Virus record (IMG/VR): IMGVR_UViG_3300014205_000010
Location: 1 to 64,000 of that record
Reading direction: 5' to 3' (one strand)
Source: a virus
Lineage: Duplodnaviria; Caudoviricetes
Length of the DNA stretch: 64,000 bases
Part shown: one piece after another, positions 1-64,000 of the stretch
How positions within the stretch are numbered: position 1 is the first letter of the stretch
Layout of the letters: each line of letters opens with the position of its first letter
Notes under the pieces: model-generated
The model's database searches: none
What the model saw: only the letters and a program-made list of their open reading frames with translations
Told to the model about the DNA's origin: nothing
Position numbers and translations under genes: made by a program

Positions 1-1256
1 GTATCAAGATCTAAATCTGCTGCTAACTCGATTGCTGCGTCTGTATCAAGTTCTTCAACATTGGTAGTAGATAATACAGCATCTGTGTTAATATCTTCAG
101 ACTTGATTGCTAATAACGCTGCATCTGTAGTAAGGTCTTCATTTGCTATTAACGAAATAGCTGCAGTAGTAGTTATATCTAATTCTACTGTTGTTTCAGG
201 AGGAGCTCCGGCAATAAGTACTAAAGCATAAACTGCTGTACATCTTATAGGATGTGATGCTGCTCCTTTATAGACTCCAACTTCAATAGCATCAAATCCA
301 GATTCAGTCCAGGAAGCAGATGTGTTTGGGTCAGTAGCGAGAATTTTCTGTATTGCTACATATGTTGTATCGCCTATATCTGTAGCTGTACTATCGCTAT
401 CAGTTGAACCAGATCGTAAACGAACACCTCCAAGTGTAATACCTGCGCTTGCTTCAGCCATAATTGCTATTACTTTAACGGCTTCTATATCAGATATTCC
501 AAGAGTTCCAGAATCTTGTGCAGCTAAAGTATGTGCTACATCTGTTCCAGCTGTATTTTGGAGATAGGTAGTGCTTCCATCATGAGGAATTTCGTCTACT
601 TCTGCGAATGTACTTCCTGTACCATCTGCCCACGATGAATAATTACCAGATCCAGTCGGTAATGCAATACTAATTTCTGGTAATGATGGGGCTGAGTCAC
701 TTATATCGCTTATTACCCACTCTCCACATGCCATATTCATAGTTGATGAAGCAACGGCTCCAAGATATACTCGTTGACATGCTACTGCTCCAGTAGAGAC
801 CGTTGTTTCTGATCCATCATCAATTGATAATCCGCAGTCTGAATTTGCTCCTCCACGAAGTTTAAATTTATACCATACACCAGTCGTAATAGTTGCTATA
901 ACTCCGCTTGTTGCAGATCCTACAAGTGTTACTTGTCCAGAGCTATTAATCCATGCTGCGGCCAACCTAGTACTGGAAGCGTTGACGAGCGATATTGCTG
1001 GAGTATCAGCGGCCGGGAGAGAATCAAACCACAGGTATATTGTTATATAATGTTGTGATGCAAAATTAACGAATTGCTGGGTTCTACCAATAGCTGCTAT
1101 ACTTCCAAGAGCTATTACTTGCGTGCTAGCAGATGGATTAATTCTTGCCGCAGGTTTACCATCTCTACCAGCAGTTGCATCAATGGATGGACTACCAACA
1201 ATGGTTAATGCCTCTATAAAATCTTCAGTAGTCCAGTTTCCAAAGTTTAGCAGCAT
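1..1256 (-). CDS. Large Ser/Thr/Ala-rich virion-like protein, runs off the left edge (partial, >418 aa)
   Basis: Not in the ORF track because its stop lies outside the window. Hand translation from ATG at 1256 (MLLNFGNWTTEDFIEALTIVGSPSIDATAGRDG...) stays open to base 1. Beta-rich, lectin/LamG-like N-terminal part, then ~14-aa acidic repeats (EDLTTDAALL, EDINTDAVLS, EELDTDAAIE). Confidence 0.75.
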   Translation of the reverse strand, partial: MLLNFGNWTTEDFIEALTIVGSPSIDATAGRDGKPAARINPSASTQVIALGSIAAIGRTQQFVNFASQHYITIYLWFDSLPAADTPAISLVNASSTRLAAAWINSSGQVTLVGSATSGVIATITTGVWYKFKLRGGANSDCGLSIDDGSETTVSTGAVACQRVYLGAVASSTMNMACGEWVISDISDSAPSLPEISIALPTGSGNYSSWADGTGSTFAEVDEIPHDGSTTYLQNTAGTDVAHTLAAQDSGTLGISDIEAVKVIAIMAEASAGITLGGVRLRSGSTDSDSTATDIGDTTYVAIQKILATDPNTSASWTESGFDAIEVGVYKGAASHPIRCTAVYALVLIAGAPPETTVELDITTTAAISLIANEDLTTDAALLAIKSEDINTDAVLSTTNVEELDTDAAIELAADLDLD

Positions 1257-1260
1257 AAGG

Positions 1261-1701
1261 CTATCTCTCTGATATCTGGTGTTGAATCATGTTTTTGTCG
1301 ATGGCCCAACTCGGACAGTCAATAATTACTTCTTTGTCTTTTAGCATATATATGGCCCAAAGCTGAGATTCTATATGAACATCACTGCCTTCTCTTGCTT
1401 TTCCAAAAACAGTGATGCTCAGTTTTACTTTTTGAGCTAAATGAGAAAAATCTATATTTCTTTTTCTGTAAAAAATAGGGACCCAGCCATTTAGGTCAAC
1501 TCTAGTGACTGGAGTCCGCAGGTCTTTAACTTCTAATGTAGACGAATGCCTACAAATTATTAGATGAGTTGCATTAGCTCTAGAGTTTAAAACACTAGAA
1601 TTATTTAGTAACTCATCAGTAATTTTTCCATCTAGATATCTTAATTGCCAATAAAAAGGATCAGCCAAGGAGTTGTTCCGCCAGTTTTGCTTTGATATCA
1701 T
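1261..1701 (-). CDS. Hypothetical protein (146 aa)
   Basis: ORF in tight operon arrangement with neighbours; no motif recognised. Confidence 0.6.
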   Translation of the reverse strand: MISKQNWRNNSLADPFYWQLRYLDGKITDELLNNSSVLNSRANATHLIICRHSSTLEVKDLRTPVTRVDLNGWVPIFYRKRNIDFSHLAQKVKLSITVFGKAREGSDVHIESQLWAIYMLKDKEVIIDCPSWAIDKNMIQHQISER

Positions 1702-1852
1702 CCATATCTACTGGCGGAAGCCCGTTATTTCCTCTAAGGTTTTCATAATTAGCTGGAGACCCACTAGGAACTCCATTTTTATCTACAATTGCTCGGCCAA
1801 GAGGCTCAAGACCTTCAAATGGTTCTTTATCTTCAAAAATATCGTCTTGCAT
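1661..1852 (-). CDS. Small hypothetical protein (probable start MQDDIFED at 1852)
   Basis: ATG at 1852 follows the TAA of the upstream gene after 1 nt, with GAAGG upstream. Confidence 0.55.
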   Translation of the reverse strand: MQDDIFEDKEPFEGLEPLGRAIVDKNGVPSGSPANYENLRGNNGLPPVDMDDIKAKLAEQLLG

Positions 1853-1853
1853 T

Positions 1854-2381
1854 TTAACCTTCCGTCCACTGCCATCTAACTGTCGGCGTGTCAACTGCTC
1901 CACCACCGGTCGTATTAGTTGCATCTACTCCGAGAGCAATCTCTACGATGTTACCTTTTCTGCCGGTAGTAGTATGAGGACCTGCTGAATAAGGAGATGC
2001 AGAACCTATGAGAGGCATAGCAACACCAGTCTGTCCATTTAACGTAGGAGCAGTTGTGTTATTGTCTCCAGTTGCTGTTGGTACAGCGGTAGCTTGCGTG
2101 TATTCTCCTTCAGCATGTCCAGTATAATGCCAAAGTTTTGTTCCTGTGGTTGCTTCGTTCGCGACCTTACCGACTGCAATATCAGTCATTGTAAGAGAAT
2201 CAGTAGTATCAATATCTATTGAAAAAGTCTTGATAAAACTGAAGTTTGTACCGGTCGCAGTTGGAGTAGGGATTGCAGTAGTACCAGATATGCTATCAAC
2301 CCTATTCCATTTTGCGGCTGTAACATCTGCCCAGTCAGGGGTTGCTCCAGTTGCATTGCCTAAAACTACGGTCATTGCCAT
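1854..2381 (-). CDS. Thr/Gly-rich putative virion structural protein (175 aa)
   Basis: GAGG RBS; beta-sandwich-like Thr/Ala/Gly composition ending in WQWTEG, typical of phage structural/decoration proteins (inference). Confidence 0.6.
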   Translation of the reverse strand: MAMTVVLGNATGATPDWADVTAAKWNRVDSISGTTAIPTPTATGTNFSFIKTFSIDIDTTDSLTMTDIAVGKVANEATTGTKLWHYTGHAEGEYTQATAVPTATGDNNTTAPTLNGQTGVAMPLIGSASPYSAGPHTTTGRKGNIVEIALGVDATNTTGGGAVDTPTVRWQWTEG

Positions 2382-2496
2382 GTTTAGACCTCTTTCGCGT
2401 CATATTTGACATCATGATCTTACTACTCTTCATATATAATAAAACTCTTTCGCGTTAGCGTAAACACTTCTTTGAAATTGAACTAGAATAATAAAC

Positions 2497-3069
2497 ATGG
2501 TTGACACTAAAATACCAGATAAGATAATGTCTAAAAACGGTAGGGTCTTAGGCAAAGGTGTCTTAGATCCTAAACTAGTAGTTAAACTGCATTATGTTCA
2601 AGGTTTAACTAGAAGTGAAATAGCAAAAAAGTTTGGAGTTACTCCACAAGCCGTAGGAGCATTACTGAATAGAATCAGTAGTGAATCTATACCAGGTTTA
2701 TATGAAAGTGCTCAAGCCCTAGTAGAAGCTAGAGTATCTATTCCAAAAATTATGGAGGGTTTATTATCTGACGCGGCTGCTATTCTTCAAGAAGTGAAAC
2801 TTAACGTAGCATCTGAAGAAGGTGAATGGGATAGAATGTCTATCGAAAAAAGAAAGCTTCAGCTCGCTACTATGTCAGAAATTAGAAGCCAAATAAGAGA
2901 ATTTCGTGATATACAAAGAGAGATGTTTGGCTTAGAAAAGGCTGAAGAATTCCAGCAAATAGTTATGGAAGTAATTCGCGAAGAGGATCCAGAGATTGAA
3001 AAGAAAATTGTCGCAAAGCTCAGACGCGCCCAACCTATTCGACAGATTCTTGGAGAGACTGGGGGGTAA
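2497..3069 (+). CDS. terS: Terminase small subunit (N-terminal HTH)
   Basis: HTH 'GLTRSEIAKKFGVTPQAV' plus helical C-terminus; directly upstream of and overlapping TerL. Confidence 0.7.
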   Translation: MVDTKIPDKIMSKNGRVLGKGVLDPKLVVKLHYVQGLTRSEIAKKFGVTPQAVGALLNRISSESIPGLYESAQALVEARVSIPKIMEGLLSDAAAILQEVKLNVASEEGEWDRMSIEKRKLQLATMSEIRSQIREFRDIQREMFGLEKAEEFQQIVMEVIREEDPEIEKKIVAKLRRAQPIRQILGETGG

Positions 3070-4813
3070 TGAAAAACCAGTATCATCCGCGAAAGAATTT
3101 GTAGATGATTATCTCAAACCAACATCACCATCCTTCTTGGACCCTTCAAAGGCTGTTCATTATGCAATGCCTGACTTTCATAAGGATATGCTTGATACGG
3201 TTGAGAGTGGAGCTTGGATGCTCGTTCTTGTTCCAAGAGAGTTCTCAAAGTCTACAATCGTAACTATTGGGTCTTCTGTTCATCGTATAGTCAAGAATAG
3301 AAATGTTTGTGGCGGAATTATTTCTAATACATATGATCAGGCGGCTAGCTTCTTAAAAGGTGTTAAGAGTCATCTAGAATCTAATAAAAAACTTATAGAC
3401 GAATATGGTGATTTTGAAAGTCAGGTTGGCTGGAGAGATGACATGTTTACTGTCATCAGAAGTAACCAGGCTGAAATCAACCCAACCATGTTTGCAGCTG
3501 GTGCTGGTAAAGCTATTCTCGGTAAGCATACTGATTTTTTGGTTCTTGACGATGTTGAAGACAAGAAAACTGTTTTAACGATTGAAAGTCGAAGAAAAAC
3601 TCAACTCTGGTATACTCAAACTGTTCTACCGATTCTTAGAGCTGGTGGGCAGATGATTATTATCGGCACCAGAAAACACTTTGACGATATCTATATTAAT
3701 ATCCTTAGTGGAAAATTGCCTGGTCCTTCCGCTGAAAATTTGAAAGTTATTGATGCAAGTCTTGATTCAGATTTAGAACCAACTGAAGCTGAACTTATTG
3801 AAGCTGAAAAAGATAAGAGAACTGTTCTTCCATCTTCAGCTGAAATACGACATGGCTGGGTTAGTTTTCCGAGTTTTGCTAAGGCGATTAGAGATGATGG
3901 AACTTCTTTGTGGCAGGAGAAGTGGCCTCTTAAAGCTCTTGAAGAGAGAAAACGTCAGATGGGTCCTATTGCTTGGGCTCAGGAAATGGAAAACAACCCT
4001 GTACCAGAAGAAAACTCATACTTTACATATGCTGCATTTGAAGAATGTTTTGATTTTGATGAAAAGTTTCAGTTTACGTATAGTGGTAATAATCCAATTT
4101 TTATCGGTGTAGATTCGCAGGTTAATCCAGACCCTAAAAAATCATCTGACTTTGGCTCTATATTTGTTATTGAATTTATTCCAGAAACAGAAGATCGTAG
4201 AATTTTATGGATTGAAAGAGGCAGATGGGGTTTTAGAGTTGTAGACAAGATAAAGCAACTTGAACCAAGATACAGGCCTCAAAAAGTTAAGGTTGAAAAC
4301 AACCAGGCTCAAGACTATATTATTCAAGAACTTGATAAAACATCTTCTATACCAGTTGAAGGGTTTACTACTGGCGGACAAAAGCCAGACATCTTCATTG
4401 GTATTCCTTATCTCGCCGCTACAGTTACTTCTGGTAAATGGATTATACCAAGAGGAGACTACGAGTGTGTTGCTCAGACTGATCAATGGATAGCTGAAGC
4501 TCTTGAGTATGGCCAAGGTCATAGTGGTGATACGCTAATGGCTAGCTGGTTTGCTAATGACTGTGCCAGAGAGGTTAGTGCTCTTGGTATAGTAGATCTT
4601 CCAAAGCCAGATAGAATTACCATTAAATCTGAAGATTTTTCTCCAGATCACGATATGCCTGGTGACGAAGCCCAAAGAGGTTTCTACGCTCCAGAAATGT
4701 CTAAAAGTATACACGAATTGTCTTCAAACAGAAATATATATAGCCCTCTTAAGGGTCCGAGATGGAGGTCTCCACGTGGTTTTAATCCAGCAAAGAGAGA
4801 ATTCAGAGGTTGA
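2996..4813 (+). CDS. terL: Terminase large subunit
   Basis: Walker A variant VPREFSKST, Walker B FLVLDD, coupling motif IIIGTR, AQEMENNP, nuclease IFIGVD...D...D motifs. Confidence 0.92.
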   Translation: MKRKLSQSSDAPNLFDRFLERLGGNEKPVSSAKEFVDDYLKPTSPSFLDPSKAVHYAMPDFHKDMLDTVESGAWMLVLVPREFSKSTIVTIGSSVHRIVKNRNVCGGIISNTYDQAASFLKGVKSHLESNKKLIDEYGDFESQVGWRDDMFTVIRSNQAEINPTMFAAGAGKAILGKHTDFLVLDDVEDKKTVLTIESRRKTQLWYTQTVLPILRAGGQMIIIGTRKHFDDIYINILSGKLPGPSAENLKVIDASLDSDLEPTEAELIEAEKDKRTVLPSSAEIRHGWVSFPSFAKAIRDDGTSLWQEKWPLKALEERKRQMGPIAWAQEMENNPVPEENSYFTYAAFEECFDFDEKFQFTYSGNNPIFIGVDSQVNPDPKKSSDFGSIFVIEFIPETEDRRILWIERGRWGFRVVDKIKQLEPRYRPQKVKVENNQAQDYIIQELDKTSSIPVEGFTTGGQKPDIFIGIPYLAATVTSGKWIIPRGDYECVAQTDQWIAEALEYGQGHSGDTLMASWFANDCAREVSALGIVDLPKPDRITIKSEDFSPDHDMPGDEAQRGFYAPEMSKSIHELSSNRNIYSPLKGPRWRSPRGFNPAKREFRG

Positions 4814-6329
4814 TTTTTCCTTAGCTCCTTTACCTGTACAAGGTAAGATATTTCAAGGAGAAATTGGAAAAATGATAGAGCAGTTTGGCCTTTCAAGGGT
4901 CGGACTGAGTAATCTTTTGTTACCAGAAGATAAAGTTAAACTTCCAACTACTGGAGAATTAACTTATCGTGGAATGAGCTATAAATCTCCTTTTGTTAAT
5001 CCTGGAGAGTGGAAGCCTGGAGACTGGATAGACCCAAAAATCATAGACCAGATGAAGAAGAACGGTGTTATTAAAACAGCATTGTTCTTAAAGAAAGCTC
5101 CAATTCTAGCAGTCATTCAAAAATCTAAAATAAAGCATCCAAATCCAAAAGTTGAAGGGTATCTAAATTATGTCTTAGGGCCGATACTCTACAATCTGTG
5201 TTATACTTCTCTCTTTGCATTAGACTACGGTGTATCTCTTCACGAAAAGGTTTTTGAAGCTGGAAATTTATCTTTCAAATACGATCATGACGGAACTATG
5301 CGTACCTTCAAAGGGCCTTCCATACATTACAAGAAAATTAAATGGAATAACCCTAGAACTATTAAAGAGATAAAAATACAGGAAAAATCTCAAGATTTTA
5401 ATGGTTATACTCAAACAGCTGGAATGAGAGATATAGAAATCAGTATTGATAAATCTTTCATGTGGGGTAAAGGCCAAGAAAATACCTTATGGGGTAGCTC
5501 AGATTTAGACGCGGTTTATGAATACTGGTATTGGCTTGAGTTATTGTCTGGCTATTACATGAGATATATGGAAAAGCTCGCCACACCACCGCTCCTTGGA
5601 TACGCTCCTCCTGGAAATACTTACTCAAGAGATACGAATAGTAGCGTAGAGAACATGAGCTGGTTGGCTGAAGTAGCTTCTAGGTTACAAGATGGTATGG
5701 CTATTGTTATGCCATCTCAGTTTGATGCAAATGCTAGACACAGACTCTGGGAACTAAGAGAACTCGCCATGAGTACCAGAGGAGATTTATATCAAACTGC
5801 TATAGGGTGGCTTGAAAACGCTATCTTCAAAGGAATGTTTGTTCCTGATAAGCCTGTTTCTCAGGGAACACAGTCATTTGGTTCTTATGCTCTTGCTGAT
5901 ATACAGTTTGAAGCATTTCTTGTTGGAGAAGAGTGGGATCTACATTCAATGGTCAGGAATGTAGAGAGATATGTTATTAGACCTCTGATAGATCTTAATT
6001 TTGGTCCACAATTTGAAGACGCTGTTCTTTTTTATCCACCGATGTCTAGGGAACTAAAACAGAGAGTTTATGAGGTTTTCAAGGACCTTATAGATGGGCA
6101 TCCAGATTATAATGCAATCAATTTTATAGACATTGCAAATGAGCTTGGAATACCTGTTTACACTGATGAACAGATAAAGGAAAAGAAGAAAGAAGCCTTT
6201 GAGGATGCCACAGCCATGCTTAAAGCTCAAGCTGATGCTAATCCTCAGCCAGAAGAAAGTAATTCTGGTAATGGATCTAGTTCTTCAGTTAAGAAGACTC
6301 CAGCGAAAAAAATTCCTCCTAAAAAGTAG
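4662..6329 (+). CDS. Portal protein (Mu gp29/DUF935-like); true start probably ATG ~4872
   Basis: Follows TerL; 'GSSDLDAVYEYWYW...YMEKLATP', 'GSYALADIQ' and 'IRPLIDLNFG' resemble the DUF935 portal family. Confidence 0.85.
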   Translation: MTKPKEVSTLQKCLKVYTNCLQTEIYIALLRVRDGGLHVVLIQQRENSEVDFSLAPLPVQGKIFQGEIGKMIEQFGLSRVGLSNLLLPEDKVKLPTTGELTYRGMSYKSPFVNPGEWKPGDWIDPKIIDQMKKNGVIKTALFLKKAPILAVIQKSKIKHPNPKVEGYLNYVLGPILYNLCYTSLFALDYGVSLHEKVFEAGNLSFKYDHDGTMRTFKGPSIHYKKIKWNNPRTIKEIKIQEKSQDFNGYTQTAGMRDIEISIDKSFMWGKGQENTLWGSSDLDAVYEYWYWLELLSGYYMRYMEKLATPPLLGYAPPGNTYSRDTNSSVENMSWLAEVASRLQDGMAIVMPSQFDANARHRLWELRELAMSTRGDLYQTAIGWLENAIFKGMFVPDKPVSQGTQSFGSYALADIQFEAFLVGEEWDLHSMVRNVERYVIRPLIDLNFGPQFEDAVLFYPPMSRELKQRVYEVFKDLIDGHPDYNAINFIDIANELGIPVYTDEQIKEKKKEAFEDATAMLKAQADANPQPEESNSGNGSSSSVKKTPAKKIPPKK

Positions 6330-6358
6330 TTTACTTCAGGCATTTTAAGGTCTAAAAT
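6330..6358 (+). promoter_or_regulatory. Sigma70-type promoter TTTACT-N17-TAAAAT heading the MTase/GT island
   Basis: TTTACT 6330-6335, 17-nt spacer, TAAAAT 6353-6358; same pattern as other intergenic promoters in the window. Confidence 0.55.
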
Positions 6359-6374
6359 ATCATAGAGGTGAAGC

Positions 6375-7001
6375 GTGGATATTCCGATGAAAATGTCTGC
6401 TAATGAATTTATTCTTGATGTCTGTGATTTTGTTAATTGTAATATAAATTACCTGTCAAATGCTCCGTTTAAGGATCGTTGGGGTGGAGGTACCGTAGAA
6501 CCAGCTGTTGGTCAGCTGCTCTATCTTCTTGCTCGACATAAGGCTCCTAAACTGGCTATTGAATATGGTACTAATCTAGGATATTCAACGTACATGATAG
6601 CAAAGGCTCTATTTGATAACGGGTTTGGAGAGCTTGTTACTATGGAAATTAATTCAGAATATATCAAAGAGGCTAAGAAAAACGTATATGATGCGCATAT
6701 AGCTGCATATAATAATCATGTTAGTTTCTTAAAAGCTGATAGTACAAGCGTATATGCCAAGAAGTTTATTGAAGATAATCGCGAAGTTATTGACCTAGTC
6801 TTTGTTGATAGCTCTCACGAATATGATCAGACATTAGAAGAATTTCGACATATCAGAAAGACTTGTAAACCAGGAACCATTCTCTGCTTTCATGATATAT
6901 ATTCTGATGGTGTTTCAAGAGTACTTCGAGAAGAACCTTTTGATAAATATCTGGCTGTTCCAACTCAACCAAATACTGGATTTGGTATAGTAATTTTGTA
7001 A
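6375..7001 (+). CDS. Class I SAM-dependent O-methyltransferase (Methyltransf_24-like)
   Basis: EYGTNLGYS motif I, DLVFVDSSHEY, CFHD. Confidence 0.85.
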   Translation: MDIPMKMSANEFILDVCDFVNCNINYLSNAPFKDRWGGGTVEPAVGQLLYLLARHKAPKLAIEYGTNLGYSTYMIAKALFDNGFGELVTMEINSEYIKEAKKNVYDAHIAAYNNHVSFLKADSTSVYAKKFIEDNREVIDLVFVDSSHEYDQTLEEFRHIRKTCKPGTILCFHDIYSDGVSRVLREEPFDKYLAVPTQPNTGFGIVIL

Positions 7002-7044
7002 TGTTCATTTAGTAACAAACGTGTTATAGTAAAGAAGAAGAAAA

Positions 7045-7668
7045 ATGCCGATTATAAATACATCAAAGTTTAGACACCAACTAGAAGAGACGCTAGATCC
7101 TACCTGGAATATTCTCTACTTAGGAGATGGTCAGCCAGTTGATCTTGCTTCAGTTGTTATTTCTTCAAAGCCATTTGATGAGCGGTTGTTAAATAAAAAT
7201 AGCTGCTGGGGTAAACACTGTTGGGAACAAGCTGATTTTTCTGGCCATTTAGATTTTATTCTTAATGATTCGTATGATTTTATCTGGGTAGATGGGCTAT
7301 TGAGCTGGGTAGCTAATCCATTCAATTTGATCCGGCAGATAGAACATTCTGCTCCGGCTGGTTATATCTCATTTAACTCTAGAAAGACTGAGCATGTACT
7401 TGGAATAGATTATCCTAATCAGTGTGGTTATATGAGAAGTGGCTGGCTTATTGAAAAATTATATGATGATGTAAAACAGCTTGAGCTTGTTTTCACTAGA
7501 AAAACATTTGCCGTAAGAGCTTTCGGCTCTATACAAGGAATTCCAGAAGAAAGAAAACAAATATTATGGGCTGAAAATATACCATGTAGAGAAAATGTTT
7601 TAGCGTCACCTGATTTAATTCAAGATGCTATAGATTTTAAGAACATTAGGAGCAAAGTAATAACATGA
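7045..7668 (+). CDS. Degenerate SAM-methyltransferase-fold protein
   Basis: ILYLGDG (eroded motif I) and YDFIWVDGLLSWVANP (cf. FDFxxxxHVLEHxxNP). Confidence 0.55.
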   Translation: MPIINTSKFRHQLEETLDPTWNILYLGDGQPVDLASVVISSKPFDERLLNKNSCWGKHCWEQADFSGHLDFILNDSYDFIWVDGLLSWVANPFNLIRQIEHSAPAGYISFNSRKTEHVLGIDYPNQCGYMRSGWLIEKLYDDVKQLELVFTRKTFAVRAFGSIQGIPEERKQILWAENIPCRENVLASPDLIQDAIDFKNIRSKVIT

Positions 7669-8471
7669 ATTTAATTTCTAGCCCATATGGCGATGGTATG
7701 GATCCAGAAGAGTATGAGCTTTGTATTCAAGATGCTATGGAATTCTTCAACATTTCTCGTGAAGAAGCTGCCTCTAAAATGCGAGGATCACAGCTTTTTA
7801 AAGAGCATCTTGATAAAGGTGAGTCGCTAGATTTTATCTATGATAATACAGATGCTGTTATTTGGGATCTTCTTACTGTAAAAGCTACTGTATCTTCAGG
7901 TATTAAAGAGCGATATCGTGAAAAAGTCGTAAAAAATATTCTTAACAAATATGGAACCCATAATCTTTCTTTTGTCATGGATTATGGTTGTGGAATTGGA
8001 CGTGAAGCATTAGTTGCAGTTAATGAAGGATACTATGTTGATGGCGTAGATCGAGGACAAACAATTAAATTTGCTGATTTTTATATTAATAAACAAGCAG
8101 CATTTCCAAATAATTGGAAAGCTATAAAGAGCAGTGATTTTATTCCAATATCATATGACATCATTATGTGCTTTGAATATTTTGAGCATGAAAATGATCC
8201 TGAAGAACTAGTTACAAAATTCAGAAATATACTTACAGATGATGGATTGTTAATTTGTAATTCTAGGTCCTTTAATGCTCATGACACTGGACATCTTGAA
8301 CATAATTTCAAATATCAGTATGAATTTGAAAAAATTATTGCCGCGGCTGGATTTGAGTGTATTTATTTTCCTTACAACCCGCCAAATCTTTATAACATAG
8401 CGGTATGGAAAAAAGTTGATAAAGCTAATAGTTATTATAATGGATTCACTACTGAAAAAGGAGAGTGGTAA
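7665..8471 (+). CDS. Class I SAM-dependent methyltransferase
   Basis: MDYGCGIG, YDIIMCFEYFEHENDP, LTDDGLLI. Confidence 0.85.
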   Translation: MNLISSPYGDGMDPEEYELCIQDAMEFFNISREEAASKMRGSQLFKEHLDKGESLDFIYDNTDAVIWDLLTVKATVSSGIKERYREKVVKNILNKYGTHNLSFVMDYGCGIGREALVAVNEGYYVDGVDRGQTIKFADFYINKQAAFPNNWKAIKSSDFIPISYDIIMCFEYFEHENDPEELVTKFRNILTDDGLLICNSRSFNAHDTGHLEHNFKYQYEFEKIIAAAGFECIYFPYNPPNLYNIAVWKKVDKANSYYNGFTTEKGEW

Positions 8472-8785
8472 TGGCAGGAGAAGACATAGAAACTAGAAGA
8501 GAAGCTATTCTATTAGAATTGGCAGAGAGAATTCTCAAGACTATTCCAAGTATTCCAGAAGATTTTCATGAATTAAAACCAGAGGAACAAGATCGTATTT
8601 TCGTTGTTATTGATGAAAGAGCCACAAAGGTCTCAGAACTGCTTAATATGAAACAAGCTACTCCAAGAGGCCCAGTTCGTAATCCTAGAGGTCCTCGTCG
8701 CTCTGAAAGATTCAATACTCCAGCGCTCGATACGGAGATAACTCCAAGAAAGCCTAGACGTATCGTTACTGATGGAGTGGATTAA
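8465..8785 (+). CDS. Hypothetical protein with basic C-terminal tail
   Basis: ORF with AGGAG RBS, overlapping neighbours. Confidence 0.6.
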   Translation: MVMAGEDIETRREAILLELAERILKTIPSIPEDFHELKPEEQDRIFVVIDERATKVSELLNMKQATPRGPVRNPRGPRRSERFNTPALDTEITPRKPRRIVTDGVD

Positions 8786-9620
8786 GATTCTTACTGATTC
8801 AACCTCAAGCCCGAAGGGTAAGGGAAGATACTTTTCTATGCCCGACCTTACATCAAGATTATTTGATGGCATGAGTTTGGCCGCCTTATCACAATCTCTC
8901 TTGGATGATATGATCTCTTTTGAAGCAAGAGAGCTTAATATGCCAAAAAGAGACCGAGAAGAAGCTAGAAACCTGACAGATTTTCATAATCATCCTGATG
9001 TGGTTGCAGAATGGGAAGCTGATAAAAATCAGGAAGATGAATATGAAGGATCTGAATGGTTCTATGGAGCGCTGGCTTCTTTTGTTTTCACCGTTAAGAG
9101 TCTATATGGTACATATCGTTTTCTTAAAGCTGACTACCCTGACTTCAAACCGCGTATTATTGTAGACTGGGGAGCAGGCTTAGGGATGCATTCTCTCATA
9201 GCATCATGGCTTTGGCCTGAAGCTAAGATAGTTTATTTCAATGTGCCTGGCATGCAGTCTAATTTTGCTAAACAGATAAAGAAAGCATATGAAGCTGACA
9301 ATATGTATATCAAGACTAAGAGAGAAAATCTTCCGCCAAAGGCAGATCTGATTCTCTCTTATGAATTTCTTGAGCACATGAAAAATCCAGTAGAAGCTGC
9401 CAGAGACATGATGCGTCTAAACCCTGAATTTATGTCTGTTAGCTTCTCTTTTACTGCAGCCTGTCATGGTCATTATACATATTTTGAAACAGATGATGGA
9501 GAAGTTCATCGTTCTGAAGTAACGAGATATGTCAATGACGAATTTCGAATTCATGAATATCAAGCAGTAGGCCATGGCTGGAATGCAAGGCCAGTTATGT
9601 GGAGAAGACATGAAAGTTAA
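8772..9620 (+). CDS. Class I SAM-dependent methyltransferase
   Basis: VDWGAGLG, ADLILSYEFLEHMKNP. Confidence 0.8.
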   Translation: MEWIKILTDSTSSPKGKGRYFSMPDLTSRLFDGMSLAALSQSLLDDMISFEARELNMPKRDREEARNLTDFHNHPDVVAEWEADKNQEDEYEGSEWFYGALASFVFTVKSLYGTYRFLKADYPDFKPRIIVDWGAGLGMHSLIASWLWPEAKIVYFNVPGMQSNFAKQIKKAYEADNMYIKTKRENLPPKADLILSYEFLEHMKNPVEAARDMMRLNPEFMSVSFSFTAACHGHYTYFETDDGEVHRSEVTRYVNDEFRIHEYQAVGHGWNARPVMWRRHES

Positions 9621-9837
9621 AGTCTGGTTTTTTATATGCAAATGTGGATATAGGCATATCAGCTCGACAGGTGGTATTCATTATGGAGCTGCTGTAAATT
9701 ACTTTAGAGCAGTACATGATGAAAAGCCTGATCATAGGTGGAAAAGTCAGCAGATAGATGTTTTGGTTCCAATGGATCTGTACTCATGGAATCTAACAGC
9801 CGTTAGAGAGGATATTGATGAACTTATCTCTGGCTGA
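9610..9837 (+). CDS. Small hypothetical protein (MKVKVWFFICKCG..., possible metal-binding C/H residues)
   Basis: GGAG RBS before ATG near 9610; fills the gap between two MTases. Confidence 0.5.
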   Translation: MKVKVWFFICKCGYRHISSTGGIHYGAAVNYFRAVHDEKPDHRWKSQQIDVLVPMDLYSWNLTAVREDIDELISG

Positions 9838-10651
9838 TAGAGATCCTCTAACAGGTTTATATCTATGTCCTGGGGATCAGCACTGGACTAGACTCTTTGG
9901 CATGACTAGAAAGAAACTTTTTAATAAACTGCTTTATATGGTTATTGATTGGGAAGGTCAAGAGCTAGGGGTCAGAAGATCTCCATATGATGCTCATTCT
10001 CTGTGTTATAAATATACTGAAGATGAGGTTACAGATGAATGGGAAGCTTATGCGCCTTTCCAAAAAGAACACCTTGAGGATATGAATGAATTTGATACTT
10101 CGGAATGGCTTTATACTTGCCTCGGCAGTTTTAACTTTACCGGGCATGAAGTCTTTACCACTTACAACTTCCTGGAAAGAATTGAATATAAACCAAAAAA
10201 TATTCTTGACTTTCATAGCGTTATTGGTCTTCATGCTCTCCTACTGTCTAAACTTTATCCTTCTACTGATGTGGTCTACTTCCATCCTGTTCCTCGCACC
10301 TATGAGTTTGTTCGTGACTGTCTTTTTCCTGCATTTCATGTCAAGGCTGATATCATAACTGATATAAATAAAGTTTCAAAAGCAGATTTAGTATGTTCAT
10401 ATGAGGTTTTTGAAAGAGATCCAGAGCCAATGCAACTTATGCAAACCTGTATAAAAACTATTGGTACTTTTTTCAGTACTAGTAATTGTTGGACTAGACC
10501 TGCAAGAACACACTTTAAAGAATATCTGATAAATGATCAGTGGGTTCCTGAAACTGGAGCAGCTAGAGCTTATAATTCTTTAATAGGTGAACAGCTTAAA
10601 AAGGTAGCCAAAGGCTGGAATTCAAGACCAACTATATATATGAAGGAGTAG
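9815..10651 (+). CDS. Methyltransferase-fold paralogue of 8772-9620 with eroded SAM motif
   Basis: Shares SEW(F/L)Y, ADL..SYE and GWN.RP motifs with 8772-9620; motif I reads LDFHSVIG. Confidence 0.7.
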   Translation: MMNLSLADRDPLTGLYLCPGDQHWTRLFGMTRKKLFNKLLYMVIDWEGQELGVRRSPYDAHSLCYKYTEDEVTDEWEAYAPFQKEHLEDMNEFDTSEWLYTCLGSFNFTGHEVFTTYNFLERIEYKPKNILDFHSVIGLHALLLSKLYPSTDVVYFHPVPRTYEFVRDCLFPAFHVKADIITDINKVSKADLVCSYEVFERDPEPMQLMQTCIKTIGTFFSTSNCWTRPARTHFKEYLINDQWVPETGAARAYNSLIGEQLKKVAKGWNSRPTIYMKE

Positions 10652-10654
10652 GCC

Positions 10655-11260
10655 ATGGCTGTAGCCCCGTATATAGAAGCACAATATTGGAAAGATCATA
10701 TTAATGGCATGATCATTAATGATCTGAAGGATGGTATATTTGGAAATGTTTTATTTATAGGCTGTAATCACGGAGCTGAAGTTGAGGTTGCATGGGAATT
10801 ATGCGAGAATGCTACTTCTCTTAATGGCCTAGATATAGATAATGATGCTCTGTCTTTTGCATATCGTAGAAAAGTAGGTAATTTCTTTGCCCATGATATT
10901 AGACAGAAATTACCAGATGAGCCTAAGTATGATACAATTATCAGTTTTCATACACTTGAACATTTTGATGATGAAGAGTTAAAAACCGTAGTTGATAATA
11001 TATATGCTGCTCTTAATAAGGGTGGGTTGGTTATAGTGTCTGTTCCTTATCTTCATGCTTATCCAACTACGGAACACAAGCAATTTTTTGACCACAAGTC
11101 TCTCAGAAAAGCTTTCAATAAGTTCGATGTTACGCATTGCCAGAGAGATGACAGAGTAGATAAACATGGAAATAAACACGACGTTATTACTTTAATGGCA
11201 AGGAAGAATTTTAATGAAAATCGGATTAGTAGTAACTCCAATAATCCAGTGTCCGCCTGA
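10655..11260 (+). CDS. Class I SAM-dependent methyltransferase
   Basis: LFIGCNHG, GLDID, YDTIISFHTLEHF, LNKGGLVIVSVP. Confidence 0.85.
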   Translation: MAVAPYIEAQYWKDHINGMIINDLKDGIFGNVLFIGCNHGAEVEVAWELCENATSLNGLDIDNDALSFAYRRKVGNFFAHDIRQKLPDEPKYDTIISFHTLEHFDDEELKTVVDNIYAALNKGGLVIVSVPYLHAYPTTEHKQFFDHKSLRKAFNKFDVTHCQRDDRVDKHGNKHDVITLMARKNFNENRISSNSNNPVSA

Positions 11261-12224
11261 GAGATACGGTGGTATTGAACGGGTAGCGTATTGGCTTGGA
11301 CAAGATCTTGTGAAACTTGGTCATAAGGTTACATTGTTTGCTAGAGATGGTTCGTATCTTGAAGGAGCAGAAGTCATTACTTTTCTAGGGTCAGAAGGAA
11401 AAGAGTATGCTTCTCTTATAGCCCAGAAACACCGTGGAACCTATTTTGACGTTATTCATGATTTTACGCATGATAAGCATTTAACTGGTCACTTTAGATA
11501 TGAATCTAGAGTAATTAATACACTTCAAGGCCTTGCTAAAAGAGGGCCTAATACTGCTTGTATATCATATGCTCAAAGGAAACATCTTTATGGCGAACTT
11601 GCTACTTACCCGGTTGTTTACAATCGCGTTCCTACTGATTATTTTGTGCCTATTAATAATCCAACTCGCGACTATCTTCTCTACATGGGCAGCGTTAATG
11701 ACTACAAGGGTGTTGATATCGCAGTTGAAGTTGCCATTGAAACAGGAAACGTCTTAAAAATCTGTGGGCCAGCCTGGGATTCAGCATATTTTGATAAATT
11801 CGTTAAGCCAAAAATCGGAGATAATATTCAATTTATTGGAGATGTTGGTGGTGAAGAAAAACTCAGTCTTTTACAGAATGCTAAGGCTTTGTTTCACCCA
11901 GTCAGGTGGTGCGAAGCCGGAGCTATTATTGTTTCGGAATCTATTTCTTGTGGTACTCCAGTTGTTGGTTCTTACAATGGTGTCATCCCCGAGCTTGTTT
12001 CTCCAGCTGTTGGTAAGCTTGCATTTGTCTTACCTTTTGATGAATACAAGCATGGTTCTGGCGGCTGTTATAACAAAGAAGGAATGATAGAAGCAGTAGA
12101 GACTATAGACGAAATTGACAGAGATACGTGTAGAGGATATGCTGAAGCATATTTTGACAAGAGCAAATCTACAGTTGAATATCTAGAATTATATGCTAAA
12201 ATAACTTCAGGAGAAAACTGGTAA
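11214..12224 (+). CDS. Glycosyltransferase, GT4 (GT-B)
   Basis: PPERYGGIER, GHKVTLFA, YKGVD, EAGAIIVSESISCGTPVV. Confidence 0.9.
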   Translation: MKIGLVVTPIIQCPPERYGGIERVAYWLGQDLVKLGHKVTLFARDGSYLEGAEVITFLGSEGKEYASLIAQKHRGTYFDVIHDFTHDKHLTGHFRYESRVINTLQGLAKRGPNTACISYAQRKHLYGELATYPVVYNRVPTDYFVPINNPTRDYLLYMGSVNDYKGVDIAVEVAIETGNVLKICGPAWDSAYFDKFVKPKIGDNIQFIGDVGGEEKLSLLQNAKALFHPVRWCEAGAIIVSESISCGTPVVGSYNGVIPELVSPAVGKLAFVLPFDEYKHGSGGCYNKEGMIEAVETIDEIDRDTCRGYAEAYFDKSKSTVEYLELYAKITSGENW

Positions 12225-12548
12225 ATGGAAGCTGCGCAGCCTAGACTTAATTCAACATGTGCAAATGCCATGAAAAAATGGGGCAGGCCAGTTGATTGGG
12301 ACAAAGTAAATGGTACGCTCTCTTGCAACTATTGTGGGTCTATGACCGTCGAAGATTTTCAAGTTCAGCTAGAGACACTTCACGTAGACTTTTTTGAAAT
12401 TAATCTAGAAAGAAAACAAATTAGTATTAGAAGAAACCAGGCTCCATTTAGATTTTGCCATTACCACCTGTTTGATGATGGAGCTACTCAGGAATCTGCT
12501 GATACTATGTGGAATATGATAATCGAGAAGCTCGATGCCAAATCTTGA
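12225..12548 (+). CDS. Hypothetical protein with CxxCG motif
   Basis: Starts immediately after the upstream TAA; CNYCGS. Confidence 0.6.
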   Translation: MEAAQPRLNSTCANAMKKWGRPVDWDKVNGTLSCNYCGSMTVEDFQVQLETLHVDFFEINLERKQISIRRNQAPFRFCHYHLFDDGATQESADTMWNMIIEKLDAKS

Positions 12549-12687
12549 CCACGAGCATGAATTCGAATGCAAGCAGTGCTATGCACGCCCGGACCCGGTT
12601 CCGGCCAAGTGGAACACATGGTGCAGTGCCCTAGCTATTGTGTGTCCAACCGTCCTCCTGATGTTCGTCAAGTGGATGAATTCATGA
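12535..12687 (+). CDS. 50-aa Cys-containing peptide with hydrophobic C-terminus (below ORF-track cutoff)
   Basis: MPNLDHEHEFECKQCYARP...ALAIVCPTVLLMFVKWMNS; its TGA overlaps the GT2 ATG (ATGA at 12684-12687). Confidence 0.5.
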   Translation: MPNLDHEHEFECKQCYARPDPVPAKWNTWCSALAIVCPTVLLMFVKWMNS

Positions 12688-13382
12688 CTAAAGCTGATTT
12701 AATTGTATCAGTTCATGTTGTAGACGAGCCCTCCTTGGATTACCTTAGGCAATGTCTGAACTCAATTATTCAATTTACTCCAAGAGAGTTATATACTCTT
12801 ACCTGTGTTATTGATCGGGGTTATGATGGAACAGCCGAATTTATCCGTGACCATTACTGGTCCAAAGGTCACGTTGACTTCGTGTTATATAATCGAGATC
12901 AACAGGGCTACACAAGAACAAATAACATCGGCCTTGAGAGATCTGAAGCTGAGTGGGCCGTCCTCCTTAATCTTGATCTCGTTGTTAACCAAAGATGGCT
13001 CGAAGATCTTATTGACTGCGGAGAACGGAGTATGGCAGGTGTGGTCGGATGTAAGCTCCTTGATGATTCGGGACTCATCAATCATGCTGGCGCTTATGGA
13101 GTTGGGTCACATCGTGGCATGAATGAACTCAATATCAACTATTTCGAGGAGGAAGAAGTTGAATGGGTTACTGGTGCCTGTTTTATGATAAATAAAAAGC
13201 TTCGAGATGCCATTGGTAATCTTGATGAATATTATCCGCATTGGGGTAGCGACAGAGAATATTGTCTTAAGGCTAGAGAAGCTGGTTTCAAGGTTATGTA
13301 TTCTCCCGTAACTATCACACACTATACTGAGCGATCTAATTCTGAAGAAGTCAAAGCTATGTTTAAGGATTTACCGCGCTAA
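12684..13382 (+). CDS. Glycosyltransferase, GT2 (GT-A, WbbL/rhamnosyltransferase-like)
   Basis: YLRQCLNSI, GYTRTNNIG, VLLNLD, WVTGACFMI, SDREYCLKAREAG. Start re-called at 12684. Confidence 0.88.
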   Translation: MTKADLIVSVHVVDEPSLDYLRQCLNSIIQFTPRELYTLTCVIDRGYDGTAEFIRDHYWSKGHVDFVLYNRDQQGYTRTNNIGLERSEAEWAVLLNLDLVVNQRWLEDLIDCGERSMAGVVGCKLLDDSGLINHAGAYGVGSHRGMNELNINYFEEEEVEWVTGACFMINKKLRDAIGNLDEYYPHWGSDREYCLKAREAGFKVMYSPVTITHYTERSNSEEVKAMFKDLPR

Positions 13383-13582
13383 TGAATAATAAAGCTACTG
13401 TTACCTGGACAGACGTACCTTTAGAAGCAAATAAAGTTATTGCTCCAGATTTAATTTGTTTTGATCATTACCTAAAGAGGTCTGGTGAATATAATAAAGC
13501 TGGTAAGCCATATGTTGCTCTGGTTCAATATGAAGATCTTGGACCAGAATGTATTGATTGTGCAATGGAAGTGGATGTGTAG
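13382..13582 (+). CDS. Small hypothetical protein (CxxH...CxxC)
   Basis: TAATG coupling to the GT2 gene. Confidence 0.5.
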   Translation: MNNKATVTWTDVPLEANKVIAPDLICFDHYLKRSGEYNKAGKPYVALVQYEDLGPECIDCAMEVDV

Positions 13583-13653
13583 TCCTATTAGATAGGTGAG
13601 TTGACGTTGACAGTCATCATCCTGCAATGTTATCGCGATAAGGAAACAATATA

Positions 13654-14682
13654 ATGAGTATAAATCTTGGATATGTACGTGGAAATGTATCAAATCATCA
13701 GGACTACGTTATTTTTAGTGAAGTTCACTCACAATCTCTAGAAAAAATTAACGTAGCTTGTTGCGCAACTAAATTTGAAAAAAACAATTTCTGGGATAAA
13801 GGAAAGATAAGGCAGCGTTCTTATGTCGATATTGAAGATATTATATCTGGCGAGTTTGATATTCTTGATGTTAGCGAGTTTTATCGGGATTATAGCCAGT
13901 CTATACTCTCAAAATTCAACGGAAAAAAGTCGGTTACTGTCTTCGATAATTTACCTTTTGGTATTTCTGGCGGTAATGCTGGTGCTCTATCTGCTAATGC
14001 CGATTTAATTATCGCTAGAACGGCTATGATTAAGAATATGCTCTTGCTTGAAGGTGTTCCAGATGAAAAGATTCAGATTATTCCTAGTGCTGTAGATACT
14101 ACTTATTTTAAGCCTGGTATTAATACAGGTAATAATAATATTGTATTATTCTGTGGAAGGTTAGCACCAGAAAAAGGGTTGTGGGACCTTATTGTCGCCA
14201 TGACTGGTTTAAAGGCTGAATTGCATGTTGCGGGCGAAGGAGACATCAGGCCATATCAGACCTTAGCAAGTAAGTGTAAGGTCAATATGAAGTATCATGG
14301 AAAGATTGAATACTCTGGTCTAGCCAGTTTTTATAGATCTGGCAGTATACTTGTTGTTCCATCTATTCCGAAGATAGATGCATATAATCCTGCAAACTCA
14401 TGGGTTGAACAGTTTGGCATGGTTATTCTTGAAGGTATGTCCACTGGATTACCTGTTATTTGTTCTGACACTGGGTCAGCTAGAGATATTTTTGGTGTTA
14501 CCAAAGCTGGATTATTATTTCCGCCAAGAGCTTGGGATATACTTAGAGATCAGATAGTCATGCTGTTGAATAATAGCGCTATGAGAAACGAGCTTGGCGG
14601 AAAAGCTCTTCGCAGAGCCAATAGCACATTTTCTACCTTAAATGTAGGCAGATTATTAGCGGAGGCATATAGTGAGCTTTAA
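13654..14682 (+). CDS. Glycosyltransferase, GT4
   Basis: AVDTTYFKP, FCGRLAPEKG, EQFGMVILEGMSTGLPVI. Confidence 0.9.
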   Translation: MSINLGYVRGNVSNHQDYVIFSEVHSQSLEKINVACCATKFEKNNFWDKGKIRQRSYVDIEDIISGEFDILDVSEFYRDYSQSILSKFNGKKSVTVFDNLPFGISGGNAGALSANADLIIARTAMIKNMLLLEGVPDEKIQIIPSAVDTTYFKPGINTGNNNIVLFCGRLAPEKGLWDLIVAMTGLKAELHVAGEGDIRPYQTLASKCKVNMKYHGKIEYSGLASFYRSGSILVVPSIPKIDAYNPANSWVEQFGMVILEGMSTGLPVICSDTGSARDIFGVTKAGLLFPPRAWDILRDQIVMLLNNSAMRNELGGKALRRANSTFSTLNVGRLLAEAYSEL

Positions 14683-15349
14683 AATATCTGTAGCAATGAT
14701 AGTACAAAATGACGCGAAAAACGTTTATCGAGCTCTTGAGAGTTGTGATTTTGCAGATGAAATTATTATTGTAGATGGTGGAAGTCAAGATGATACTCTC
14801 AGGCAGATAGGCAAATATATGAGTAGCTCTCCTATTCCAGTTACTATTTTACAGAGTATATGGCCTGGAGATTTTTCAATTCAGAGAAATATATCATTTA
14901 GACATTGTGATTCAGACTGGATAATAAGATTAGATTCTGATGAACAGTTTGGTGTAAAGTTTAGAAATGTTTTAAGGCCATTATTGTCGGAAATTCCAGA
15001 AGATGTTTTATCTGTTAGGATAAGACAATGTAATTTAATAAATAATAATTATGAATATGCCGCCAATTTAGGAGGCTGGGAGACACACCCAAGAATATTT
15101 CGGTCAAAAATTGGAGATGAAAAAATAGATCTTAACTGGAATGGTAAAGTTCATGAGTGGGTTAGTGGAGTATCTCATAGATGTTTAGACTGGAATGTTT
15201 GTGTTATTCACTATGGCTGGATAGATAAGGAAAAACTTAAAGAAAAAGAGCTGCATTATATTAATATACCAGGTTCTGGATTTGAAACTGAAGGTTCACT
15301 TACAGATAGATATTATGTTGTTAGAGATTTACCTCAAGGAGTGATTTAG
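14672..15349 (+). CDS. Glycosyltransferase, GT2
   Basis: ISVAMIVQN, DEIIIVDGGSQDDT, DFSIQRN, WIIRLDSDE (DxD), GKVHE, HYG. Confidence 0.9.
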   Translation: MSFKISVAMIVQNDAKNVYRALESCDFADEIIIVDGGSQDDTLRQIGKYMSSSPIPVTILQSIWPGDFSIQRNISFRHCDSDWIIRLDSDEQFGVKFRNVLRPLLSEIPEDVLSVRIRQCNLINNNYEYAANLGGWETHPRIFRSKIGDEKIDLNWNGKVHEWVSGVSHRCLDWNVCVIHYGWIDKEKLKEKELHYINIPGSGFETEGSLTDRYYVVRDLPQGVI

Positions 15350-17661
15350 TGAAAATATGTATTTATTCTTCTCATCATGGAACTAAGTCTGGTGGAGAGA
15401 ATCACTCTCTTAGCCTGATAGATTCCTTGAAGGATAATTATGACGTTACGGTTATGATTGATCACTACAAACAGGATAGAAATGAAGAAATTTATGAATT
15501 CATGGGCGATGAATTCAGGGACAAAGTAACGTTCGTCCCCTTGGATATTCCATCAATCAAATTTTATGATGTCTTTATCAATATTAACCATGGTTTCATG
15601 CTTCCTCCTCTGGCTAGGAGAAATATAATCCTGTGTTTTTATCCTCAATTTGTTTGGGATACCAATGGATACGACACTATAATTACAAACTCTAGTTTCA
15701 CAAAGCAACAGATTGTAGAACGCTGGAAAAGAAAAGAAGATGATATTCATGTTGTTTATCCAGTTCTTAATCTTGAGCAGTTCTTTTCTGTTGAAAAGAA
15801 AAGACAGATTTTAACCATTGGTAGATTTTTTCAAGTACCTGATGGAAATAACAAAAACCACAAGGTCATGATAGAAGCTTTTAAACGTCTTGATGATCCA
15901 GAAGCCAAGCTTATTATTGTTGGCTCTATTCAAGATCGGCAATACTATGATGAATGTGTTGAACTTGCTAGGAATCATAATATAAGTTTCATGCACGATG
16001 TTTCGCAGGGCATGCTTATAAAACTATACGCTGAATCAAAAGTTTATTGGCATGCTGCTGGTTATGAAGCCAAATATCCATCTTCGATGGAGCATTTTGG
16101 TATGGTAGCTCTTGAAGCTATGGCCTCTAAATGTCTTCCTATTGTGCATAATTCAGGTGGTATGCCTGAATCAGGAGCAGCTACATGGTCTGATATATCA
16201 ATTCTTATCGAGAAAACTAAAGTGGCCCTTGATAATCAAGCTGATTCATTTGCATGGCCTGATCTCAGCAAATATTCAGTGGAGAATATTAAGGAACAAT
16301 ACATAGAAATTATTGAAAAGCCTATTGCAGTATATCGCCCAAGTGAGGCAGATACATTCGATAGACCAACTGTGAGGGTATCTATTGACCCTAAAGAGAT
16401 CACGGTAGGCATCATCGGAGATGCTCCAAATCTTACCACTGGATTCGGTCTTGTTGAAAAAATGTTTGGCCAAGGCTTTAAGCAGGCAGGATTTAATGTT
16501 ACTCAGATTGGTGTTCAAGATGAAAATACTGAACCTAAACAAGATGATCCATGGAGAGTATGGAGGCCAGGACATAGTCCTATTACAGCAGAAATTCTTC
16601 ACCGATGGATAACTAAAGATAAACCGAATATCTTGTGGCTCAATTATGACGCTGGAAATATTGCAAGTTGGCTTAATATGCTAGCTTCAATTAAGTGTCA
16701 GATACCTGTGATAGCATATTTTCCTGTTGAAGGTTTTCCTATTCCAAGAGGATTTGGCGAAATGGCTAGAATGATAGCAAAGCCTATAACTTATCTGAAA
16801 TGGGGCTCAGATTTATTTAGAGACCAGGAAAATGTTGATGTAGATTGGGTTCCTCACGGAGTTAATCATGCTCCTTTCAGGAGATTTTCTGAAGAAGAAC
16901 GAAGAAATCTCAAAGAAGGCGTTGGTTGGCAAGATAAATTTGTTATCGGATTTTTTGGTAGAAATAAGAGAACTAAGCAACACCCAAGGGTTATTGAAAC
17001 TGTCAGAATGTTAAAGGAAGAAGGCATTACTGATTTAGTTCTTTACATGCATACTCAGAATTTTGAACATAATATGATGAATGGCTGGGCATTAGATCAG
17101 ATTATTGAATATAATGGTGTATCTGAAATGGTTTGTATACCTCCAAATTTTAATCAGACGCATGGTGTTTCATATTCTGATCCTACTCCTATAGATGACA
17201 TCGCTGTTTCAGCTATAGACTGGGATAATGACCCTAAAGCTGCTCAGAAAGCTCATAATCTTGTTTTGAACTCATATAGTCTCGTAGAAAGATACAATCT
17301 CTGTGATTTGTTTATTAGCGTATCTCAGGCTGAGGGATTTAACCTACCTCTAGGTGAGGCTATGGCTTGTGGAGTACCAATAATATGTGTAAATGATTCT
17401 GGCTCTCAATCTGAGGTAGTTGGTGAGGCTGGTATTCTTATAGATCCAATTGAATGGGATACTTGGCATGTTGGAACCCTGCTTCCAATCGTTTCAAAGA
17501 AAAAGCTCATGTTTGAAATCATGAAGGTTATGGCTGACCCACAACTTAGGGCCACCATGAGTGATGCTTCCTTGGAAAGAGCTAAAAACTACCTCTGGGA
17601 ATACTCAACCTCTAAAATGAATAAGATAGTAATAGAAACCTATAACAAGGTGCTATCATGA
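15349..17661 (+). CDS. Tandem double GT4 glycosyltransferase (770 aa)
   Basis: Two GT-B catalytic signatures: EHFGMVALEAMA and EGFNLPLGEAMACG; second domain starts at IIGDAPNLTTGFG. Confidence 0.88.
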   Translation: MKICIYSSHHGTKSGGENHSLSLIDSLKDNYDVTVMIDHYKQDRNEEIYEFMGDEFRDKVTFVPLDIPSIKFYDVFININHGFMLPPLARRNIILCFYPQFVWDTNGYDTIITNSSFTKQQIVERWKRKEDDIHVVYPVLNLEQFFSVEKKRQILTIGRFFQVPDGNNKNHKVMIEAFKRLDDPEAKLIIVGSIQDRQYYDECVELARNHNISFMHDVSQGMLIKLYAESKVYWHAAGYEAKYPSSMEHFGMVALEAMASKCLPIVHNSGGMPESGAATWSDISILIEKTKVALDNQADSFAWPDLSKYSVENIKEQYIEIIEKPIAVYRPSEADTFDRPTVRVSIDPKEITVGIIGDAPNLTTGFGLVEKMFGQGFKQAGFNVTQIGVQDENTEPKQDDPWRVWRPGHSPITAEILHRWITKDKPNILWLNYDAGNIASWLNMLASIKCQIPVIAYFPVEGFPIPRGFGEMARMIAKPITYLKWGSDLFRDQENVDVDWVPHGVNHAPFRRFSEEERRNLKEGVGWQDKFVIGFFGRNKRTKQHPRVIETVRMLKEEGITDLVLYMHTQNFEHNMMNGWALDQIIEYNGVSEMVCIPPNFNQTHGVSYSDPTPIDDIAVSAIDWDNDPKAAQKAHNLVLNSYSLVERYNLCDLFISVSQAEGFNLPLGEAMACGVPIICVNDSGSQSEVVGEAGILIDPIEWDTWHVGTLLPIVSKKKLMFEIMKVMADPQLRATMSDASLERAKNYLWEYSTSKMNKIVIETYNKVLS

Positions 17662-17879
17662 GCAATCTAGAAAATAGAAATGAAGACCTGTATAAGCTTG
17701 TCCGCGCTTATCCTAATCTGGTCTATGAGTTAATCAGTTTTGTTACTGAACCGGCTGTAGTTAAACTATTATCAGCTGGAGGACAAAATCATGGCGAACT
17801 TACTTTTACAGTCGTTAAAGGAGAAGTAGTTTCTCTAAAGCCGTCAATGGAATTAAAGAGAAATTATGAGATAACATGA
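17658..17879 (+). CDS. Small protein, DUF2292/YezD-like
   Basis: HGELTFTVVKGEVVSL pattern; ATGA-coupled to neighbours. Confidence 0.5.
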   Translation: MSNLENRNEDLYKLVRAYPNLVYELISFVTEPAVVKLLSAGGQNHGELTFTVVKGEVVSLKPSMELKRNYEIT

Positions 17880-18157
17880 CTACATATAGGTTCGGCGAAT
17901 ATACTTTTTATTTTGAGGCCGGGCTGTTACAAATTGGTAGTAAGATTGTGCAACTTACTGTTCTTGAAGGTGATGTTTTACGGGAACTTTGTATTCAGCA
18001 TCCTAGCCCAATCAGAGATGTAAATGGTATGGACTTTAACTCTTTTAAACAGATAATATTTAGGCTTAGACGGAAAATTAATAAAGATTTCTGTAAAACA
18101 AATTTTGGCAGAGGTTATGTTCTGAATTGCGATAACGTTTCTAATTTGTCTGGCTAG
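17876..18157 (+). CDS. Stand-alone OmpR/PhoB-type winged-helix DNA-binding protein
   Basis: YRFGEYTF...VQLTVLEGDVLREL...IIFRLRRKI...TNFGRGYVL matches the Trans_reg_C pattern. Confidence 0.75.
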   Translation: MTTYRFGEYTFYFEAGLLQIGSKIVQLTVLEGDVLRELCIQHPSPIRDVNGMDFNSFKQIIFRLRRKINKDFCKTNFGRGYVLNCDNVSNLSG

Positions 18158-18191
18158 TTATAAGATAAAACCACAATTGCCGAGAATTGTC

Positions 18192-18223
18192 TGGGGTTGG
18201 ATTATTTCCAGCCCCATTTTTTT
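18192..18223 (+). terminator. Rho-independent terminator
   Basis: TGGGGTTGGA-TTATT-TCCAGCCCCA stem followed by T7. Confidence 0.7.
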
Positions 18224-18235
18224 GTTGAGGTTTGT

Positions 18236-19477
18236 ATGAACGCTCAGGACATTGATGAATTTGATCCGAATGAAAATCCAGAAAACGATGAGCAAGATGA
18301 AGAGCTTGATCTTCAGAAGGATGAAATTGTTCCTACTGAAGATAGATCTGTTTCTCTCATGTTTACTCTGGACAAAGACGTCAAAGAAGATGATACTGTA
18401 GAATTTGTCGTTCATCATACTGGAGAATGGTTTGACTGGAGATATGAAACATTTTCTATGACTCGGCAAATGTTAGCGAAAATGAAGTCAAACTTTGAGA
18501 ATAAAGTTCTACATCCAAATGCTCCTATAGATAGGCAGGTGCCTCTTCAAATAGGACATGGATTCTTAGGTGATCCAGGCGCTTTAGGTTGGGCTAAATC
18601 CTTGAAAATTGAAAAAGACAAGGAAAAACACTGGGTTCTTAAGGGTACTTTTAAGCTTAGCGCAGAAGGTAAACAGGTTATTTCGGATGGAAAATATGTT
18701 TTTATGTCTCCGAAATATGACGCTGAATACCAAGAGCAGGCTATAATTAATGGTGAGAGAAAAATGCATGGCCCAACTCTTATGCATGTCGCCCTCACCA
18801 ATGACCCGGTTTTAGCAGAGCTACCTCATATAGCTCTGTCGAAGCAGCCTATGTCAAAAGATGTAGGCTATGTATTTCCTCGGGAGGTAGATATGGCAGA
18901 AGTAGAAGAGACCGAGGTAACAGGTGTAAAGGATCTTGAATCTGTTGCCGAGGAGGAAGAGACAGAGGTAGAACAGCCTAAGCCTACCACTGATCTTTCC
19001 AAGCCAACAAGTCCGCCGGTTATTGAAGAACCAAAGCCGGAGGAAACCATTACTCTTAGTGCGTCTGAATGGAGAGCTCATCAGCTAAACGTTCAGAATA
19101 TTGCTACCAAGCTCGAAAGAGAATCCAAGCGTAGCCACAATCTTGCGGTTGAGGCTATCATAGAGAAGCACTCCGCTAGGGGTGTTCCACCTGCCATTTT
19201 GAATGTTGTTAAGCCGATTATGCTTGCATCTAATGCTGAAGCTACTCGAGCTATAACGCTTTCTACAGCTGATGGCAAGAATAAGGCAGTTAATATTTTC
19301 GAGGCAATGGGCACGCTTCTCGATAGTATTCCAGCTGTAGAACTCGGTCAGAAGACCCCAGAAGATGGCACTAAGCCGAATTCGACTATGGATCTTGAAC
19401 AGGCTGAAAAGCTTGGTAGAGAAATGTGGTCGAAGAGTGGTCTTGTTCCAGGCTTTAATTTCAAAGAGGACCAGTAA
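18236..19477 (+). CDS. Prohead protease/scaffold (Mu gpI-like)
   Basis: GAGG RBS before ATG 18236; IGH, ALGW, KYVFMSPKY, GPTLMHVALTNDP; acidic coiled scaffold C-terminus. Confidence 0.85.
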   Translation: MNAQDIDEFDPNENPENDEQDEELDLQKDEIVPTEDRSVSLMFTLDKDVKEDDTVEFVVHHTGEWFDWRYETFSMTRQMLAKMKSNFENKVLHPNAPIDRQVPLQIGHGFLGDPGALGWAKSLKIEKDKEKHWVLKGTFKLSAEGKQVISDGKYVFMSPKYDAEYQEQAIINGERKMHGPTLMHVALTNDPVLAELPHIALSKQPMSKDVGYVFPREVDMAEVEETEVTGVKDLESVAEEEETEVEQPKPTTDLSKPTSPPVIEEPKPEETITLSASEWRAHQLNVQNIATKLERESKRSHNLAVEAIIEKHSARGVPPAILNVVKPIMLASNAEATRAITLSTADGKNKAVNIFEAMGTLLDSIPAVELGQKTPEDGTKPNSTMDLEQAEKLGREMWSKSGLVPGFNFKEDQ

Positions 19478-19480
19478 ACT

Positions 19481-19879
19481 ATGCCTTATAGAAGTACTAT
19501 GGGCAGTTATCAGGCGCATAAGGATGTCCTCCTTAGTCGCCAATTTGTTCCTGCTGCATATACTTTTGCTGGAGGTGAAAACGGCCCAGTCGCCGCTGAT
19601 GCTGATGGTGATAGATTAATATTTGCAGGCCAGGTAGTTTCTGTTGATTCAGTCACAGGCAAAGCCTATCCTCATAGTGTTGCTCATGCGGCACAGGAAG
19701 TGGTTGGGGTTCTTATAGAAGATGTTAATGTCCGTAATGGAGATGAAGCATCTACAATCATTGTTGAAGGCTGGGTTGATGAAAATCTCTGCATTGACCT
19801 TGATGTCTTTGGCGCAGTAGGCACATCAGCTAAGACAGCTCTTGCCAACAGAGTCAACTTTACGAAGAGAGGGCTGTAA
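19481..19879 (+). CDS. Head decoration protein
   Basis: Between protease and MCP; IFAGQVV, VGVLIEDVNV, IIVEGWVDE. Confidence 0.7.
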   Translation: MPYRSTMGSYQAHKDVLLSRQFVPAAYTFAGGENGPVAADADGDRLIFAGQVVSVDSVTGKAYPHSVAHAAQEVVGVLIEDVNVRNGDEASTIIVEGWVDENLCIDLDVFGAVGTSAKTALANRVNFTKRGL

Positions 19880-20911
19880 ATGATTGCACTTCCTGCTTTT
19901 CTCCAGCAGCCGCAGCTCCAGGGTCTTGTTACCTCGTACCCTATCAATACCAACTACATCGGAGCTAGATGGTTCCCTGAGCAGCCAGTTGCTTCTGACG
20001 AACTGCTCATTAACATTGAAGTTCCAGAGGCTCCAATTGCTCCTTTCATCACTATCGATCAGGAAGCACCTAGAGATCAGCGTGAGATACTGACTCAGAT
20101 GCGTACTTCGCTTGCCTATATAAGATTCAAGGCTGTTTTCCAGGAATCAGAACTTAGAATCTTTGGCCTTCGCGATAGTGACAACAACAACGGTCTCATT
20201 GGTCAGATGCAGAGTGAGGCTCAGGCTAAGATTCTTCGTCATGTTGCTCGTCTTCGACAGGCCGTTGATGCAAGACTTGAATGGCTGAGAATAAACGCTC
20301 TTACTGGTCAAATCGCATATGATGATCAGCGAATTAAGTTTGCTGTTAACTTCCCAGGTATTTATACCGGTGGTGCAACATCATTTACTAAGTGGGACCA
20401 GACTGGTGCAAATCCTCTAGCTGATATTTCAAGATGGCAAGAGGAAATGTCTGACGTTACTGGTGAAAATTTTGAAGTTATGGTCGGTAGCCCAAAGGTT
20501 TTCCGTCATCTTGCTAATGTCACCAATTTCCAGGAATTAGCTCTTTTCAGGGCTGGTGGTTCTGTAACGCAGATAACTCCGAGCATCGCAAGAGCATTGT
20601 TAACTGACTTTACTGGATTAGAGTTTGTTGACTACGCAGCAAAGATAAGTTCCAGAGCTTATGACAGTTCTGGCGTTCCAGCCGTTGTGAGACAGGATAT
20701 TCTTAGTCCGAAGCATATTATTCTTCTACCTAAGGCCCCTGTTGGTAACTTAGCAACGTCTCCAAATCCAATTGATTTTGGTGGTACTGGCCTGTATTCA
20801 TGGACTCAGAACCATCAAGACCCATGGATTTTGGAAACAGGTGTTGGCATTAATGCTTTCCCTGATATGAAGTGGCCTGAAAAGATTGCTTATATCCAGG
20901 TGTTAACCTAA
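19880..20911 (+). CDS. Major capsid protein (phage_cap_E-like)
   Basis: IAPF, RLEWLRINALTG, KWDQTGANPLADI, QDP; 343 aa and position. Confidence 0.88.
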   Translation: MIALPAFLQQPQLQGLVTSYPINTNYIGARWFPEQPVASDELLINIEVPEAPIAPFITIDQEAPRDQREILTQMRTSLAYIRFKAVFQESELRIFGLRDSDNNNGLIGQMQSEAQAKILRHVARLRQAVDARLEWLRINALTGQIAYDDQRIKFAVNFPGIYTGGATSFTKWDQTGANPLADISRWQEEMSDVTGENFEVMVGSPKVFRHLANVTNFQELALFRAGGSVTQITPSIARALLTDFTGLEFVDYAAKISSRAYDSSGVPAVVRQDILSPKHIILLPKAPVGNLATSPNPIDFGGTGLYSWTQNHQDPWILETGVGINAFPDMKWPEKIAYIQVLT

Positions 20912-21451
20912 ATGCCGCATGACTACGTCCAGGTAATAGACATAGAACGAATGGTCAATGGATTAGACATTGACACAGATGGTGGTGTGTCTATTGATCA
21001 AGCTGACCAAGCCATAGCACTCATTGAAGGCGAAGTAAATGGCATGCTTTCTGGAATAGGTATTAGCACCCCAATAAGTGTTACCGCCTCTCCAAAATCA
21101 TGGCAAGTTATTAAGTCTTTAGCAACATGGGGAATCATGGCTTTATCTCTCTCGACTCTTCATTCTCTTATTGATGACACTGAAGGATCGAGAGAAGCAG
21201 CATTCTGGCGTAGATATGATAGAGGTCTGAAAGCCATTATAGATAGTGGAGGTTCAGGCCTTATAGACGCAGAAACGTTTCAAGCCCAAAATGAAAGAAA
21301 TGGCGCTCCTACTATTTCAGATCAGGCTGATAACGTAGATAGATACATAGGTCTAAGAGATCTTTCTAAGCTTAGGCACTATGATAATGAAAACAAAGCT
21401 GCAAGACTCTTACGGGGTAGAGTAACAAGAAATTTTGATGGCGGCATTTAA
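20912..21451 (+). CDS. Head-tail adaptor (Mu gp36-like)
   Basis: Position after MCP; YVQVIDI...EVNGML...RYDRGLKAI pattern. Confidence 0.6.
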   Translation: MPHDYVQVIDIERMVNGLDIDTDGGVSIDQADQAIALIEGEVNGMLSGIGISTPISVTASPKSWQVIKSLATWGIMALSLSTLHSLIDDTEGSREAAFWRRYDRGLKAIIDSGGSGLIDAETFQAQNERNGAPTISDQADNVDRYIGLRDLSKLRHYDNENKAARLLRGRVTRNFDGGI

Positions 21452-21943
21452 TTGTTTGAAAATTCGCCAGAAGCAATCAAGAAGAAAATCCAAGAGATCT
21501 TTAATTTACATTTTCGATCTCATTTGGATTATGTTCATGGTTTATGGACGAATGATCAAATTGAACTAGAAAACTACAGGGATATCTTTCTTGGAAGTGC
21601 CACTAGTGTCAAAGAAATTAAAGCATGGCCATCACTAGCTATTCTTAGTTCAGACGTGTATGCGACCGAAGTCTCTCAACAGGGTAAGGTCATGACATGG
21701 AACACTCAGGTATATCTAAGGACTTTTGTAAGAGACTCGAATGTTACTAGGCTGGATAAAATATTAGATAGGTATTTGCAAGCTCAGCTACATATGTTTG
21801 ATAATTATCCAGCCAGTAATTTAGATGGAATAGCTAAGTCATTAGATTTCATGAGATACGAACCAACATCATCAATTCTACCTACAGGAGCCAGTATTTT
21901 CATTCGAGGAATGGAAACTCAATGGGAGGTACGGCATAGATGA
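21452..21943 (+). CDS. Tail completion/terminator protein
   Basis: Position; WPSLAI motif. Confidence 0.5.
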   Translation: MFENSPEAIKKKIQEIFNLHFRSHLDYVHGLWTNDQIELENYRDIFLGSATSVKEIKAWPSLAILSSDVYATEVSQQGKVMTWNTQVYLRTFVRDSNVTRLDKILDRYLQAQLHMFDNYPASNLDGIAKSLDFMRYEPTSSILPTGASIFIRGMETQWEVRHR

Positions 21944-22407
21944 TTAAACTGAATATTATTTACGACTCAAGAATTGCTGCTAACCGAGTAGTTAGAGGCA
22001 AAAAAGGTTTTGTAGAAATTCAGAGATCTAGCATTCAAGCTGTCGGTAGAAGAGCAACATCAACACTCAAAAACATTTCGCCCAGAAAAACTGGTTCTTT
22101 TGCTAATTCATGGAGATTTAGAACCTCAACTTTCGGTGATTCATATGAGCTTAGTGTTCAAAACACTGATCCAAAAGCATCATGGATTGTCGAAGGAACT
22201 GAGCCACATTTTATATTTCCAAAAAATGGAAAAGCATTAAAATTTCAGTCTAATGAAGGTGGAGATGATATATTCGCAGCTTATGTTTTACATCCAGGGA
22301 CAGAGCCAAATGATCTTTTTGGCAAACTCGATAGAGACCCTGGATTTAGAGGCAGCGTTGAGAATATATTCGACCGCGAAGTCAGAAGATTTGCTTTAAC
22401 TCTTTAA
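21940..22407 (+). CDS. HK97 gp10-like neck protein
   Basis: SPRKTGSFANSW, VEGTEPHFIFPKNGKALKF, VLHPGTEPN. Confidence 0.75.
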   Translation: MIKLNIIYDSRIAANRVVRGKKGFVEIQRSSIQAVGRRATSTLKNISPRKTGSFANSWRFRTSTFGDSYELSVQNTDPKASWIVEGTEPHFIFPKNGKALKFQSNEGGDDIFAAYVLHPGTEPNDLFGKLDRDPGFRGSVENIFDREVRRFALTL

Positions 22408-22416
22408 GGAGGCGAT

Positions 22417-23031
22417 ATGGCCGAGTTTTATCGCGGCGATAATACACAGGTAAAGGCTCGTATTGCTCGAGTTCTTTGGGCGCCAACGACTGGTCCAGCT
22501 CCGACCAAACTGTCGGACGTTATTGACCTATCAACCTATGAACCAAATGCGACGTATCTGTGGGAAGATCTCGGTCTTACCACTGAACCGCTTACTTTAC
22601 CGCATACTATCGACGCTTCGGGTTTCGTTACCCAGCAAAGAGGCGAAATTCGCAAGACTCCACAAGAGACGCGCTTCCTTGGAAGAACTACTCTTGGTGA
22701 AGTAACAATCGCTAATCGTAAGAAGTTTATGGAAGGCGATACTGTTTCTCAGCCTGTGGCTAATGAGAATCGTATGTATCTCGCTAAGCCTAAGGCTCTT
22801 ACTAACTTCAGAATGGCTTTCCTCAATCTTGATGAAGACTCTGGTCTTATTGACGGAATTATATTCCTCAAGGCCCAGATTACAGGTGCTGCCGGCGAAC
22901 AGTCCTGGGCAAGAGGCGCAGCCTCTACTCTTCCGATAGAAGTAGAAGCATATCCAAACGACGATGGCATTGTTACCACTGATACTGGTGCAGCTGTTGT
23001 TAGAATTGACCTGGAACAGGTCACACCATAA
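22417..23031 (+). CDS. Major tail tube protein
   Basis: Strong AAGGAGG RBS; WEDLGLT motif; precedes the chaperone and tape measure genes. Confidence 0.75.
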   Translation: MAEFYRGDNTQVKARIARVLWAPTTGPAPTKLSDVIDLSTYEPNATYLWEDLGLTTEPLTLPHTIDASGFVTQQRGEIRKTPQETRFLGRTTLGEVTIANRKKFMEGDTVSQPVANENRMYLAKPKALTNFRMAFLNLDEDSGLIDGIIFLKAQITGAAGEQSWARGAASTLPIEVEAYPNDDGIVTTDTGAAVVRIDLEQVTP

Positions 23032-23054
23032 TTTGAAATAGGTAAGGCGAAAAT

Positions 23055-23645
23055 ATGTCAGCAAGAGTTTTTGCAAACAAAGAACCTGAAGAGCTATATA
23101 TTTCTACGGAATTGTTTAAAATTCGGCCGCTTCCTTCTAAGAAAGCTATGGCTTTTCAGGATCTATATGGATCTAATCTTGACATCAAGAAAGTTTTAGG
23201 AGAAATAACAAGCGAAATTAATGAAGATACTTCTGACATGGAAACTCTGTCTGTTGTCGGAAAAAAGCTGTTTGATATTAGATATGCTGTTATAGCCAAA
23301 GGTCTTGAAATAGAGAGAGATTCAGAGGATTTTGAAAGACTCAAGAAAGCTATTGATGAAGCTTCATTCAGAGAAATTTTCTGGGTAATTGATCAAATTC
23401 TCGAGATAAATGGCTTTAAGATTGTCGAGAAGATGATTAAAAATTTACTAGTGTCGACGAAGGAGTATCTTCCGAGCAAGGAAACAATACAAGCCTCACT
23501 GAAGAAATTTTCGGAGGAGTCTCAGACGGTAAAGAATCTGAAGGAAAGACTGGAGGACTTACGTTCCAATGGTTCGACTTCCTCGTCATCAGACTCAGTA
23601 GGGAACCCTTCTACCTTAGTTCCGCCTACATTCTTCAAGAATTGA
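23055..23645 (+). CDS. Tail assembly chaperone (G)
   Basis: Between tail tube and TMP; contains in-frame slippery heptamer A AAT TTA at 23441-23447. Confidence 0.75.
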   Translation: MSARVFANKEPEELYISTELFKIRPLPSKKAMAFQDLYGSNLDIKKVLGEITSEINEDTSDMETLSVVGKKLFDIRYAVIAKGLEIERDSEDFERLKKAIDEASFREIFWVIDQILEINGFKIVEKMIKNLLVSTKEYLPSKETIQASLKKFSEESQTVKNLKERLEDLRSNGSTSSSSDSVGNPSTLVPPTFFKN

Positions 23646-23881
23646 CAATAAAAGAAACAATATACTATTTTTGTCAGGCAGAGGATAGATCAAGAGAAAG
23701 AGAACGAGAGGTCGTAGTTCGAGATTTTATGGCCAATATTGGAGCAATGACTAAGGAAGGTCATGAACATTTTATGAAATTCGTAAAGTCATTTGATCGA
23801 CAAAAATCTTGGTCAGAAAGAAAATCTGAATTATCTCCTGGTATGCTAAAGTTCCTCGGTAAGGCAGGCGAAGATGGCTAA
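23441..23881 (+). CDS. Tail assembly chaperone extension (T), reached by -1 frameshift
   Basis: The -1 frame opens right after TAA 23438-23440 and stays open to 23881; it contains ORF 23642-23881. Confidence 0.7.
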   Translation, partial: KFTSVDEGVSSEQGNNTSLTEEIFGGVSDGKESEGKTGGLTFQWFDFLVIRLSREPFYLSSAYILQELTIKETIYYFCQAEDRSREREREVVVRDFMANIGAMTKEGHEHFMKFVKSFDRQKSWSERKSELSPGMLKFLGKAGEDG

Positions 23882-24119
23882 GCAATCTAATATACTATAC
23901 AAGCGAAGGCAACAACAAACTTCTGCCCAATTGAGGGACATGCGGCTAACTACTATACCACAAGCGGAAGATATATTAGCAAACATGCTTATGATGTATC
24001 ATCTTAGTGCTCTTGAAACTTTAGTTTCTGATTTTTCATTCAACAAAGATCAGGTGTTAAGATTTCAAGAGCTGTGTAAGGCCCGATTTGATATAAAGAG
24101 GGCAGAACTGAGAAAATAA
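23874..24119 (+). CDS. Hypothetical protein between chaperone and TMP
   Basis: 81-aa ORF overlapping the upstream gene and abutting the TMP start. Confidence 0.55.
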   Translation: MAKQSNILYKRRQQQTSAQLRDMRLTTIPQAEDILANMLMMYHLSALETLVSDFSFNKDQVLRFQELCKARFDIKRAELRK

Positions 24120-27100
24120 TTGGCTTTCCTGTCACGAATTCTTTTAAAGTCTGAGGCTGACACAAAAGGCTTCAGTGTTATTAGTTCATCAATACGTGAC
24201 TTGGGCAGAGACGCCAATAACTTTCAAAGAAGATTTTTTACAGAAACTGAACGTGGTCTTTCTGGTTTTAACAGAGCCGTTCTTGGCATTAGAACAGGTC
24301 TTTTAGAAACCGCTGGCGGTTTCATTCTTGGTAGTTTAATTCAGCAAGGTACTTCAGCTCTCATAGAATTTGGAAAGAGCTTTATTCAAGTAAGCTCTGA
24401 CGTTCAGCAGTTTAAACTTCAGTTTACTAACCTATTCAAATCTATTGGTTTGAGTGCTGAAGAGGCTGGTGAACAGACTGAAAACGCGTTTGCCTTTGCT
24501 AAAGAAACGGCAAAGGAAACTCCTTTTGATTTACCTGAAATTACTCAAGCTATTCTTAGGCTGGAAACATTTGGTCTTTCAGTCGAGAAAAATCTTGGTA
24601 GAGCAATTGATCTCGCATCAGCTCTTCATGCACCTCTTGAGGAAGTAGTTCAGGCTTTTACTAATCTACAATCTCGTAGATTTGGTGAAGCATTTGAACA
24701 GTTTGCTAGATTTGGTATTGCTAGAGACCTGCTAGAAGGCAAGGGCCTTGAGTTTGACAGGAATGGTTCTTATCAGGGCAGCGTAAACCAGGCTATGACA
24801 GCCGTTCAAGAAATTATTGATGAACGGTTTTCTGGTTTTGCTGAAAGTCAACAAGGCACATTTTCACAATTAACTTCAAATCTTAGAGACATAAGTTTCC
24901 AACTTAAGGAAGCTTTTGGTGGACCGATATTTGAAGGTATTAATGAAGATCTCAATGATTTTGTTAATACATTATCTGAAAACCAAACAACTCTTGAGGC
25001 CTTTGGCGTTGCATTTGGAGAACTATTTGCTGGCGCCAGAGAAACAGCTGTTGATTCATTTAAAGGCATATTGTCCGATGCAATAGATGGGCCAGATGGT
25101 CCAGATGCATGGTTAGAATGGGGTACTAGTCTACTTACTGCTTTTGCTGAAGGTATTCTTGAAGGTGGAAAGTTTGTAATTGAAGCGGCTACTGCTGTAG
25201 CTGAAGGAATTGCATTCTTCTTCGAAGCCTTCTCGCCGCCAAAGGGTGGACCACTCAAGGACATTGATACCTGGGGCGCCAACTTAATGAATACTTTCTT
25301 GGAGGGATTCCAAGAAGGAGATTTAAGTATACTCTCAGATGTCCTTGACGGAGTTAAGGCTCAGTTCGATAGCCTTGTAGATATTGGCGCAATAGATACT
25401 GAAACTCCTGAACAGGATTTCCTCAGGCTGGCAGAGATTATAGTAGAAGGATTTGATGCTATAGCTGCCGGCGGTGAGGGTGCCGATGAAATATTTAGAC
25501 AGCTATCAGAAGTAATTGGTGATTCTGCATTTAAGCTTCAAGAATTAGTTCAACTAGGTCAAGAAGTTGGTGACTTAGAATCTGCTATATCTGCGGCTAA
25601 TGATGAACTTGAGCGGACAAAAGAAGCATTTGATGACATAATAGATGGTCTGCAAGATGAACTTTCTCTTCTTAGAGAACTGGATAATGAAAGAAGAGAA
25701 GAAGAAAATAATGTATGGGATGCTGAACAGGACAGATTAGACGCTGAAGAAGATGCAGCTAATGCGGCTATCGATGCTAGAAATGAAGCAGCCAAAGCAG
25801 CCCAAGCAGCCGCTAGAGAAGCTTCGCAAGCCCAAATTGAGGCTCTTAATGAACAGAAAGAGGGCATAGATGCTGCTGCTGATGCCGCGGTAGCTCTTGT
25901 TGAATCTCAGAGGGACATGAATCTTGCGGCTATCGATGCTGCACAACAAGCTCTTGATGATCAGGTAACAGCTGCTGAGCGAGCTCTTGAAGATTTTGAT
26001 TTTGAAACTGAAGGAATACCAGAACGATTTACCAGACAGAGAAGAAATGAACTTGAAAGAATTGCCTTAATCAGAAAAAGAGAAGCTGAGGATGCTAAGA
26101 AAGCTGCCGAAGCTGAGAAAAAGGCGATTAACGATCAAGCAAAACTTGAAATTGATAATATAAAGAAAAATGCCGATGCTCAGAAAAAGGCGATAGACGA
26201 TCAGATAAAAGGTATCAGGGATGCTATATCTGCTATTGGCGATGAGTATGAGGCAGTAAAAAAGGTAAACAGAGAGCGCGAAAAAAGACCAAAGTTTATC
26301 CCTAATCCGAGAATTAAAGAACTCGAAGATGAGATAGATAAACTTAAAGATCTTCATGAAGATGAAATTGATAGACAGCAAGATATCATTGATGGCCTCA
26401 AAGATGAGAAAGATGCAAAGCTTGACGCTATTGATGCTATCAATTCTGCTTTACAGGCTCAACTAGATCTACAAGACCTTATAGCGGCTGCTCTTAAAGA
26501 ACAACAAGATATTCTTGATAAGATAGCTAAAGACGCTGAAGGTGATGATGGTGAATCAGCTGGAATACTTCCTATTCCAACTGACAGAGAAATAAGCCTA
26601 TTCAATAAACCGCTTGATGATTTCAATGCGAAGCTTGATGAAGCCAGAGCGAAATTAAGCGAACTCATTCCTCAAGATGTTAGAGACGATATCAAGAAGG
26701 ATATAGAGTTCTTCGGTGATTTCTTCCAAGGCCTTCTTGGAATCGCGAACAAAGACGGAGTAGATAGAGAAGGATTTATTGTTGGAAGCAGGTTAAGAGA
26801 AGCTCTTGGTAGAATAAATACTGCTTTCAGAGAAGAAATTATTCCTATTCTAGTTATATTTAAGGATAGCCTAGTAGAAGCGGCTAATCTATTTGGCAAT
26901 ATTCTTGATGGCATAGATAATATGAAGACCAGCGTAGCTGATTTTCTTACATTCTTGGGCCTAGATAAATTGCCTTTCTTTGATAAAATTATCGAGGCCT
27001 TGAATAAACCAATTAGGGAAGATCTTGCGGTAGTTTCTGGTTTCTTGTTGTTTATGAAACTTACCCCATTCTTAAACTTTAAGATACTATTCAGCGTAAG

Positions 27101-29495
27101 TACAACATTACTTGGCCTAGCTCTTAGATTTTTACCTTTCCTTCTAAGTCTCATGGGCGGAAGTGGTGGACTGGGCGCTGCTGGTTTAGCCGCACTGTCA
27201 TTTGCATCAATTCCTCTAGTTATAGGAATTGCTATTCTTATTTCTCTAGCAATTCTAGGATATATATTCAGAAAACCTATAGCTAATTTCTTAGATGATG
27301 TATGGGAATTTCTGAAGTCTAATAAGATTATAGCTGCTGCAATAGCTGGTGTACTTGCTCCATTTACAGCTTTCATCGCTATTCCGCTCACTCTATTCTT
27401 GAAGTTCGATGGACCTGGATTTATATCTAATGTTGTTAACGAGGTTCAAGGGTATGTAGACACTCTTCAAACTAAACTCTCTGATATATTATCTGGTATT
27501 GGTGGAGGAATATCTGCAGTAACTGGTGGAATTGGAGATTTCCTTTCTAATCCAGCTAGTCTTGTATCTGGTTTTTCAGCTGCTATTGTTGGAGTGTTTA
27601 GTTCTACCGTTTCAACGATAACTGGTTTTGCTACTGACGTATTTAACCTCGGTGGATCTGTTCTTGTTGGTATATCTAGTTTCTTCAGCGGAATAGGCGG
27701 TATAATAGGTAATACTGCAAGAGACGTCGGTGGATTTGCAAGTGGTCTATTAGGAGGCATAACATCTTTTGTCTCTTACGTTGGCGGACCACTTGTAGGA
27801 GCTATCGGTAATGTTCTATCATTCTTAGAGCCATGGTTAAATTTCTTTGGCACCATAGCAAGAATATCTGGAGATTTACTAGCTCTTCCATATAATATAT
27901 TTGCAGACTTCTTAAATGTTACTCTTGTACCAATTCTAGAGCTTATTGTTCCTAAGGCTATTGGAGTATTTGTCGGAGCCTTTGGTGCTATTAAACAGCT
28001 TGGTTCAAATATATTTGGTCCAGTTGTAGCAGCTGTTGGTGGAGGAATATCAAAACTAGCCACCATTATTACTGATGAATTTGTAGCCTCCTTTAGCCAT
28101 GCCAAGAATTTTCTTACAGATACATTCTTGCCTGGTCTTGGTTCAGTTGCTTCATATATTGGTGGTGGATTCAGAGATGCATTCACCGGAACTATAACGT
28201 TCCTTACTGAAGACTTTTTGCCTGGTCTTGGCTCAGTTGCTTCTGCTATCGGTGGAGCATTTGCATCTGCATTTACTGGAATTGGAACTCTTGTTACAGA
28301 TGCAGTAACCGGAATACCAGGAGTAATAGAACTCGCGCTTGGTGGTATAACTAATACTATTACCAGTGTTTTTGCTCCTCCATTTAAAGCCTCAATGGAT
28401 GCTGTTGGAGCTATAGTAACTGGTACAGTAGATAATATAATCGCACCAGCTTTTAATAGCATACCTGGTATAATATCTGCAGTAGCTGAGCCAGTACAAA
28501 ATGCTCTTAGTCCAATAACTAGTGCTATTTCTGGTGCGTTCTCTAGTGGCCTTGATTTTATTCAAAATACATTCATACCATTCTTCTTCACAGATCTGCC
28601 AAATACTCTTAATGGATTTGCCAGCAAGGTAGAAGCATTTACTTCTTCTGATTTTCTCAACAGTCCATTTACATCATTTAAGAAACTGTTGACTGATGAT
28701 ATACTTCCATTCCTCGGTACTATACCCGAAACCGTTGGTGGATTCTTCTCTGGTCTTGGTACAACTCTTGCAGGTATAGATTATACTGCTCCATTTTCAG
28801 TTTTTGCTACGTTTATTGAAGAAAGATTCTTCCCACTTCTTGTTTCAATCGTAAATAATATCAGAACCTATGTTACTGGTATATCCACAAACTTTGGAAC
28901 ATTTGTTAGTAACTTTACTGGTCATGTTGGAAGAATGGTCCAAGAGGTTACCAATCTTCCTACGAGGATTGTTAGTGCCGTTGGGACTGGCTTAACAACA
29001 TTGTATAATTTTGGTTATAATGTTGTTGTAGGGTTTATAAACGGTATTAGAGCTAAGTTTACAGATCTTACAAATACTATTCAGGAACTAGTTAATCTTA
29101 TACCTGGGCCGGTTAGGTCAGCTCTAGGATTAACGTCTCCTTCAAAGTTGTTTAGAGGATTTGGTAAGAATATAGTCGAAGGGTTAGTGATAGGATTAAG
29201 ATCAGAAAGTAGTTCAGTTACTGGCATTATGAAGCAAATATCTGATGAAGTATCGAATGGTTTTAGTGTTAAAATACCTGATGGCCAAATTGAGGCCTCG
29301 AGATTCGCCAAATCCTTCCTTGGAGGAGTTGATAGAGAGCTTGCGAGAAGCCCAGCCATTAATGCATTCCTCAAAGCTAATATCAATCAAGTGACTGTTA
29401 ATCAAGAGGGTAATAAACAGCAGATTGTTAAGACTAAAAACAATTCTGATACAGCTAATGTTGTTAGCAGAATCGTTAAGGCGGCAGGAAATTGA
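24120..29495 (+). CDS. Tape measure protein (1791 aa)
   Basis: AKETPFDLPEI, GTFSQLTSNLRD, FSPPKGGPL, long coiled coil, amphipathic repeats, LGLTSPSKLF. Confidence 0.93.
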   Translation: MAFLSRILLKSEADTKGFSVISSSIRDLGRDANNFQRRFFTETERGLSGFNRAVLGIRTGLLETAGGFILGSLIQQGTSALIEFGKSFIQVSSDVQQFKLQFTNLFKSIGLSAEEAGEQTENAFAFAKETAKETPFDLPEITQAILRLETFGLSVEKNLGRAIDLASALHAPLEEVVQAFTNLQSRRFGEAFEQFARFGIARDLLEGKGLEFDRNGSYQGSVNQAMTAVQEIIDERFSGFAESQQGTFSQLTSNLRDISFQLKEAFGGPIFEGINEDLNDFVNTLSENQTTLEAFGVAFGELFAGARETAVDSFKGILSDAIDGPDGPDAWLEWGTSLLTAFAEGILEGGKFVIEAATAVAEGIAFFFEAFSPPKGGPLKDIDTWGANLMNTFLEGFQEGDLSILSDVLDGVKAQFDSLVDIGAIDTETPEQDFLRLAEIIVEGFDAIAAGGEGADEIFRQLSEVIGDSAFKLQELVQLGQEVGDLESAISAANDELERTKEAFDDIIDGLQDELSLLRELDNERREEENNVWDAEQDRLDAEEDAANAAIDARNEAAKAAQAAAREASQAQIEALNEQKEGIDAAADAAVALVESQRDMNLAAIDAAQQALDDQVTAAERALEDFDFETEGIPERFTRQRRNELERIALIRKREAEDAKKAAEAEKKAINDQAKLEIDNIKKNADAQKKAIDDQIKGIRDAISAIGDEYEAVKKVNREREKRPKFIPNPRIKELEDEIDKLKDLHEDEIDRQQDIIDGLKDEKDAKLDAIDAINSALQAQLDLQDLIAAALKEQQDILDKIAKDAEGDDGESAGILPIPTDREISLFNKPLDDFNAKLDEARAKLSELIPQDVRDDIKKDIEFFGDFFQGLLGIANKDGVDREGFIVGSRLREALGRINTAFREEIIPILVIFKDSLVEAANLFGNILDGIDNMKTSVADFLTFLGLDKLPFFDKIIEALNKPIREDLAVVSGFLLFMKLTPFLNFKILFSVSTTLLGLALRFLPFLLSLMGGSGGLGAAGLAALSFASIPLVIGIAILISLAILGYIFRKPIANFLDDVWEFLKSNKIIAAAIAGVLAPFTAFIAIPLTLFLKFDGPGFISNVVNEVQGYVDTLQTKLSDILSGIGGGISAVTGGIGDFLSNPASLVSGFSAAIVGVFSSTVSTITGFATDVFNLGGSVLVGISSFFSGIGGIIGNTARDVGGFASGLLGGITSFVSYVGGPLVGAIGNVLSFLEPWLNFFGTIARISGDLLALPYNIFADFLNVTLVPILELIVPKAIGVFVGAFGAIKQLGSNIFGPVVAAVGGGISKLATIITDEFVASFSHAKNFLTDTFLPGLGSVASYIGGGFRDAFTGTITFLTEDFLPGLGSVASAIGGAFASAFTGIGTLVTDAVTGIPGVIELALGGITNTITSVFAPPFKASMDAVGAIVTGTVDNIIAPAFNSIPGIISAVAEPVQNALSPITSAISGAFSSGLDFIQNTFIPFFFTDLPNTLNGFASKVEAFTSSDFLNSPFTSFKKLLTDDILPFLGTIPETVGGFFSGLGTTLAGIDYTAPFSVFATFIEERFFPLLVSIVNNIRTYVTGISTNFGTFVSNFTGHVGRMVQEVTNLPTRIVSAVGTGLTTLYNFGYNVVVGFINGIRAKFTDLTNTIQELVNLIPGPVRSALGLTSPSKLFRGFGKNIVEGLVIGLRSESSSVTGIMKQISDEVSNGFSVKIPDGQIEASRFAKSFLGGVDRELARSPAINAFLKANINQVTVNQEGNKQQIVKTKNNSDTANVVSRIVKAAGN

Positions 29496-29875
29496 GTGAA
29501 TTTAGAATAGGAAATGCAATTATATCCTTGACAGATTTAATAGATGATCCTCACCCTATAGAGGTTCTTACTCAGCAGATTGGGTTTACATTAGCTGGTA
29601 ACCCAATAAATTCTGCTTTTGAGACTATAATCTGGAGATGGACTAATATGTCTCAACCAGGTTGGAATCAAATTATGGAGTTTTGGAAAACAAACGTCGA
29701 GATAGCTAATCCTCCAGCCCATGTTTATATTACTTCTAGAAAAGAAACTGGTGAAATATTTGAATTTGGAAACTATAAGTGTCGTATGGGAAAACCTGTC
29801 AGCACCGTTGATGCCGTAGTATCTCAAATTAGAAATGGACAGGTCACATTTTATCAGTGTGAGTTATTGTCTTGA
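29492..29875 (+). CDS. Distal tail (Dit-like) protein
   Basis: Position directly after TMP; 127 aa. Confidence 0.5.
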   Translation: MSEFRIGNAIISLTDLIDDPHPIEVLTQQIGFTLAGNPINSAFETIIWRWTNMSQPGWNQIMEFWKTNVEIANPPAHVYITSRKETGEIFEFGNYKCRMGKPVSTVDAVVSQIRNGQVTFYQCELLS

Positions 29876-32800
29876 CTTATATACAGCAATATGGTAATTT
29901 ACTTTATACTTCTGTAGCTTTTTCTACATATTCAGAAACAGACCAAAGAACATACTGGGGTATTAAAGCTGATCAAGAGATTCCATTTTTCAAGACTTAT
30001 GATATTTCTCCTGTTCCAATAGATCCACTTCCTGAACCTGTTGCAAACGATTATGACCCGACTTTAAACAAGTTGAGCTATACTACTGTAGCTTTTTCAT
30101 CTTATATACACATTGTTAATCAGGCCAGATTTATGGCTATTAGAGATCCAGAAGTTCCAGTATATATAGCTGACCAAGTTTTATCTGAAATTAATCCAAC
30201 TCATGCTTATAACACAGCCGCAGTTTATGGAACATATGGATCTCATTTACAGAATTTATCTTATACATCTGTAGCTTTTAGATCTAATCTTATAGCTGGT
30301 CCAAAAGTAGACTGGAAAGGTATACCAGACCCAGAAATACCTTATCAACAGTATCCAGTAGCTATTGTTACTCCATATAGCCAGAAGGTTTCTCAAACTC
30401 AAAATGCTTTAGTGTCTGGATCTGATTCATATACTACAGCAAATAATCCAGCCGTTATTATTGAACTCTGGGAATGGGAATGGGGAGATGACACCGTAAA
30501 TGGTTTTGGAGAACAAGCTTTTCATTCATATGCTGAATTAGGTACTTATGTTGGCACATTAACTGTAACAGATTCTCTAGGTCAAAAAGCTAAGGCTAGT
30601 TTTACAGTAGAAGTTCTTGAATTTGCAGAAAATAGAACTTTATACGCAACTAGTGAAGAGGCCGATCTTTTTGTTACCTTTGATAATGGTGAAAGTTGGA
30701 GAAAATACGCAACTAGATCTATAAAACAGCAAACAATGAAAAATGTTTCTGGTAGATGCGTTGAGTCGGATCCAATTAATCAGTTTATGGCATACTTTGG
30801 TTTTAATAATGGAACGGTGTGGAAAACAAGAGATGGTCTTGGTACATTAGATTTACTGTATGATCTAGGCAGAAAAGTAGATATAACCAGTATTTCTATT
30901 GATCCTTATACTGGATATAAACTATACTTTTCAACAGAAGATGGATATATATACGAAGCTGATTCAGACGGTTTTACACCGCTTAAAGTTATCGGAAATT
31001 TTGGTGAAACGTCAAAAATAAATGTCATAAAAGTTGGCGGTATTGGTGGAAATAAAATTCTTGCAGGTTTTCAAGAGCCAACTGGAGTAAGCTTACACCC
31101 TGGAAGTATATTCTATGACGAAGAATTTCCTTACTATCAACCTAATACAGCTAGTCTTTCTACTCTTAAGCAGTATAAAAAAGGTTCTGCTATAACATCT
31201 GTTACAGATGGGCATGGAAATCCAGTTACTGACGGCGAAGGAAATCAGATAGTTAGGACCACTTATTTTAATGGCTGGTATAACGAAAGTGATGTTTTTG
31301 ACGAGCCACCTGAAATAGATTCTTATGTAAAAGAACCCGTTCTTGATATTGCTTTTAGCAGATATAATTCTCGTATATATTTTGCAGCTACTTCTGGGTA
31401 TGTTCTTGAATATGGAAATACAGCAAATGATGAAAGTCCATTTGGAGAGCCTACATATCGGACAAATAAATATGAACAGGTAGGTCTTAACAGTATAGAT
31501 TCTGTTCTTATTAGACATGTATTTTTGCCTAACGGAGAATACGCTAGGGCAGTAGGTGATGGCGGAATTATAGCTGGTGCATCTAGTACTCCGCATCTTG
31601 TTAAATCAATACGAGGAGAAATTAGTCCAGGAACTCCTGGCTTTGTTAATGCTATTGCCTTGCCTCAGCATAGTCCATTTGGTCCAGTTCCAGAGGCTCA
31701 AATAGTTAAAGCTGATAATTCTACTCAGAATAAATTTTGGTGGACATATCATAATGGAGTTTTCAGAAGTTACGAAGGCACGTATTATTTAGGATATCAA
31801 ACTGGAAGGCATCCAAGCAGTGTTGATGTTCCAATTCTTATCACCTATACGCAGTCTTATTATCTTCTAACAGCTCCATCTTATATCAGAGGTATATCTC
31901 AAGGACCAACAATATCTGCATATGATATTCCAAAAACATTTTGGGATCCACTCCTCCCAATAAAAATACCATACAATCCAGGTAATACATACTTTCCGAT
32001 ATATTATCCATACTTTCCGATATATTATCCGCCATATCTTGGTTACGATGGTTATCCTGGATATTTTCCAGATGGACCATATTATCCGTATCTTCCTCCT
32101 TTACCTTATCCAGATCCTGGTACATTATATCCACCAGATTGGCAACCACCAGGTACTTATGATCCATTTCCAGACCCACCATATCCACCTCCACCAACAT
32201 GGACTGGAGGAACATTTCCTACAGATATAAATCCATTTATGCCAATTGGTCCGTATGGTACAAGATGTGGTATAACAGATAATGCTACTTTCTTATCACA
32301 GCCAGTAAATGTCAGCCAAAACGATATATATTTTCAGACTCCTTCAGCTAGAGATTTTGAAGTTGGAGAATATGTAGACATTCAGGTTGAAAAAATGAGA
32401 GTTCTTGAAGTACATCCCGGTATGTTAATTGTAGAAAGAGGAGCGCTGAATACAATACCATATCCTCATTATAGAACTGAAATTATAAGAGCAGTTATAG
32501 AAACAGGAGATTTTGAGACAGGTAATGGAGTAGTCTTGAATGAAGCTATAACTTCTACTCAGACTGTTATACCATTTATAATACCAGGAGCTGAAGGATT
32601 TGATGTTGACGATTATGTCATGGGTAACCTTGAAAAAATGCGAATACTCTCGATATCAGTTGATGATATAACTGTTGTACGAGGAGTACTTGGCACAACT
32701 GCAACAAGCCACCCTCTTGGAACAATCCTCTGGGCAATAACTCCTGATTCTGGTGGAGATCAAGTAGTAGGTCTTAAAGCATCACAAGATATACATGCCG

Positions 32801-34122
32801 ATGATACTGACTTGTATTTTGAAGATGTTAGACCTTTTGATCTTGGTGGGGTATATGAGATAGATGATGGCCATGGGACCATAGAGAATATATTTGTCCA
32901 TTCCAAGACGGAATTTGGTCCTCCATTCTTTCCTGGGCAAGGATACATTTCTGTTTCTCGTGGATATAACGGAACTGTTCCTTCTTTCTTTGTTAAAGGC
33001 TGGTTTGCTCATCCATTTGAATATGGAGCCAGATCTAAATACAAAATCTCTAAGCTAATAGCTGGAGATATTAGAATTGGTACTCAAAGTGGCGGATCTT
33101 TTGAGGATTCTGAGTTCCATGTGGTATCTCCGACATCTATGAGATGTTCTCTTATAAGACCAACTGCTATATCTGGAGATAAAGTAGGTTTACAAGTAGA
33201 TGTTCATGCAAGTCAAGTAGCCATAGGTTTCTTTTGCAGAATTGATATGCCTGGGTATGAAGCTAGCGAAGAACCACCTCAATGGGGATTAGAATATGCC
33301 GCTGTTAATCAGTGGTATGGACTATTTGGAACCATGATAGGGTTTTCTTGTGATGGCCCTAATTATGAATCTGGTATTATAAGAAGAAGTCAATGGCCTG
33401 GCAATCCTAAGTATTATCCTCCAATTGGAGGCTCATTAACTATGGGTAACTGGGCCTGGGCAAACGGTCAATTGCAAGAATATTCAAGTCAATTTGATAC
33501 TACTACTCCTACTCAGTGGGCTATTCCAGATGTAGCTGGTGCTCATATACCTATAAGAAAATGGTTTTGGATTTCTGCGGTATTTGATGTACATGCACAA
33601 CCATTCAAAACAGATATAGGTGAACATGAAACTAGGTTATTTGAAGAATATGAATTCTGGGATCCGACTATTATTTGGAAAATTACTAGCATATATGGAG
33701 ATATAATTACTAGTGATTCTAATCGAAATGGAATAATTAGTTTAAATGTTGTAGATAACCCGCAAGCTATTTTAGCAAAAGCTGGAAATTTTGCTGACAA
33801 AGAGTTTTTTACCGTAGGTAATTATAAAAATATTTATGATGCTCTGCATTTTGATGGATGGGATAGCAGAGTGGCTAGCTCTCAACTAGATGGACCTCAG
33901 TTTGATAAGATATTTATTGGTCCTCATGTTGCTGTGAATGAATATCTTGAATCACTTGGTTATGGATGGAATATTCCACCAGATATAACTGTTTGGTATG
34001 ATGGTATAGATATTAGACCAGGTGAAAATCAATTATTTGGGCCTCCAGCCATAACTAATTTAAAGGGTGAATGGCAAGAACCTGGAACTGAATTATGGCC
34101 ATGGCAATATGGAGAACTATGA
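29872..34122 (+). CDS. Multidomain tail/adsorption protein (repeats, PKD, beta-propeller, Pro/Tyr-rich linker)
   Basis: PKD WEWGDD..HSY..GTYVGTLTVTD; BNR-like TFDNGESW; three N-terminal repeats and three EKMR..V.RG repeats. Confidence 0.75.
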   Translation: MTYIQQYGNLLYTSVAFSTYSETDQRTYWGIKADQEIPFFKTYDISPVPIDPLPEPVANDYDPTLNKLSYTTVAFSSYIHIVNQARFMAIRDPEVPVYIADQVLSEINPTHAYNTAAVYGTYGSHLQNLSYTSVAFRSNLIAGPKVDWKGIPDPEIPYQQYPVAIVTPYSQKVSQTQNALVSGSDSYTTANNPAVIIELWEWEWGDDTVNGFGEQAFHSYAELGTYVGTLTVTDSLGQKAKASFTVEVLEFAENRTLYATSEEADLFVTFDNGESWRKYATRSIKQQTMKNVSGRCVESDPINQFMAYFGFNNGTVWKTRDGLGTLDLLYDLGRKVDITSISIDPYTGYKLYFSTEDGYIYEADSDGFTPLKVIGNFGETSKINVIKVGGIGGNKILAGFQEPTGVSLHPGSIFYDEEFPYYQPNTASLSTLKQYKKGSAITSVTDGHGNPVTDGEGNQIVRTTYFNGWYNESDVFDEPPEIDSYVKEPVLDIAFSRYNSRIYFAATSGYVLEYGNTANDESPFGEPTYRTNKYEQVGLNSIDSVLIRHVFLPNGEYARAVGDGGIIAGASSTPHLVKSIRGEISPGTPGFVNAIALPQHSPFGPVPEAQIVKADNSTQNKFWWTYHNGVFRSYEGTYYLGYQTGRHPSSVDVPILITYTQSYYLLTAPSYIRGISQGPTISAYDIPKTFWDPLLPIKIPYNPGNTYFPIYYPYFPIYYPPYLGYDGYPGYFPDGPYYPYLPPLPYPDPGTLYPPDWQPPGTYDPFPDPPYPPPPTWTGGTFPTDINPFMPIGPYGTRCGITDNATFLSQPVNVSQNDIYFQTPSARDFEVGEYVDIQVEKMRVLEVHPGMLIVERGALNTIPYPHYRTEIIRAVIETGDFETGNGVVLNEAITSTQTVIPFIIPGAEGFDVDDYVMGNLEKMRILSISVDDITVVRGVLGTTATSHPLGTILWAITPDSGGDQVVGLKASQDIHADDTDLYFEDVRPFDLGGVYEIDDGHGTIENIFVHSKTEFGPPFFPGQGYISVSRGYNGTVPSFFVKGWFAHPFEYGARSKYKISKLIAGDIRIGTQSGGSFEDSEFHVVSPTSMRCSLIRPTAISGDKVGLQVDVHASQVAIGFFCRIDMPGYEASEEPPQWGLEYAAVNQWYGLFGTMIGFSCDGPNYESGIIRRSQWPGNPKYYPPIGGSLTMGNWAWANGQLQEYSSQFDTTTPTQWAIPDVAGAHIPIRKWFWISAVFDVHAQPFKTDIGEHETRLFEEYEFWDPTIIWKITSIYGDIITSDSNRNGIISLNVVDNPQAILAKAGNFADKEFFTVGNYKNIYDALHFDGWDSRVASSQLDGPQFDKIFIGPHVAVNEYLESLGYGWNIPPDITVWYDGIDIRPGENQLFGPPAITNLKGEWQEPGTELWPWQYGEL
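31988..32029 (+). repeat. Perfect 21-bp tandem duplication CATACTTTCCGATATATTATC x2 (YFPIYYP)
   Basis: Read directly from the sequence. Confidence 0.9.
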
Positions 34123-34171
34123 TTTGAAATTCCTAGAAATAAAAACTTAAAGAATAGGTTATAATATCATT

Positions 34172-35206
34172 ATGGCGATTATTCATGACTCTATATACCC
34201 AGTGACTGTAAGTGGTGGATTATCTCAAGGTGGATACACCTGTACTTTCACCATTTCCGAGGCTGCTAATGAAATTCTACCTGATCAGCAGATTAGTCTG
34301 TATATAGATGATAAATATGGCATATCATGGCATGGATCTCATCTTCTTTTCTCTGGATATATACCTAGCGGAAATATTAGAAGAAGACAAGAATCTGGCT
34401 TATTTGAAGTAACTGCTCATACTGCAGATTATATGCTTAGAAGACTATTTCTTCCAGGTACTGCATATAGAGAAGGAAATAACGAAAATACAAAAACTCC
34501 AAGTTCTCTGAAACTTTCTTATATCATAGAAAATATTCTTACGAGAATGACAAATGCTAGCAATTATATAACTTGGAATATAGAAGAATCTGATTTTGAA
34601 ATACCTGAATACTCAATTGATGAAGGAGATCCATGGTCTTGGTTTGAAGAAATATCAGACTACGACCAGTTTTTACTGTATTTTAAGAGAATAAATGAGC
34701 TTCAGTATCATAAGCATCCTATGTTTTTGCCTGAACCTCCCAATGCTATTTTTGATTTCAATAAAGATACAATGTCAGATATTACTATACAAAGACTTGA
34801 TCCATACCAGGTCTCACAGGCCTATGTCATTGGGTTCTTTAAGTATACCACCTTTGCCTCACTATATCCACTCATACCTGTCGAATCCGGTGGAAAGCTG
34901 CTTGAGAAGAAGGGTGTACCTGTTAAAACTCAACAAGACGTGGACACAATCGCTCGACGAATGTTTATATTCAATAATTCAAAATATGCAGTAACTATTA
35001 CAGATCATAGAAATCATCACCTGGAAATAGGTGATATAGTTACTGTAACTCATGTTAATGACGAAGATGGTATTGACTGGTCGTTTGGCAAAAGATTTTA
35101 TGTAGAAAATGTTTCATTTAGTTTTGATCTTTCTGATGGAAATCCAGTGTTAAATGCTAGTTTTGAGTTAATTGAAATACCTGAGCAGGTATATTTTAAT
35201 GCCTGA
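34172..35206 (+). CDS. Baseplate hub/Tal-like tail protein
   Basis: LLFSGYI, DPWSWFEEIS, LEIGDIVTV, FYVENVSFSF typical of hub proteins. Confidence 0.65.
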   Translation: MAIIHDSIYPVTVSGGLSQGGYTCTFTISEAANEILPDQQISLYIDDKYGISWHGSHLLFSGYIPSGNIRRRQESGLFEVTAHTADYMLRRLFLPGTAYREGNNENTKTPSSLKLSYIIENILTRMTNASNYITWNIEESDFEIPEYSIDEGDPWSWFEEISDYDQFLLYFKRINELQYHKHPMFLPEPPNAIFDFNKDTMSDITIQRLDPYQVSQAYVIGFFKYTTFASLYPLIPVESGGKLLEKKGVPVKTQQDVDTIARRMFIFNNSKYAVTITDHRNHHLEIGDIVTVTHVNDEDGIDWSFGKRFYVENVSFSFDLSDGNPVLNASFELIEIPEQVYFNA

Positions 35207-36167
35207 TTTTAATAATGACCCAGAAGATAGTGGATTTTCTCTTCAAAAAGATAGATCTTCAAAATTACTTCGTAGAATGTTTAAACCTTCTGAGATAATT
35301 AGATGTTCTGTTATAGAAACAGTTGATGATGAAACTGTAATGGTATTAACTCCAAGATTAACATACAGATATGTAAGAAAGCCAGCTAATGTTTATGTTA
35401 CATATGGAACCCAAGTAAGTGTGTTTAATCCTGGTGGTCAAAGTTCTGGCAAACTCCTAGAGATGATAAATGTTTCTCCTGATGCCAGTTCTCCAGCAGG
35501 TGTATCTGCTATTAATAGTCTTCAAGGCGAAGTAAGCGTATATGGCTCTGGTGTTATTACGGTTACAGAAGATGGTAACGACATTATAATTTCTTCTGAA
35601 GCGAGCGGTGGCGGAACTGATTATGAAGCTGGGCTAGGAATTGCTATAGGCACTGGTGTCATTTCTGCTAATTTAGTTGCTGGAGATAATATAACTCTTA
35701 CTGACCTTGGTGGTAACGCTCTAGAAATAAATTCTTCAGCTGGAGGTGGTGGTGGAACAAATACTAGACATGGAGCTTCAGCTTCTTTATCTGGGTATGT
35801 TGGAATACCTACCGCATCAGCTACCGTAATAGATTGGGTGGTAAGTAATGATACAGATAGTTATGAAACAGCTAATCCAGGAGAATTCAAGGTCCCAACT
35901 GGTTTAGCTGGTGTATATGTAATATCAGTTACAGCTCAATGGGATGAAGCAAATTCAACTGGCATTAGATCGCTAATAATTGTTGCAGCTGGAAATACAG
36001 TAGCTAGAACTGATTTTGCTGCAGCAGATTATTCTACTCCAAATTTTCAAGCTCATATTGTTATGCCTCTGGATGTTAATGATGTAGTTTATATACAGAC
36101 ATATCAAAATTCAGGTACAACACTTGACTATTACGGTAGATTTAATATGTACAGGATTTCAGATTGA
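35199..36167 (+). CDS. Tail fibre / receptor-binding protein with C1q-like C-terminal domain
   Basis: GVSAINSLQG, YEAGLGIAI, Gly linker, FKVPTGLAGVYVIS...LDVNDVVYIQTYQNSG. Confidence 0.7.
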   Translation: MPDFNNDPEDSGFSLQKDRSSKLLRRMFKPSEIIRCSVIETVDDETVMVLTPRLTYRYVRKPANVYVTYGTQVSVFNPGGQSSGKLLEMINVSPDASSPAGVSAINSLQGEVSVYGSGVITVTEDGNDIIISSEASGGGTDYEAGLGIAIGTGVISANLVAGDNITLTDLGGNALEINSSAGGGGGTNTRHGASASLSGYVGIPTASATVIDWVVSNDTDSYETANPGEFKVPTGLAGVYVISVTAQWDEANSTGIRSLIIVAAGNTVARTDFAAADYSTPNFQAHIVMPLDVNDVVYIQTYQNSGTTLDYYGRFNMYRISD

Positions 36168-36463
36168 TATTTCTAGCTGCTGAGCTACCAATTAATTTTA
36201 TAGTGGCGGTTGGAGCTTTTGGAGCTACTGCTATTACCGGAATGGCTAGTTTGATAGCCTGGATGATTAAGGAGGAATATAAAAGATCAGCTACAAGAGG
36301 AAGAGAAGATGCCCTGCTAGTCGAGAATGCGGCCCTTAAAAAGGAGCTGTCAAGAATGACCGAAAAGAGTAAAAGTCTTGAAGACTTAGTGGAAGAGTTG
36401 GAACATGAACGCGACTACGAAAGAAAACGAGCTATCGAGGCCTCTCGTGAAATCAATTCTTGA
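36164..36463 (+). CDS. Membrane-anchored coiled-coil protein (lysis region)
   Basis: N-terminal hydrophobic helix followed by heptad-rich tail. Confidence 0.6.
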   Translation: MIFLAAELPINFIVAVGAFGATAITGMASLIAWMIKEEYKRSATRGREDALLVENAALKKELSRMTEKSKSLEDLVEELEHERDYERKRAIEASREINS

Positions 36464-36698
36464 CAAGATAAGAGAGTGGGCCTATTTGTTTTCTTCAGAA
36501 AATACAAGACACCAAATAGAGAGAGCTAATGAAGCTAAAAAAGCTGAAGTAGAAGGTGAACTTAGCTTGATGCGGTTGGCTAGCAAAAGTTTCGAGTGGA
36601 GGAGAGACTTCATAGATGGCCAAGCTAGAAGAGAAGAAATTAATTGGAGACAATTTAGAGAAGAGGCAGCCAATAGAAAAGAAAATAATTTGGGGTGA
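36405..36698 (+). CDS. Hypothetical helical protein
   Basis: ORF in operon; start uncertain. Confidence 0.5.
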   Translation: MNATTKENELSRPLVKSILDKIREWAYLFSSENTRHQIERANEAKKAEVEGELSLMRLASKSFEWRRDFIDGQARREEINWRQFREEAANRKENNLG

Positions 36699-36701
36699 AA
36701 A

Positions 36702-37106
36702 ATGGGTTGGAAAATAATCATTGAGATAGAGTCTACAGTCTTTTTCTTGCTGTGGTTATTTTTGTTAGTATATGCCAAACCTAGTTTTAATCATACATGG
36801 AGACAAAAGAAACCATTTTCCAAGGGAATCATGTATTCTACTGTACTTGGCTTATTTATTTCTGGTATACTTATGCTTATGGCTTTCTTTGGTAGGGCAC
36901 CATCATCCACGGGTATCGCGCTCCTTGGAATTCTCCTAAGGATATCTATTGGAGCTTTTGGATTGATTAACCTATTCGTGATAAGATCAATATATCACAG
37001 AAAGGAGCCATTTTTTACTGAAGAAAAACAAGATGAGTTAGCTCGAGAACTAAACATACAAAGATGGCAAGTAAATGTAGTTATCAGAAGATTTATCGAT
37101 GGGTAA
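36702..37106 (+). CDS. Multi-pass membrane protein
   Basis: Three hydrophobic segments. Confidence 0.6.
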   Translation: MGWKIIIEIESTVFFLLWLFLLVYAKPSFNHTWRQKKPFSKGIMYSTVLGLFISGILMLMAFFGRAPSSTGIALLGILLRISIGAFGLINLFVIRSIYHRKEPFFTEEKQDELARELNIQRWQVNVVIRRFIDG

Positions 37107-37215
37107 ATCATATTAATTTGGAGGTATAGAAATTGTAACATTATCTATTTTCGGGTTTGAAATAATCAGAAGTTCAGTAATAGAAAGAAAAATTCAGGAA
37201 GTTAAGGAGATAATT

Positions 37216-37434
37216 ATGGCTAGTGTAGAAGATTTTACGGTTGCTTTTAGCCGAGTTAATGAGGCAACCAATGGTATTGCGGCTAAGCTTACCGAGCTTA
37301 GGGATCAGGTAGCAAATTCAGGCCTTAGTTCAGAACAAGAAGCTGACGTTCTTTCACAGCTTGACACCTTAGCATCGCAACTTACCGCAATGGCACAGGA
37401 CCCAGAAAATCCTGTCCCTGAATCGACTGAATAA
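37216..37434 (+). CDS. Small acidic helical protein
   Basis: AAGGAG RBS; frame is also open upstream to 37117. Confidence 0.65.
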   Translation: MASVEDFTVAFSRVNEATNGIAAKLTELRDQVANSGLSSEQEADVLSQLDTLASQLTAMAQDPENPVPESTE

Positions 37435-37823
37435 TGGATCTTGGTGAACCTACCGTAAGAAATTGGAATGAAGTATTTCAGGCTTTTGACCCTGACAAGG
37501 TAATATGGCTTGCTGTACTTTTAGGATTAGAGTTTATTCTTGGTGTCCTGATTGCATTCAAGCGAAATGAATTTGATTGGGACCAAATTTTTGAGATTGC
37601 CAAGAAAAACGTCGTCATCATGATTGCTTGGGCGGCCGCTTTTATTTATAGCGAGAACGCTGGCATCATAGTCTATGGCTTAGCACTGGCATATGTAGGC
37701 GGTTCAATTGCAGCCAATATAACATCATTACTCGGGATATCAATAAGTGGTATTCCTGGGCAAATTCTGACAAGAGGTCCTGGAGACTCGAATAACACTG
37801 AAGTGTCTGACACAGACTCATAA
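37434..37823 (+). CDS. Holin-like membrane protein
   Basis: LLGLEFILGVLIAFKRNEFDW...GSIAANITSLLGI resembles phage holin family 4; last gene of the late operon. Confidence 0.65.
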   Translation: MDLGEPTVRNWNEVFQAFDPDKVIWLAVLLGLEFILGVLIAFKRNEFDWDQIFEIAKKNVVIMIAWAAAFIYSENAGIIVYGLALAYVGGSIAANITSLLGISISGIPGQILTRGPGDSNNTEVSDTDS

Positions 37824-37835
37824 CATATGGGATTC

Positions 37836-37897
37836 CTAGCAGAAGGCTTCGCCACCCATCTCTGCTAGTCCTAGCCTCGGAGTAAGACTAGACTTTT
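37836..37897. terminator. Hairpins at the convergence of late and replication transcripts
   Basis: CTAGCAGA...TCTGCTAG and CTAGTC...GACTAG followed by a short T-run. Confidence 0.4.
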
Positions 37898-37907
37898 CGC
37901 CCTAGTT

Positions 37908-38429
37908 TTATTCCGAGGTTTTTTCTATTATTTTAGCCAAGAATCTTTGTCTCATTCCATGAATAGCTGACTGATGAGAATACCCATACTTTTTTGCGAG
38001 ATTCGTATCTGTATCGGTTCTAAAAACAGCTTCTATTAACACTGGTTTTTTATCTTTTAATGCAGCTGTTATTTGCATCAATTTTTCTCTATCTTCAATT
38101 AACTGTGCTAAATCATATGGAGCAGGTTTTTCTTCTTCTTCTTTAATTTCTTGTAAAAGAGTTGGTCTAAGAATTCTCCTTCTATTCATCTCTGCTTTTA
38201 TTCCATTTGCCATATAAGTCTGAATTTTTTTACTTGCCCAATAATTCCACGGAACTCCTAAAGCAGAGTTATAAGTTTTATTGGCCATCATCAAGCCCCA
38301 AAAACCATCACTTACAAGTTCATCAATATCTAGGTAATAAGTGTCAAATTTTTTCATCAATCGCCAGGCTATATTGTAAACAATCTTTGTATCTGTTTCA
38401 TCTATACAGTTAAATACCACGAGATTCAA
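37908..38429 (-). CDS. Phage RNA polymerase sigma factor (sigma70 family)
   Basis: Region 2 DELVSDGFWGLMMANKTYN..GVPWNYWA; region 4-like LAKKYGYSHQSAIH. Confidence 0.8.
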   Translation of the reverse strand: MNLVVFNCIDETDTKIVYNIAWRLMKKFDTYYLDIDELVSDGFWGLMMANKTYNSALGVPWNYWASKKIQTYMANGIKAEMNRRRILRPTLLQEIKEEEEKPAPYDLAQLIEDREKLMQITAALKDKKPVLIEAVFRTDTDTNLAKKYGYSHQSAIHGMRQRFLAKIIEKTSE

Positions 38430-38898
38430 TAGTGCAGGCTAAATAATAGCCTAATAGAACAGCATCATAAACGTCATATGGTAGGTCATCGTCTAAATCA
38501 AAAATCTCGATGACAAGTTTTTTTACTCTCTCCTTTGCTGTTGCTGAATCTCTAGCACCTACACCATGATAGGCTCTTACTGTCATGGCATTTTCTTGAA
38601 CCAGTTTAACATCTTTCAGAAGATCTATGACTTCTTTAATCAGTTTGATTGCAACTACTAGAGGTACTGAACCTCTATCAACTTTGAACGTTCTCTCCAA
38701 CATAACATATTCTGGTTGATGCTCTGATAATAGATCTATGACTGTGCCATATATCCTATTGAGCTTATGTAGTATGGTGTCACAGCCTTCAAACTCTACA
38801 CTTCCGCTATCTATAAGGTTAACGTCTTCACCTTTAAGGGTGAGTACTGCGTATCCAAGTGTGGTAGTTCCGGGATCTATCGCTAAAATTGTTTTCAT
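38410..38898 (-). CDS. ruvC: RuvC Holliday junction resolvase
   Basis: ILAIDPGTTTLGYAV, VMLE, YDVYDAV. Confidence 0.88.
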   Translation of the reverse strand: MKTILAIDPGTTTLGYAVLTLKGEDVNLIDSGSVEFEGCDTILHKLNRIYGTVIDLLSEHQPEYVMLERTFKVDRGSVPLVVAIKLIKEVIDLLKDVKLVQENAMTVRAYHGVGARDSATAKERVKKLVIEIFDLDDDLPYDVYDAVLLGYYLACTIESRGI

Positions 38899-39350
38899 CT
38901 GCTAAATCGATCTCCTCTATTAGGGTTAACCCTTGATTCTTGGTCTCTAATAGTAACCTGCCTACTTAAAGATTCATACATGATTTTCATAGACTCTGAT
39001 AATTTTTCTAATCTCTTCATCATACCTTGAACTAAAGCATAGGTTCTTTCTTCATCTGGAGATATACTTCTACCTTTAATTCTTTTTTCTGTAGCAACTA
39101 TACAGTATATAGCTGTTACTTCTCCAAGGAGGCTGTCGATAAAAGCCTTCCAGTTGGCTGTGTGTTGTAACTTTTCAGCTAATAGTCTCCCCGACAGATC
39201 CTTCAGATTCGGCAGTGAATAACTTGGCTCGCCTTCTGGCACGGCTAATGTTGGCAATCCTCTTCGCTGCAGGGCTCTCTCGAGACTTTCTATCAGTTCC
39301 TGACTTTCCCCAACAGGACTCTTTGTGAGCGCAGAAACGACAGCGCTCAT
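38895..39350 (-). CDS. Hypothetical coiled-coil protein (start uncertain)
   Basis: Frame open to 39533; ATG at 39350 overlaps the Cas4-like gene; C-terminal LSRQVTIR. Confidence 0.55.
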   Translation of the reverse strand: MSAVVSALTKSPVGESQELIESLERALQRRGLPTLAVPEGEPSYSLPNLKDLSGRLLAEKLQHTANWKAFIDSLLGEVTAIYCIVATEKRIKGRSISPDEERTYALVQGMMKRLEKLSESMKIMYESLSRQVTIRDQESRVNPNRGDRFSR

Positions 39351-40011
39351 CGTTGGAGGTCTTTGGCTCTTTCTCTGGGAGGGTGCCTTCTCTTCTGTGC
39401 TTTGAGAGCCTAACGAGCCTTCGCTCGAGTTTTTCACCGAGTTTTTGGTCGTAGTCGATGTCGATGATGTCCCAGCGCGGCGTGGTCTCTCCGTTCCGTC
39501 CCTCAAAGTTTTTCTCCCTGTCAATATACACAAGCCATCCCTTAGAAAGCTTGAGTAAATGCATATACATCATTATTTGATAAATATGAGACTTGTCTGG
39601 CGGTTTTTTACCAGATGCAATTAAATCAAAATCTCTTGAGCCTTTGGTCTTGACTTCAATGGCTATATCTTCACCTTCCCAAACTCCGAGTCCATCCATA
39701 TAGCCATTTGCTTCAAGATGTCTAATGTTTACCTGCATATCTTTCCAGAGTATGCCACCATGCTTCAACAGATTTGCCTGCTTGAATCTCTCTAAAATCC
39801 AAACTTCGTAAGCACTGCCCCAGCTCATATTCATCATGCCACGCATGTCTGGTGGTTCAAAATCTGCTTCAGTTGCTCTTAAATCTAGCATAGTTTTAAG
39901 CATACAATCTCCGATAAGACGCATGCCGATGCTTCTAGGAGGTCTGAATTTATTGAATGACTCAACAAACACTCTGTTGACTAAAGGAACTGCTTCATGC
40001 TTAGGCATCAT
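39175..40011 (-). CDS. Cas4-like PD-(D/E)XK exonuclease (solo, Fe-S cysteines)
   Basis: IGDC, GYMDG, IEVKT, YQIMMY, CRFCAHKESC. Confidence 0.85.
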   Translation of the reverse strand: MMPKHEAVPLVNRVFVESFNKFRPPRSIGMRLIGDCMLKTMLDLRATEADFEPPDMRGMMNMSWGSAYEVWILERFKQANLLKHGGILWKDMQVNIRHLEANGYMDGLGVWEGEDIAIEVKTKGSRDFDLIASGKKPPDKSHIYQIMMYMHLLKLSKGWLVYIDREKNFEGRNGETTPRWDIIDIDYDQKLGEKLERRLVRLSKHRREGTLPEKEPKTSNDERCRFCAHKESCWGKSGTDRKSRESPAAKRIANISRARRRAKLFTAESEGSVGETIS

Positions 40012-40091
40012 AATCCTTATCGTAATGAGTTATCAGAGTGAGGTCTGTTGTCGATAACTCACCTCACCTATATAGTATATCACATACACTT

Positions 40092-40409
40092 TTAATGTTG
40101 TATCATAAACCAGGAAATGAATGAATCGTAGTCCATAACTACATATTTCTTGCCGTTTACATCAAGAGCCATAGTAGGCCAGGTACCATTAGAGGCAGCT
40201 ATTCTATCAACTTCTTTCCAGTCAGTGTTTTTTAGTGAAAATGAATCTCTTGCTGTTGTTTTGCAAGAAACAGTAAAGTCTTTTCCGACTACATCTCCTT
40301 TGGCAAACCACTGATTACCACTGCCTGGAGTAGTATTGGCTTTAAAGTCATGAGCGACTTTTTCTTCAAACTTACTCCACTGTGGTTTCGGCATCTGGTT
40401 CAACCTCAT
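40092..40409 (-). CDS. Small PD-(D/E)XK nuclease, Hjc-like resolvase
   Basis: FEEKVA, TPGSG, KGDV, SCKTT. Confidence 0.7.
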   Translation of the reverse strand: MRLNQMPKPQWSKFEEKVAHDFKANTTPGSGNQWFAKGDVVGKDFTVSCKTTARDSFSLKNTDWKEVDRIAASNGTWPTMALDVNGKKYVVMDYDSFISWFMIQH

Positions 40410-40701
40410 ACATATAATCTGGCTTTACATAGAATTTGTTAATATCGTAGTCGGCAAGAAAAATCATAACACTACCATTGCCATGACGCCACACTGCCTT
40501 GGATCCCTGTCCAACATCCTCAATTTTAACTAGACCAGTGTTATCAATCACATCTATACCATGCTTGGTATAAAGTTTCATGATAATAAACGGACCTTCA
40601 ATTGCTCCAGTATCAGCCTTCTTGAATAAGTGCATACCCATCTTGACTTCGCCAATTTTATTTAACATTCTGTATCTACTAGCCATTGAAATTCTCCTCA
40701 A
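40372..40701 (-). CDS. Hypothetical protein
   Basis: ORF filling the gap in the operon. Confidence 0.5.
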   Translation of the reverse strand: MRRISMASRYRMLNKIGEVKMGMHLFKKADTGAIEGPFIIMKLYTKHGIDVIDNTGLVKIEDVGQGSKAVWRHGNGSVMIFLADYDINKFYVKPDYMYEVEPDAETTVE

Positions 40702-41767
40702 TTAATTTTCTTTTTTCAGTTCGATCTAAAGAACCGAACCAATCCATTATTCTGAGATTTTTCGCATACTCAGCGTACGGTCTGAGATCAATAAATTGTT
40801 TTCCTCGTCTAGGATTGGATTCTCTTTGTAGGGTTCGTCTTGCACTTGCTCCGAGCCACTCTCCCATGAAGCAGGTGACAGCCTTCCCAGCCTGTGCATA
40901 TTGATTTCCCACGTTTCCGATAAATTCGAATTCATCTCCGTAACCAAAGATTCGAGCTTCTTCACGAACAGTGAGAAATCTGTCAAAGCTTGGGTGGATA
41001 ATTGTAGGGCCGCCGGTGATTGTGGGCCCAGGAGATCTCCAACTTGCTCTCCTAGTAGGACCGAAAGGTTGACCATATAGATTATCTCTAGCTGAGGGGA
41101 GTCTTCTCCAGATTTCCGAGGCTGTAAATCCAGGTGGAATATACTTCGCGATGGAAGCGACTTGCCCTGTGAATTTAGTTTTGTCATGATTCAGAAATTC
41201 TCCTTCTGCTATAAATTGTAAATCCCAGATAGCATCTTTTATTGTTGGAACTGGCATTGGATTAAATTTTGCCAGCTTAAAGTCGTATTTACTAGCTATA
41301 TAATGAAATCTCGGTCTTATCTGTGGGCTACCATGTAATACGCTATCGGAGAACAGATAAGTATGCTGATACTCATGGAAAATACTATCCAGGTCGGCGA
41401 GTATATCTTGACCTTTATTCCATAGGCCAGGAACAGACTCCATAATAAAAATATCGGTATCCAAAGCCATGGCAATATCAGCACACTCATACATACAGTT
41501 ATTAATTGGGTCGTGTGAACCACGATTAGCACCCATAACTGAAAAGGCTGAACATGGAGGATTTGCCACGACCAGATTAATATTTTTTGGTAAATAACTA
41601 CCCCATTTATTCTTCGGATATATTATCGGAAATGAAAAATTATGCCTGGCAGTCTCAAGGCCAAGACCAAGATTTTCGTACATGGCTTTTACTTCAAAAC
41701 CAGCTCTTTGTATCCCAATTATAAACGAGCCAGCAAAAATATGGACACCTACCGCTGTTAAGCTCAT
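40679..41767 (-). CDS. DNA cytosine-5 methyltransferase homologue with atypical motifs
   Basis: NPPCSAFS (motif IV), MESV (motif VI), PQIRPR (VIII), RFLTVREEARIFG (IX), QYAQAGKAV (X); motif I reads HIFAGSF. Confidence 0.8.
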   Translation of the reverse strand: MSLTAVGVHIFAGSFIIGIQRAGFEVKAMYENLGLGLETARHNFSFPIIYPKNKWGSYLPKNINLVVANPPCSAFSVMGANRGSHDPINNCMYECADIAMALDTDIFIMESVPGLWNKGQDILADLDSIFHEYQHTYLFSDSVLHGSPQIRPRFHYIASKYDFKLAKFNPMPVPTIKDAIWDLQFIAEGEFLNHDKTKFTGQVASIAKYIPPGFTASEIWRRLPSARDNLYGQPFGPTRRASWRSPGPTITGGPTIIHPSFDRFLTVREEARIFGYGDEFEFIGNVGNQYAQAGKAVTCFMGEWLGASARRTLQRESNPRRGKQFIDLRPYAEYAKNLRIMDWFGSLDRTEKRKLIEENFNG

Positions 41768-42342
41768 TTTATCGGAATACCTTTTCTTTTGAAATAATCT
41801 CCATCTGCTAATATTATCTTAATACGATATTCTCTTCTAAAACACTCAACCTTATCTAAGCCAATATGCCGGCCCTTTACTTCAATCCAGGTGTTTTTTT
41901 CAGGTAAGAAAAAATCTGGTAGATATGTTCCAATAGAAATTTTGAATCTTTTTGGTTCATAAATCCATTTTATATTTTTAGAATCTAGCCATCTTGCAAA
42001 GCTTGATTCCCATCTACTTCTAAACCAGATATTTTTGTATTGTACTCGTCTTGTAATTCTATGATTTTCAGGTTTAAATCTTCCTTCCATCATAGCTGTA
42101 ATTACTTTGGCTGATATTTTAGCTCTAGTTTCAGAGTTTAATTTTTGACCTTTGAGCTTATTAGAAATTTTATTTTTACATTCTTGAGATCGAGGCTTTC
42201 CTTTTCTCCAGGCTGCTTGTCTTATTAATTCTTCTTTTGTTCTATTTCTAGTTGCATTAGCAATTTTATTACTATGTTCTGGATCACAAACCTTGCAATA
42301 GTTGTGAGCTTTACCGCATGATTTGATGGTCCAGTTTCTCAT
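41764..42342 (-). mobile_element. Free-standing homing endonuclease (NUMOD3 + PD-(D/E)XK)
   Basis: SQECKNKIS and SETRAKIS NUMOD3 repeats; FRSRWE, YEP, YLPDF, IEVKG. Confidence 0.75.
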
Positions 42343-43367
42343 ATAGCAGCCATTACCTGTTTTCTTATGTCAATTAAAGCTGCTCTATCTGATTTTAAGA
42401 AATCTGCAAATGCTTTGGCTCCTCTGTAATTGATACCATCATATTTATAGAATGCCCCTGACTGAGTAATAATGCCTGTAACACGCCCAGCTGCAATAAT
42501 ATCTTTGATTCTATCGATTTTGCCGTTGTAATAGAAATCAAATTCGGCTTCTTTTCCATGAGGGCCTCCGACTTTACATTTTCTTACTCTAGCCTTTACT
42601 GTATGACCAACCTGTGCTTCTTTGTTTTTTGGATTAACTGGAACAGATAGATACGATGGTATATCATTCGGTTTTATCCATTCGCCAGCCCTGAGTTCAA
42701 TCCTGAGTGAAGCGAAGAACTTAAGGCCTCTACCACCTGGTTGAAAATCTCCTGCTCTGGGCCCACCGATAGTACTTCTATTTTGATTAATTATGACGAT
42801 TGCTGTGTTGTGGTTTCTTGCATTAATTCTCTTGAATCCGAGGTTATTAACTCTAGCATCAACTGCCATGTGCGTTTGCATGTCATTATCTGTGATGGCC
42901 ATAGGAGCGAACGCGGTAAGAGAATCAAGAATGATGAGGTCAACTGGCTCAAAGTCATGATACTCCTTGCTCCTTGGATTACCTAGATTAATAGCCTTGA
43001 ATAGGATATCAAATCCTTCTTCAGATTCTGCAATTTGAGATACAACCAACCTAGATACATCTACACCTAGAGTAGTCATCCATGCTGAATCGAAAGATTT
43101 TTCTGCATCTACCCATAAGCATGTCATTTTCTTTTTCTGAGCTTCTACGATAATTTTGGCTGCGATAGCTGATTTACCAGCTGACTCATTGCCAAATATC
43201 TCGGTTGTCTTACCCATTGGGATTCCACCATTAGTTGCCCAATCTAAAAAGAGAGATCCAGTTGATATTCTATTTACCTCTTGCTTTTGCCAATCTGATC
43301 CAAGGAAAATCGAATCGGCCCCGTGTTCTTTTTGTATGATTGCTATGAGGTCGCTAATACTTGTCAT
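42339..43367 (-). CDS. recA: RecA-family recombinase
   Basis: ISTGSLFLD, GGIPMG, GNESAGKS, DAEK, LIILDS, INQNR, PGGRGLKFFASLR. Confidence 0.93.
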   Translation of the reverse strand: MTSISDLIAIIQKEHGADSIFLGSDWQKQEVNRISTGSLFLDWATNGGIPMGKTTEIFGNESAGKSAIAAKIIVEAQKKKMTCLWVDAEKSFDSAWMTTLGVDVSRLVVSQIAESEEGFDILFKAINLGNPRSKEYHDFEPVDLIILDSLTAFAPMAITDNDMQTHMAVDARVNNLGFKRINARNHNTAIVIINQNRSTIGGPRAGDFQPGGRGLKFFASLRIELRAGEWIKPNDIPSYLSVPVNPKNKEAQVGHTVKARVRKCKVGGPHGKEAEFDFYYNGKIDRIKDIIAAGRVTGIITQSGAFYKYDGINYRGAKAFADFLKSDRAALIDIRKQVMAAI

Positions 43368-43936
43368 GATTTTTTAGGCTTAGGAAGCATATCTAACGGA
43401 GTCCATTCAGCTCGAGTTTTTCCATATCTTCCAGTGTATTGAGATTCAGTAAGACCAACATTATGGAAAGTAATTTGAGCTATTCTCTCTCCGACTTCAA
43501 TTGATACGTCAAAGTCAGAATCATTAGTCATTTCCATAGTCCAGCGAGATACATAACCAACATCGCCAAGACCAGCACATTTACACACCGAGAGACAGTG
43601 TCTACCTGTCGTGGATTTAGCTTTCATCTCAGTGGTAATGATATTCATACCACCAATGAATTCCTCGGTGTGGCAGAGGATAGTCTCACGCGCTCTGACA
43701 ACGATCAACTCATCCGCCTTTATAGGCTTATCCCACATTAAATTGAAAGCATCAGAGGTGCCATAGCGAATTGTAGGCCTTCCAGCATAATATTGTTTTT
43801 GCCTAAAAAACCATTCTCCGAGTCTAACGTCGTATGAATTTGAATTTAACTGGCTATTAAAATATGGGTCAATCAGAATATTTCCTTCTTCCATTTGACC
43901 CTTGATTTCTGCATCACTTAACATTGAGTGCCTCAT
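43364..43936 (-). CDS. dcd: dCTP deaminase
   Basis: MLSDAEI, NSYDVRLG, AKSTTGR, AGLGDVGY, TMEM, ERIAQITF. Confidence 0.88.
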   Translation of the reverse strand: MRHSMLSDAEIKGQMEEGNILIDPYFNSQLNSNSYDVRLGEWFFRQKQYYAGRPTIRYGTSDAFNLMWDKPIKADELIVVRARETILCHTEEFIGGMNIITTEMKAKSTTGRHCLSVCKCAGLGDVGYVSRWTMEMTNDSDFDVSIEVGERIAQITFHNVGLTESQYTGRYGKTRAEWTPLDMLPKPKKS

Positions 43937-46556
43937 TCTTTCTGAGAATTACAAAAGCTCCTGCTTCTTCTAATGCAGCAACAGCTCTTGAATTTAATTT
44001 TCTCTTGACTACTCTTGATTCGAAATCTTCGAAAGAAATAAATGGTCTCTTAGTTATAATTTCTTCTAGACCAGCTGGTCCAACTCCTTTTACTGTTCCT
44101 AATCCGAACCTTATAGAGCCATTGTCAAGAGTATATGATTTACCGGATTTATTAATATCAACTCTTCTGATTGGAATTCCTAATCTCTTTGCTTCAGTAA
44201 CTAACTTATATTGTTTTTCTTCTTCTATTGTATGGGCAAGTGAAGCAGACATAAACTCAGCTGGATAATGAACCTTCATATACATAGTCCAGTATGATAT
44301 GAAAGCATAAGCGCATGAATGAGATCGGTTAAATCCATATCTTGCAAACGAAAGAATCTGATCCCATAAGGCAGAAGCATCTACTTGATCCATGTTATTC
44401 TGTACTGCGCCTCTAACGAATTTCTTTCTGAGAATATTTAATTCATCATCTCTGTGTAATTTAACTTGTTCTGACTTTTTAACAATATCTTTTCTGAGTT
44501 TTTCTGCATCCGCAAGAGACATATTAGCAAGTTTAGAAGCTAACTCTGTCATCTGTTCTTGATATGTAATAACCCCGTAAGTTCTTCCTAAGACCTGTTC
44601 AACAGCAGGGTGCTTGAATTCATATGTTTCTCTACCAAGTTTTCTTGAGGCGTAGACTTTGTCCATACCCACGTCTCTAGGACCTGGCCTACAGAGAGCA
44701 CCCGCTGCAATGAGGTCTTCAAACTCTGTGGGTCTGATGTCTCGCAAAGTTCTTCCAGCGGCATATGCCTCAAACTGGAAAATACCAGTGTAATTACCCC
44801 TCTGGAATTCTTTATAGACTTTACGGTCATCGATTGGATAATCATACACAGAAGTATTTGTAAGCTGTTCACATTCTCTGAGAATTGAGAGGGTGTTAAG
44901 TCCAAGAAGGTCAAACTTAATAAAACCCATTTCTGATAATTCTTTTGATTCTCCTTCCTGCCAAGCAGACAATAAATCTCCACCGTATCTGATAACGGGG
45001 AGAGTTCCATTCGCATCGACAGCAAATCCGGCGGCGTGACGGCCCATTTGCCTGATAGAGCCGTGTAGTCTATCCAGACTTTCTCTAATCTGTGGATTTC
45101 CATTAAAAATGATTTGAACTTCAGGGACATTATCTGCTATTTCCTCAATAGTCTCAGCCCAATCTGGTAAGGCTGGCAGTCTAACATCTATCTCCCAAAC
45201 TCGTATCAAATCTCTGATGAGGTTTCTATTCTGAAATGTTCCATAAGCAGGAATTTGAAATACTTTTTCTCCATACCTACTTTTTAGTCTATCCATGACT
45301 TCGACTCTTCTGTCTCTAGGAAAGTCTACATCAATATCTGGATACCCTATTCTATCTTTGGTTAGAAATCGCTCAAACATTAAATCGAATTTTATCGGAT
45401 CTATCGTAGTAATAGAGAGTAACCAAGATACGATACTGCCAGCAGCAGAACCACGACCTGGACCGACGAATATATCATTTCTCTTAGCCCAGTGAATAAG
45501 ATCTGCAACGACCAGGAAATAGTTTGCGAAACCTTTTTCATTGATTACACCTAGTTCTCTGTCCAATCTATCTTTATATACAGAAAACTCATCAGCTGGT
45601 ATAATGCCTTCGCCACTCCAAATGTTTAGCTTCTTATAGCAGAATCCCTTAAGCCATTCTTCTGGTGTTTTATCTTTTACGAATGGTGGAATAGGCAAAT
45701 TAGGTTCTTCAATTGGACTGAATTTTTCTATTCTATCAGCTATTAAATCTGTTTCTTGAATAGCCTGTAATGCTCTATCTTCAGATATTCCACCATATTT
45801 TTTGGCCCAAACAAGCATTTCTTTTTCTGTTTTAAGATATAAACCATGAGTAGATTCCCAACCATCACCTCTTTCAGAGGCAATAGTAGTTTTACGAATA
45901 ATCGCGAGAAGAGTTGTGCGATATTTTGCCCAACCTTTTCTTGGATAATGACAATCATTCGTAGCTACAAGAGGAATACCACTCTTGTCAGACAACTTTA
46001 TCAGAAACTTATTAATTGTTTGTTGCTGTTCTAATTCGTTAAATTGGATCTCGAGATAAAGTCGGTCTCCAAAGATAGTTCTGAGTCTCTTGAATCGCTG
46101 AATAGCCAACTCTCTATCGCGTTGTCGAATGAGCCCATCTCCAATTGGGCCTTGAACGCATCCAGTGAGGCATATAATACCTTCTTTGTACTGTTCAAGG
46201 ACTGACCAGTCAATTCTTGGCCTATTATAGAAACCTGTAATGTGACCTTCATTTGTCGCCTTAATTAAATTGTGATATCCTTCTCTGTTTATAGCCAACA
46301 GAGTAAGATGCATTCTTTCTTCGCCAGGAGATTTAACTAACCTATCTTCTACGAAATAAACTTCACAACCGAAAATTGGTTTAATATCTTGTTGATTACA
46401 GGCTAACCAAAATCTAGGAAATCCTCCTAGAGTTCCATGATCTGTAATAGCTAGGGCTTTTTGGCCAAATTCAGTGGCTGTCTTAGCCCATTCTTCTACC
46501 CGGCAGATAGCATCACCGATAGAATATTCTGTATGAACATGTAGGTTAGTTACCAT
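43914..46556 (-). CDS. dnaE: DNA polymerase III alpha subunit (DnaE), C-terminally short
   Basis: HVHTEYS PHP domain, GPGRGSAAGS, PDIDVD, GRHAAG, KFDLLGL, YGFNRSH, terminal HhH. Confidence 0.95.
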   Translation of the reverse strand: MVTNLHVHTEYSIGDAICRVEEWAKTATEFGQKALAITDHGTLGGFPRFWLACNQQDIKPIFGCEVYFVEDRLVKSPGEERMHLTLLAINREGYHNLIKATNEGHITGFYNRPRIDWSVLEQYKEGIICLTGCVQGPIGDGLIRQRDRELAIQRFKRLRTIFGDRLYLEIQFNELEQQQTINKFLIKLSDKSGIPLVATNDCHYPRKGWAKYRTTLLAIIRKTTIASERGDGWESTHGLYLKTEKEMLVWAKKYGGISEDRALQAIQETDLIADRIEKFSPIEEPNLPIPPFVKDKTPEEWLKGFCYKKLNIWSGEGIIPADEFSVYKDRLDRELGVINEKGFANYFLVVADLIHWAKRNDIFVGPGRGSAAGSIVSWLLSITTIDPIKFDLMFERFLTKDRIGYPDIDVDFPRDRRVEVMDRLKSRYGEKVFQIPAYGTFQNRNLIRDLIRVWEIDVRLPALPDWAETIEEIADNVPEVQIIFNGNPQIRESLDRLHGSIRQMGRHAAGFAVDANGTLPVIRYGGDLLSAWQEGESKELSEMGFIKFDLLGLNTLSILRECEQLTNTSVYDYPIDDRKVYKEFQRGNYTGIFQFEAYAAGRTLRDIRPTEFEDLIAAGALCRPGPRDVGMDKVYASRKLGRETYEFKHPAVEQVLGRTYGVITYQEQMTELASKLANMSLADAEKLRKDIVKKSEQVKLHRDDELNILRKKFVRGAVQNNMDQVDASALWDQILSFARYGFNRSHSCAYAFISYWTMYMKVHYPAEFMSASLAHTIEEEKQYKLVTEAKRLGIPIRRVDINKSGKSYTLDNGSIRFGLGTVKGVGPAGLEEIITKRPFISFEDFESRVVKRKLNSRAVAALEEAGAFVILRKNEALNVK

Positions 46557-46561
46557 ATGAT

Positions 46562-46590
46562 ATTCTACTCCATGTATAGCTGGAAGTAAA
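46562..46590 (-). promoter_or_regulatory. Promoter TTTACT-N17-TAGAAT, 5 nt before the dnaE ATG
   Basis: Exact 17-nt spacer. Confidence 0.55.
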
Positions 46591-46592
46591 TG

Positions 46593-47537
46593 TTAATACC
46601 ATTCTAGATGTTTTAACAAAATTGAGTATGACCCACAAATAGAAGTATCTATTGTAATATCAGGATTTCTTCTAATCCTGTAATATAGAAGAGTAGATAG
46701 CATGTCTTTAACAGTATCATCTTCATCTATTGATAGTATTTCCTCAAGAGTCTTGTGCAATTCTTCAGTAGTAAAATCTGTTTTTCGTATTTTATACTCA
46801 AGAGTTGATACTCTGTGTATGTTTGAAATTAGAGACGTCTTTGTGCTTTCTTGAAAACTAATGATTTTTGGTTCTTCATCTACTATCTGATTAAGAATTT
46901 TTACATTACTCTCATATGCATGAAGCGAGCCACATATATGAGTATATGTTCCTACACCAAGTGATGTTTGATTTGCTACAATTTCTAGAAGTGAAGCCCA
47001 ATGATAGAAATCATATGGAAGGCCTAGATATATATCTTGAGATCTAACGTATACTACAAGATCTAACCATTCACCTCGTGGCAAGAAATGTAACATGATA
47101 TTACATGGAAAGTCCTTCGTATTAACCGTCTGATCTCTTGGCTGATAAATTGTAGCAACTGCTTGTCTTGTACTCTTATCTAGGTTTATTTTATTGATGA
47201 TGCTCGGTATCTGTCTCATCAACCTTGGGCCATAAGCTCCATGTAGGGTTCTTCCATCATCAGAAAACTCCCACATCTTCTTGTTATAAAAGCCAATCAT
47301 GTCTGCTCTGTTATTTTGTGTAGTTATCCACAAATATTCTGCAATCATGAAGTATGGATTTATTCTTCTGACTTTATTAGTTATAATTTTACTAGTCGGA
47401 TTTTCCACAACTATAGATGTAGGCCCGATGTCTAATGTTGGAATACCTCTAGGAGAATATCTTGCTCCATGATCTAGAATATATTTTATTATTTCTGGAT
47501 ATATTGTTTCAATGTCCTCTGCATCAAATACTTCCAA
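46593..47537 (-). CDS. Thymidylate-synthase-family enzyme, predicted dCMP hydroxymethyltransferase
   Basis: AEYLW, GAYGPR, FPCN (catalytic Cys), GSLHAY; RSQDIYLGLPYD has Asp where E. coli ThyA has Asn177. Confidence 0.8.
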   Translation of the reverse strand: MEVFDAEDIETIYPEIIKYILDHGARYSPRGIPTLDIGPTSIVVENPTSKIITNKVRRINPYFMIAEYLWITTQNNRADMIGFYNKKMWEFSDDGRTLHGAYGPRLMRQIPSIINKINLDKSTRQAVATIYQPRDQTVNTKDFPCNIMLHFLPRGEWLDLVVYVRSQDIYLGLPYDFYHWASLLEIVANQTSLGVGTYTHICGSLHAYESNVKILNQIVDEEPKIISFQESTKTSLISNIHRVSTLEYKIRKTDFTTEELHKTLEEILSIDEDDTVKDMLSTLLYYRIRRNPDITIDTSICGSYSILLKHLEWY

Positions 47538-48654
47538 TGTTTACGTCCTTTATAAACTTCTCGACGATATTGTCTATAGAGAATTTATTTCGAAAAAACT
47601 TTCCTTGCTCTTCTTGAGCATATGGCCCAAAATCTAAAAGTCGTTTAATATTTGTAACTGCACCCATCGTGGTTACATATTCATTTTCTTTTGGAAAGAA
47701 CCATTCTTTAGTCATTTCAGCATAACCAGCAAACTTAGGGAATATACATCTTAGTCCAAGAGAGAGTCCTTCGCCCATGCTCATAGACCACTGGCCTGGG
47801 TAATCGAAGAGTGTTAAGTGCACCCATCCCTTGGAAATGTGTGTCAAATATTCTTCATAGCTGTTGGTAACTGAATTTATTACCTTTGGATGATTTAAGA
47901 TTGGGTGAGCTTTTCCACTCGGATTAGTAATGATTATCTTTAGACCTGGTACATGTAATCTATCTAAGATTCGTTCAAGGCTACTGATAGCATTAGCATA
48001 TTGTGGAGCTGAAGATAGTCTGTGATTGTAGATCAACGTCGGATAGTCATTCTTAATGGCTATTTTAGCGATTGATCCTATGAGTTCAGTGTTGAGCGGA
48101 GGGTTAATAATAAGAGGCTTGGCTTGAGGAGGTTTAAGTCCATTTATAAGTCGCAATCCTCCTAGATATCTTTCATATCCAGTCTGAGAATTGAATGCAA
48201 TATAATCAGCTTTCCATGCTGCTTCAATTTGTCTGAAGAAATAAGAATTTTTCAGTTCTATTACTGGATTATCTGGACTATCTATCCAGTGATTATAGGC
48301 AATAATTATTCCGTCATATACTGACCTATATTGACCAACTCTGCATGGATCATTAGTCCATAAAATATCTGGATTTTCTTTGTTTATAACTTTCTTGACA
48401 TAATTATCAACAAAGAATCTATCCTGAACTATACCATGAAAATCTACATAATACAATACAGCATTTGGCATAGATTGATAACCGTCGCCAATACGCTGTT
48501 CATCCCATGGCATCAGAATAACACATTCATGGCCTCTTTTAGAAAGGCCTTCTATCATGCTTTTCATGAAGATATAATTACTGTCTGATGTAATTAAAAG
48601 TTTTCCATCAATGTCTAAGCTGCTAATCTGCAGATCGAACAGAATTTTTACCAT
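47524..48654 (-). CDS. GT-B glycosyltransferase, probable DNA-base glycosyltransferase
   Basis: LSKRGHECVIL, PDILWTNDP, YNHW, AFNS, IYNHR, WSMSMGEG; adjacent to the TS homologue. Confidence 0.7.
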   Translation of the reverse strand: MVKILFDLQISSLDIDGKLLITSDSNYIFMKSMIEGLSKRGHECVILMPWDEQRIGDGYQSMPNAVLYYVDFHGIVQDRFFVDNYVKKVINKENPDILWTNDPCRVGQYRSVYDGIIIAYNHWIDSPDNPVIELKNSYFFRQIEAAWKADYIAFNSQTGYERYLGGLRLINGLKPPQAKPLIINPPLNTELIGSIAKIAIKNDYPTLIYNHRLSSAPQYANAISSLERILDRLHVPGLKIIITNPSGKAHPILNHPKVINSVTNSYEEYLTHISKGWVHLTLFDYPGQWSMSMGEGLSLGLRCIFPKFAGYAEMTKEWFFPKENEYVTTMGAVTNIKRLLDFGPYAQEEQGKFFRNKFSIDNIVEKFIKDVNIGSI

Positions 48655-49174
48655 TAGAATTTATCCAGCCTATAATTCTATCAATTTTATCTGTAGTTGG
48701 TTTAAAAGTCATATAATCTAGGCCTTCTTCAAAACCAAGTTTTTTCAACATTGTATTATACTCTGTTATGATAGGTATAATATATTCTGTTGGTTTATCC
48801 TCTGCTCTCCATCTTTCAACTATAGTTTCTATTTCTTCTATAACCAGAATGAGCTTAATAACATCCTTGTTCTGTCTCATTTGTTTTTCATACCAAGGAA
48901 AATCACAAGCTCGGCCAAATACCTTGGCATAAACTAATTCACTGAATGAAAACCTATCTAGAATAAAATCTTTATATGCATTTACTTCTCTGGCAAGTTT
49001 AATTATTTTTTCACAGTCTTCTTTGCCTCTTCGAAATTCTCTTATAGTTTCCCATCCATTTTCTGAAGGCCTTGGGACTGTTAATACTTTAAAATTATAT
49101 GGATCACCAGAAAGTGTTGTCAGAAGTGTAGTTTTGCCTACGCGATCTATTCCTTCAAGTACAAATGCGGTCAT
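48623..49174 (-). CDS. dNMP (thymidylate-like) kinase
   Basis: VLEGIDRVGKTT P-loop; ILDRFSFSELVY. Confidence 0.85.
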   Translation of the reverse strand: MTAFVLEGIDRVGKTTLLTTLSGDPYNFKVLTVPRPSENGWETIREFRRGKEDCEKIIKLAREVNAYKDFILDRFSFSELVYAKVFGRACDFPWYEKQMRQNKDVIKLILVIEEIETIVERWRAEDKPTEYIIPIITEYNTMLKKLGFEEGLDYMTFKPTTDKIDRIIGWINSNGKNSVRSAD

Positions 49175-50244
49175 AGAAAAGTTGCTCTCCTAGAAGATAA
49201 TTGTTCTGCCTCAGCATTCATTTTATAGTATCTGGATGGTCCACTACTACACATTCTACATATCTCGTTTTGATCATTAATATGTTCAGCAGCTATTCTT
49301 TCAATGTTTTCTTTTGTCATTATCCGTAACAACGGAGTATCATATATATTTCCGTATGAGTACTTCATATCTCGCTGATCGAAAGGAAGATTATCTCCGA
49401 CGAGATAGCAACAAGGAAATACTGAACCATCAGTATCTATAAAAGCATGCAGATATGGAATAACACAGTTTTTTGGGTCTACTGGAGATACTTTGTCTCC
49501 ATTTGTTATAATTTGGCGTACGTTAGTATATCTGTCTATCCAATCACTAAAATCTGAGGTATTACCAAATAAATTTGCCAGGTCATAGCGAAGTTTAAGT
49601 ACCTGTTGTTCTGTAACTACGTTATAGTCATGAACAAAATACCCATAAATTGGTATCTGATTATCATAGCATTTTTTTACCATAAGCGGAAATTCTTCTA
49701 TGTTTTCTGACTGTATGGTGTACTGAACTCTAACCTTATCTAAACCAGCTTCGCTATAGAGTCGCACGAATTCATTCTTAACAAAAGCTGCATTTACAAA
49801 AGCAGTTTCATATGAATTTGGGTGTGAACCTCTAATTTTTGCCCAAGTTTGTGGTGTAGCTCCGTCTATAGAAAACCTGATAAATCCGAATTTAGTCAAA
49901 TCCAGATCAACATATCTATTGGTAGAATTATCAAGACCAGTAGTAAACATCCCAAGTTTTATCTCTGGTTTAATGTGATCAATGAGAGCTTTGAGATGAA
50001 CATAATTCATTGGGTCTCCACCAGATAAAACAATAGTTTCAAGATCTGGTAGGCTATTAAGCTCTCTTACGGCTAATTCAACTTGAATGACATTTTTGCT
50101 ACCGGCTTGAATAGCTGCCCATTCTGGTTTATGACACATAATACATTTTTGTGGGCATGTATTCGTGACATTAAGCTGAACTGAAACAAGGTGTGGTTCT
50201 TGTCTTTTTATCCATGATTCATACATAGTAACATATTGCGGCAT
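49171..50244 (-). CDS. Radical SAM enzyme with C-terminal SPASM/twitch domain
   Basis: CPQKCIMC, LSGGDP, FSIDG, CVIP...IDTDGSVFPCC...YGNI...CRMC. Start re-called at ATG 50244. Confidence 0.88.
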   Translation of the reverse strand: MPQYVTMYESWIKRQEPHLVSVQLNVTNTCPQKCIMCHKPEWAAIQAGSKNVIQVELAVRELNSLPDLETIVLSGGDPMNYVHLKALIDHIKPEIKLGMFTTGLDNSTNRYVDLDLTKFGFIRFSIDGATPQTWAKIRGSHPNSYETAFVNAAFVKNEFVRLYSEAGLDKVRVQYTIQSENIEEFPLMVKKCYDNQIPIYGYFVHDYNVVTEQQVLKLRYDLANLFGNTSDFSDWIDRYTNVRQIITNGDKVSPVDPKNCVIPYLHAFIDTDGSVFPCCYLVGDNLPFDQRDMKYSYGNIYDTPLLRIMTKENIERIAAEHINDQNEICRMCSSGPSRYYKMNAEAEQLSSRRATFL

Positions 50245-50250
50245 TATTCT

Positions 50251-50279
50251 ATTATAACCACCTATATACAAGATGTAAA
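50251..50279 (-). promoter_or_regulatory. Promoter TTTACA-N17-TATAAT, 6 nt before the radical SAM ATG
   Basis: Near-consensus boxes with exact 17-nt spacer. Confidence 0.65.
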
Positions 50280-50280
50280 T

Positions 50281-50961
50281 TTATATTCTTGAAGAAATTG
50301 TATTCATGATGGCTTTATAAGCTCTTTCGTTTTCAGTTACGAATTCTAATTTCTTCATAGCAGCTATAGTTCTATCAGTATGTCTGTATCTTTCATATGC
50401 TGGATGATACATTGTCATGTATAATCCACTATAATATTCTCTTGACATGTATAGAATTTTGTTTCTAATTCTGTCTGTTGTTATAAATGGATCTTTTTGG
50501 TGTGTTTGATCAAAAAACCATGAATGCGCCAAATTTCCCAGGGATAAAATCGCCCAGGGATCTATTAGTCTGATTTGATCTTCAAGCCACTCCCTGCAAT
50601 TATATACTTCTTCATGGGTAGGCAATGAGTTATCTGGAGTTCTACACTTTATGATATTTGTTAGTGCCCAGACAGTATCCTCTGAAAACCCTTGCTTTAA
50701 CCACTCGCCAATAGGGGCCTCCATGAGACCCCTTGCATATCCTTGCTGGAACCTGCGCCACTGTTCTTCTTCTGCGTATGAATTGTCATCCCAACCAGAA
50801 GCTCTTTTACTTAACTGTCCTGGATTTTGTGCAACAACCAAAATCTTGGCATCTTTTGGAAAAAACCCAGGCATGCTAGCGAATTGAAACCTAGGACAAG
50901 TCCTACATTTCCATATTCGCTGATTTAACTCTTTCAACGGCGATTGGGTTACCTTCGGCAA
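50281..50961 (-). CDS. Uracil-DNA glycosylase family 4/5-like protein
   Basis: CRTC, VVAQNPG, TNIIKCR, NC, ILSLG, MYHPAY. Confidence 0.8.
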   Translation of the reverse strand: MPKVTQSPLKELNQRIWKCRTCPRFQFASMPGFFPKDAKILVVAQNPGQLSKRASGWDDNSYAEEEQWRRFQQGYARGLMEAPIGEWLKQGFSEDTVWALTNIIKCRTPDNSLPTHEEVYNCREWLEDQIRLIDPWAILSLGNLAHSWFFDQTHQKDPFITTDRIRNKILYMSREYYSGLYMTMYHPAYERYRHTDRTIAAMKKLEFVTENERAYKAIMNTISSRI

Positions 50962-51292
50962 CTTGTCTATCCCAGTTCATTCTAATTTTGGTGAGAATCC
51001 ACTCTGTAGCTTCATCAGCTTCTATTCCAAGGATGAGAAGCATGTTAACAGAGAAGATGAAGCAATCAACGGCTTCCTCGATTTGTTTGTCTCGATTGTG
51101 AGGCCGCGCTCTCTTGGACACTTTCCAATTGAATTCATCTCTATACTCGAATGCTTCTCTTGCTAGGCCCGTAGAAAGATAATCTGCGATCTTGTCGAGA
51201 TATTGAGGATCCTCGCTGACTTTTTTGAAGTCAACGAAGAGAGCCTCAAATTCTTTCTGGACCTTGAAGATTTCTCCAAGGCCTTCAGCCAT
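50903..51292 (-). CDS. All-alpha dNTP pyrophosphatase (dimeric dUTPase/dCTPase, MazG-like)
   Basis: REAFE...NWK...EEAVDCFIF...KIRMNWDRQ. Confidence 0.8.
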   Translation of the reverse strand: MAEGLGEIFKVQKEFEALFVDFKKVSEDPQYLDKIADYLSTGLAREAFEYRDEFNWKVSKRARPHNRDKQIEEAVDCFIFSVNMLLILGIEADEATEWILTKIRMNWDRQVAEGNPIAVERVKSANMEM

Positions 51293-52173
51293 TAATCATC
51301 GTCCTCGAGATCGAAGTCTTCATCGTCTTCGTCCTCGTCTTCTTCATCTTCATCATCCTCAGATTCTTCATCATCCTCGTCCTCATCCTCAGCCTCCTCA
51401 TCCTCATCATCATCTTCTTCATCTTCCTCGTCTTCTTCTTCGTCCTCTTCTTCATCTTCTTCAGGAGGAGGCGCAGCCTTCTTAGATGGCCGCTTCTTTT
51501 CACGAATTGGAGCTACTTCAGGTTCTTCATCATCTTCTTCATCATCTTCAGGTTCTTCTACTGGAGCAGCTCTTCGCTTAGGTGGAGTTTCTTTTGCTAC
51601 GGTTTTAACTTTTCTAGTAACAGCGGTCTCATCAGTAAGACGCCTTCTAGGTTCTTTCTTTTTTGGCTCAGGCGCAGAAAACAACTCTACAAGATCATAT
51701 TTTTCCTTGTATAGCTTCAGATCAACTGCATCCATTTTCTTAACAGCTCTAGGAGTGAACTGATATCTAGTGCCTTGCCCTTCACCAGTCTTTTTAACTC
51801 TATAATCTCGATCATGAATGTTTCCATATTCATCGACGAATTCAAGAATGCTTTGTGCATGACTTGCTGCGATGGAGAATACCTTGCAAATACCATCAGC
51901 TCTGTCAATTACATTAAATGCATAATATTCACCTGGTCGATTTTCAGCCTCGCAAAATTCGCACTGACCATCCAATTCTTCAGTATCATCTTGACAGAGT
52001 CTATACTTCTTGTCAATATAATGTTGCCTGAAGAAAACAACATCATCTTCAGTCCTAACAAGAAAACGTACAACTACGATCTTGTTGGCTTCAACCTTAA
52101 GGTACTTGGCCGATGGGCCTCGTTCTGCTCTCGTTCTGAGAGCCGTCCATCCCTTACTTGCCATTATATCCAA
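51292..52173 (-). CDS. Single-stranded DNA-binding protein (gp32-like) with long acidic tail
   Basis: VVRFL, QHY, C..C..C, FNVIDR, DRDYRVKKTGEG.TRY; ~55-residue D/E tail. Confidence 0.75.
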   Translation of the reverse strand: MDIMASKGWTALRTRAERGPSAKYLKVEANKIVVVRFLVRTEDDVVFFRQHYIDKKYRLCQDDTEELDGQCEFCEAENRPGEYYAFNVIDRADGICKVFSIAASHAQSILEFVDEYGNIHDRDYRVKKTGEGQGTRYQFTPRAVKKMDAVDLKLYKEKYDLVELFSAPEPKKKEPRRRLTDETAVTRKVKTVAKETPPKRRAAPVEEPEDDEEDDEEPEVAPIREKKRPSKKAAPPPEEDEEEDEEEDEEDEEDDDEDEEAEDEDEDDEESEDDEDEEDEDEDDEDFDLEDDD

Positions 52174-52394
52174 AACCTCGCATTTTTACTAAGTATGTTT
52201 ACAAGCCTCTCTCGAACTTGAGGACTCATTCGATCTTCATGTACATCAAGAAGCCATTGTAAATAATCTGTATCGTCTTCAGCTATTTCCTTAAACGATC
52301 GCCCATCATATTTTCCGAAATGTACTACTACATCATTTCCTTCTTTCAAGCCAAAACGCTGATTTTTTCTTAATCTGTCAAAAGCGCTAGACAA
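52164..52394 (-). CDS. DUF3820/ExoX-C-terminal-like small protein
   Basis: HFGKYDGRSFKEIAEDDTDYLQWLL. Confidence 0.7.
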   Translation of the reverse strand: MSSAFDRLRKNQRFGLKEGNDVVVHFGKYDGRSFKEIAEDDTDYLQWLLDVHEDRMSPQVRERLVNILSKNARFWI

Positions 52395-53334
52395 AACAGA
52401 GTTTCTTACTTTTAAGAATTGGAACCCATATTTCTGCTATTTTACTTGTAAACAAAATGTTTTGAATCTCCTCTTTAGTGAGATTGTCTATATCTTCGTA
52501 CGAAATTGTCGGGATGTAAACCTTTGAATTTATTCTTTTCCAAGCTGCGATATTAGACTTCGGTTTATTTAAAGGTCCAAACATTCCATAAGTTCCAGCA
52601 TCGTCATCATCAAAAAGCATGAAAACTTTTTTGAATGAACTTAAAAACTGAGCTTGCTTTATACTAACAACACTGCCCATAGTAGATACGCAAGGTATAC
52701 CTAAACTATAGAGCCGTATAGCAGCAATAAGGCCTTCAACGACTACTACTTCATCTGTAGTATCCATTAAGTGAAGCCCAAAAATATGCTGTTTCTTAGA
52801 GAATGGCTGTATGAATTTATACTTATCTTCATCTACTGATTTAAGTATAGTTCTACCTTGAACTCCAACTAGTTTACCTGTATGATCTCTAATTGGTATA
52901 GTTACTCTAGCTGAAGAAGAATCATATCCAAGTTCAAATTTTTTTCTAATTTTAGGCCCTATTCCTCTTGTTCTCCAGTATGGATGATCAACTTGGTATT
53001 GATTTAATACTGAATCACTATATATTTTGTCAAACTGTGTCTCTGTATACTTTGATATTTCCTTGAACAGACTTGCTGGTTTGTAGAAACCTCCGTAACG
53101 ATTCCTCAGCCATAATTCTGCTTGTTTGTATTCCCAGCTTTCTATTAAGGAAACAAAGTCTATCGAGTTTCCACCGATCTTGCATCTGAAGCATGTCCAG
53201 AGGCTGTTGTGTATGTTGAAATTTGCTGAAGGGTCTCTGTCGTTGTGAAATGGGCAACGGAACGCGAACTCACTTCCTCTGATTATACCTTCTATATTAT
53301 AGTAAGAAAGCAAATCTAGTACGTCGACTCTCAT
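52387..53334 (-). CDS. dnaG: DNA primase (CHC2 zinc finger + TOPRIM)
   Basis: CPFHNDRDPS..CFRC, IPIRD, VVVEG, FDDDDAG. Confidence 0.9.
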   Translation of the reverse strand: MRVDVLDLLSYYNIEGIIRGSEFAFRCPFHNDRDPSANFNIHNSLWTCFRCKIGGNSIDFVSLIESWEYKQAELWLRNRYGGFYKPASLFKEISKYTETQFDKIYSDSVLNQYQVDHPYWRTRGIGPKIRKKFELGYDSSSARVTIPIRDHTGKLVGVQGRTILKSVDEDKYKFIQPFSKKQHIFGLHLMDTTDEVVVVEGLIAAIRLYSLGIPCVSTMGSVVSIKQAQFLSSFKKVFMLFDDDDAGTYGMFGPLNKPKSNIAAWKRINSKVYIPTISYEDIDNLTKEEIQNILFTSKIAEIWVPILKSKKLCFV

Positions 53335-54617
53335 TCCTCATCCTCGAACAAGCCAAGAGTCTTTACTTCTTTTTCTGTTAATTCTCTTATCTCAATTCTA
53401 CCTCCTAGATTCCATTTACAGATTATATCTTCGCCTTTAATACCATCTCTATTTTTTGCTAGTCTAACAGATGCCACGCCTCGTTCAAGCATTTTTACGT
53501 CTTGAAACACACCAACAACTATATCGGATAACTGGCCAATAGCATCTGCAAATGAAATATTTTCAGAATTTACGCCTTCTTTCGCTGAAGCTCTATTACT
53601 TTGAACTACTCCGCAAAATGGGATGTTTGTATATAAAGCCATTTGCTTTATTTCATCCATTACTTGGGTAATTTTTTGCCAATCAACAGAATATGTATTA
53701 CCCATTCTCAATAGGTGAACACCATCTATAAGTACAATGTCTGGCTTAATTCTTTCCACGTAACTGAGAATAGTGTCTGGACCCATTCTTCTAAGTCCAG
53801 ATATTACAATATGCTCATTGTCATAATCTTCCGCAAACCTTTTGGCGTTTTCTCTCCACCTAGCTATTTCAGATTTAGACATTGATAAAGTTTTCAAGTC
53901 ATCATAATTCAAGCCACCAAGCATTGAATCGAATCTGCGCTCAAATAGCTCCTTGGATTCTTCAAGTGAAAAGGTTAATACGTTTTTTCTATCCAAGAAA
54001 TTTGTCATGGCGATATGCTTCAATAGATTAGACTTTCCAGTGCCTAATCTTGCAGCTATATTTACAAAATCTCCGTCTTTCATTCCCATCGTGCGTTTAT
54101 CTAGTGTAGGTAAACCAAATCTTAGGCCCATGGGACTTATTCCTCTTACAACCAAGTCCTCGTATTTATCAATACGTTTGCCCATGTCTCTGACTTTTAC
54201 CATATCTCCGGTAGATGCAATTCCAGCCATTTGCATTCCAGCTCTAATGAACTCATCATATACTGATGGATCATCTTCGTCTACGAGCTGAGCAATTTTT
54301 CGCACGCTTTCAACAACATGCTTATATCTGACATTCTGCATGACTTCTTCACAGATGTCTAAAAATGGTTCAGTTTCTTGATTTACCTTGAGTAGTCTTA
54401 AATCTGGGAATTGTCTCTTGAATCGTTCTTTTGTCGGAACAACTCTAAATTTTGAATAAAATCTGAATATCCAGCTAAAAGCTTTTTTGCTTTCAACATC
54501 GAAAAATATTGACTCAGAAATACCAATTTCTAGTGGTGTTGTTATATCTGAGTTTTGTAAAATAGCCGAAATAAGTTTTCTTTCTGAGCTCATCTTACAG
54601 ATCAAACTCGCCTTCAT
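53331..54617 (-). CDS. dnaB: Replicative DnaB-like helicase
   Basis: AARLGTGKS, FSLEE, VLIDG, QSNR, KNRDG. Confidence 0.9.
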   Translation of the reverse strand: MKASLICKMSSERKLISAILQNSDITTPLEIGISESIFFDVESKKAFSWIFRFYSKFRVVPTKERFKRQFPDLRLLKVNQETEPFLDICEEVMQNVRYKHVVESVRKIAQLVDEDDPSVYDEFIRAGMQMAGIASTGDMVKVRDMGKRIDKYEDLVVRGISPMGLRFGLPTLDKRTMGMKDGDFVNIAARLGTGKSNLLKHIAMTNFLDRKNVLTFSLEESKELFERRFDSMLGGLNYDDLKTLSMSKSEIARWRENAKRFAEDYDNEHIVISGLRRMGPDTILSYVERIKPDIVLIDGVHLLRMGNTYSVDWQKITQVMDEIKQMALYTNIPFCGVVQSNRASAKEGVNSENISFADAIGQLSDIVVGVFQDVKMLERGVASVRLAKNRDGIKGEDIICKWNLGGRIEIRELTEKEVKTLGLFEDEE

Positions 54618-54795
54618 TAAAGGCTTTTTTCAGGCCGTCTCTAGCGCTACTGCAGTACTTAGCTAGAACATTGTGACACTCTGTTAAACCACGTTTCTTA
54701 TCTTCAAATTCTTCCTCAACTGATGCTTGAATTTCTATGAAAGAATAATCAGCTATCTTATAATGTTCTGTTCTTGTTATTTTAATCACAGGCAT
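54595..54795 (-). CDS. Hypothetical protein
   Basis: 66-aa ORF in operon. Confidence 0.55.
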   Translation of the reverse strand: MPVIKITRTEHYKIADYSFIEIQASVEEEFEDKKRGLTECHNVLAKYCSSARDGLKKAFNEGEFDL

Positions 54796-54798
54796 TGA

Positions 54799-55062
54799 TT
54801 AATCCTTTGCAAAAGAGGCTAAGCTTGCATTACGGTTTGATATTCTTTCAGCTTTTATTTGAGCAAGTCTAAAAGACTGTTTCGGATCAAAATATCTGTG
54901 ATTATCAATTCTAATCACAATTATTTTGTATGTACCGAATAAGCCTAATCTTTCATATCCACGAATCGCACTCTGACTAACATGTGCAAGTCTTGACATT
55001 TCTCTAATAGAAACCCATCTTTTTCCGCTAGTGTCAGTGTACTCTAAAGATCTTCTAGCCAT
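54799..55062 (-). CDS. MerR-like HTH DNA-binding protein
   Basis: SIREMSRLAHVSQSAIRGYERLGL...HRYF. Confidence 0.75.
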   Translation of the reverse strand: MARRSLEYTDTSGKRWVSIREMSRLAHVSQSAIRGYERLGLFGTYKIIVIRIDNHRYFDPKQSFRLAQIKAERISNRNASLASFAKD

Positions 55063-55089
55063 TTATCATCTCGAAAGTGTGGTATTGCA

Positions 55090-55118
55090 ATACTAAACTA
55101 AAATAGTCTTGTTGTAAA
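55090..55118 (-). promoter_or_regulatory. Promoter TTTACA-N17-TAGTAT
   Basis: Intergenic, exact 17-nt spacer. Confidence 0.5.
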
Positions 55119-55127
55119 ATTCTTGAG

Positions 55128-56486
55128 CTATTTAATTTTCCACCTATTAGATCTGTATTTAGCTCTCCTGTTATTAAATTGTTTTGACAAAGTATTTTGT
55201 TGCCAATCCCAGTAATCATATACAATAGCATCTTTTTTGTTCGGATGAGGTCTTCTAATACGACCTATCTGTTGCATATTTCTATTTGGATTTGAAGTCG
55301 GAAATGTAAGGTGTAGTCTATCCAATATAGGTATATCTAGGCCTTCATCTGCGAGAGATGTAGCAAATAATACATGAATTTTTCCATTTGCTACTCTCTC
55401 AAATATTTCTTGCCTGTCTTTAATCGGCACAGACCCAATAACCATTTCTGATTTAATTCCAATCTTATCCAACAGCATTTTTAGATAATCTAAATGAGCT
55501 ATTCTGTCAGATAATACTAAATGATATCTTTCAGGTTCCATAGCTATCATGGTAGTTATCAGTTTATTTCTATTATCATCTATTACTAGAGCAGGCATTA
55601 ATTTTGTAAAATCTTTTCTAGTAAAAGTTGGAAAACCAACAAAACTAGTTCTCACAGCAATGATAGTTGGATCAATAACTGCTCCATTTGATGTTCCTTC
55701 TGACATAACATGTCTCACTGGACCAATAGCCAAAAACATAAGCTTTTGAAGCTGATCTTTTCTAACTGTAGTAGCAGTACAACCATAAATATGGTGAGCT
55801 CTAATCCTGCATATATTACTAAGCCAAGTATACGCCGGAACATGGTGGCACTCATCAATCATTAAGACAGAAAACCTGTCTTTTATTTTTTCTATTCTGT
55901 CTGGATTAGCATGAAGAGTAGGAATCATAGCGATGGTAATATTTTTGACCTTGAATTTTCCTTCTCCTATTATACCAGGTTCATAACCTAGATATTTTTT
56001 AATTCTTTCTCGCCACTGCTTCAGTAAATGGTTTCTATGAACGAGAATTAATGTTGGAAGACTAAGCTTCTGCATTAATTGTATCATGATATTTGTTTTG
56101 CCAGATGCTGTTGGAGCTGATAATATTCCTTCTGTGTATTCGAACATTGTTTCAACAGCTTCTAGCTGATAATCTCTATGCTCCATGTATTCTTTATATG
56201 TCAGGTCTATTTTTTCGTGAAGAATTGTATCCCACTCTATTTCAACTGATGGCAGTATGTCCATCAGCGTATACAAAAAGCCCCTAGGTATGTATATATA
56301 TTTACCTACGATATCATAGACCTCATACTCTGCAACTTCATCAGCTCTGTTATAGCCTTGTATTGCCAAATTATCTTCATAGCTTTTATTCTTTACAGTA
56401 CAGCCGTAAATAATCTCATCTAACTGGTCTTGGCTTAGATCAGAAATCTTGATTTTTATCTGGCTTGATATGAAGAGCAGAGTCAT
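55128..56486 (-). CDS. Superfamily 2 DEAD/DEAH helicase (UvsW/ResIII-like)
   Basis: RDYQ, APTASGKT, IDECHH, GCTAT, EGLDIP, QQIGRIRR. Confidence 0.9.
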   Translation of the reverse strand: MTLLFISSQIKIKISDLSQDQLDEIIYGCTVKNKSYEDNLAIQGYNRADEVAEYEVYDIVGKYIYIPRGFLYTLMDILPSVEIEWDTILHEKIDLTYKEYMEHRDYQLEAVETMFEYTEGILSAPTASGKTNIMIQLMQKLSLPTLILVHRNHLLKQWRERIKKYLGYEPGIIGEGKFKVKNITIAMIPTLHANPDRIEKIKDRFSVLMIDECHHVPAYTWLSNICRIRAHHIYGCTATTVRKDQLQKLMFLAIGPVRHVMSEGTSNGAVIDPTIIAVRTSFVGFPTFTRKDFTKLMPALVIDDNRNKLITTMIAMEPERYHLVLSDRIAHLDYLKMLLDKIGIKSEMVIGSVPIKDRQEIFERVANGKIHVLFATSLADEGLDIPILDRLHLTFPTSNPNRNMQQIGRIRRPHPNKKDAIVYDYWDWQQNTLSKQFNNRRAKYRSNRWKIK

Positions 56487-56487
56487 T

Positions 56488-56754
56488 TTACTCTAGTGCC
56501 TTTAAAACTTCGCAGTCTTGGTTTTGAGCGATTGCTTTTCTGTGACAATCAACAACATATAGCGAATCGCTTCTTGCATCTTTTTTATCTACATGGCCTT
56601 TTCTCGATGAAACTAAATATGAATCTCCTAAATTTTTTCCTCCATGAAGAGTTATCCATTTTCCTTCATGATACTTGAAAGTAATTTTTTCTGAACATCC
56701 AGATATACATTCACCAATAATAGGGGCAGGTTCTTTATTTTTCATAGTACCCAC
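56488..56754 (-). CDS. Hypothetical protein
   Basis: ORF in operon. Confidence 0.5.
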   Translation of the reverse strand: MGTMKNKEPAPIIGECISGCSEKITFKYHEGKWITLHGGKNLGDSYLVSSRKGHVDKKDARSDSLYVVDCHRKAIAQNQDCEVLKALE

Positions 56755-57188
56755 ATGCTTCGGGTGAAAGTTTTGCTTCGAGTTTTTCGAATAATAGCAG
56801 CTGTGTCAGAATCAATTTGACCACTTTCAATCAATTCGTCAAGGGCTTTAGCATCGTATTTTACTGTTCCGTTTTCTCCGCCTCTCCACTGAATCCTACC
56901 TTCTGGAAAATCAAATTCAGTATCATACTCAAGAGACATTTTCTTTACATATTCTCTGTCTTTTTCTACCTGTTTTTCCATTGATTTCAGGCCCTGATAC
57001 TCAATAAGTTCAGAACAATGAGGGCATGGAGCTTCGTAACCTCCATTCAGACTTTTTATCCTCTTAATTGCATTTCTGATCTCCCTTCTTTCTGCGATAT
57101 TAATTTTTCTCGCGACCCTGGTTTTCATGCTTGTCATTTTATTTTGCCTTAGTTCTTCAGTTTTTGGGAGATTCTTACTAGAAACCAC
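56742..57188 (-). CDS. Hypothetical protein (CPHC motif)
   Basis: GAGGT RBS; basic helical protein. Confidence 0.6.
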   Translation of the reverse strand: MVSSKNLPKTEELRQNKMTSMKTRVARKINIAERREIRNAIKRIKSLNGGYEAPCPHCSELIEYQGLKSMEKQVEKDREYVKKMSLEYDTEFDFPEGRIQWRGGENGTVKYDAKALDELIESGQIDSDTAAIIRKTRSKTFTRSMWVL

Positions 57189-57220
57189 GTTTTTAGATAC
57201 CTCTTTCTGAAAACCTTTTT

Positions 57221-57523
57221 CTAAATTCTAATTCTCTCTAGAGCAATTAGATCTAATGCAATCAGAAACGTATCTTCCACTAACTTAAACATTGCATTCA
57301 GTACTCCATCATCTGGGAGTCCTGGAATTCCATTAAGCTCTAATTCTCGAATGATTAAAGCTGTTCGTTCGTCTTCCCCGAAGGAAGATCGAAATTGATT
57401 GTATGCAGATTCGAATCTACTCTGTTTCCAATTATTCAGGTTATTGATTACATCATCAATCTTCTGAAATGACTGCTTACCGAGTTCATATGTATCTGGA
57501 TATAAATCTCTTAAATCTGACAT
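57221..57523 (-). CDS. Hypothetical protein
   Basis: First gene after the promoter at 57556-57584. Confidence 0.6.
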   Translation of the reverse strand: MSDLRDLYPDTYELGKQSFQKIDDVINNLNNWKQSRFESAYNQFRSSFGEDERTALIIRELELNGIPGLPDDGVLNAMFKLVEDTFLIALDLIALERIRI

Positions 57524-57555
57524 TGGTATACCTGTCTTTCTGTTTTTATATGATA

Positions 57556-57584
57556 ATTATATATCTTCCTGAACAAGAAGTAAA
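57556..57584 (-). promoter_or_regulatory. Promoter TTTACT-N17-TATAAT
   Basis: Near-consensus; 23/29 identical to the divergent promoter at 60883-60911. Confidence 0.65.
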
Positions 57585-57880
57585 TAGTTAGACAGGACAG
57601 GGCGAGGCGCTTCGCGCCCACGCCCGCGCGCATTAAAATACGACTCTTCCAAGGAAGGGAGGGTTTAAACAGTATAGGCTAAATGTATAAAAAATCCCAG
57701 GGGTATTACGCGCCCGAGCGATATATATCCTGGGGTTAATACTATCTAGATTATATATTATCTAGGGTTGGATTATAAAGAGCTCTGCTCTTATATAATA
57801 CAAGACTATTAAATAAAAAAATTCAATTATACCGCGCGTACCCATACCTTAATTATACACAACCTTATCAATTGCTAACA

Positions 57881-57910
57881 AAATAAAAACCAGATCAAAA
57901 TAGATCTGGC
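57881..57910 (-). terminator. Rho-independent terminator
   Basis: CCAGATC-N6-GATCTGG then TTTTTATTTT on the minus strand. Confidence 0.6.
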
Positions 57911-57927
57911 CTATTTCAAGACGTTAT

Positions 57928-58104
57928 TTAATCTTCATCATCCTCATCTTCTGGTTCTTCATATTCTTCCTCATCATTTTCTTGAACTGGTTCAGAAGCT
58001 GGATTTTCTACTTCTTTAGCAGCCCAATTAGGGTGGCTGGTAGGATAGTTAGGTATACCTTCTGGGAATTCGTTAGAAATACTGACTTCGTTTTCATTAG
58101 CCAT
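57928..58104 (-). CDS. 58-aa highly acidic peptide (below ORF-track cutoff)
   Basis: AAGGAGG RBS; MANENEVSISNEFPEG...ENDEEEYEEPEDEDDED; own terminator. Confidence 0.7.
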   Translation of the reverse strand: MANENEVSISNEFPEGIPNYPTSHPNWAAKEVENPASEPVQENDEEEYEEPEDEDDED

Positions 58105-58182
58105 GGTGAGGCCTCCTTGGATGAATTCTAACCCAACTCAAATAGAACGTGAATATATTTAGTAAAACTGAAATAACAAAAA

Positions 58183-58216
58183 TATAAAAAGGGCCGAGTA
58201 TTTCTACCCGACCCTC
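58183..58216 (-). terminator. Rho-independent terminator after tRNA-Leu
   Basis: AGGGTCGGGTA-GAAA-TACTCGGCCCT followed by a T-run. Confidence 0.75.
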
Positions 58217-58225
58217 AATTTGTTT

Positions 58226-58309
58226 TGGTGCCCAGAGAGGGATTCGAACCCTCACCCAATTAAGGAGCTGATTTTAAGTCAGCCGCGTCTGCCATTCCGC
58301 CATCCGGGC
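58226..58309 (-). tRNA. tRNA-Leu (TAA)
   Basis: GCCCGGA acceptor, GCTGA-CTTAAAA-TCAGC anticodon arm, variable arm, GGTTCGAATCC, encoded CCA. Confidence 0.95.
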
Positions 58310-58448
58310 TAGGATTCATAACAAGCATTGTAGAACGTTCGTGTGGCTTTTCTTTCTGACCAGTGCAGTATATTGTGTCAGAGTGAATAGCAAAAGGATC
58401 CTGCTCAATTATCGTATGACAATTTAAGCAGATCTTCTTCAGCATTTT

Positions 58449-58631
58449 TTATTCCTTGCGCTTGTAGATATTTACGTTTGCATAAACTCCAGGTGCAACT
58501 TCCAGAGCGCTACCTGAAGAGCCAATAAGGATTGTCTTGCCACTAGCGGAAGGGCCAAGGTCCTTGCTCATGTCAATTTCAAGAATCAGCTTGTCGCCCT
58601 TAACACTGTGAGTAATATTTCTAGCTGCCAT
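58449..58631 (-). CDS. Small conserved-looking hypothetical protein
   Basis: GGAAGG RBS; KLILEIDMSKDLGPSASGKTILI. Confidence 0.7.
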   Translation of the reverse strand: MAARNITHSVKGDKLILEIDMSKDLGPSASGKTILIGSSGSALEVAPGVYANVNIYKRKE

Positions 58632-58661
58632 TTTTAATACCTTCCTGTAATAAAATATGAG

Positions 58662-58737
58662 TGGTGGGTCCGTCGGGATTCGAACCCGAAGCCTACGAAT
58701 TATGAGTTCGGTGCTCTGACCGTTGAGCTACGGACCC
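58662..58737 (-). tRNA. tRNA with CAT anticodon (probably Ile2; Met not excluded)
   Basis: GGGTCCG acceptor, CTCATAA loop, T arm, ACCA end; lacks initiator features. Confidence 0.9.
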
Positions 58738-58904
58738 ATAAACAGCCACAATGGTAATCATTGGTACATAATCCTCCGAAAGTGGTCGGTACACCTGTCC
58801 CATTGCACCTGTCCAAAAGAGCTGAGGTATTGGGCTGTCTCGAAAGACTTGAGATGCTCCGACCGCATCATCTTTCTACCCTTCACTCAGATAGTGGCTT
58901 GATA

Positions 58905-59059
58905 GATAGTAGCTGGGATTCGAACCCAGTTGTTCTGTCTCGTATCCACCAACAGAAATATCGAGAGCGAGCATCGAAATTTGTCCCATCGATTATAATA
59001 GGTATCTGCTGACTTGAACGGCCACCTCGACCTGTATGCAGCCATCTACTTCTACTATC
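58905..59059 (-). ncRNA. 155-nt tRNA-like RNA (acceptor stem + T arm, oversized interior)
   Basis: GATAGTAG/CTACTATC 8-bp stem stacked on CTGGG-TTCGAAT-CCCAG; begins 1 nt after the tRNA-Arg CCA. Confidence 0.5.
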
Positions 59060-59060
59060 A

Positions 59061-59136
59061 TGGTACCTCAGGTAGGACTCGAACCTACGGCCGACAGCTT
59101 AGAAGGCTGTTGCTCTATCCGCTGAGCTACTGAGGC
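59061..59136 (-). tRNA. tRNA-Arg (TCT)
   Basis: GCCTCAG acceptor, ACAGC-CTTCTAA-GCTGT, T arm, ACCA end. Confidence 0.95.
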
Positions 59137-59142
59137 ATCTGA

Positions 59143-59245
59143 ATCTGGGCTTAAAGCTAAGTTTGATATCGAAGCTTTACCAGGAGAAAAGAAACACGAC
59201 GTATTTTCACTCCGTTTTTTATCAAACTTAGCTTTAAGCCCAGAT
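59143..59245. repeat. Perfect 26-bp inverted repeat with 51-nt spacer
   Basis: ATCTGGGCTTAAAGCTAAGTTTGATA (59143-59168) and its exact reverse complement (59220-59245). Confidence 0.9.
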
Positions 59246-59258
59246 ATCATGTTTTTTT

Positions 59259-59474
59259 CTACGCTACTTGTCTTGATTCAGAGGTGATAGAAATCATGCA
59301 GTCTTTACAGGCATATATTGCTCCGGGGTTAATAACCTCCGGGGTCTCAATCCTGTATGCGAGGCAGCCTACGCATACTTCGCTATTACAAATTGCACAA
59401 GAGCCAAGACTCTCGTTTTCGAACCCTTCTTCCAGATTAAGTCCAAAGGGCATTCTACAACTTCTGCACTTCAT
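59259..59474 (-). CDS. Small zinc-finger protein (four CxxC)
   Basis: GGAGG RBS; CRSC, CAIC, CVGC, CKDC. Confidence 0.7.
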   Translation of the reverse strand: MKCRSCRMPFGLNLEEGFENESLGSCAICNSEVCVGCLAYRIETPEVINPGAIYACKDCMISITSESRQVA

Positions 59475-59498
59475 TTCGTCACCTCCGTATCGAGATGA

Positions 59499-60044
59499 TT
59501 AGTCTAAGTCGTCGTCCTCGTCGTCATCATCGTCGTCAAGGTCTTCATCATCGTCATCATCATCTTCGTCATCATCTTCGACAATTTCTTCGGGGTCTTC
59601 GTCCTCGTCGTCATCATCATCGTCGTCAGCTTCGTCGGTGGTTTCAACCACTTCAGCTGCCTTGCGAGTTCCACGAACTGCTCTTTCCTTCGGTTCGGCT
59701 TCAAGTTCATCAAGCGAAAGCTCGATGCGTTCTGCGCGGCGAAGAAGGAACTTTGCCATGGTAATATGATCTCGGTAAACCTTGATATCAGCTTCAACAG
59801 CCTCAACCTTACCTGTTGCATATGCCTTGAATTCATTGAGCGAGAGACGCATAGTCTCAGCAAACTTCTTACCAGTTTCTCTGAGATCTTCTACTGAAAA
59901 ATCTGGCTTCTTCTGTTCCTTTGGCTTAGGAGCAGCCTTTGCCGGAGTCTTTGCCGCAGCCTTAGTGGTTGTCTTTGCTGCTGCAGGCTTTGCAGCTGGC
60001 TTTGCCGCAGGCTTAGCTGCAGGCTTACGAGTAGTTGCCGCCAT
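59499..60044 (-). CDS. Bipolar protein: histone H1-like PAAK repeats, coiled coil, poly-Asp tail
   Basis: KPAA x4 at the N-terminus; ~45-residue D/E tail. Confidence 0.75.
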   Translation of the reverse strand: MAATTRKPAAKPAAKPAAKPAAAKTTTKAAAKTPAKAAPKPKEQKKPDFSVEDLRETGKKFAETMRLSLNEFKAYATGKVEAVEADIKVYRDHITMAKFLLRRAERIELSLDELEAEPKERAVRGTRKAAEVVETTDEADDDDDDDEDEDPEEIVEDDDEDDDDDDEDLDDDDDDEDDDLD

Positions 60045-60392
60045 TTTTTTTCTTCCCTTTTTCTAAATTTTCCATTTCCACCATTTCTGATGAAATTGGA
60101 AGTGTCATTAAGATAGTATAACTTCTCGATCTTGATGTACATAGCTAAATTCGGATTTAACGATTAGTTTACATTGACATCTGATAAGTAAAATCGGAGG
60201 GCCGATTTTCTGCAGCGACCGACAGTTTTATCGGTCGACGAAAAAGTTGAACCGGCCGGCCGCTGCAGACAAAATCGCGTCTATAAGGGAGGGGCCAGAA
60301 CTTCTAGAGAACCAGGAGCCACTGAGTACTTCGTGCCTTCACTTTCTCGAAATTTATCCGTCTAATTCTAGACGGTATCCACGATTCTACAG

Positions 60393-60521
60393 CTAAAGCA
60401 CAAGACCCAAGATCAAGAGAAGTAGCATGAACCATAACAGGATTCCAAGGCAGCCACCGCACCCGCATCCGTCATATTGATTGTTCTCGTTATGGATATT
60501 GACGACAACTGGCTTATCCAT
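60393..60521 (-). CDS. 42-aa membrane peptide (below ORF-track cutoff)
   Basis: MDKPVVVNIHNENNQYDGCGCGGCLGILLWFMLLLLILGLVL; start overlaps the upstream stop. Confidence 0.55.
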   Translation of the reverse strand: MDKPVVVNIHNENNQYDGCGCGGCLGILLWFMLLLLILGLVL

Positions 60522-60744
60522 GGGCAAAATTCTTGTGCCAAACCCAATCATTCAAAGCCCGCTCCCGGCTCGAAAAAAGCCCGGCGCCCTTAAGCTTACA
60601 TGTCGGACAAATCCACTTGAATCGTTCGATCACAAGAAATTCTGGTACTTCTATCTTTCCTTCACAGCGAGAGCATAGCATAGTACTTTGGCCGAAGCTA
60701 TTATCGAGGGTTACTCGACCCGTTCCATTACATTCAGGGCACAT
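60514..60744 (-). CDS. Small zinc-binding protein (DnaJ-type CxxCxGxG)
   Basis: AAGGAG RBS; CPECNGTG, CSRCEG, CPTC. Confidence 0.65.
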   Translation of the reverse strand: MCPECNGTGRVTLDNSFGQSTMLCSRCEGKIEVPEFLVIERFKWICPTCKLKGAGLFSSRERALNDWVWHKNFAHG

Positions 60745-60762
60745 CTTGAACTCCTTTCATTC

Positions 60763-60791
60763 ATCATATCCTCTCTTGGACCAAATGTAAA
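60763..60791 (-). promoter_or_regulatory. Leftward promoter TTTACA-N17-TATGAT
   Basis: Exact spacer; upstream of the RBS of the gene starting at 60744. Confidence 0.6.
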
Positions 60792-60882
60792 TTTACCTGA
60801 CAGTTCTTCACTTGTCTACCTATATATATACACATTAAACAGTTACATGAGATAAAAAATGTTGCTAGCTCTAGGGCAGCTA

Positions 60883-60911
60883 TATACTTCCTGATCAGGA
60901 TGTTATATGAT
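60883..60911 (+). promoter_or_regulatory. Rightward promoter TATACT-N17-TATGAT containing palindrome TCCTGATCAGGA
   Basis: Similar to 57556-57584; upstream of the gene at 60967. Confidence 0.55.
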
Positions 60912-60966
60912 AAATATGTTAAAGTGAACCTCAAAAAAACTTCACGGTTCACACTAGGAGAAAAAC

Positions 60967-61296
60967 ATGGAAACCGCAACCAAGTCCACGAATACGCAGC
61001 CCGCTGATAAGCCTCAGACTCCGGTCGAAGAGCCGAAGGCTGATGAGACCAAGGCCGAAAAACCGAAGAAGACTGAGCCTGTCATCAAGGAAAGCGTTGC
61101 TCTTTCCACTGCCAAGCAGAAGTTTCTTCAGCAGACTCGCAAGGCGGCCCAGGATTACCTCGTCGTCGTCGAAGCCGAATTCAATGCCGTTGAACCCGGT
61201 CATCCGCACTACAGCGGTCTGAAGTTTGCGAAGATTCGTGCAGAGCGCGTGATCTTCAGTTGCGACGAACTCAGCCGCGGCCAAATCAGCAAGTAA
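60967..61296 (+). CDS. Hypothetical early protein
   Basis: AGGAG RBS; GC3-rich codons. Confidence 0.7.
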   Translation: METATKSTNTQPADKPQTPVEEPKADETKAEKPKKTEPVIKESVALSTAKQKFLQQTRKAAQDYLVVVEAEFNAVEPGHPHYSGLKFAKIRAERVIFSCDELSRGQISK

Positions 61297-61386
61297 CAAC
61301 TTAGGTAGGTGCTAAACTCGGCTGGGTGTTCAGTTTGGTTAAATGGTTGCCCTCTCAACCAGCCTACCTAAAAGAGGAGAAACAAA

Positions 61387-61770
61387 ATGCCTAAGACATG
61401 GATGGTTACCAAAATCGGGTTCGACCCTATGTACTGGGTTGACTTTTTCGAAACTCAAAAGCAGGTCATTGACTTTCTTGCTGATCAGCGCAAGACTTAT
61501 CCCGATAAGTATTTTTATCGGGTTTCAAAATTTGTGCCTGAAAGCGAGCTCAGCAGCTTCGATCACAAGACTCCATGTTGTGGAATTCAGCTCAGTGAAG
61601 AAATTGACATGGCTGAATTCGCCAACTATACGATCGATTGCAGCTGTGGAAAAATCTTGATTGTCGTTGAAGATCATTTTGAGGACTTCCACATTCACAT
61701 GAATGCGAAAGACCCGCGATGGCCTGTCGATGGTAGTAACACCGGTTACATCGAAGTCAAGGAGGACTAG
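61387..61770 (+). CDS. Hypothetical protein (Cys cluster)
   Basis: GAGGAG RBS. Confidence 0.7.
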   Translation: MPKTWMVTKIGFDPMYWVDFFETQKQVIDFLADQRKTYPDKYFYRVSKFVPESELSSFDHKTPCCGIQLSEEIDMAEFANYTIDCSCGKILIVVEDHFEDFHIHMNAKDPRWPVDGSNTGYIEVKED

Positions 61771-62022
61771 ATGCTCTGGGAAATCATGGCGAAAATGCTT
61801 CGAGAACGTGGTGCAAGTTACCATGTCAATCCTCGAACAGACATCGTAGATGTCACAATGCCAGGAGGTAGGGTATTTGATTTTACCTTGCCTGCTGAAA
61901 AAGTCTTCAAGGAAGATTCCATGGAGTATATTCGTCCAGTTTATGGAGTTGACGATATGAACTGGGAATCAGAAACCGCTCCAACGAAGCATATTCGAAC
62001 AAAAGGACAGCATTGGATATGA
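61771..62022 (+). CDS. Hypothetical protein
   Basis: GGAGG RBS; abuts the upstream stop. Confidence 0.65.
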   Translation: MLWEIMAKMLRERGASYHVNPRTDIVDVTMPGGRVFDFTLPAEKVFKEDSMEYIRPVYGVDDMNWESETAPTKHIRTKGQHWI

Positions 62023-62216
62023 TGGTTAAATTCCAAGGAGGACCCAAGAACGGAACAACCGAAAGGGTTTTAGACGGAATTCAAACCATTTGGCTGGAAG
62101 AGTATCCTGGGAAGTATAGCCTCACGAATAGAGCTTTTTACCCGAAAGGCTCTATTCTGACAGTTATATTTGAATGGACTGATGATCCAGGCAATGTATT
62201 TACATCCGGCGCCTGA
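62013..62216 (+). CDS. Hypothetical protein (F.GGP.NG motif)
   Basis: KFQGGPKNG, a pattern common in small phage proteins. Confidence 0.6.
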   Translation: MDMMVKFQGGPKNGTTERVLDGIQTIWLEEYPGKYSLTNRAFYPKGSILTVIFEWTDDPGNVFTSGA

Positions 62217-62227
62217 TATATTATAAT
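62199..62227 (+). promoter_or_regulatory. Promoter TTTACA-N17-TATAAT for the helicase gene
   Basis: Near-consensus, exact spacer. Confidence 0.65.
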
Positions 62228-62276
62228 TAACTATACACTGCAAAAATACTCCAGTGTATATCAGGAGAAGGAAAGC

Positions 62277-63776
62277 GTGGAATATTCTGAGCAGCAGAAG
62301 GCCCTATTCGATTGGGTCAAAAACGGATCAGGATCTGCTGTCCTTGTCGCGGTCGCCGGCGCTGGTAAAACCACTTCTACGGTGGAAGCTACCAAGCGAA
62401 TGAGCGGCGATGTGGCATTCCTCGCCTATAACAAGGCGATCGCAGATGAGATCAAGGATCGAGTCAAGGAGCAGCGGAAGGTGGAGGCCGGTACCTTTCA
62501 TTCATTCGGTTTCAAAGCCTGGAAAAAGATTGCTCCTGCTTCTCAACTTCGCAACTTCAAACTGAAGGACATCGCCGAAGAAATGGGAGTACCGACCCTC
62601 TTTCGAGGCTTTGTTACGCAGGCAGTGTCTCTTGCAAAGCAATGGGGCATCGGCATCGACTGTCAGGTAGACAATTACACTCGGTGGCGAGAGTTGATAG
62701 AACACTTTGATCTTGAAGAAAAACTCTCAAACACCGATCAGCCCACTGATGCTCAAACGGTAGACGCTGCTATTGAGTACGCGATCGATGTGCTGAAAGC
62801 CTCAATCTCTTCCGCCGGAGAAATCATTGACTTTGATGACATGATCTACATGCCTCTCTACTCCAAGGCGAGGTTCTATCAGAGAGACTGGGTCATCATC
62901 GATGAGGCGCAGGATACCAATCCTACTCGACGAATGATGGCTCACAGACTCCTTCGCCCTGGTGGCCGCCTCATAGCAGTAGGAGACCCACACCAAGCAA
63001 TCTTTGGCTTCACTGGCGCCAACTCTGATTCCTTGGAGCTCATCAAGAATGAGTTCGATGCCATTGAACTTCCATTGACCACTACCTATCGCTGTCCGAA
63101 AGCGGTTGTAGAAGTGGCTCAACGGTATGTGAGTCATATCCAAGCTCACGAGTCTGCTCCAGACGGATTGTCCTCATCTATCACAATGGCAGATTTCGAT
63201 CTCCTCGATCGATTCGCACTGGATGAACACAGCGTCATTCTATGCCGCAACAACAAGCCTCTCGTTCAACTGGCTTATTCTCTCATTCGCCGAGACATTC
63301 CATGTCATATCGAAGGTAGAGACTTTGGTCTATCTCTTCTGAAGCTCGCTGAACGATGGTCATCGATAAGAAATCTTCAACTTCTTTCAGACAAACTCAA
63401 GGACTACCGGGACAAAGAAGTTGCTAAGCTTCTTGCCAAGAAGCAGGAATCAAAAGCTGACGCGCTCGACGATAAAGTCGAATGCCTGCTTTTCATCATC
63501 AACGTTATGCCGAGTGGAAGTACTACGGTAGATCTGAAGAAGAAAATCGAAAATCTCTTCGGAGATACACAAGACGGACGTCCTTCGAGGAATCTGACGC
63601 TCAGCTCGATTCACAAATCCAAGGGAAGAGAATGGAACAGGGTCTATTGGCTCGGGCCTAACTTCTATCAACCCTCGAAGTATGCCAAGCAGCAGTGGCA
63701 AAAGCAACAAGAGACGAATCTCTCATACGTCGCCGCTACGCGAGCCAAACAAGAGCTTGTAATCATTAACGTCTAA
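62277..63776 (+). CDS. UvrD/Rep-like superfamily 1 helicase
   Basis: AVAGAGKTT, TFHSFG, IIDEAQD, VGDPHQAIFGF, TYRCP, SIHKSKGREW, YVAATRAK. Confidence 0.93.
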   Translation: MEYSEQQKALFDWVKNGSGSAVLVAVAGAGKTTSTVEATKRMSGDVAFLAYNKAIADEIKDRVKEQRKVEAGTFHSFGFKAWKKIAPASQLRNFKLKDIAEEMGVPTLFRGFVTQAVSLAKQWGIGIDCQVDNYTRWRELIEHFDLEEKLSNTDQPTDAQTVDAAIEYAIDVLKASISSAGEIIDFDDMIYMPLYSKARFYQRDWVIIDEAQDTNPTRRMMAHRLLRPGGRLIAVGDPHQAIFGFTGANSDSLELIKNEFDAIELPLTTTYRCPKAVVEVAQRYVSHIQAHESAPDGLSSSITMADFDLLDRFALDEHSVILCRNNKPLVQLAYSLIRRDIPCHIEGRDFGLSLLKLAERWSSIRNLQLLSDKLKDYRDKEVAKLLAKKQESKADALDDKVECLLFIINVMPSGSTTVDLKKKIENLFGDTQDGRPSRNLTLSSIHKSKGREWNRVYWLGPNFYQPSKYAKQQWQKQQETNLSYVAATRAKQELVIINV

Positions 63777-63818
63777 TTTCAGATGGGAGAGAGCGGCTCC
63801 CACTAAAGGAGAAATAGA

Positions 63819-64000
63819 ATGGGAATGATGAAGGTTGAGAAAACTTACTATGTCTGTGATGCTTGTGAAATAGAGAGAGAGGAAAACCTCATTAAAGAAT
63901 GGGGTTATGTGTCATTTCTTTGTGGCAATCCAGAGACAATTCCTTCTATTTTCATGGAGAAAAGTTACAAACTGCTTTGTGATAATTGCCTGGCGAAGAT
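63819..64000 (+). CDS. Partial zinc-finger-like protein, runs off the right edge
   Basis: AAGGAG RBS; CDAC...CDNC. Confidence 0.55.
   Translation, partial: MGMMKVEKTYYVCDACEIEREENLIKEWGYVSFLCGNPETIPSIFMEKSYKLLCDNCLAK

Follow-up and report, generated by a model that had tools for sequence, protein, structure and literature searches.

The window analysed here, a stretch of 64,000 nucleotides, comes from the 91-kb genome of an uncultured landfill phage, in which a 12-kb block of soluble glycosyltransferase (GT) and methyltransferase enzymes separates the portal gene from the genes for capsid assembly. This enzyme island (window 6375-18157) holds 11 enzyme genes in 11.8 kb and fills a portal-to-scaffold gap of 11.9 kb (Table 1). 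At its upstream boundary, the portal is 57-65% identical to that of close relatives. At its downstream boundary, the Mu-like_Pro match of the scaffold/protease gene (21 bits) lies under the cut-off, and the gene is syntenic in all relatives. The best PDB matches of the decoration protein that follows are P21 SHP, lambda gpD and the PhiTE and YSD1 capsid entries.

Table 1 Genes and signals of the enzyme island and its surroundings (window positions; last row, genome position)
Position	Strand	Feature	Basis or remark
2996-4813		TerL	phrog_38
4662-6329	+	Mu-type portal protein, upstream island boundary	phrog_113 at 3.6e-21; PF06074 precomputed
6330-6358	+	Promoter-like site	TTTACT, 17-nt spacer, TAAAAT; in 45-nt gap 3' of portal stop codon
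6375-7001	+	O-methyltransferase, directly after portal	Methyltransf_24, O-MT family 3, CmcI-like
7045-7668	+	Class I SAM-methyltransferase-fold protein	L001 orthologue and Atlas structure
7665-8471	+	SAM methyltransferase with N-terminal helical extension	Methyltransf_23/11/12/25
8465-8785	+	Small ORF, 106 aa, basic C-terminus	No Pfam or PHROG match; no homologue in relatives
8772-9620	+	SAM methyltransferase, divergent Methyltransf_23-like family	Motif I IVDWGAGLG intact
9574-9837	+	Small ORF, 87 aa, overlapping both neighbours	No family match; doubtful as a real gene
9815-10651	+	Degenerate paralogue of 8772-9620	BLASTP 30% identity, E 8e-29
10655-11260	+	SAM methyltransferase	Methyltransf_23/12/25/11
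11214-12224	+	GT4, first gene of the conserved five-gene GT backbone	Glycos_transf_1, 58 bits; E-x7-E at residue 234
12225-12548	+	Small Cys/His-containing ORF, 107 aa	No family match
12567-13382	+	GT2 (GT-A), second backbone gene	Glycos_transf_2
13382-13582	+	Small ORF, 66 aa	No family match
13654-14682	+	GT4, third backbone gene	Glycos_transf_1, 88 bits
14672-15349	+	Small GT2 (GT-A), 225 aa, fourth backbone gene	Glycos_transf_2, 62 bits; DSD motif
15349-17661	+	Fused double GT4, 770 aa, fifth backbone gene	Two Glycos_transf_1 stretches
17658-18157	+	Two small ORFs, 73 and 93 aa, at end of transcription unit	No family match; no homologue in relatives
18192-18216	+	Intrinsic-terminator-like hairpin, closing the island transcription unit	10 pairs (6 G-C), then T7
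18197/18236-19477	+	Scaffold/protease, Mu gpI-like (weak), downstream island boundary	Mu-like_Pro 21 bits, E 2.3e-4
19481-19879	+	gpD/SHP-like capsid decoration protein	Weak HDPD match; AF2 model
19880-20911	+	Major capsid protein, lambda gpE type	Phage_cap_E at 4.6e-17
83,534-84,562	-	RmlB-like 4,6-dehydratase	

The preliminary description had counted six genes of SAM-methyltransferase fold, and Pfam matches, orthologues and models confirm all of them as class I, with one degenerate and five carrying a plausible SAM loop. Orthologues in the relative L001 are 40% identical for 6375-7001 and 54% for 7665-8471. A direct Pfam search with 7045-7668 gave no match; its L001 orthologue (29% identical) matches Methyltransf_11, and its Atlas model aligns with Methyltransf_11 clusters at TM 0.62-0.73. 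The Pfam match of 8772-9620 is itself weak, whereas 32 of 41 relatives match Methyltransf_23 and its AF2 model (pLDDT 87.6) has only SAM-methyltransferases as structural matches. Aligned with this protein, its paralogue 9815-10651 has DFHSVIG as motif I, with two of the three motif-I glycines gone, and FER in place of FEH; it is therefore probably not a working methyltransferase. The last of the six, 10655-11260, has conserved counterparts in L007, L008 and L009, where they stand shortly before the GT block.

Five GT genes with six catalytic domains (four GT4, two GT2), as originally described, are borne out by Glycos_transf_1 and Glycos_transf_2 matches and by their motifs. All four GT4 domains keep the family-type E-x7-E; a motif search detected it in three of them, and in the fourth, N-terminal in the double GT4, it was read from the translation. 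Orthologues of the first GT4 in L001 and L006-L010 are 30-40% identical, and those of the second (13654-14682), whose PDB relatives are PimB, MshA and WaaB-type enzymes, 29-33%. In the GT2 at 12567-13382, N-x-D is conserved instead of the classic DxD; its N-terminal extension is absent from the orthologues (30-38% identical), and its true start probably lies near 12684. Close relatives keep the double-GT4 fusion with 57-59% identity and IMG/VR phages with 30-39%; its C-terminal domain groups with mostly viral GT4 clusters. No island protein has a hydrophobic 19-mer above 1.5 on the Kyte-Doolittle scale, which indicates soluble enzymes and agrees with the earlier reading that membrane-anchored GTs are lacking.

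The small GT2 at 14672-15349 is a candidate protein-priming enzyme. Its nearest solved sequences are GmaR, SunS and ThuS (E 2.6e-9 to 6e-5); the latter two are glycocin S-glycosyltransferases of family GT2. GmaR of Listeria is a flagellin O-GlcNAc transferase (PMC3150276). All three are soluble GT-A enzymes that place the first sugar directly onto a protein or peptide. The likeness to GmaR and SunS spans the nucleotide-sugar-binding half only, the TPR and peptide-binding domains to which these two owe their acceptor specificity being absent from the 225-aa phage enzyme, and its score against the SunS NCBIfam model (36 bits) is far under the 350-bit cut-off.

A promoter had been proposed at 6330. 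In a generic scan the site matches at 9 of 12 positions, which is chance level, but it fits a phage-specific pattern, TTTAC-N18-TAWAAT, of which the window has four occurrences where 0.19 would be expected; two of the remaining three precede gene starts by about 30-50 nt, and the third falls at a gene junction. Since promoters of this type are also present in the early and replication regions, the promoter does not by itself prove co-expression of the island with the head genes. The terminator proposed at 18192 stands: it is intergenic, and in a 19-kb terminator scan it ranks first and has the strongest stem. Downstream of it come GAGG and then the ATG at 18236.

A synteny survey, as the preliminary description had suggested, placed the GT block between portal and scaffold in five more distant IMG/VR loci (from four records checked for the portal), where the five GT genes stand in unchanged order directly upstream of the scaffold, decoration and capsid genes. 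Identities to these loci were 29-41% for the GTs versus 25-37% for structural proteins (capsid 29-37%, decoration protein 27-36%, portal 31-33% in G001 and G004), and by this measure the island GTs appear about as conserved as the structural proteins. Among close relatives, orthologues of the small GT2 are 55-61% identical and lie on contigs whose four lengths match those of the contigs with the related portals; those of the double GT4 lie on two of them. The portal-proximal part of the island is variable in relatives and includes methyltransferases, sulfotransferases, a DegT aminotransferase (DegT/EryC1, 280 bits; inside the island in two relatives), a TylF O-methyltransferase (264 bits) and an SDR (inside the island in two relatives). 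The predicted glycan had been called unusually long, a term that holds only in a relative sense, as four relatives have portal-to-scaffold gaps of 19-21 kb.

Enzyme families, solubility, transcription-unit signals and clade-wide head synteny are directly supported by our analysis. At the level of predicted function, the data support a soluble, multi-step pathway that would build and methylate a glycan, and conservation of the island within the head module throughout this phage clade. Most likely it is a large soluble GT/methyltransferase pathway for a methylated sugar coat on the phage's own particle. More specifically, we propose, with a probability of roughly 0.55, that the island encodes a cytoplasmic pathway which assembles, stepwise, a tailored oligosaccharide with several O-methyl groups on a phage-particle protein, most likely one at the head surface. 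Transcription would run from the island's own sigma-70-type promoter to the terminator, and because the island has both signals, its enzymes could be made in catalytic amounts, independently of the strong expression of scaffold, decoration and capsid genes downstream. The first sugar would be placed on a Ser/Thr of the acceptor by the small GT2 or by the other GT2. In the order of steps that we infer, the remaining GT2 and the GT4 domains (those of 11214 and 13654 and the two in 15349) would then lengthen the chain with nucleotide sugars as donors, and up to five active SAM methyltransferases would methylate sugar hydroxyls. That the methyl groups would go to sugar rather than protein is suggested by the DegT, TylF, sulfotransferase and SDR genes of relatives, together with the GT4-methyltransferase fusion proteins that occur among double-GT4 homologues. 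Such a coat may serve in surface shielding or change the stickiness of the particle.

The sugar donors had been assigned to the host alone. The island indeed holds no genes for NDP-sugar synthesis, but exclusive use of host donors is doubtful given the RmlB-like dehydratase at 83.5 kb of the genome and the relatives with an SDR or DegT inside the island. The acceptor would be a virion protein. A search of capsid and tail tube found no acceptor motif, and the capsid C-terminus has no Ser/Thr tail, its last residue being T, S, A, A and A among five phages. The gpD-like decoration protein offers a speculative candidate in its N-terminal arm: over five phages, Ser/Thr make up 40% of residues 3-12 and 14% of the remainder; the AF2 model has a pLDDT of 65, with low confidence in this arm.

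An unlikely alternative to a virion glycan is that the enzymes remodel an envelope glycan or surface protein of the host (teichoic acid, LPS/EPS precursors, flagellin or S-layer), using host lipid carriers and exporters, so that masked receptors would keep progeny from being trapped on debris or would exclude rival phages. The peripheral enzymes that assemble O-antigen, EPS and teichoic acid are typically GT4 and GT2 proteins lacking membrane segments, and such soluble enzymes also build host polysaccharides on host-supplied lipid carriers, so the missing phage flippase and priming genes leave this route available. In addition, the best of the weak NCBIfam matches are EPS, LPS and teichuronic-acid enzymes, the small GT2 matches PDB 5tze and 5tz8 (4e-4 to 9e-4; titled only 'Glycosyl transferase'), which we take to be the teichoic-acid GlcNAc-transferases TarS/TarP, the island promoter resembles those in non-structural regions, and variable tailoring enzymes would be in keeping with an arms race wherever a surface is exposed. 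Against this, no integrase was found in the phage's own genome, which makes lysogenic conversion unlikely, and, as the preliminary description had it for flippases, PF02397, PF00953 and PF01943 (phosphoglycosyl transferase, Wzx flippase) were unmatched in five records, two of them complete genomes. Moreover, in each of the five records all Pfam GT1/GT2 matches fall between portal and scaffold gene, within the head module, and the GT block keeps a fixed position upstream of scaffold, decoration and capsid, conserved like the structural genes (capsids about 30% identical); in our judgement, host-range or moron cassettes do not usually behave so.

Two further products have to be weighed against a glycosylated virion. 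The enzymes might make a cytoplasmic methylated oligo- or polysaccharide, either free or bound to a carrier, for instance resembling mycobacterial polymethylated polysaccharides or carried on a small island protein, that is packaged, acts as chaperone or osmolyte, or interferes with host metabolism. All enzymes being soluble, several methyltransferases standing beside GT4 enzymes and the want of an acceptor motif on capsid or tail tube would fit such a product, as would the six small ORFs of no assigned family within the island, but relatives with the GT backbone do not share these ORFs, the tight and conserved linkage to head genes would be left unexplained, and we know of no phage precedent; we regard it as improbable. 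Even less credible is that the island extends and methylates a sugar on hypermodified phage DNA. The genome does have a ThyA-like candidate hydroxymethylase (hydroxymethylcytosine-synthase-like) with an adjacent GT, whose pathway the island would continue, and phage GTs that place several sugars on DNA are described in a preprint (bioRxiv 10.1101/2023.12.21.572611). This DNA-modification block (46.6-51.3 kb), however, lies 29 kb from the island on the opposite strand, and the relative G003, a complete genome with direct terminal repeats, keeps the island while lacking the ThyA-like gene, which argues against a role in DNA glycosylation; none of four relatives has the gene, three of these being incomplete records. 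The island thus appears separable from the DNA-modification block, in keeping with the initial proposal of two separate pathways. As also stated there, DNA-methyltransferase motifs (DPPY/NPPY/PCQ) are absent from the island proteins. The C-terminal half of 15349-17661 has a partial match to PF20706 (GT4-conflict), but it spans only about 40 residues, all within a Glycos_transf_1 match that is much stronger, and we judge that six GT domains, with the sulfo- and amino-sugar tailoring of relatives, exceed what known DNA glycans need.

For the favoured reading, a methylated glycan on the virion, precedent exists: to our knowledge such a particle coat has been proven in phages so far only in a few mycobacteriophages, and papers citing Freeman et al. 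(of 2023) reportedly credit that study with virion O-glycosylation in mycobacteriophages. The mycobacteriophage parallel drawn in the preliminary description is sound. Corndog (Cluster O) carries an O-methyltransferase, two GTs and a putative GlcNAc-transferase between portal and protease (PMC4351075), enzymes that later papers report to modify capsid and tail tube (PMC11600133, PMC12363180). The same literature describes related virion-glycosylation systems in Che8 and Myrna (Cresawn et al. 2015, PMC4351075; citing papers PMC11600133, PMC12363180, PMC12619734). Both Corndog and our phage have a Methyltransf_24-class O-methyltransferase first after the portal (Corndog gp35; window 6375), and neither has a lipid-carrier or export gene. 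In contrast, the Corndog cassette is about 2.8 kb with four genes, its gp37 and gp38 give small GT-A-type matches (GT2-like, GT25-like) and gp36 has no Pfam match, whereas GT4/GT-B accounts for four of the six domains in our phage. BLAST detected no homology with Corndog gp35-38, our phage has no visible counterpart of the C-terminal tails that are glycosylated in the Corndog capsid and tail tube, and a GC content of 36-41% makes our phage genome not actinophage-like. Glycosylated virions are reported for Corndog, while the island is known from its genes.

A second parallel is the eukaryotic giant virus PBCV-1, in which A064R combines two rhamnosyltransferase domains with a 2-O-methyltransferase and A061L is a 3-O-methyltransferase (PMC9614988). 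Its glycans are N-linked, and the chlorovirus genes lie outside a head-assembly operon. The two systems share soluble multidomain GTs with class I SAM methyltransferases, which in PBCV-1 assemble and methylate the glycan of the capsid protein, the PBCV-1 machinery being cytoplasmic and host-independent, and fusions of GT and methyltransferase occur both in A064R and among the double-GT4 homologues.

Between its portal and scaffold/protease genes this phage carries a block of methyltransferase (MT) and glycosyltransferase (GT) genes, hereafter the island, and we give a little better than even odds (probability roughly 0.55) that these genes glycosylate the phage's own virion. The virus record is a single sequence of 91,320 bp with direct terminal repeats, rated 100% complete and derived from a landfill metagenome; the stretch is present in one sequencing run, probably the source DNA run, with no RNA run listed. 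No integrase was found in the genome, and the closest cultured phages are very distant (approximately 24-26% identity for TerL and, in phages of Gordonia, Tsukamurella and Bacillus, 26% for the capsid protein). The order of the head genes around the island is given in the table.

Head-module features in the window
Feature	Position	Strand
Putative small terminase	2497-3069	+
TerL	2996-4813	+
Mu-type portal	4662-6329	+
Island	6375-18157	+
Mu gpI-like scaffold/protease	ORF listed from 18197; real start probably ATG at 18236	+
gpD/SHP-like decoration protein	19481-19879	+
lambda gpE-type capsid protein	19880-20911	+
Tail-tube gene	22417-23031	+

The island looks like a transcription unit of its own within the head module, judging from a terminator at its end and a sequence pattern at its start. 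The terminator proposed at 18192 in the preliminary description held up well, as the hairpin at 18192-18216 lies between genes and was the strongest candidate in a 19-kb scan. The promoter-like site at 6330 fared less evenly: a generic promoter scan found 56 sites against 55 expected, which places it at chance level, but it also fits a more restrictive pattern, TTTAC-N18-TAWAAT, with four copies in the window where 0.19 would be expected (6330, 50251 on the minus strand, 57556 on the minus strand and 62199 on the plus strand), and since the pattern was taken from the 6330 site itself, its support comes from the other three. Of these, two precede a gene start by approximately 30-50 nt and one sits at a gene junction; the pattern probably represents the sigma-70-type promoters of this phage. 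The listed TTG start of the scaffold/protease gene at 18197 falls within the terminator hairpin, while the likelier ATG is preceded by GAGG.

All five proposed GT genes, named here like the MT genes by their start positions, are supported by Pfam, giving the six catalytic domains originally counted: GT4 11214, GT2 12567, GT4 13654, GT2 14672 and the double GT4 15349. The cut-off for Glycos_transf_1 is 26.4 bits, and the GT4 genes score 58, 88 and 128 bits (the last over both stretches of the double GT4). A family-type E-x7-E is present in all four GT4 domains, three times by motif search (EAGAIIVSE, EQFGMVILE, EGFNLPLGE) and once read in translation in the N-terminal half of 15349 (E-HFGMVAL-E), where overlapping matches kept it off the motif list. 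For the GT2 genes, 14672 scores 62 bits for Glycos_transf_2 and has a DSD conserved in five phages, and 12567 scores 40 bits and has a conserved N-x-D (NLD here, NSD in relatives) with no classic DxD. The listed start of the latter is too early, its first ~39 residues (12567-12684) having no counterpart in orthologues. Among proteins of solved structure, those nearest in sequence to GT2 14672 are GmaR, which transfers O-GlcNAc to flagellin (PMC3150276), and the peptide glycosyltransferases SunS and ThuS, on which grounds we chose it as the candidate enzyme for a protein-priming step; the match spans the donor-binding half only and is therefore weak evidence on the acceptor. Among homologues of the double GT4 (15349-17661) there are natural fusions of GT4 with SAM-methyltransferase domains (P0195, P0197, P0210-P0213; contigs of ~3-65 kb), one with TPR repeats, and fusions to GT2 domains (P0192, P0193, P0198; contigs of 73-94 kb).

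The count of six genes with a SAM-MTase fold also stands, on evidence of several kinds. Pfam directly supports 6375 (Methyltransf_24, O-MT family 3 and CmcI-like), 7665 and 10655, and a Rossmann-like fold with a Gly-rich motif I, taken as marking class I enzymes, was found in these three and in 8772. An exhaustive search recovered 464 relatives of 8772, with Methyltransf_23 matched by 32 of the 41 aligned, and its AF2 model (pLDDT 87.6) matched SAM-MTases and nothing else, the sugar O-MTs RebM, AtmM and EvdMO1 among them, at TM-scores all below 0.5, which lend support to the fold only. Gene 7045 has no Pfam match of its own; its orthologue in the related phage L001 matches Methyltransf_11, and its Atlas model superposes on Methyltransf_11 clusters (TM 0.62-0.73). 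The fold is thus present, though the loop is atypical. The SAM-MTase fold of 9815 is assigned by paralogy to 8772 (30% identity). In this gene (9815-10651, plus strand) two of the three motif-I glycines are lost (DFHSVIG versus DWGAGLG) and FEH has become FER, while the reading frame is intact; to judge by these residues its product is probably inactive, and may serve as a pseudoenzyme or help 8772-9620 to bind its substrate. In agreement with the preliminary description, a motif search found neither the DNA-MTase motif IV (D/N/S)PP(Y/F/W) nor PCQ with ENV in any island protein, and the Pfam matches of the island MTs are to small-molecule and O-MT families.

A survey of synteny, suggested at the outset as a check, showed the portal-MTase-GT-protease arrangement to be kept in relatives. 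Portal relatives with 57-65% identity are found on metagenomic contigs of 36.6, 48.0, 65.7 and 89.8 kb; orthologues of GT2 14672 (55-61% identity) are on contigs matching all four of these sizes, and full-length orthologues of the 770-aa double GT4 (57-59%) on the 65.7- and 89.8-kb contigs, the co-location of portal and GT genes resting here on the matching sizes. In L001, part of the 48-kb contig, the portal is followed by four unknown ORFs and then by MT24, GT4, MT24, MT11 and MT23 genes, among which are orthologues of 6375, 11214, 7045 and 7665. With an alignment of the double-GT4 family we recovered five further loci from IMG/VR, and in all of those extending far enough tblastn gave a common order: [MT24], [10655-like MT], GT4, GT2, GT4, GT2, double GT4, a few small ORFs, scaffold/protease, decoration protein and capsid. 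Identity to the window is 29-41% for the GTs, 29-37% for the capsid and 27-36% for the decoration protein, and 31-33% for the portal in the two records in which tblastn detected it; a Mu-type portal lies upstream on the same strand in all four records checked. In five of five genomes, every Pfam GT1/GT2 match falls within the interval between portal and scaffold.

What varies in the relatives is the portal-proximal part. Among the genes there, one for a DegT/EryC1 aminotransferase scores 280 bits and one for a TylF-type O-methyltransferase 264 bits, and others encode sulfotransferases, additional GT-A enzymes, SDR epimerase/dehydratases and DUF5662; from their sequences, this implies that some members of the clade would make sulfated and amino-deoxy sugars. 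Such genes, together with a TOD1/MUCI70-like GT, are seen in L007:248-5394, L008:823-9323, L012:3409-6782, L013 and L014. The overall picture is one of five conserved GT genes passed down together with the head genes as a backbone, and accompanied by a changing set of sugar-tailoring genes. Portal and scaffold are 19-21 kb apart in four relatives versus 11.9 kb in the window's phage, whose island is thus shorter than those measured and is distinguished by its expanded MT set. Its small ORFs have no homologues in relatives. Neither megablast of the island nor tblastn of the double GT4 gave a match in cultured phages, and none came from IMG/VR scans with the portal, a single double-GT4 sequence or the 7665 MT alignment, nor from GTDB genomes scanned with an alignment of the portal; an MT match in Virus Rctr41k had an uninformative context. 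In the distant portal relative L002 (28% identity), the 5.7 kb that follow the portal gene contain no GT or MT Pfam match, so phages with Mu-type portals do not carry the island as a rule.

An alternative to a virion target is remodelling of the host envelope or of host proteins, for which soluble GT4 and GT2 enzymes could rely on carriers of the host. The phosphoglycosyl transferases PF02397 and PF00953 and the Wzx flippase PF01943 were unmatched in the phage's own genome and in four relatives (two complete and three partial genomes in all; positive controls matched), and the island proteins all lack membrane-like hydrophobic segments, which bears out the earlier statement that flippase and membrane-anchored GT genes are lacking. 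Together these absences argue against a phage-encoded lipid-carrier route to surface polysaccharide, and although the host could supply the components, we consider such remodelling rather unlikely. That the same soluble enzymes leave a methylated saccharide free or carrier-bound in the cytoplasm seems improbable to us. Considering that the enzymes are soluble, and that relatives carry tailoring enzymes for nucleotide sugars and sugar hydroxyls, our reading is that the MTs O-methylate sugars and that the product would be an oligosaccharide bearing methyl groups.

There is a very slim chance that the island instead extends a glycan on the phage DNA. A ThyA-like gene (46,863-47,504) does adjoin the DNA-modification GT in this genome, yet the complete relative G003, which has direct terminal repeats, keeps the island without a ThyA-like gene, and this makes a DNA-glycan role unlikely; the DNA-modification strategy of G003 may for the same reason differ from that of the window's phage. 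In G003 (83 kb) a Mom-family gene (L011:3168-3848, minus strand) lies between portal and island on the opposite strand, beside an integrase-N-terminal-like ORF. As to sugar donors, the claim that NDP-sugar synthesis genes are missing is right for the island but not for the whole genome: an RmlB-like NDP-hexose 4,6-dehydratase gene (83,534-84,562, minus strand; L005:11535-12563) lies outside the window between ThyX and an M23 peptidase, scoring 284 bits for TIGR01181, where the cut-off is 365 bits. Either the island or the DNA-modification pathway could obtain a 6-deoxy sugar through this enzyme. NTP_transferase was not found in the genome. We rejected the RmlB-like gene as an orthologue of the SDR within the island of the relative G001, the two being only 26% identical.

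To our knowledge, the only phages shown to glycosylate their virions with enzymes of their own are a few mycobacteriophages, in which this lowers antibody recognition. Virion glycosylation by the island would be of a kind already known from Corndog and Che8, a type in which one or more soluble GTs and an O-MT likewise lie between portal and protease/capsid genes (Corndog layout: PMC4351075). As in the cluster O mycobacteriophages, the position beside scaffold, decoration and capsid genes is fixed, and in both Corndog and the present phage the first gene 3′ of the portal is a Methyltransf_24-class O-MT. This first MT shares the Pfam family only, and BLASTP of the island GTs and MTs against Corndog gp35-38 gave no match at E ≤ 0.01. 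A functional analogue is found in chlorovirus A064R/A061L (PMC9614988). What is new is a GT4-based cassette without BLAST-detectable similarity to that of Corndog, its size, its setting in a non-actinophage-like genome, a clade-wide fixed backbone with variable tailoring genes, and a sixfold MT complement including one decayed paralogue. Counterparts of the island are conserved on at least nine related metagenomic contigs, suggesting an old, costly trait that is widespread in environmental phages. If confirmed, virion glycosylation by the island would bear on the interaction of phage particles with their environment (stability, adhesion, decoy avoidance and immune recognition in therapy), as well as on the annotation of "unknown" genes in head modules, and might open up new soluble enzymes for protein glycosylation and new sugar O-methyltransferases.

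For Corndog/Che8-type systems the acceptor, as relayed in papers citing Freeman et al. 2023 (PMC10527164), is formed by C-terminal residues of capsid and tail-tube subunits. Here, we saw no Ser/Thr-rich C-terminal tail on the capsid, tail tube or other structural proteins, and the last capsid residue varies among five phages. The decoration protein, whose model is of moderate confidence (pLDDT 65) and has its best PDB matches in P21 SHP, lambda gpD and the PhiTE and YSD1 capsid entries, has low model confidence at residues 1-14, and in all five phages residues 3-12 are 40% Ser/Thr versus 14% in the rest, a contrast whose nominal p-value is inflated by the relatedness of the sequences. From this composition, the N-terminal arm of the decoration protein as glycan acceptor is at most a testable guess. 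A broader proposal, which we consider less likely than not, is that a clade of uncultured phages with lambda-like heads carries a head-module "glycan factory" of 12-20 kb (~13-24% of the two complete genomes), in which a fixed five-GT backbone and fast-changing methyl, sulfate and amino-deoxy tailoring would build a complex, strain-specific heteroglycan on this arm, taken to be exposed. In its conserved backbone and variable tailoring genes the phage island resembles bacterial O-antigen loci, and the proposal, if true, would mean a virion glycocalyx far more elaborate than any phage example, diversifying like the bacterial O-antigen. The decoration proteins at 19481-19879 (plus strand) and at L006:14838-15248, L007:15937-16344, L008:19100-19507 and L010:14882-15289 in the IMG/VR relatives all have a Ser/Thr-rich N-terminal arm of low model confidence with a conserved final Tyr, the arms ending in RSTMGSY, RTSLSTY, SPSITSY, SSSITSY and TPASSTY.

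Follow-up and report, generated by a model that had tools for sequence, protein, structure and literature searches.

Described routes to hypermodified phage DNA

The T-even phages produce glucosyl-5-hydroxymethylcytosine (glucosyl-hmC) with, in T4, the dCTPase gp56, the dCMP hydroxymethylase gp42, the dNMP kinase gp1 and the alpha- and beta-glucosyltransferases (AGT and BGT), and the locus described here resembles this pathway in encoding a putative dCTP-draining NTPase, a nucleotide kinase, a GT-B transferase and a separate dTMP synthase. It departs from T4 in that its ThyA homologue shares only 21% identity with gp42 and falls among SPO1 gp29, phage G gp319 and MilA-like proteins, its transferase is GT4-like without sequence match to AGT or BGT, and the phage has a Tmk-like kinase, ThyX for dTMP and an extra radical SAM enzyme. 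Phages RB69, DLP3 and RL38J1 have arabinosyl-5-hydroxycytosine pathways in which a ThyA homologue acts on dCMP, after which come a dNMP kinase, DNA glycosyltransferases and phage enzymes that tailor the sugar-nucleotide donor, an arrangement that our locus appears to share (PMC13326640). Their synthases carry D169N and use flavin and O2 to form 5hodCMP (PMC13326640), whereas Asp168 is retained here, and none of their donor enzymes belongs to the radical SAM class.

Thymidine hypermodification in phage M6 employs a dUMP hydroxymethylase, 5-HMUDK, AADT and the radical SAM isomerase gp53, and no other pathway in which a radical SAM enzyme introduces a modification into a DNA base has been reconstituted (PMC8989533). 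Our locus would likewise start from a ThyA-type hydroxymethylase, but gp53 resembles spore photoproduct lyase and has as its substrate a glycine adduct of thymine in DNA, whereas ours is a twitch/SPASM-type enzyme, its partner is a glycosyltransferase rather than AADT, and the base would be cytosine. A metavirome survey of uncultured phages describes GT-B transferases near ThyA homologues (ThyS) or TET together with sugar-modifying genes, the transferase partners being epimerases, APH kinases and cytidylyltransferases, and the term ‘radical SAM’ is absent from its text (bioRxiv 10.1101/2023.12.21.572611). Our locus shares the placement of a GT-B gene next to a ThyA homologue with these clusters (bioRxiv 10.1101/2023.12.21.572611), and the combination of a phage GT-B transferase, a ThyA homologue and sugar-modifying genes is an established theme. 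An earlier note on this DNA knew of no characterised glycosyl-hmC pathway with a radical SAM step. A literature search returned no paper in which a twitch/SPASM radical SAM enzyme takes part in hypermodifying phage DNA, and no described pathway containing the radical SAM/glycosyltransferase/kinase module.

A six-gene cluster beside the replicative polymerase

We analyzed a 64,000-nt window from the 91 kb genome of an uncultured phage. Six minus-strand ORFs occupy positions 46593-51292, exactly where the earlier note had placed them, and encode a MazG-like NTPase, a family-4 UDG-like protein, a radical SAM enzyme, a Tmk-like kinase, a GT4-like GT-B glycosyltransferase and a ThyA homologue; these family assignments were upheld by Pfam and PHROG and, for the GT-B fold, by a structure model. 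The last four genes overlap in that order by 4, 31 and 14 nt. The proposed flanking dnaE and dcd genes were confirmed by their Pfam domains, and lie 3′ of the six on the same strand: a DnaE-type replicative polymerase with PHP, DNA_pol3_alpha, finger and HHH_6 domains (43914-46556) and a dCTP deaminase (43364-43936; Pfam DCD 104.7 bits, TIGR02274 88.5 bits against a cut-off of 92.8). The label ‘siphovirus’ had as its only test a search for a sheath match, of which none was found.

The promoter claimed upstream of the radical SAM gene is present as a minus-strand consensus match only (TTTACA-17-TATAAT, 50251-50279, 11 of 12 consensus positions), with its −10 element ending 6 nt before the radical SAM ATG, and promoter-like sites as a whole are no more numerous in this region than in shuffled sequence. 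The suggestion that translation starts at a TTG inside this promoter was not borne out: homologues share the 357-aa length obtained from the ATG at 50244, which is therefore the most likely start.

A predicted 5-hydroxymethyl-dCMP synthase and its nucleotide supply

The ThyA homologue (314 aa; 46593-47537, minus strand; Pfam 85.8 bits, PHROG 5131 at 2.7e-61) finds its best solved match in MilA (1e-26). We judged its key residues (C145, D176, D142, D168, S166 and R124) by the diagnostics published in PMC13326640 and PMC5175136. The motif RSQDIYLGLPYD ends in D176, which aligns to ThyA Asn177, so that the Asp reported earlier at the specificity position is indeed there; it is shared with T4 gp42, MilA and phage G gp319, whereas in the SPO1 and SP-10 enzymes, which hydroxymethylate dUMP, this residue is Asn. 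Asp142 aligns to Leu143, where an acidic residue is the hydroxymethylase signature and is likewise found in gp42. Asp168 is kept, in contrast to the Asn of 5hodCMP synthases, and Ser166 with Arg124 represents the deoxyribose-preferring type, in contrast to the Ala and Lys of MilA. The protein thus has all the residues that separate 5hm-dCMP synthases from thymidylate synthases, dUMP hydroxymethylases, CMP hydroxymethylases and 5-hydroxy-dCMP synthases, and these four independent diagnostic positions support its proposed, though still predicted, activity as a dCMP hydroxymethylase. Since the phage has its own ThyX, encoded elsewhere (G000 82878-83549), dTMP synthesis would not require the ThyA homologue.

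The MazG-like all-alpha NTP pyrophosphatase (129 aa; 50903-51292, minus strand; PHROG 173 at 3.3e-7, Pfam dUTPase_2 22.4 bits against a cut-off of 22.9) contains the motifs E46xxE49 and E73xxD76 and is a candidate dCTPase/dUTPase that could supply dCMP and remove dCTP. The Tmk-like P-loop kinase (183 aa; 48623-49174, minus strand; PHROG 761 at 5.4e-9) has a P-loop at G8-T15 and a D73-R74-F75 motif, has viral Tmk/dNK clusters, Tmk-TS fusions among them, as its atlas neighbors, and is a candidate hm-dCMP kinase. With Dcd these proteins complete the T4-like nucleotide logic put forward earlier, ThyX covering dTMP.

The UDG-like protein (226 aa; 50281-50961, minus strand) scores 59.7 bits against the Pfam UDG superfamily and 75.8 bits against the NCBIfam type-4 model, the latter far under the equivalog cut-off. 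It has four cysteines (C19, C22, C106 and C122) and reads AQNPG at the position of the family-4 motif GE(A/G)PG. The role in modification chemistry previously assigned to it is not supported, and the protein is probably a replisome accessory instead, since in a relative (L012) the same domain is fused to the N-terminus of DnaE.

The glycosyltransferase and the radical SAM enzyme

The glycosyltransferase (376 aa; 47524-48654, minus strand; structure model pLDDT 82.6) has retaining GT-B enzymes as its nearest solved folds (glycogen synthase, PglA, BshA, MshA, OtsA and PimA), placing it among GT4-type proteins. Its viral neighbors include glycosyltransferases of phages SP-15, phiM9 and RL2RES and the S-TIM5 ‘DNA alpha-GT’, and comparison with GenBank phage proteins, known DNA glycosyltransferases included, detected nothing similar in sequence. 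The family is near-neutral (pI 5.7-8.2 in 10 of 11 members, 9.2 in the L012 member), unlike T4 beta-GT (9.05). Taken together, these two results give no indication of action on polymeric DNA.

The radical SAM enzyme (49171-50244, minus strand) scores above cut-off for both Radical_SAM (40 bits) and SPASM (43.7 bits) in Pfam and carries the canonical CX3CX2C motif (C39x3C43x2C46). Cysteines 269, 287, 288, 338 and 341 of its C-terminal region are conserved, a single five-Cys twitch domain runs through the wider family, and one twitch-type auxiliary cluster is predicted; the Cys269-x17-Cys287 and Cys338-x2-Cys341 spacing resembles that of the auxiliary-cluster ligands of BtrN. Arg132, Arg147 and Arg347 are invariant. 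Its structure model (pLDDT 82) is closest to SkfB (Z 23.1), BlsE (22.8) and DesII (22.3), followed by viperins (18) and BtrN (16.6), and further neighbors include MoaA, which like viperin is a nucleotide enzyme, and SuiB and CteB, which like SkfB are peptide maturases; the three maturases score as high as the sugar enzymes. BlsE is cytosylglucuronate decarboxylase, DesII is TDP-4-amino-4,6-dideoxyglucose deaminase and BtrN is 2-deoxy-scyllo-inosamine dehydrogenase; our enzyme has the radical SAM fold class in common with them but no sequence-level membership. Profile comparison ranked SkfB best and viperins next, with the BtrN twitch region at E 0.002. Phmmer against the PDB and BLAST against phage records gave no match, and no curated family was reached at cut-off, all NCBIfam scores being far below. 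A function as activase of a phage-encoded ribonucleotide reductase was rejected, because no NrdD was found in the genome.

A module conserved across distant relatives

The radical SAM enzyme belongs to a small family carried by phages, with about nine relatives at 55-62% identity and four more at 25-33%, and for all four long contigs the lengths recorded for the radical SAM and the GT homologues coincide. Two relatives at 57-58% identity (L010 and L011) retain the order UDG, radical SAM, kinase, and the radical SAM gene overlaps the kinase gene in L010 as it does here. L012, at 28%, reads MazG, radical SAM, GT, kinase, UDG::DnaE, with MazG immediately upstream of the radical SAM gene, and L013, at 30%, keeps radical SAM, GT and kinase together; in both, the radical SAM gene adjoins the transferase gene and is coupled to it rather than to the kinase gene. 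That the three genes travel together at only 28-30% identity indicates that they form one module. The 15 kb read of L012 contain no TS homologue, and the L013 trio adjoins a bacterial trigger-factor gene (tig) and a tRNA-Met, so the trio may be independent of hmC. In L002, a distant radical SAM relative is flanked by an SDR on one side and an FkbM methyltransferase on the other, with ThyX nearby.

Proposed pathway and alternatives

From the observed gene content, synthase residue signature, folds and module conservation we infer all enzymatic steps, the transferase acceptor and the radical SAM substrate. We give roughly a 50% probability to a T4-like pre-replicative cytosine replacement joined to a new tailoring module, in which the radical SAM enzyme remodels the sugar or its donor, and the phage DNA probably carries a sugar-decorated cytosine of an undescribed kind. 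The MazG-like NTPase would drain dCTP to dCMP, while dCTP deaminase would divert dCTP through dUTP to dUMP for ThyX. The ThyA homologue would then convert dCMP to 5-hydroxymethyl-dCMP, the Tmk-like kinase and host NDP kinase would yield hm-dCTP, and DnaE would incorporate this modified dCTP, which it would need to tolerate as a substrate. The retaining transferase would add a sugar to the hydroxymethyl group, and the translationally coupled twitch radical SAM enzyme would alter that sugar or the nucleotide-sugar donor by anaerobic radical chemistry, candidate reactions being oxidation, dehydration/deoxygenation and decarboxylation. An RmlB-like dTDP-glucose 4,6-dehydratase gene, coupled to ThyX far from the cassette, fits donor-sugar tailoring, and its 4-keto-6-deoxyhexose product is a possible radical SAM substrate. 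The resulting glycosyl-hmC, other than glucosyl-hmC, would block restriction and CRISPR nucleases.

It is possible, though unlikely, that hmC is made and the radical SAM enzyme targets the base or the nucleotide instead of a sugar, converting 5-CH2OH to 5-formyl in an anSME-like manner or modifying hm-dCTP or hm-dCMP by chemistry of the viperin or MoaA kind; in that case the tailoring step, and possibly glycosylation as well, would take place on the mononucleotide ahead of replication. BtrN and anSME catalyze two-electron oxidations, anSME oxidizing Ser to formylglycine, and a single auxiliary cluster with enough cysteines for full ligation suits such a reaction. The overlap with the kinase gene here and in L010, the viperin fold and profile matches, the fact that PADLOC models kinase-associated viperins separately from those lacking a kinase, the acidic-to-neutral, small-molecule-enzyme-like charge of the radical SAM and GT families, and the three invariant arginines, which could hold phosphates, all point the same way. 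The pVip match reaches only 23 bits, however, viperin and MoaA rank below BlsE and DesII in fold score, L012 and L013 couple the gene to the transferase, and we know of no phage that glycosylates bases at the nucleotide level.

Distinctly unlikely is a trio that is independent of hmC and sits in the replication module by linkage only, making a tailored sugar or nucleotide for virion glycosylation, an anti-defense small molecule or a mildiomycin/blasticidin-like hmC-glycoside. Besides the L012 and L013 contexts and the distance of the RmlB-like gene from the cassette, it draws on fusions to TIR, TPR, HD and cyclase domains in the wider radical SAM family and on the pairing of MilA as best synthase match with BlsE as a top fold neighbor, which echoes the MilA/MilC/MilG set. 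Against it, the synthase has the deoxyribose signature rather than that of MilA, the cassette showed no MilB-like N-glycosidase, and the four-gene translational coupling with the synthase here, together with MazG, DnaE and Dcd genes flanking both sides here and in L012, points to DNA precursor metabolism. We consider it highly improbable that the phage makes plain T4-type glucosyl-hmC with the radical SAM enzyme as an unrelated or vestigial passenger: every T4-type function is there (dCTPase, hydroxymethylase, kinase and GT-B transferase), but the radical SAM cluster ligands are all retained, and the gene is kept beside the transferase or kinase gene throughout the identity range of its relatives.

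Several observations weigh against the sugar-tailoring pathway: the charge of the transferase family and its lack of similarity to known DNA glycosyltransferases, the L012 and L013 contexts, and the peptide maturases and nucleotide enzymes among the fold neighbors of the radical SAM enzyme. A further one is a C5 cytosine DNA methyltransferase homologue at 40679-41767 (minus strand; Pfam DNA_methylase 94.8 bits), which fits poorly with complete cytosine replacement. Fully hmC-containing DNA would offer this enzyme no substrate, which could mean that only part of the cytosine is replaced, or that the gene forms a selfish unit together with the neighboring HNH/NUMOD3 endonuclease (41764-42342; weak RE_endonuc and NUMOD3 matches). 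4-mer palindromes are not avoided in the genome (ratios 0.80-1.30), which is weakly consistent with globally protected DNA.

A six-gene cassette lies within the replication and nucleotide-metabolism region

The source record is a complete genome of 91,320 bp with direct terminal repeats, and the window covers its initial 64 kb. Between approximately 38 and 57 kb the genes are encoded on the minus strand and make up a module for replication and nucleotide metabolism, which reads in transcription order as helicase, DnaB, primase and SSB-like protein, followed by a MazG-like NTPase, a UDG-like protein, a radical SAM enzyme, a kinase, a glycosyltransferase (GT) and a thymidylate synthase (TS) homologue, then DnaE, Dcd and RecA, and finally an HNH/NUMOD3 endonuclease, a C5 methyltransferase, a nuclease and RuvC. 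The cassette consists of the six genes from the NTPase to the TS homologue, packed within 4.7 kb (46593-51292), and both the positions and the family assignments that the earlier note gave for these six open reading frames were reproduced. Successive overlaps of 4, 31 and 14 nt join the radical SAM gene to those for the kinase, GT and TS homologue, and the four genes are thus probably translationally coupled. The promoter proposed ahead of the radical SAM gene corresponds to a promoter-like TTTACA-17-TATAAT site at 50279-50251 that agrees with the consensus at 11 of 12 positions, better than any other site in the region, although promoter-like sites as a whole are as numerous there as expected from shuffled sequence. 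Its −10 element ends 6 nt ahead of an ATG at 50244, the point at which the homologues also start, indicating a radical SAM protein of 357 aa; the TTG start listed previously falls inside the promoter. With so short a distance between the −10 element and the ATG, a transcript from this promoter (50244-50279) would be leaderless or nearly so. We also observed an AGGTGG sequence within the promoter spacer (50244-50279, minus strand) that could serve read-through transcripts. A DNA search with the cassette returned no match among GenBank phages.

The TS homologue carries the residue set of a dCMP hydroxymethylase

The best match of the TS homologue among solved proteins is MilA, a CMP 5-hydroxymethylase (1e-26); among phage proteins it is most similar to phage G gp319 and to the dUMP hydroxymethylases of SPO1 and SP-10. 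In an alignment with gp29 of SPO1, the SP-10 enzyme, gp319, T4 gp42 and ThyA of E. coli, the nucleophile Cys145 (ThyA Cys146) is invariant; the protein also carries Glu67, His206 and Tyr208. As the earlier note had claimed, the specificity position is occupied by Asp, with Asp176 aligning with ThyA Asn177. Asp at this position signifies cytosine rather than uracil (PMC13326640, PMC5175136) and occurs in T4 gp42, MilA and gp319, whereas SPO1, SP-10 and ThyA have Asn, so that on residues we reject a dUMP hydroxymethylase despite the similarity to the SPO1 and SP-10 enzymes. Asp142, within the motif TKDFPC, takes the place of ThyA Leu143, where an acidic residue marks a hydroxymethyl rather than a methyl product (PMC13326640). 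Asp168, within RSQD, preserves ThyA Asp169, which is replaced by Asn in 5-hydroxy-dCMP synthases of the RB69 gp48 type (PMC13326640), and this retained Asp argues against a 5hodCMP synthase. Finally, Ser166 and Arg124 correspond to ThyA Ser167 and Arg126 and point to a deoxyribose substrate; MilA, which prefers ribose, has Ala176 and Lys133 at these positions (PMC5175136), and the CMP hydroxymethylase suggested by the best solved match is likewise rejected on residues. This residue set is of the dCMP hydroxymethylase type, and the TS homologue is very probably a 5hm-dCMP synthase. The genome also encodes a separate ThyX (82878-83549 of the whole genome, 129 bits), so the TS homologue is not needed for dTMP synthesis. 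A single-protein scan of IMG/VR with the TS homologue found nothing.

Phage G gp319, itself a homologue of ThyA, has Asp where ThyA has Asn177, and in its neighborhood (NC_023719 229448-238398) gp313 is annotated as an alpha-glucosyltransferase, gp315 is a long Tmk-like protein and gp317 is a dCMP deaminase. This gene content suggests that a glucosyl-hmC-type pathway may operate in a cultured giant Bacillus phage.

Neighboring enzymes are consistent with cytosine replacement

The MazG-like protein carries the ExxE...ExxD signature known from all-alpha NTP pyrophosphatases, and its family matches, though weak, agree with one another. The kinase combines a Tmk-type P-loop with the sequence DRF as its DR[YHF] motif, matches PHROG 761 at 5e-9, and scores 21 bits against a Pfam cut-off of 27. 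The closest clusters in the Atlas consist of viral Tmk/dNK proteins, Tmk-TS fusions among them, which favors a mononucleotide substrate over a base in DNA. A tblastn search with the kinase against GenBank phages (E 0.01 or lower) gave no match, leaving a 5-HMUDK-type kinase as a possible alternative, and a word-based search recovered only the query itself. Dcd belongs to the dCTP deaminase family with a score just below the equivalog cut-off. Together, the MazG-like protein, TS homologue, kinase and Dcd are predicted to follow the logic of T4, in which dCTP would be drained, hm-dCMP made and phosphorylated, and dUMP supplied for dTMP synthesis.

Two further features bear on how complete the replacement of cytosine might be. 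At 40679-42342 on the minus strand, a homologue of C5 cytosine DNA methyltransferases (94.8 bits) is encoded beside a small HNH/NUMOD3-type endonuclease, the methyltransferase lying 5 kb downstream of the cassette. The methyltransferase implies either that some unmodified cytosine remains or that it is a selfish insertion; it is hard to square with complete hmC replacement, and the pair may be a selfish module. Across the whole genome, none of the 4-mer palindromes is strongly under-represented (observed/expected 0.80–1.30; GATC 0.85, GTAC 0.80), and the lowest 6-mer ratios are those of CCTAGG (0.40) and GGTACC (0.51). The absence of 4-mer palindrome avoidance is weakly consistent with globally protected DNA.

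The UDG-like protein, which the earlier note had counted among the modification enzymes, is better explained otherwise. It matches Pfam UDG at 59.7 bits, with NCBIfam scores far under the cut-offs, and has the four cysteines of family 4 together with HPA186, and its motif A reads AQNPG instead of GE(A/G)PG. In L012, a locus with a more distant radical SAM relative, a 1533-aa ORF (7191-11789, plus strand) fuses a homologous UDG-like domain (residues 5–139) to DnaE (residues 220–1213), and from this fusion we read the cassette protein as a polymerase accessory. Such an accessory would be useful to a phage in which dUTP arises through Dcd. The pairing of UdgX-like and radical SAM proteins that occurs in bacteria (TIGR03914) was not adopted as a model, as the UDG-like protein scores 40 bits against a cut-off of 190.

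The radical SAM enzyme has a twitch domain and the transferase a GT4-like fold

The radical SAM enzyme contains the cluster motif C39x3C43x2C46 and a SAM-binding SGGDP at residues 83–87, scores 40 bits against a Pfam cut-off of 29.5, and matches the folds of radical SAM enzymes at Z > 20. Members of the SPASM subgroup have two auxiliary clusters and seven or eight conserved C-terminal cysteines. The cassette enzyme has five (269, 287, 288, 338 and 341), a pattern that is invariant or nearly so across 43 more distant relatives; these suffice for one auxiliary cluster, and we assign a twitch domain rather than full SPASM membership, although Pfam SPASM nonetheless scores 43.7 bits. The structural model (pLDDT 82.1) matches SkfB (Z 23.1), BlsE (22.8) and DesII (22.3), and further SuiB, CteB, MoaA, anSME, viperins (~18) and BtrN (16.6). 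A profile search against PDB sequences recovered SkfB at 8e-10 and viperins and PqqE at ~3e-4, with partial matches to the twitch region of BtrN (0.002) and to BlsE (0.013); phmmer against the PDB gave no match, and the same search with the twitch domain alone was uninformative. What the enzyme has in common with BlsE, DesII and BtrN is thus the fold alone, and we do not place it among them at the sequence level. No curated NCBIfam family came near its cut-off, the ESM Atlas neighbors are generic radical SAM/SPASM proteins, and PADLOC returned weak pVip matches (23 bits). Because the fold matches span several substrate types, they fix the enzyme class and not the substrate. The idea of an NrdG-type activase was dropped in view of the twitch domain and of the lack of NrdD in the genome.

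The AlphaFold model of the transferase (pLDDT 82.6) shows a two-Rossmann GT-B fold whose nearest solved folds are all of the retaining GT4/GT5/GT20 type, namely glycogen synthase, PglA, BshA, MshA, OtsA and PimA, and at the sequence level it scores 23.5 bits against the Pfam Glyco_transf_4 cut-off of 28.5. Its neighbors among viral models include the GTs of SP-15 (rank 47), RL2RES, phiM9 and the S-TIM5 ‘DNA alpha-GT’ (rank 48), all from phages known or suspected to hypermodify their DNA. A tblastn search of GenBank phages, known DNA glycosyltransferases included, gave no match, and nothing was found in IMG/VR with either the single protein or an alignment. Proteins of the GT family are mostly near-neutral (the pI of T4 beta-GT is 9.05), so that action on DNA is suggested by gene context and not by the protein.

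The radical SAM enzyme, GT and kinase form a conserved module

The close radical SAM family is tiny, with nine homologues at 55–62% identity among 5.8 billion proteins. A tblastn search of GenBank phages gave one unrelated record, and in IMG/VR the single protein found nothing while alignments reached distant loci only. Scanned bacterial genomes contained only generic radical SAM genes at ~24% identity. In all four cases compared, GT and radical SAM homologues were on contigs of equal size (89,784, 65,726, 34,653 and 11,033 bp). A neighborhood check for relatives of the cassette, as the earlier note had proposed, found gene pairs in two loci with radical SAM relatives at 57–58% identity (UDG then radical SAM in L011, radical SAM then kinase in L010) and the full trio in two more distant ones. 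In L012 (28% identity, GC 25%) the order is MazG, radical SAM, GT, kinase and UDG::DnaE, with the radical SAM and GT frames overlapping by 16 nt when read stop to stop, and in L013 (30% identity) it is radical SAM, GT and kinase with the same 16-nt overlap. The module is therefore conserved well beyond the close family, and in the two loci long enough to judge, its context is one of DNA-precursor and replisome genes. In L013 (1-4942), a tRNA-Met gene and a trigger-factor (tig) gene of divergent orientation lie ~0.7 kb upstream of the trio, bacterial neighbors which suggest that it may belong to an element integrated in a low-GC bacterium.

A wider profile search gave 112 radical SAM matches at E 1e-30 or lower among 1.84 billion cluster representatives, some of them fused to TIR, TPR, HD or cyclase domains. 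Many of the more distant members (proteins P0077-P0169) are 650–900 aa long with a ~280-aa N-terminal extension mostly without a Pfam match, and one, P0078, scores 66 bits against a prokaryotic viperin model. Judging from these sequences, they may be defense-associated relatives.

The 15 kb of L012 that we examined contain no TS homologue. Directly after UDG::DnaE lies a Peptidase_U32-family protein (11777-12886, plus strand, E 5e-11), which takes the place of the TS homologue relative to the MazG/radical SAM/GT/kinase/DnaE block; the locus also carries a canonical Tmk besides the cassette kinase. The Peptidase_U32 family includes oxygen-independent 5-hydroxylases of RNA pyrimidines. The U32 protein may accordingly provide an alternative source of hydroxylated pyrimidine, and L012 may apply the same module to a different hydroxylated pyrimidine by way of this putative hydroxylase.

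A possible role for the radical step

The cassette is predicted to be a cytosine-replacement and glycosylation system of the T4 type, sharing the same plan but set apart by an extra, conserved module of twitch radical SAM enzyme, GT4-like transferase and kinase. Of the original reading of the cassette, the T4-type cytosine hydroxymethylation genes stand, through the TS residues and the separate ThyX, as does the conserved trio; the UDG-like protein as a modification enzyme does not. In the publications consulted, sugar modifications of hmC and 5hoC employ glycosyltransferases and conventional donor-sugar enzymes without a radical SAM step (PMC13326640; bioRxiv 10.1101/2023.12.21.572611). Thymidine hypermodification pathways do use a radical SAM isomerase, which resembles spore photoproduct lyase, and the one reconstituted step described in these publications acts on a thymine adduct (M6 gp53; PMC8989533). 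In phage M6 this isomerase works with 5-HMUDK and AADT (PMC8989533), whereas the cassette enzyme has a twitch domain and its search of GenBank phages reached one unrelated record, so we do not regard it as a DNA isomerase of the gp53 type; nor did the six cassette proteins and four neighbors include a match to aGPT-Pplase. A full-text literature search found no paper joining SPASM with phage DNA hypermodification and no characterized glycosyl-hmC pathway with a radical SAM step, in agreement with the novelty claimed in the earlier note.

A more far-reaching reading, to which we give a probability of roughly 0.3, is that the trio is an oxygen-independent tailoring module leading to a cytosine derivative of a chemical class new to DNA, perhaps built on the mononucleotide before replication. 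Candidate products would be a deoxy- or keto-sugar, a pentose formed through radical decarboxylation, or a linkage on hmC forged by radical chemistry. A circumstantial clue to the radical step is an RmlB-like dTDP-glucose 4,6-dehydratase (TIGR01181, 284 bits; PDB matches at 1e-60) encoded outside the window immediately upstream of ThyX with a 16-nt overlap (82878-84562 of the whole genome, or 3879-5563 of locus L053, minus strand). The whole genome contains no RmlA, RmlC, sugar aminotransferase of the DegT type, or second epimerase or dehydratase, and a 4-keto-6-deoxyhexose donor lacking a conventional downstream enzyme would be, by circumstantial analogy, the kind of substrate used by DesII. 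The product of the dehydratase could go to the DNA transferase or, equally, to a glycan island in the head module. Alternatively, in view of its similarity to viperins and of the adjoining kinase gene, the radical SAM enzyme may act at the nucleotide level. If the tailoring module is real, it would be the first example of a twitch-type radical SAM enzyme taking part in nucleobase hypermodification. From the tie between a conserved, phage-specific enzyme of this type, a GT and a hydroxymethylase, we predict a new modified cytosine that would be made anaerobically. Which restriction, CRISPR and type IV defenses a phage escapes depends on its hypermodified bases, and such bases are a source of new DNA chemistry and of enzymes for biotechnology.

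Two other loci with radical SAM genes were compared. L003, which has two radical SAM genes, a DHFR and a canonical ThyA, is a different system. L002, an IMG/VR fragment of 60% GC with a distant radical SAM relative (25% identity), has a run of ThyX, a PNKP-type HAD phosphatase, DUF6378, an SDR, radical SAM and an FkbM methyltransferase (2916-6859, plus strand). Its SDR and FkbM genes are a circumstantial indication of sugar tailoring here also, and judging from its gene content, the run may be another nucleotide- or sugar-tailoring cassette.
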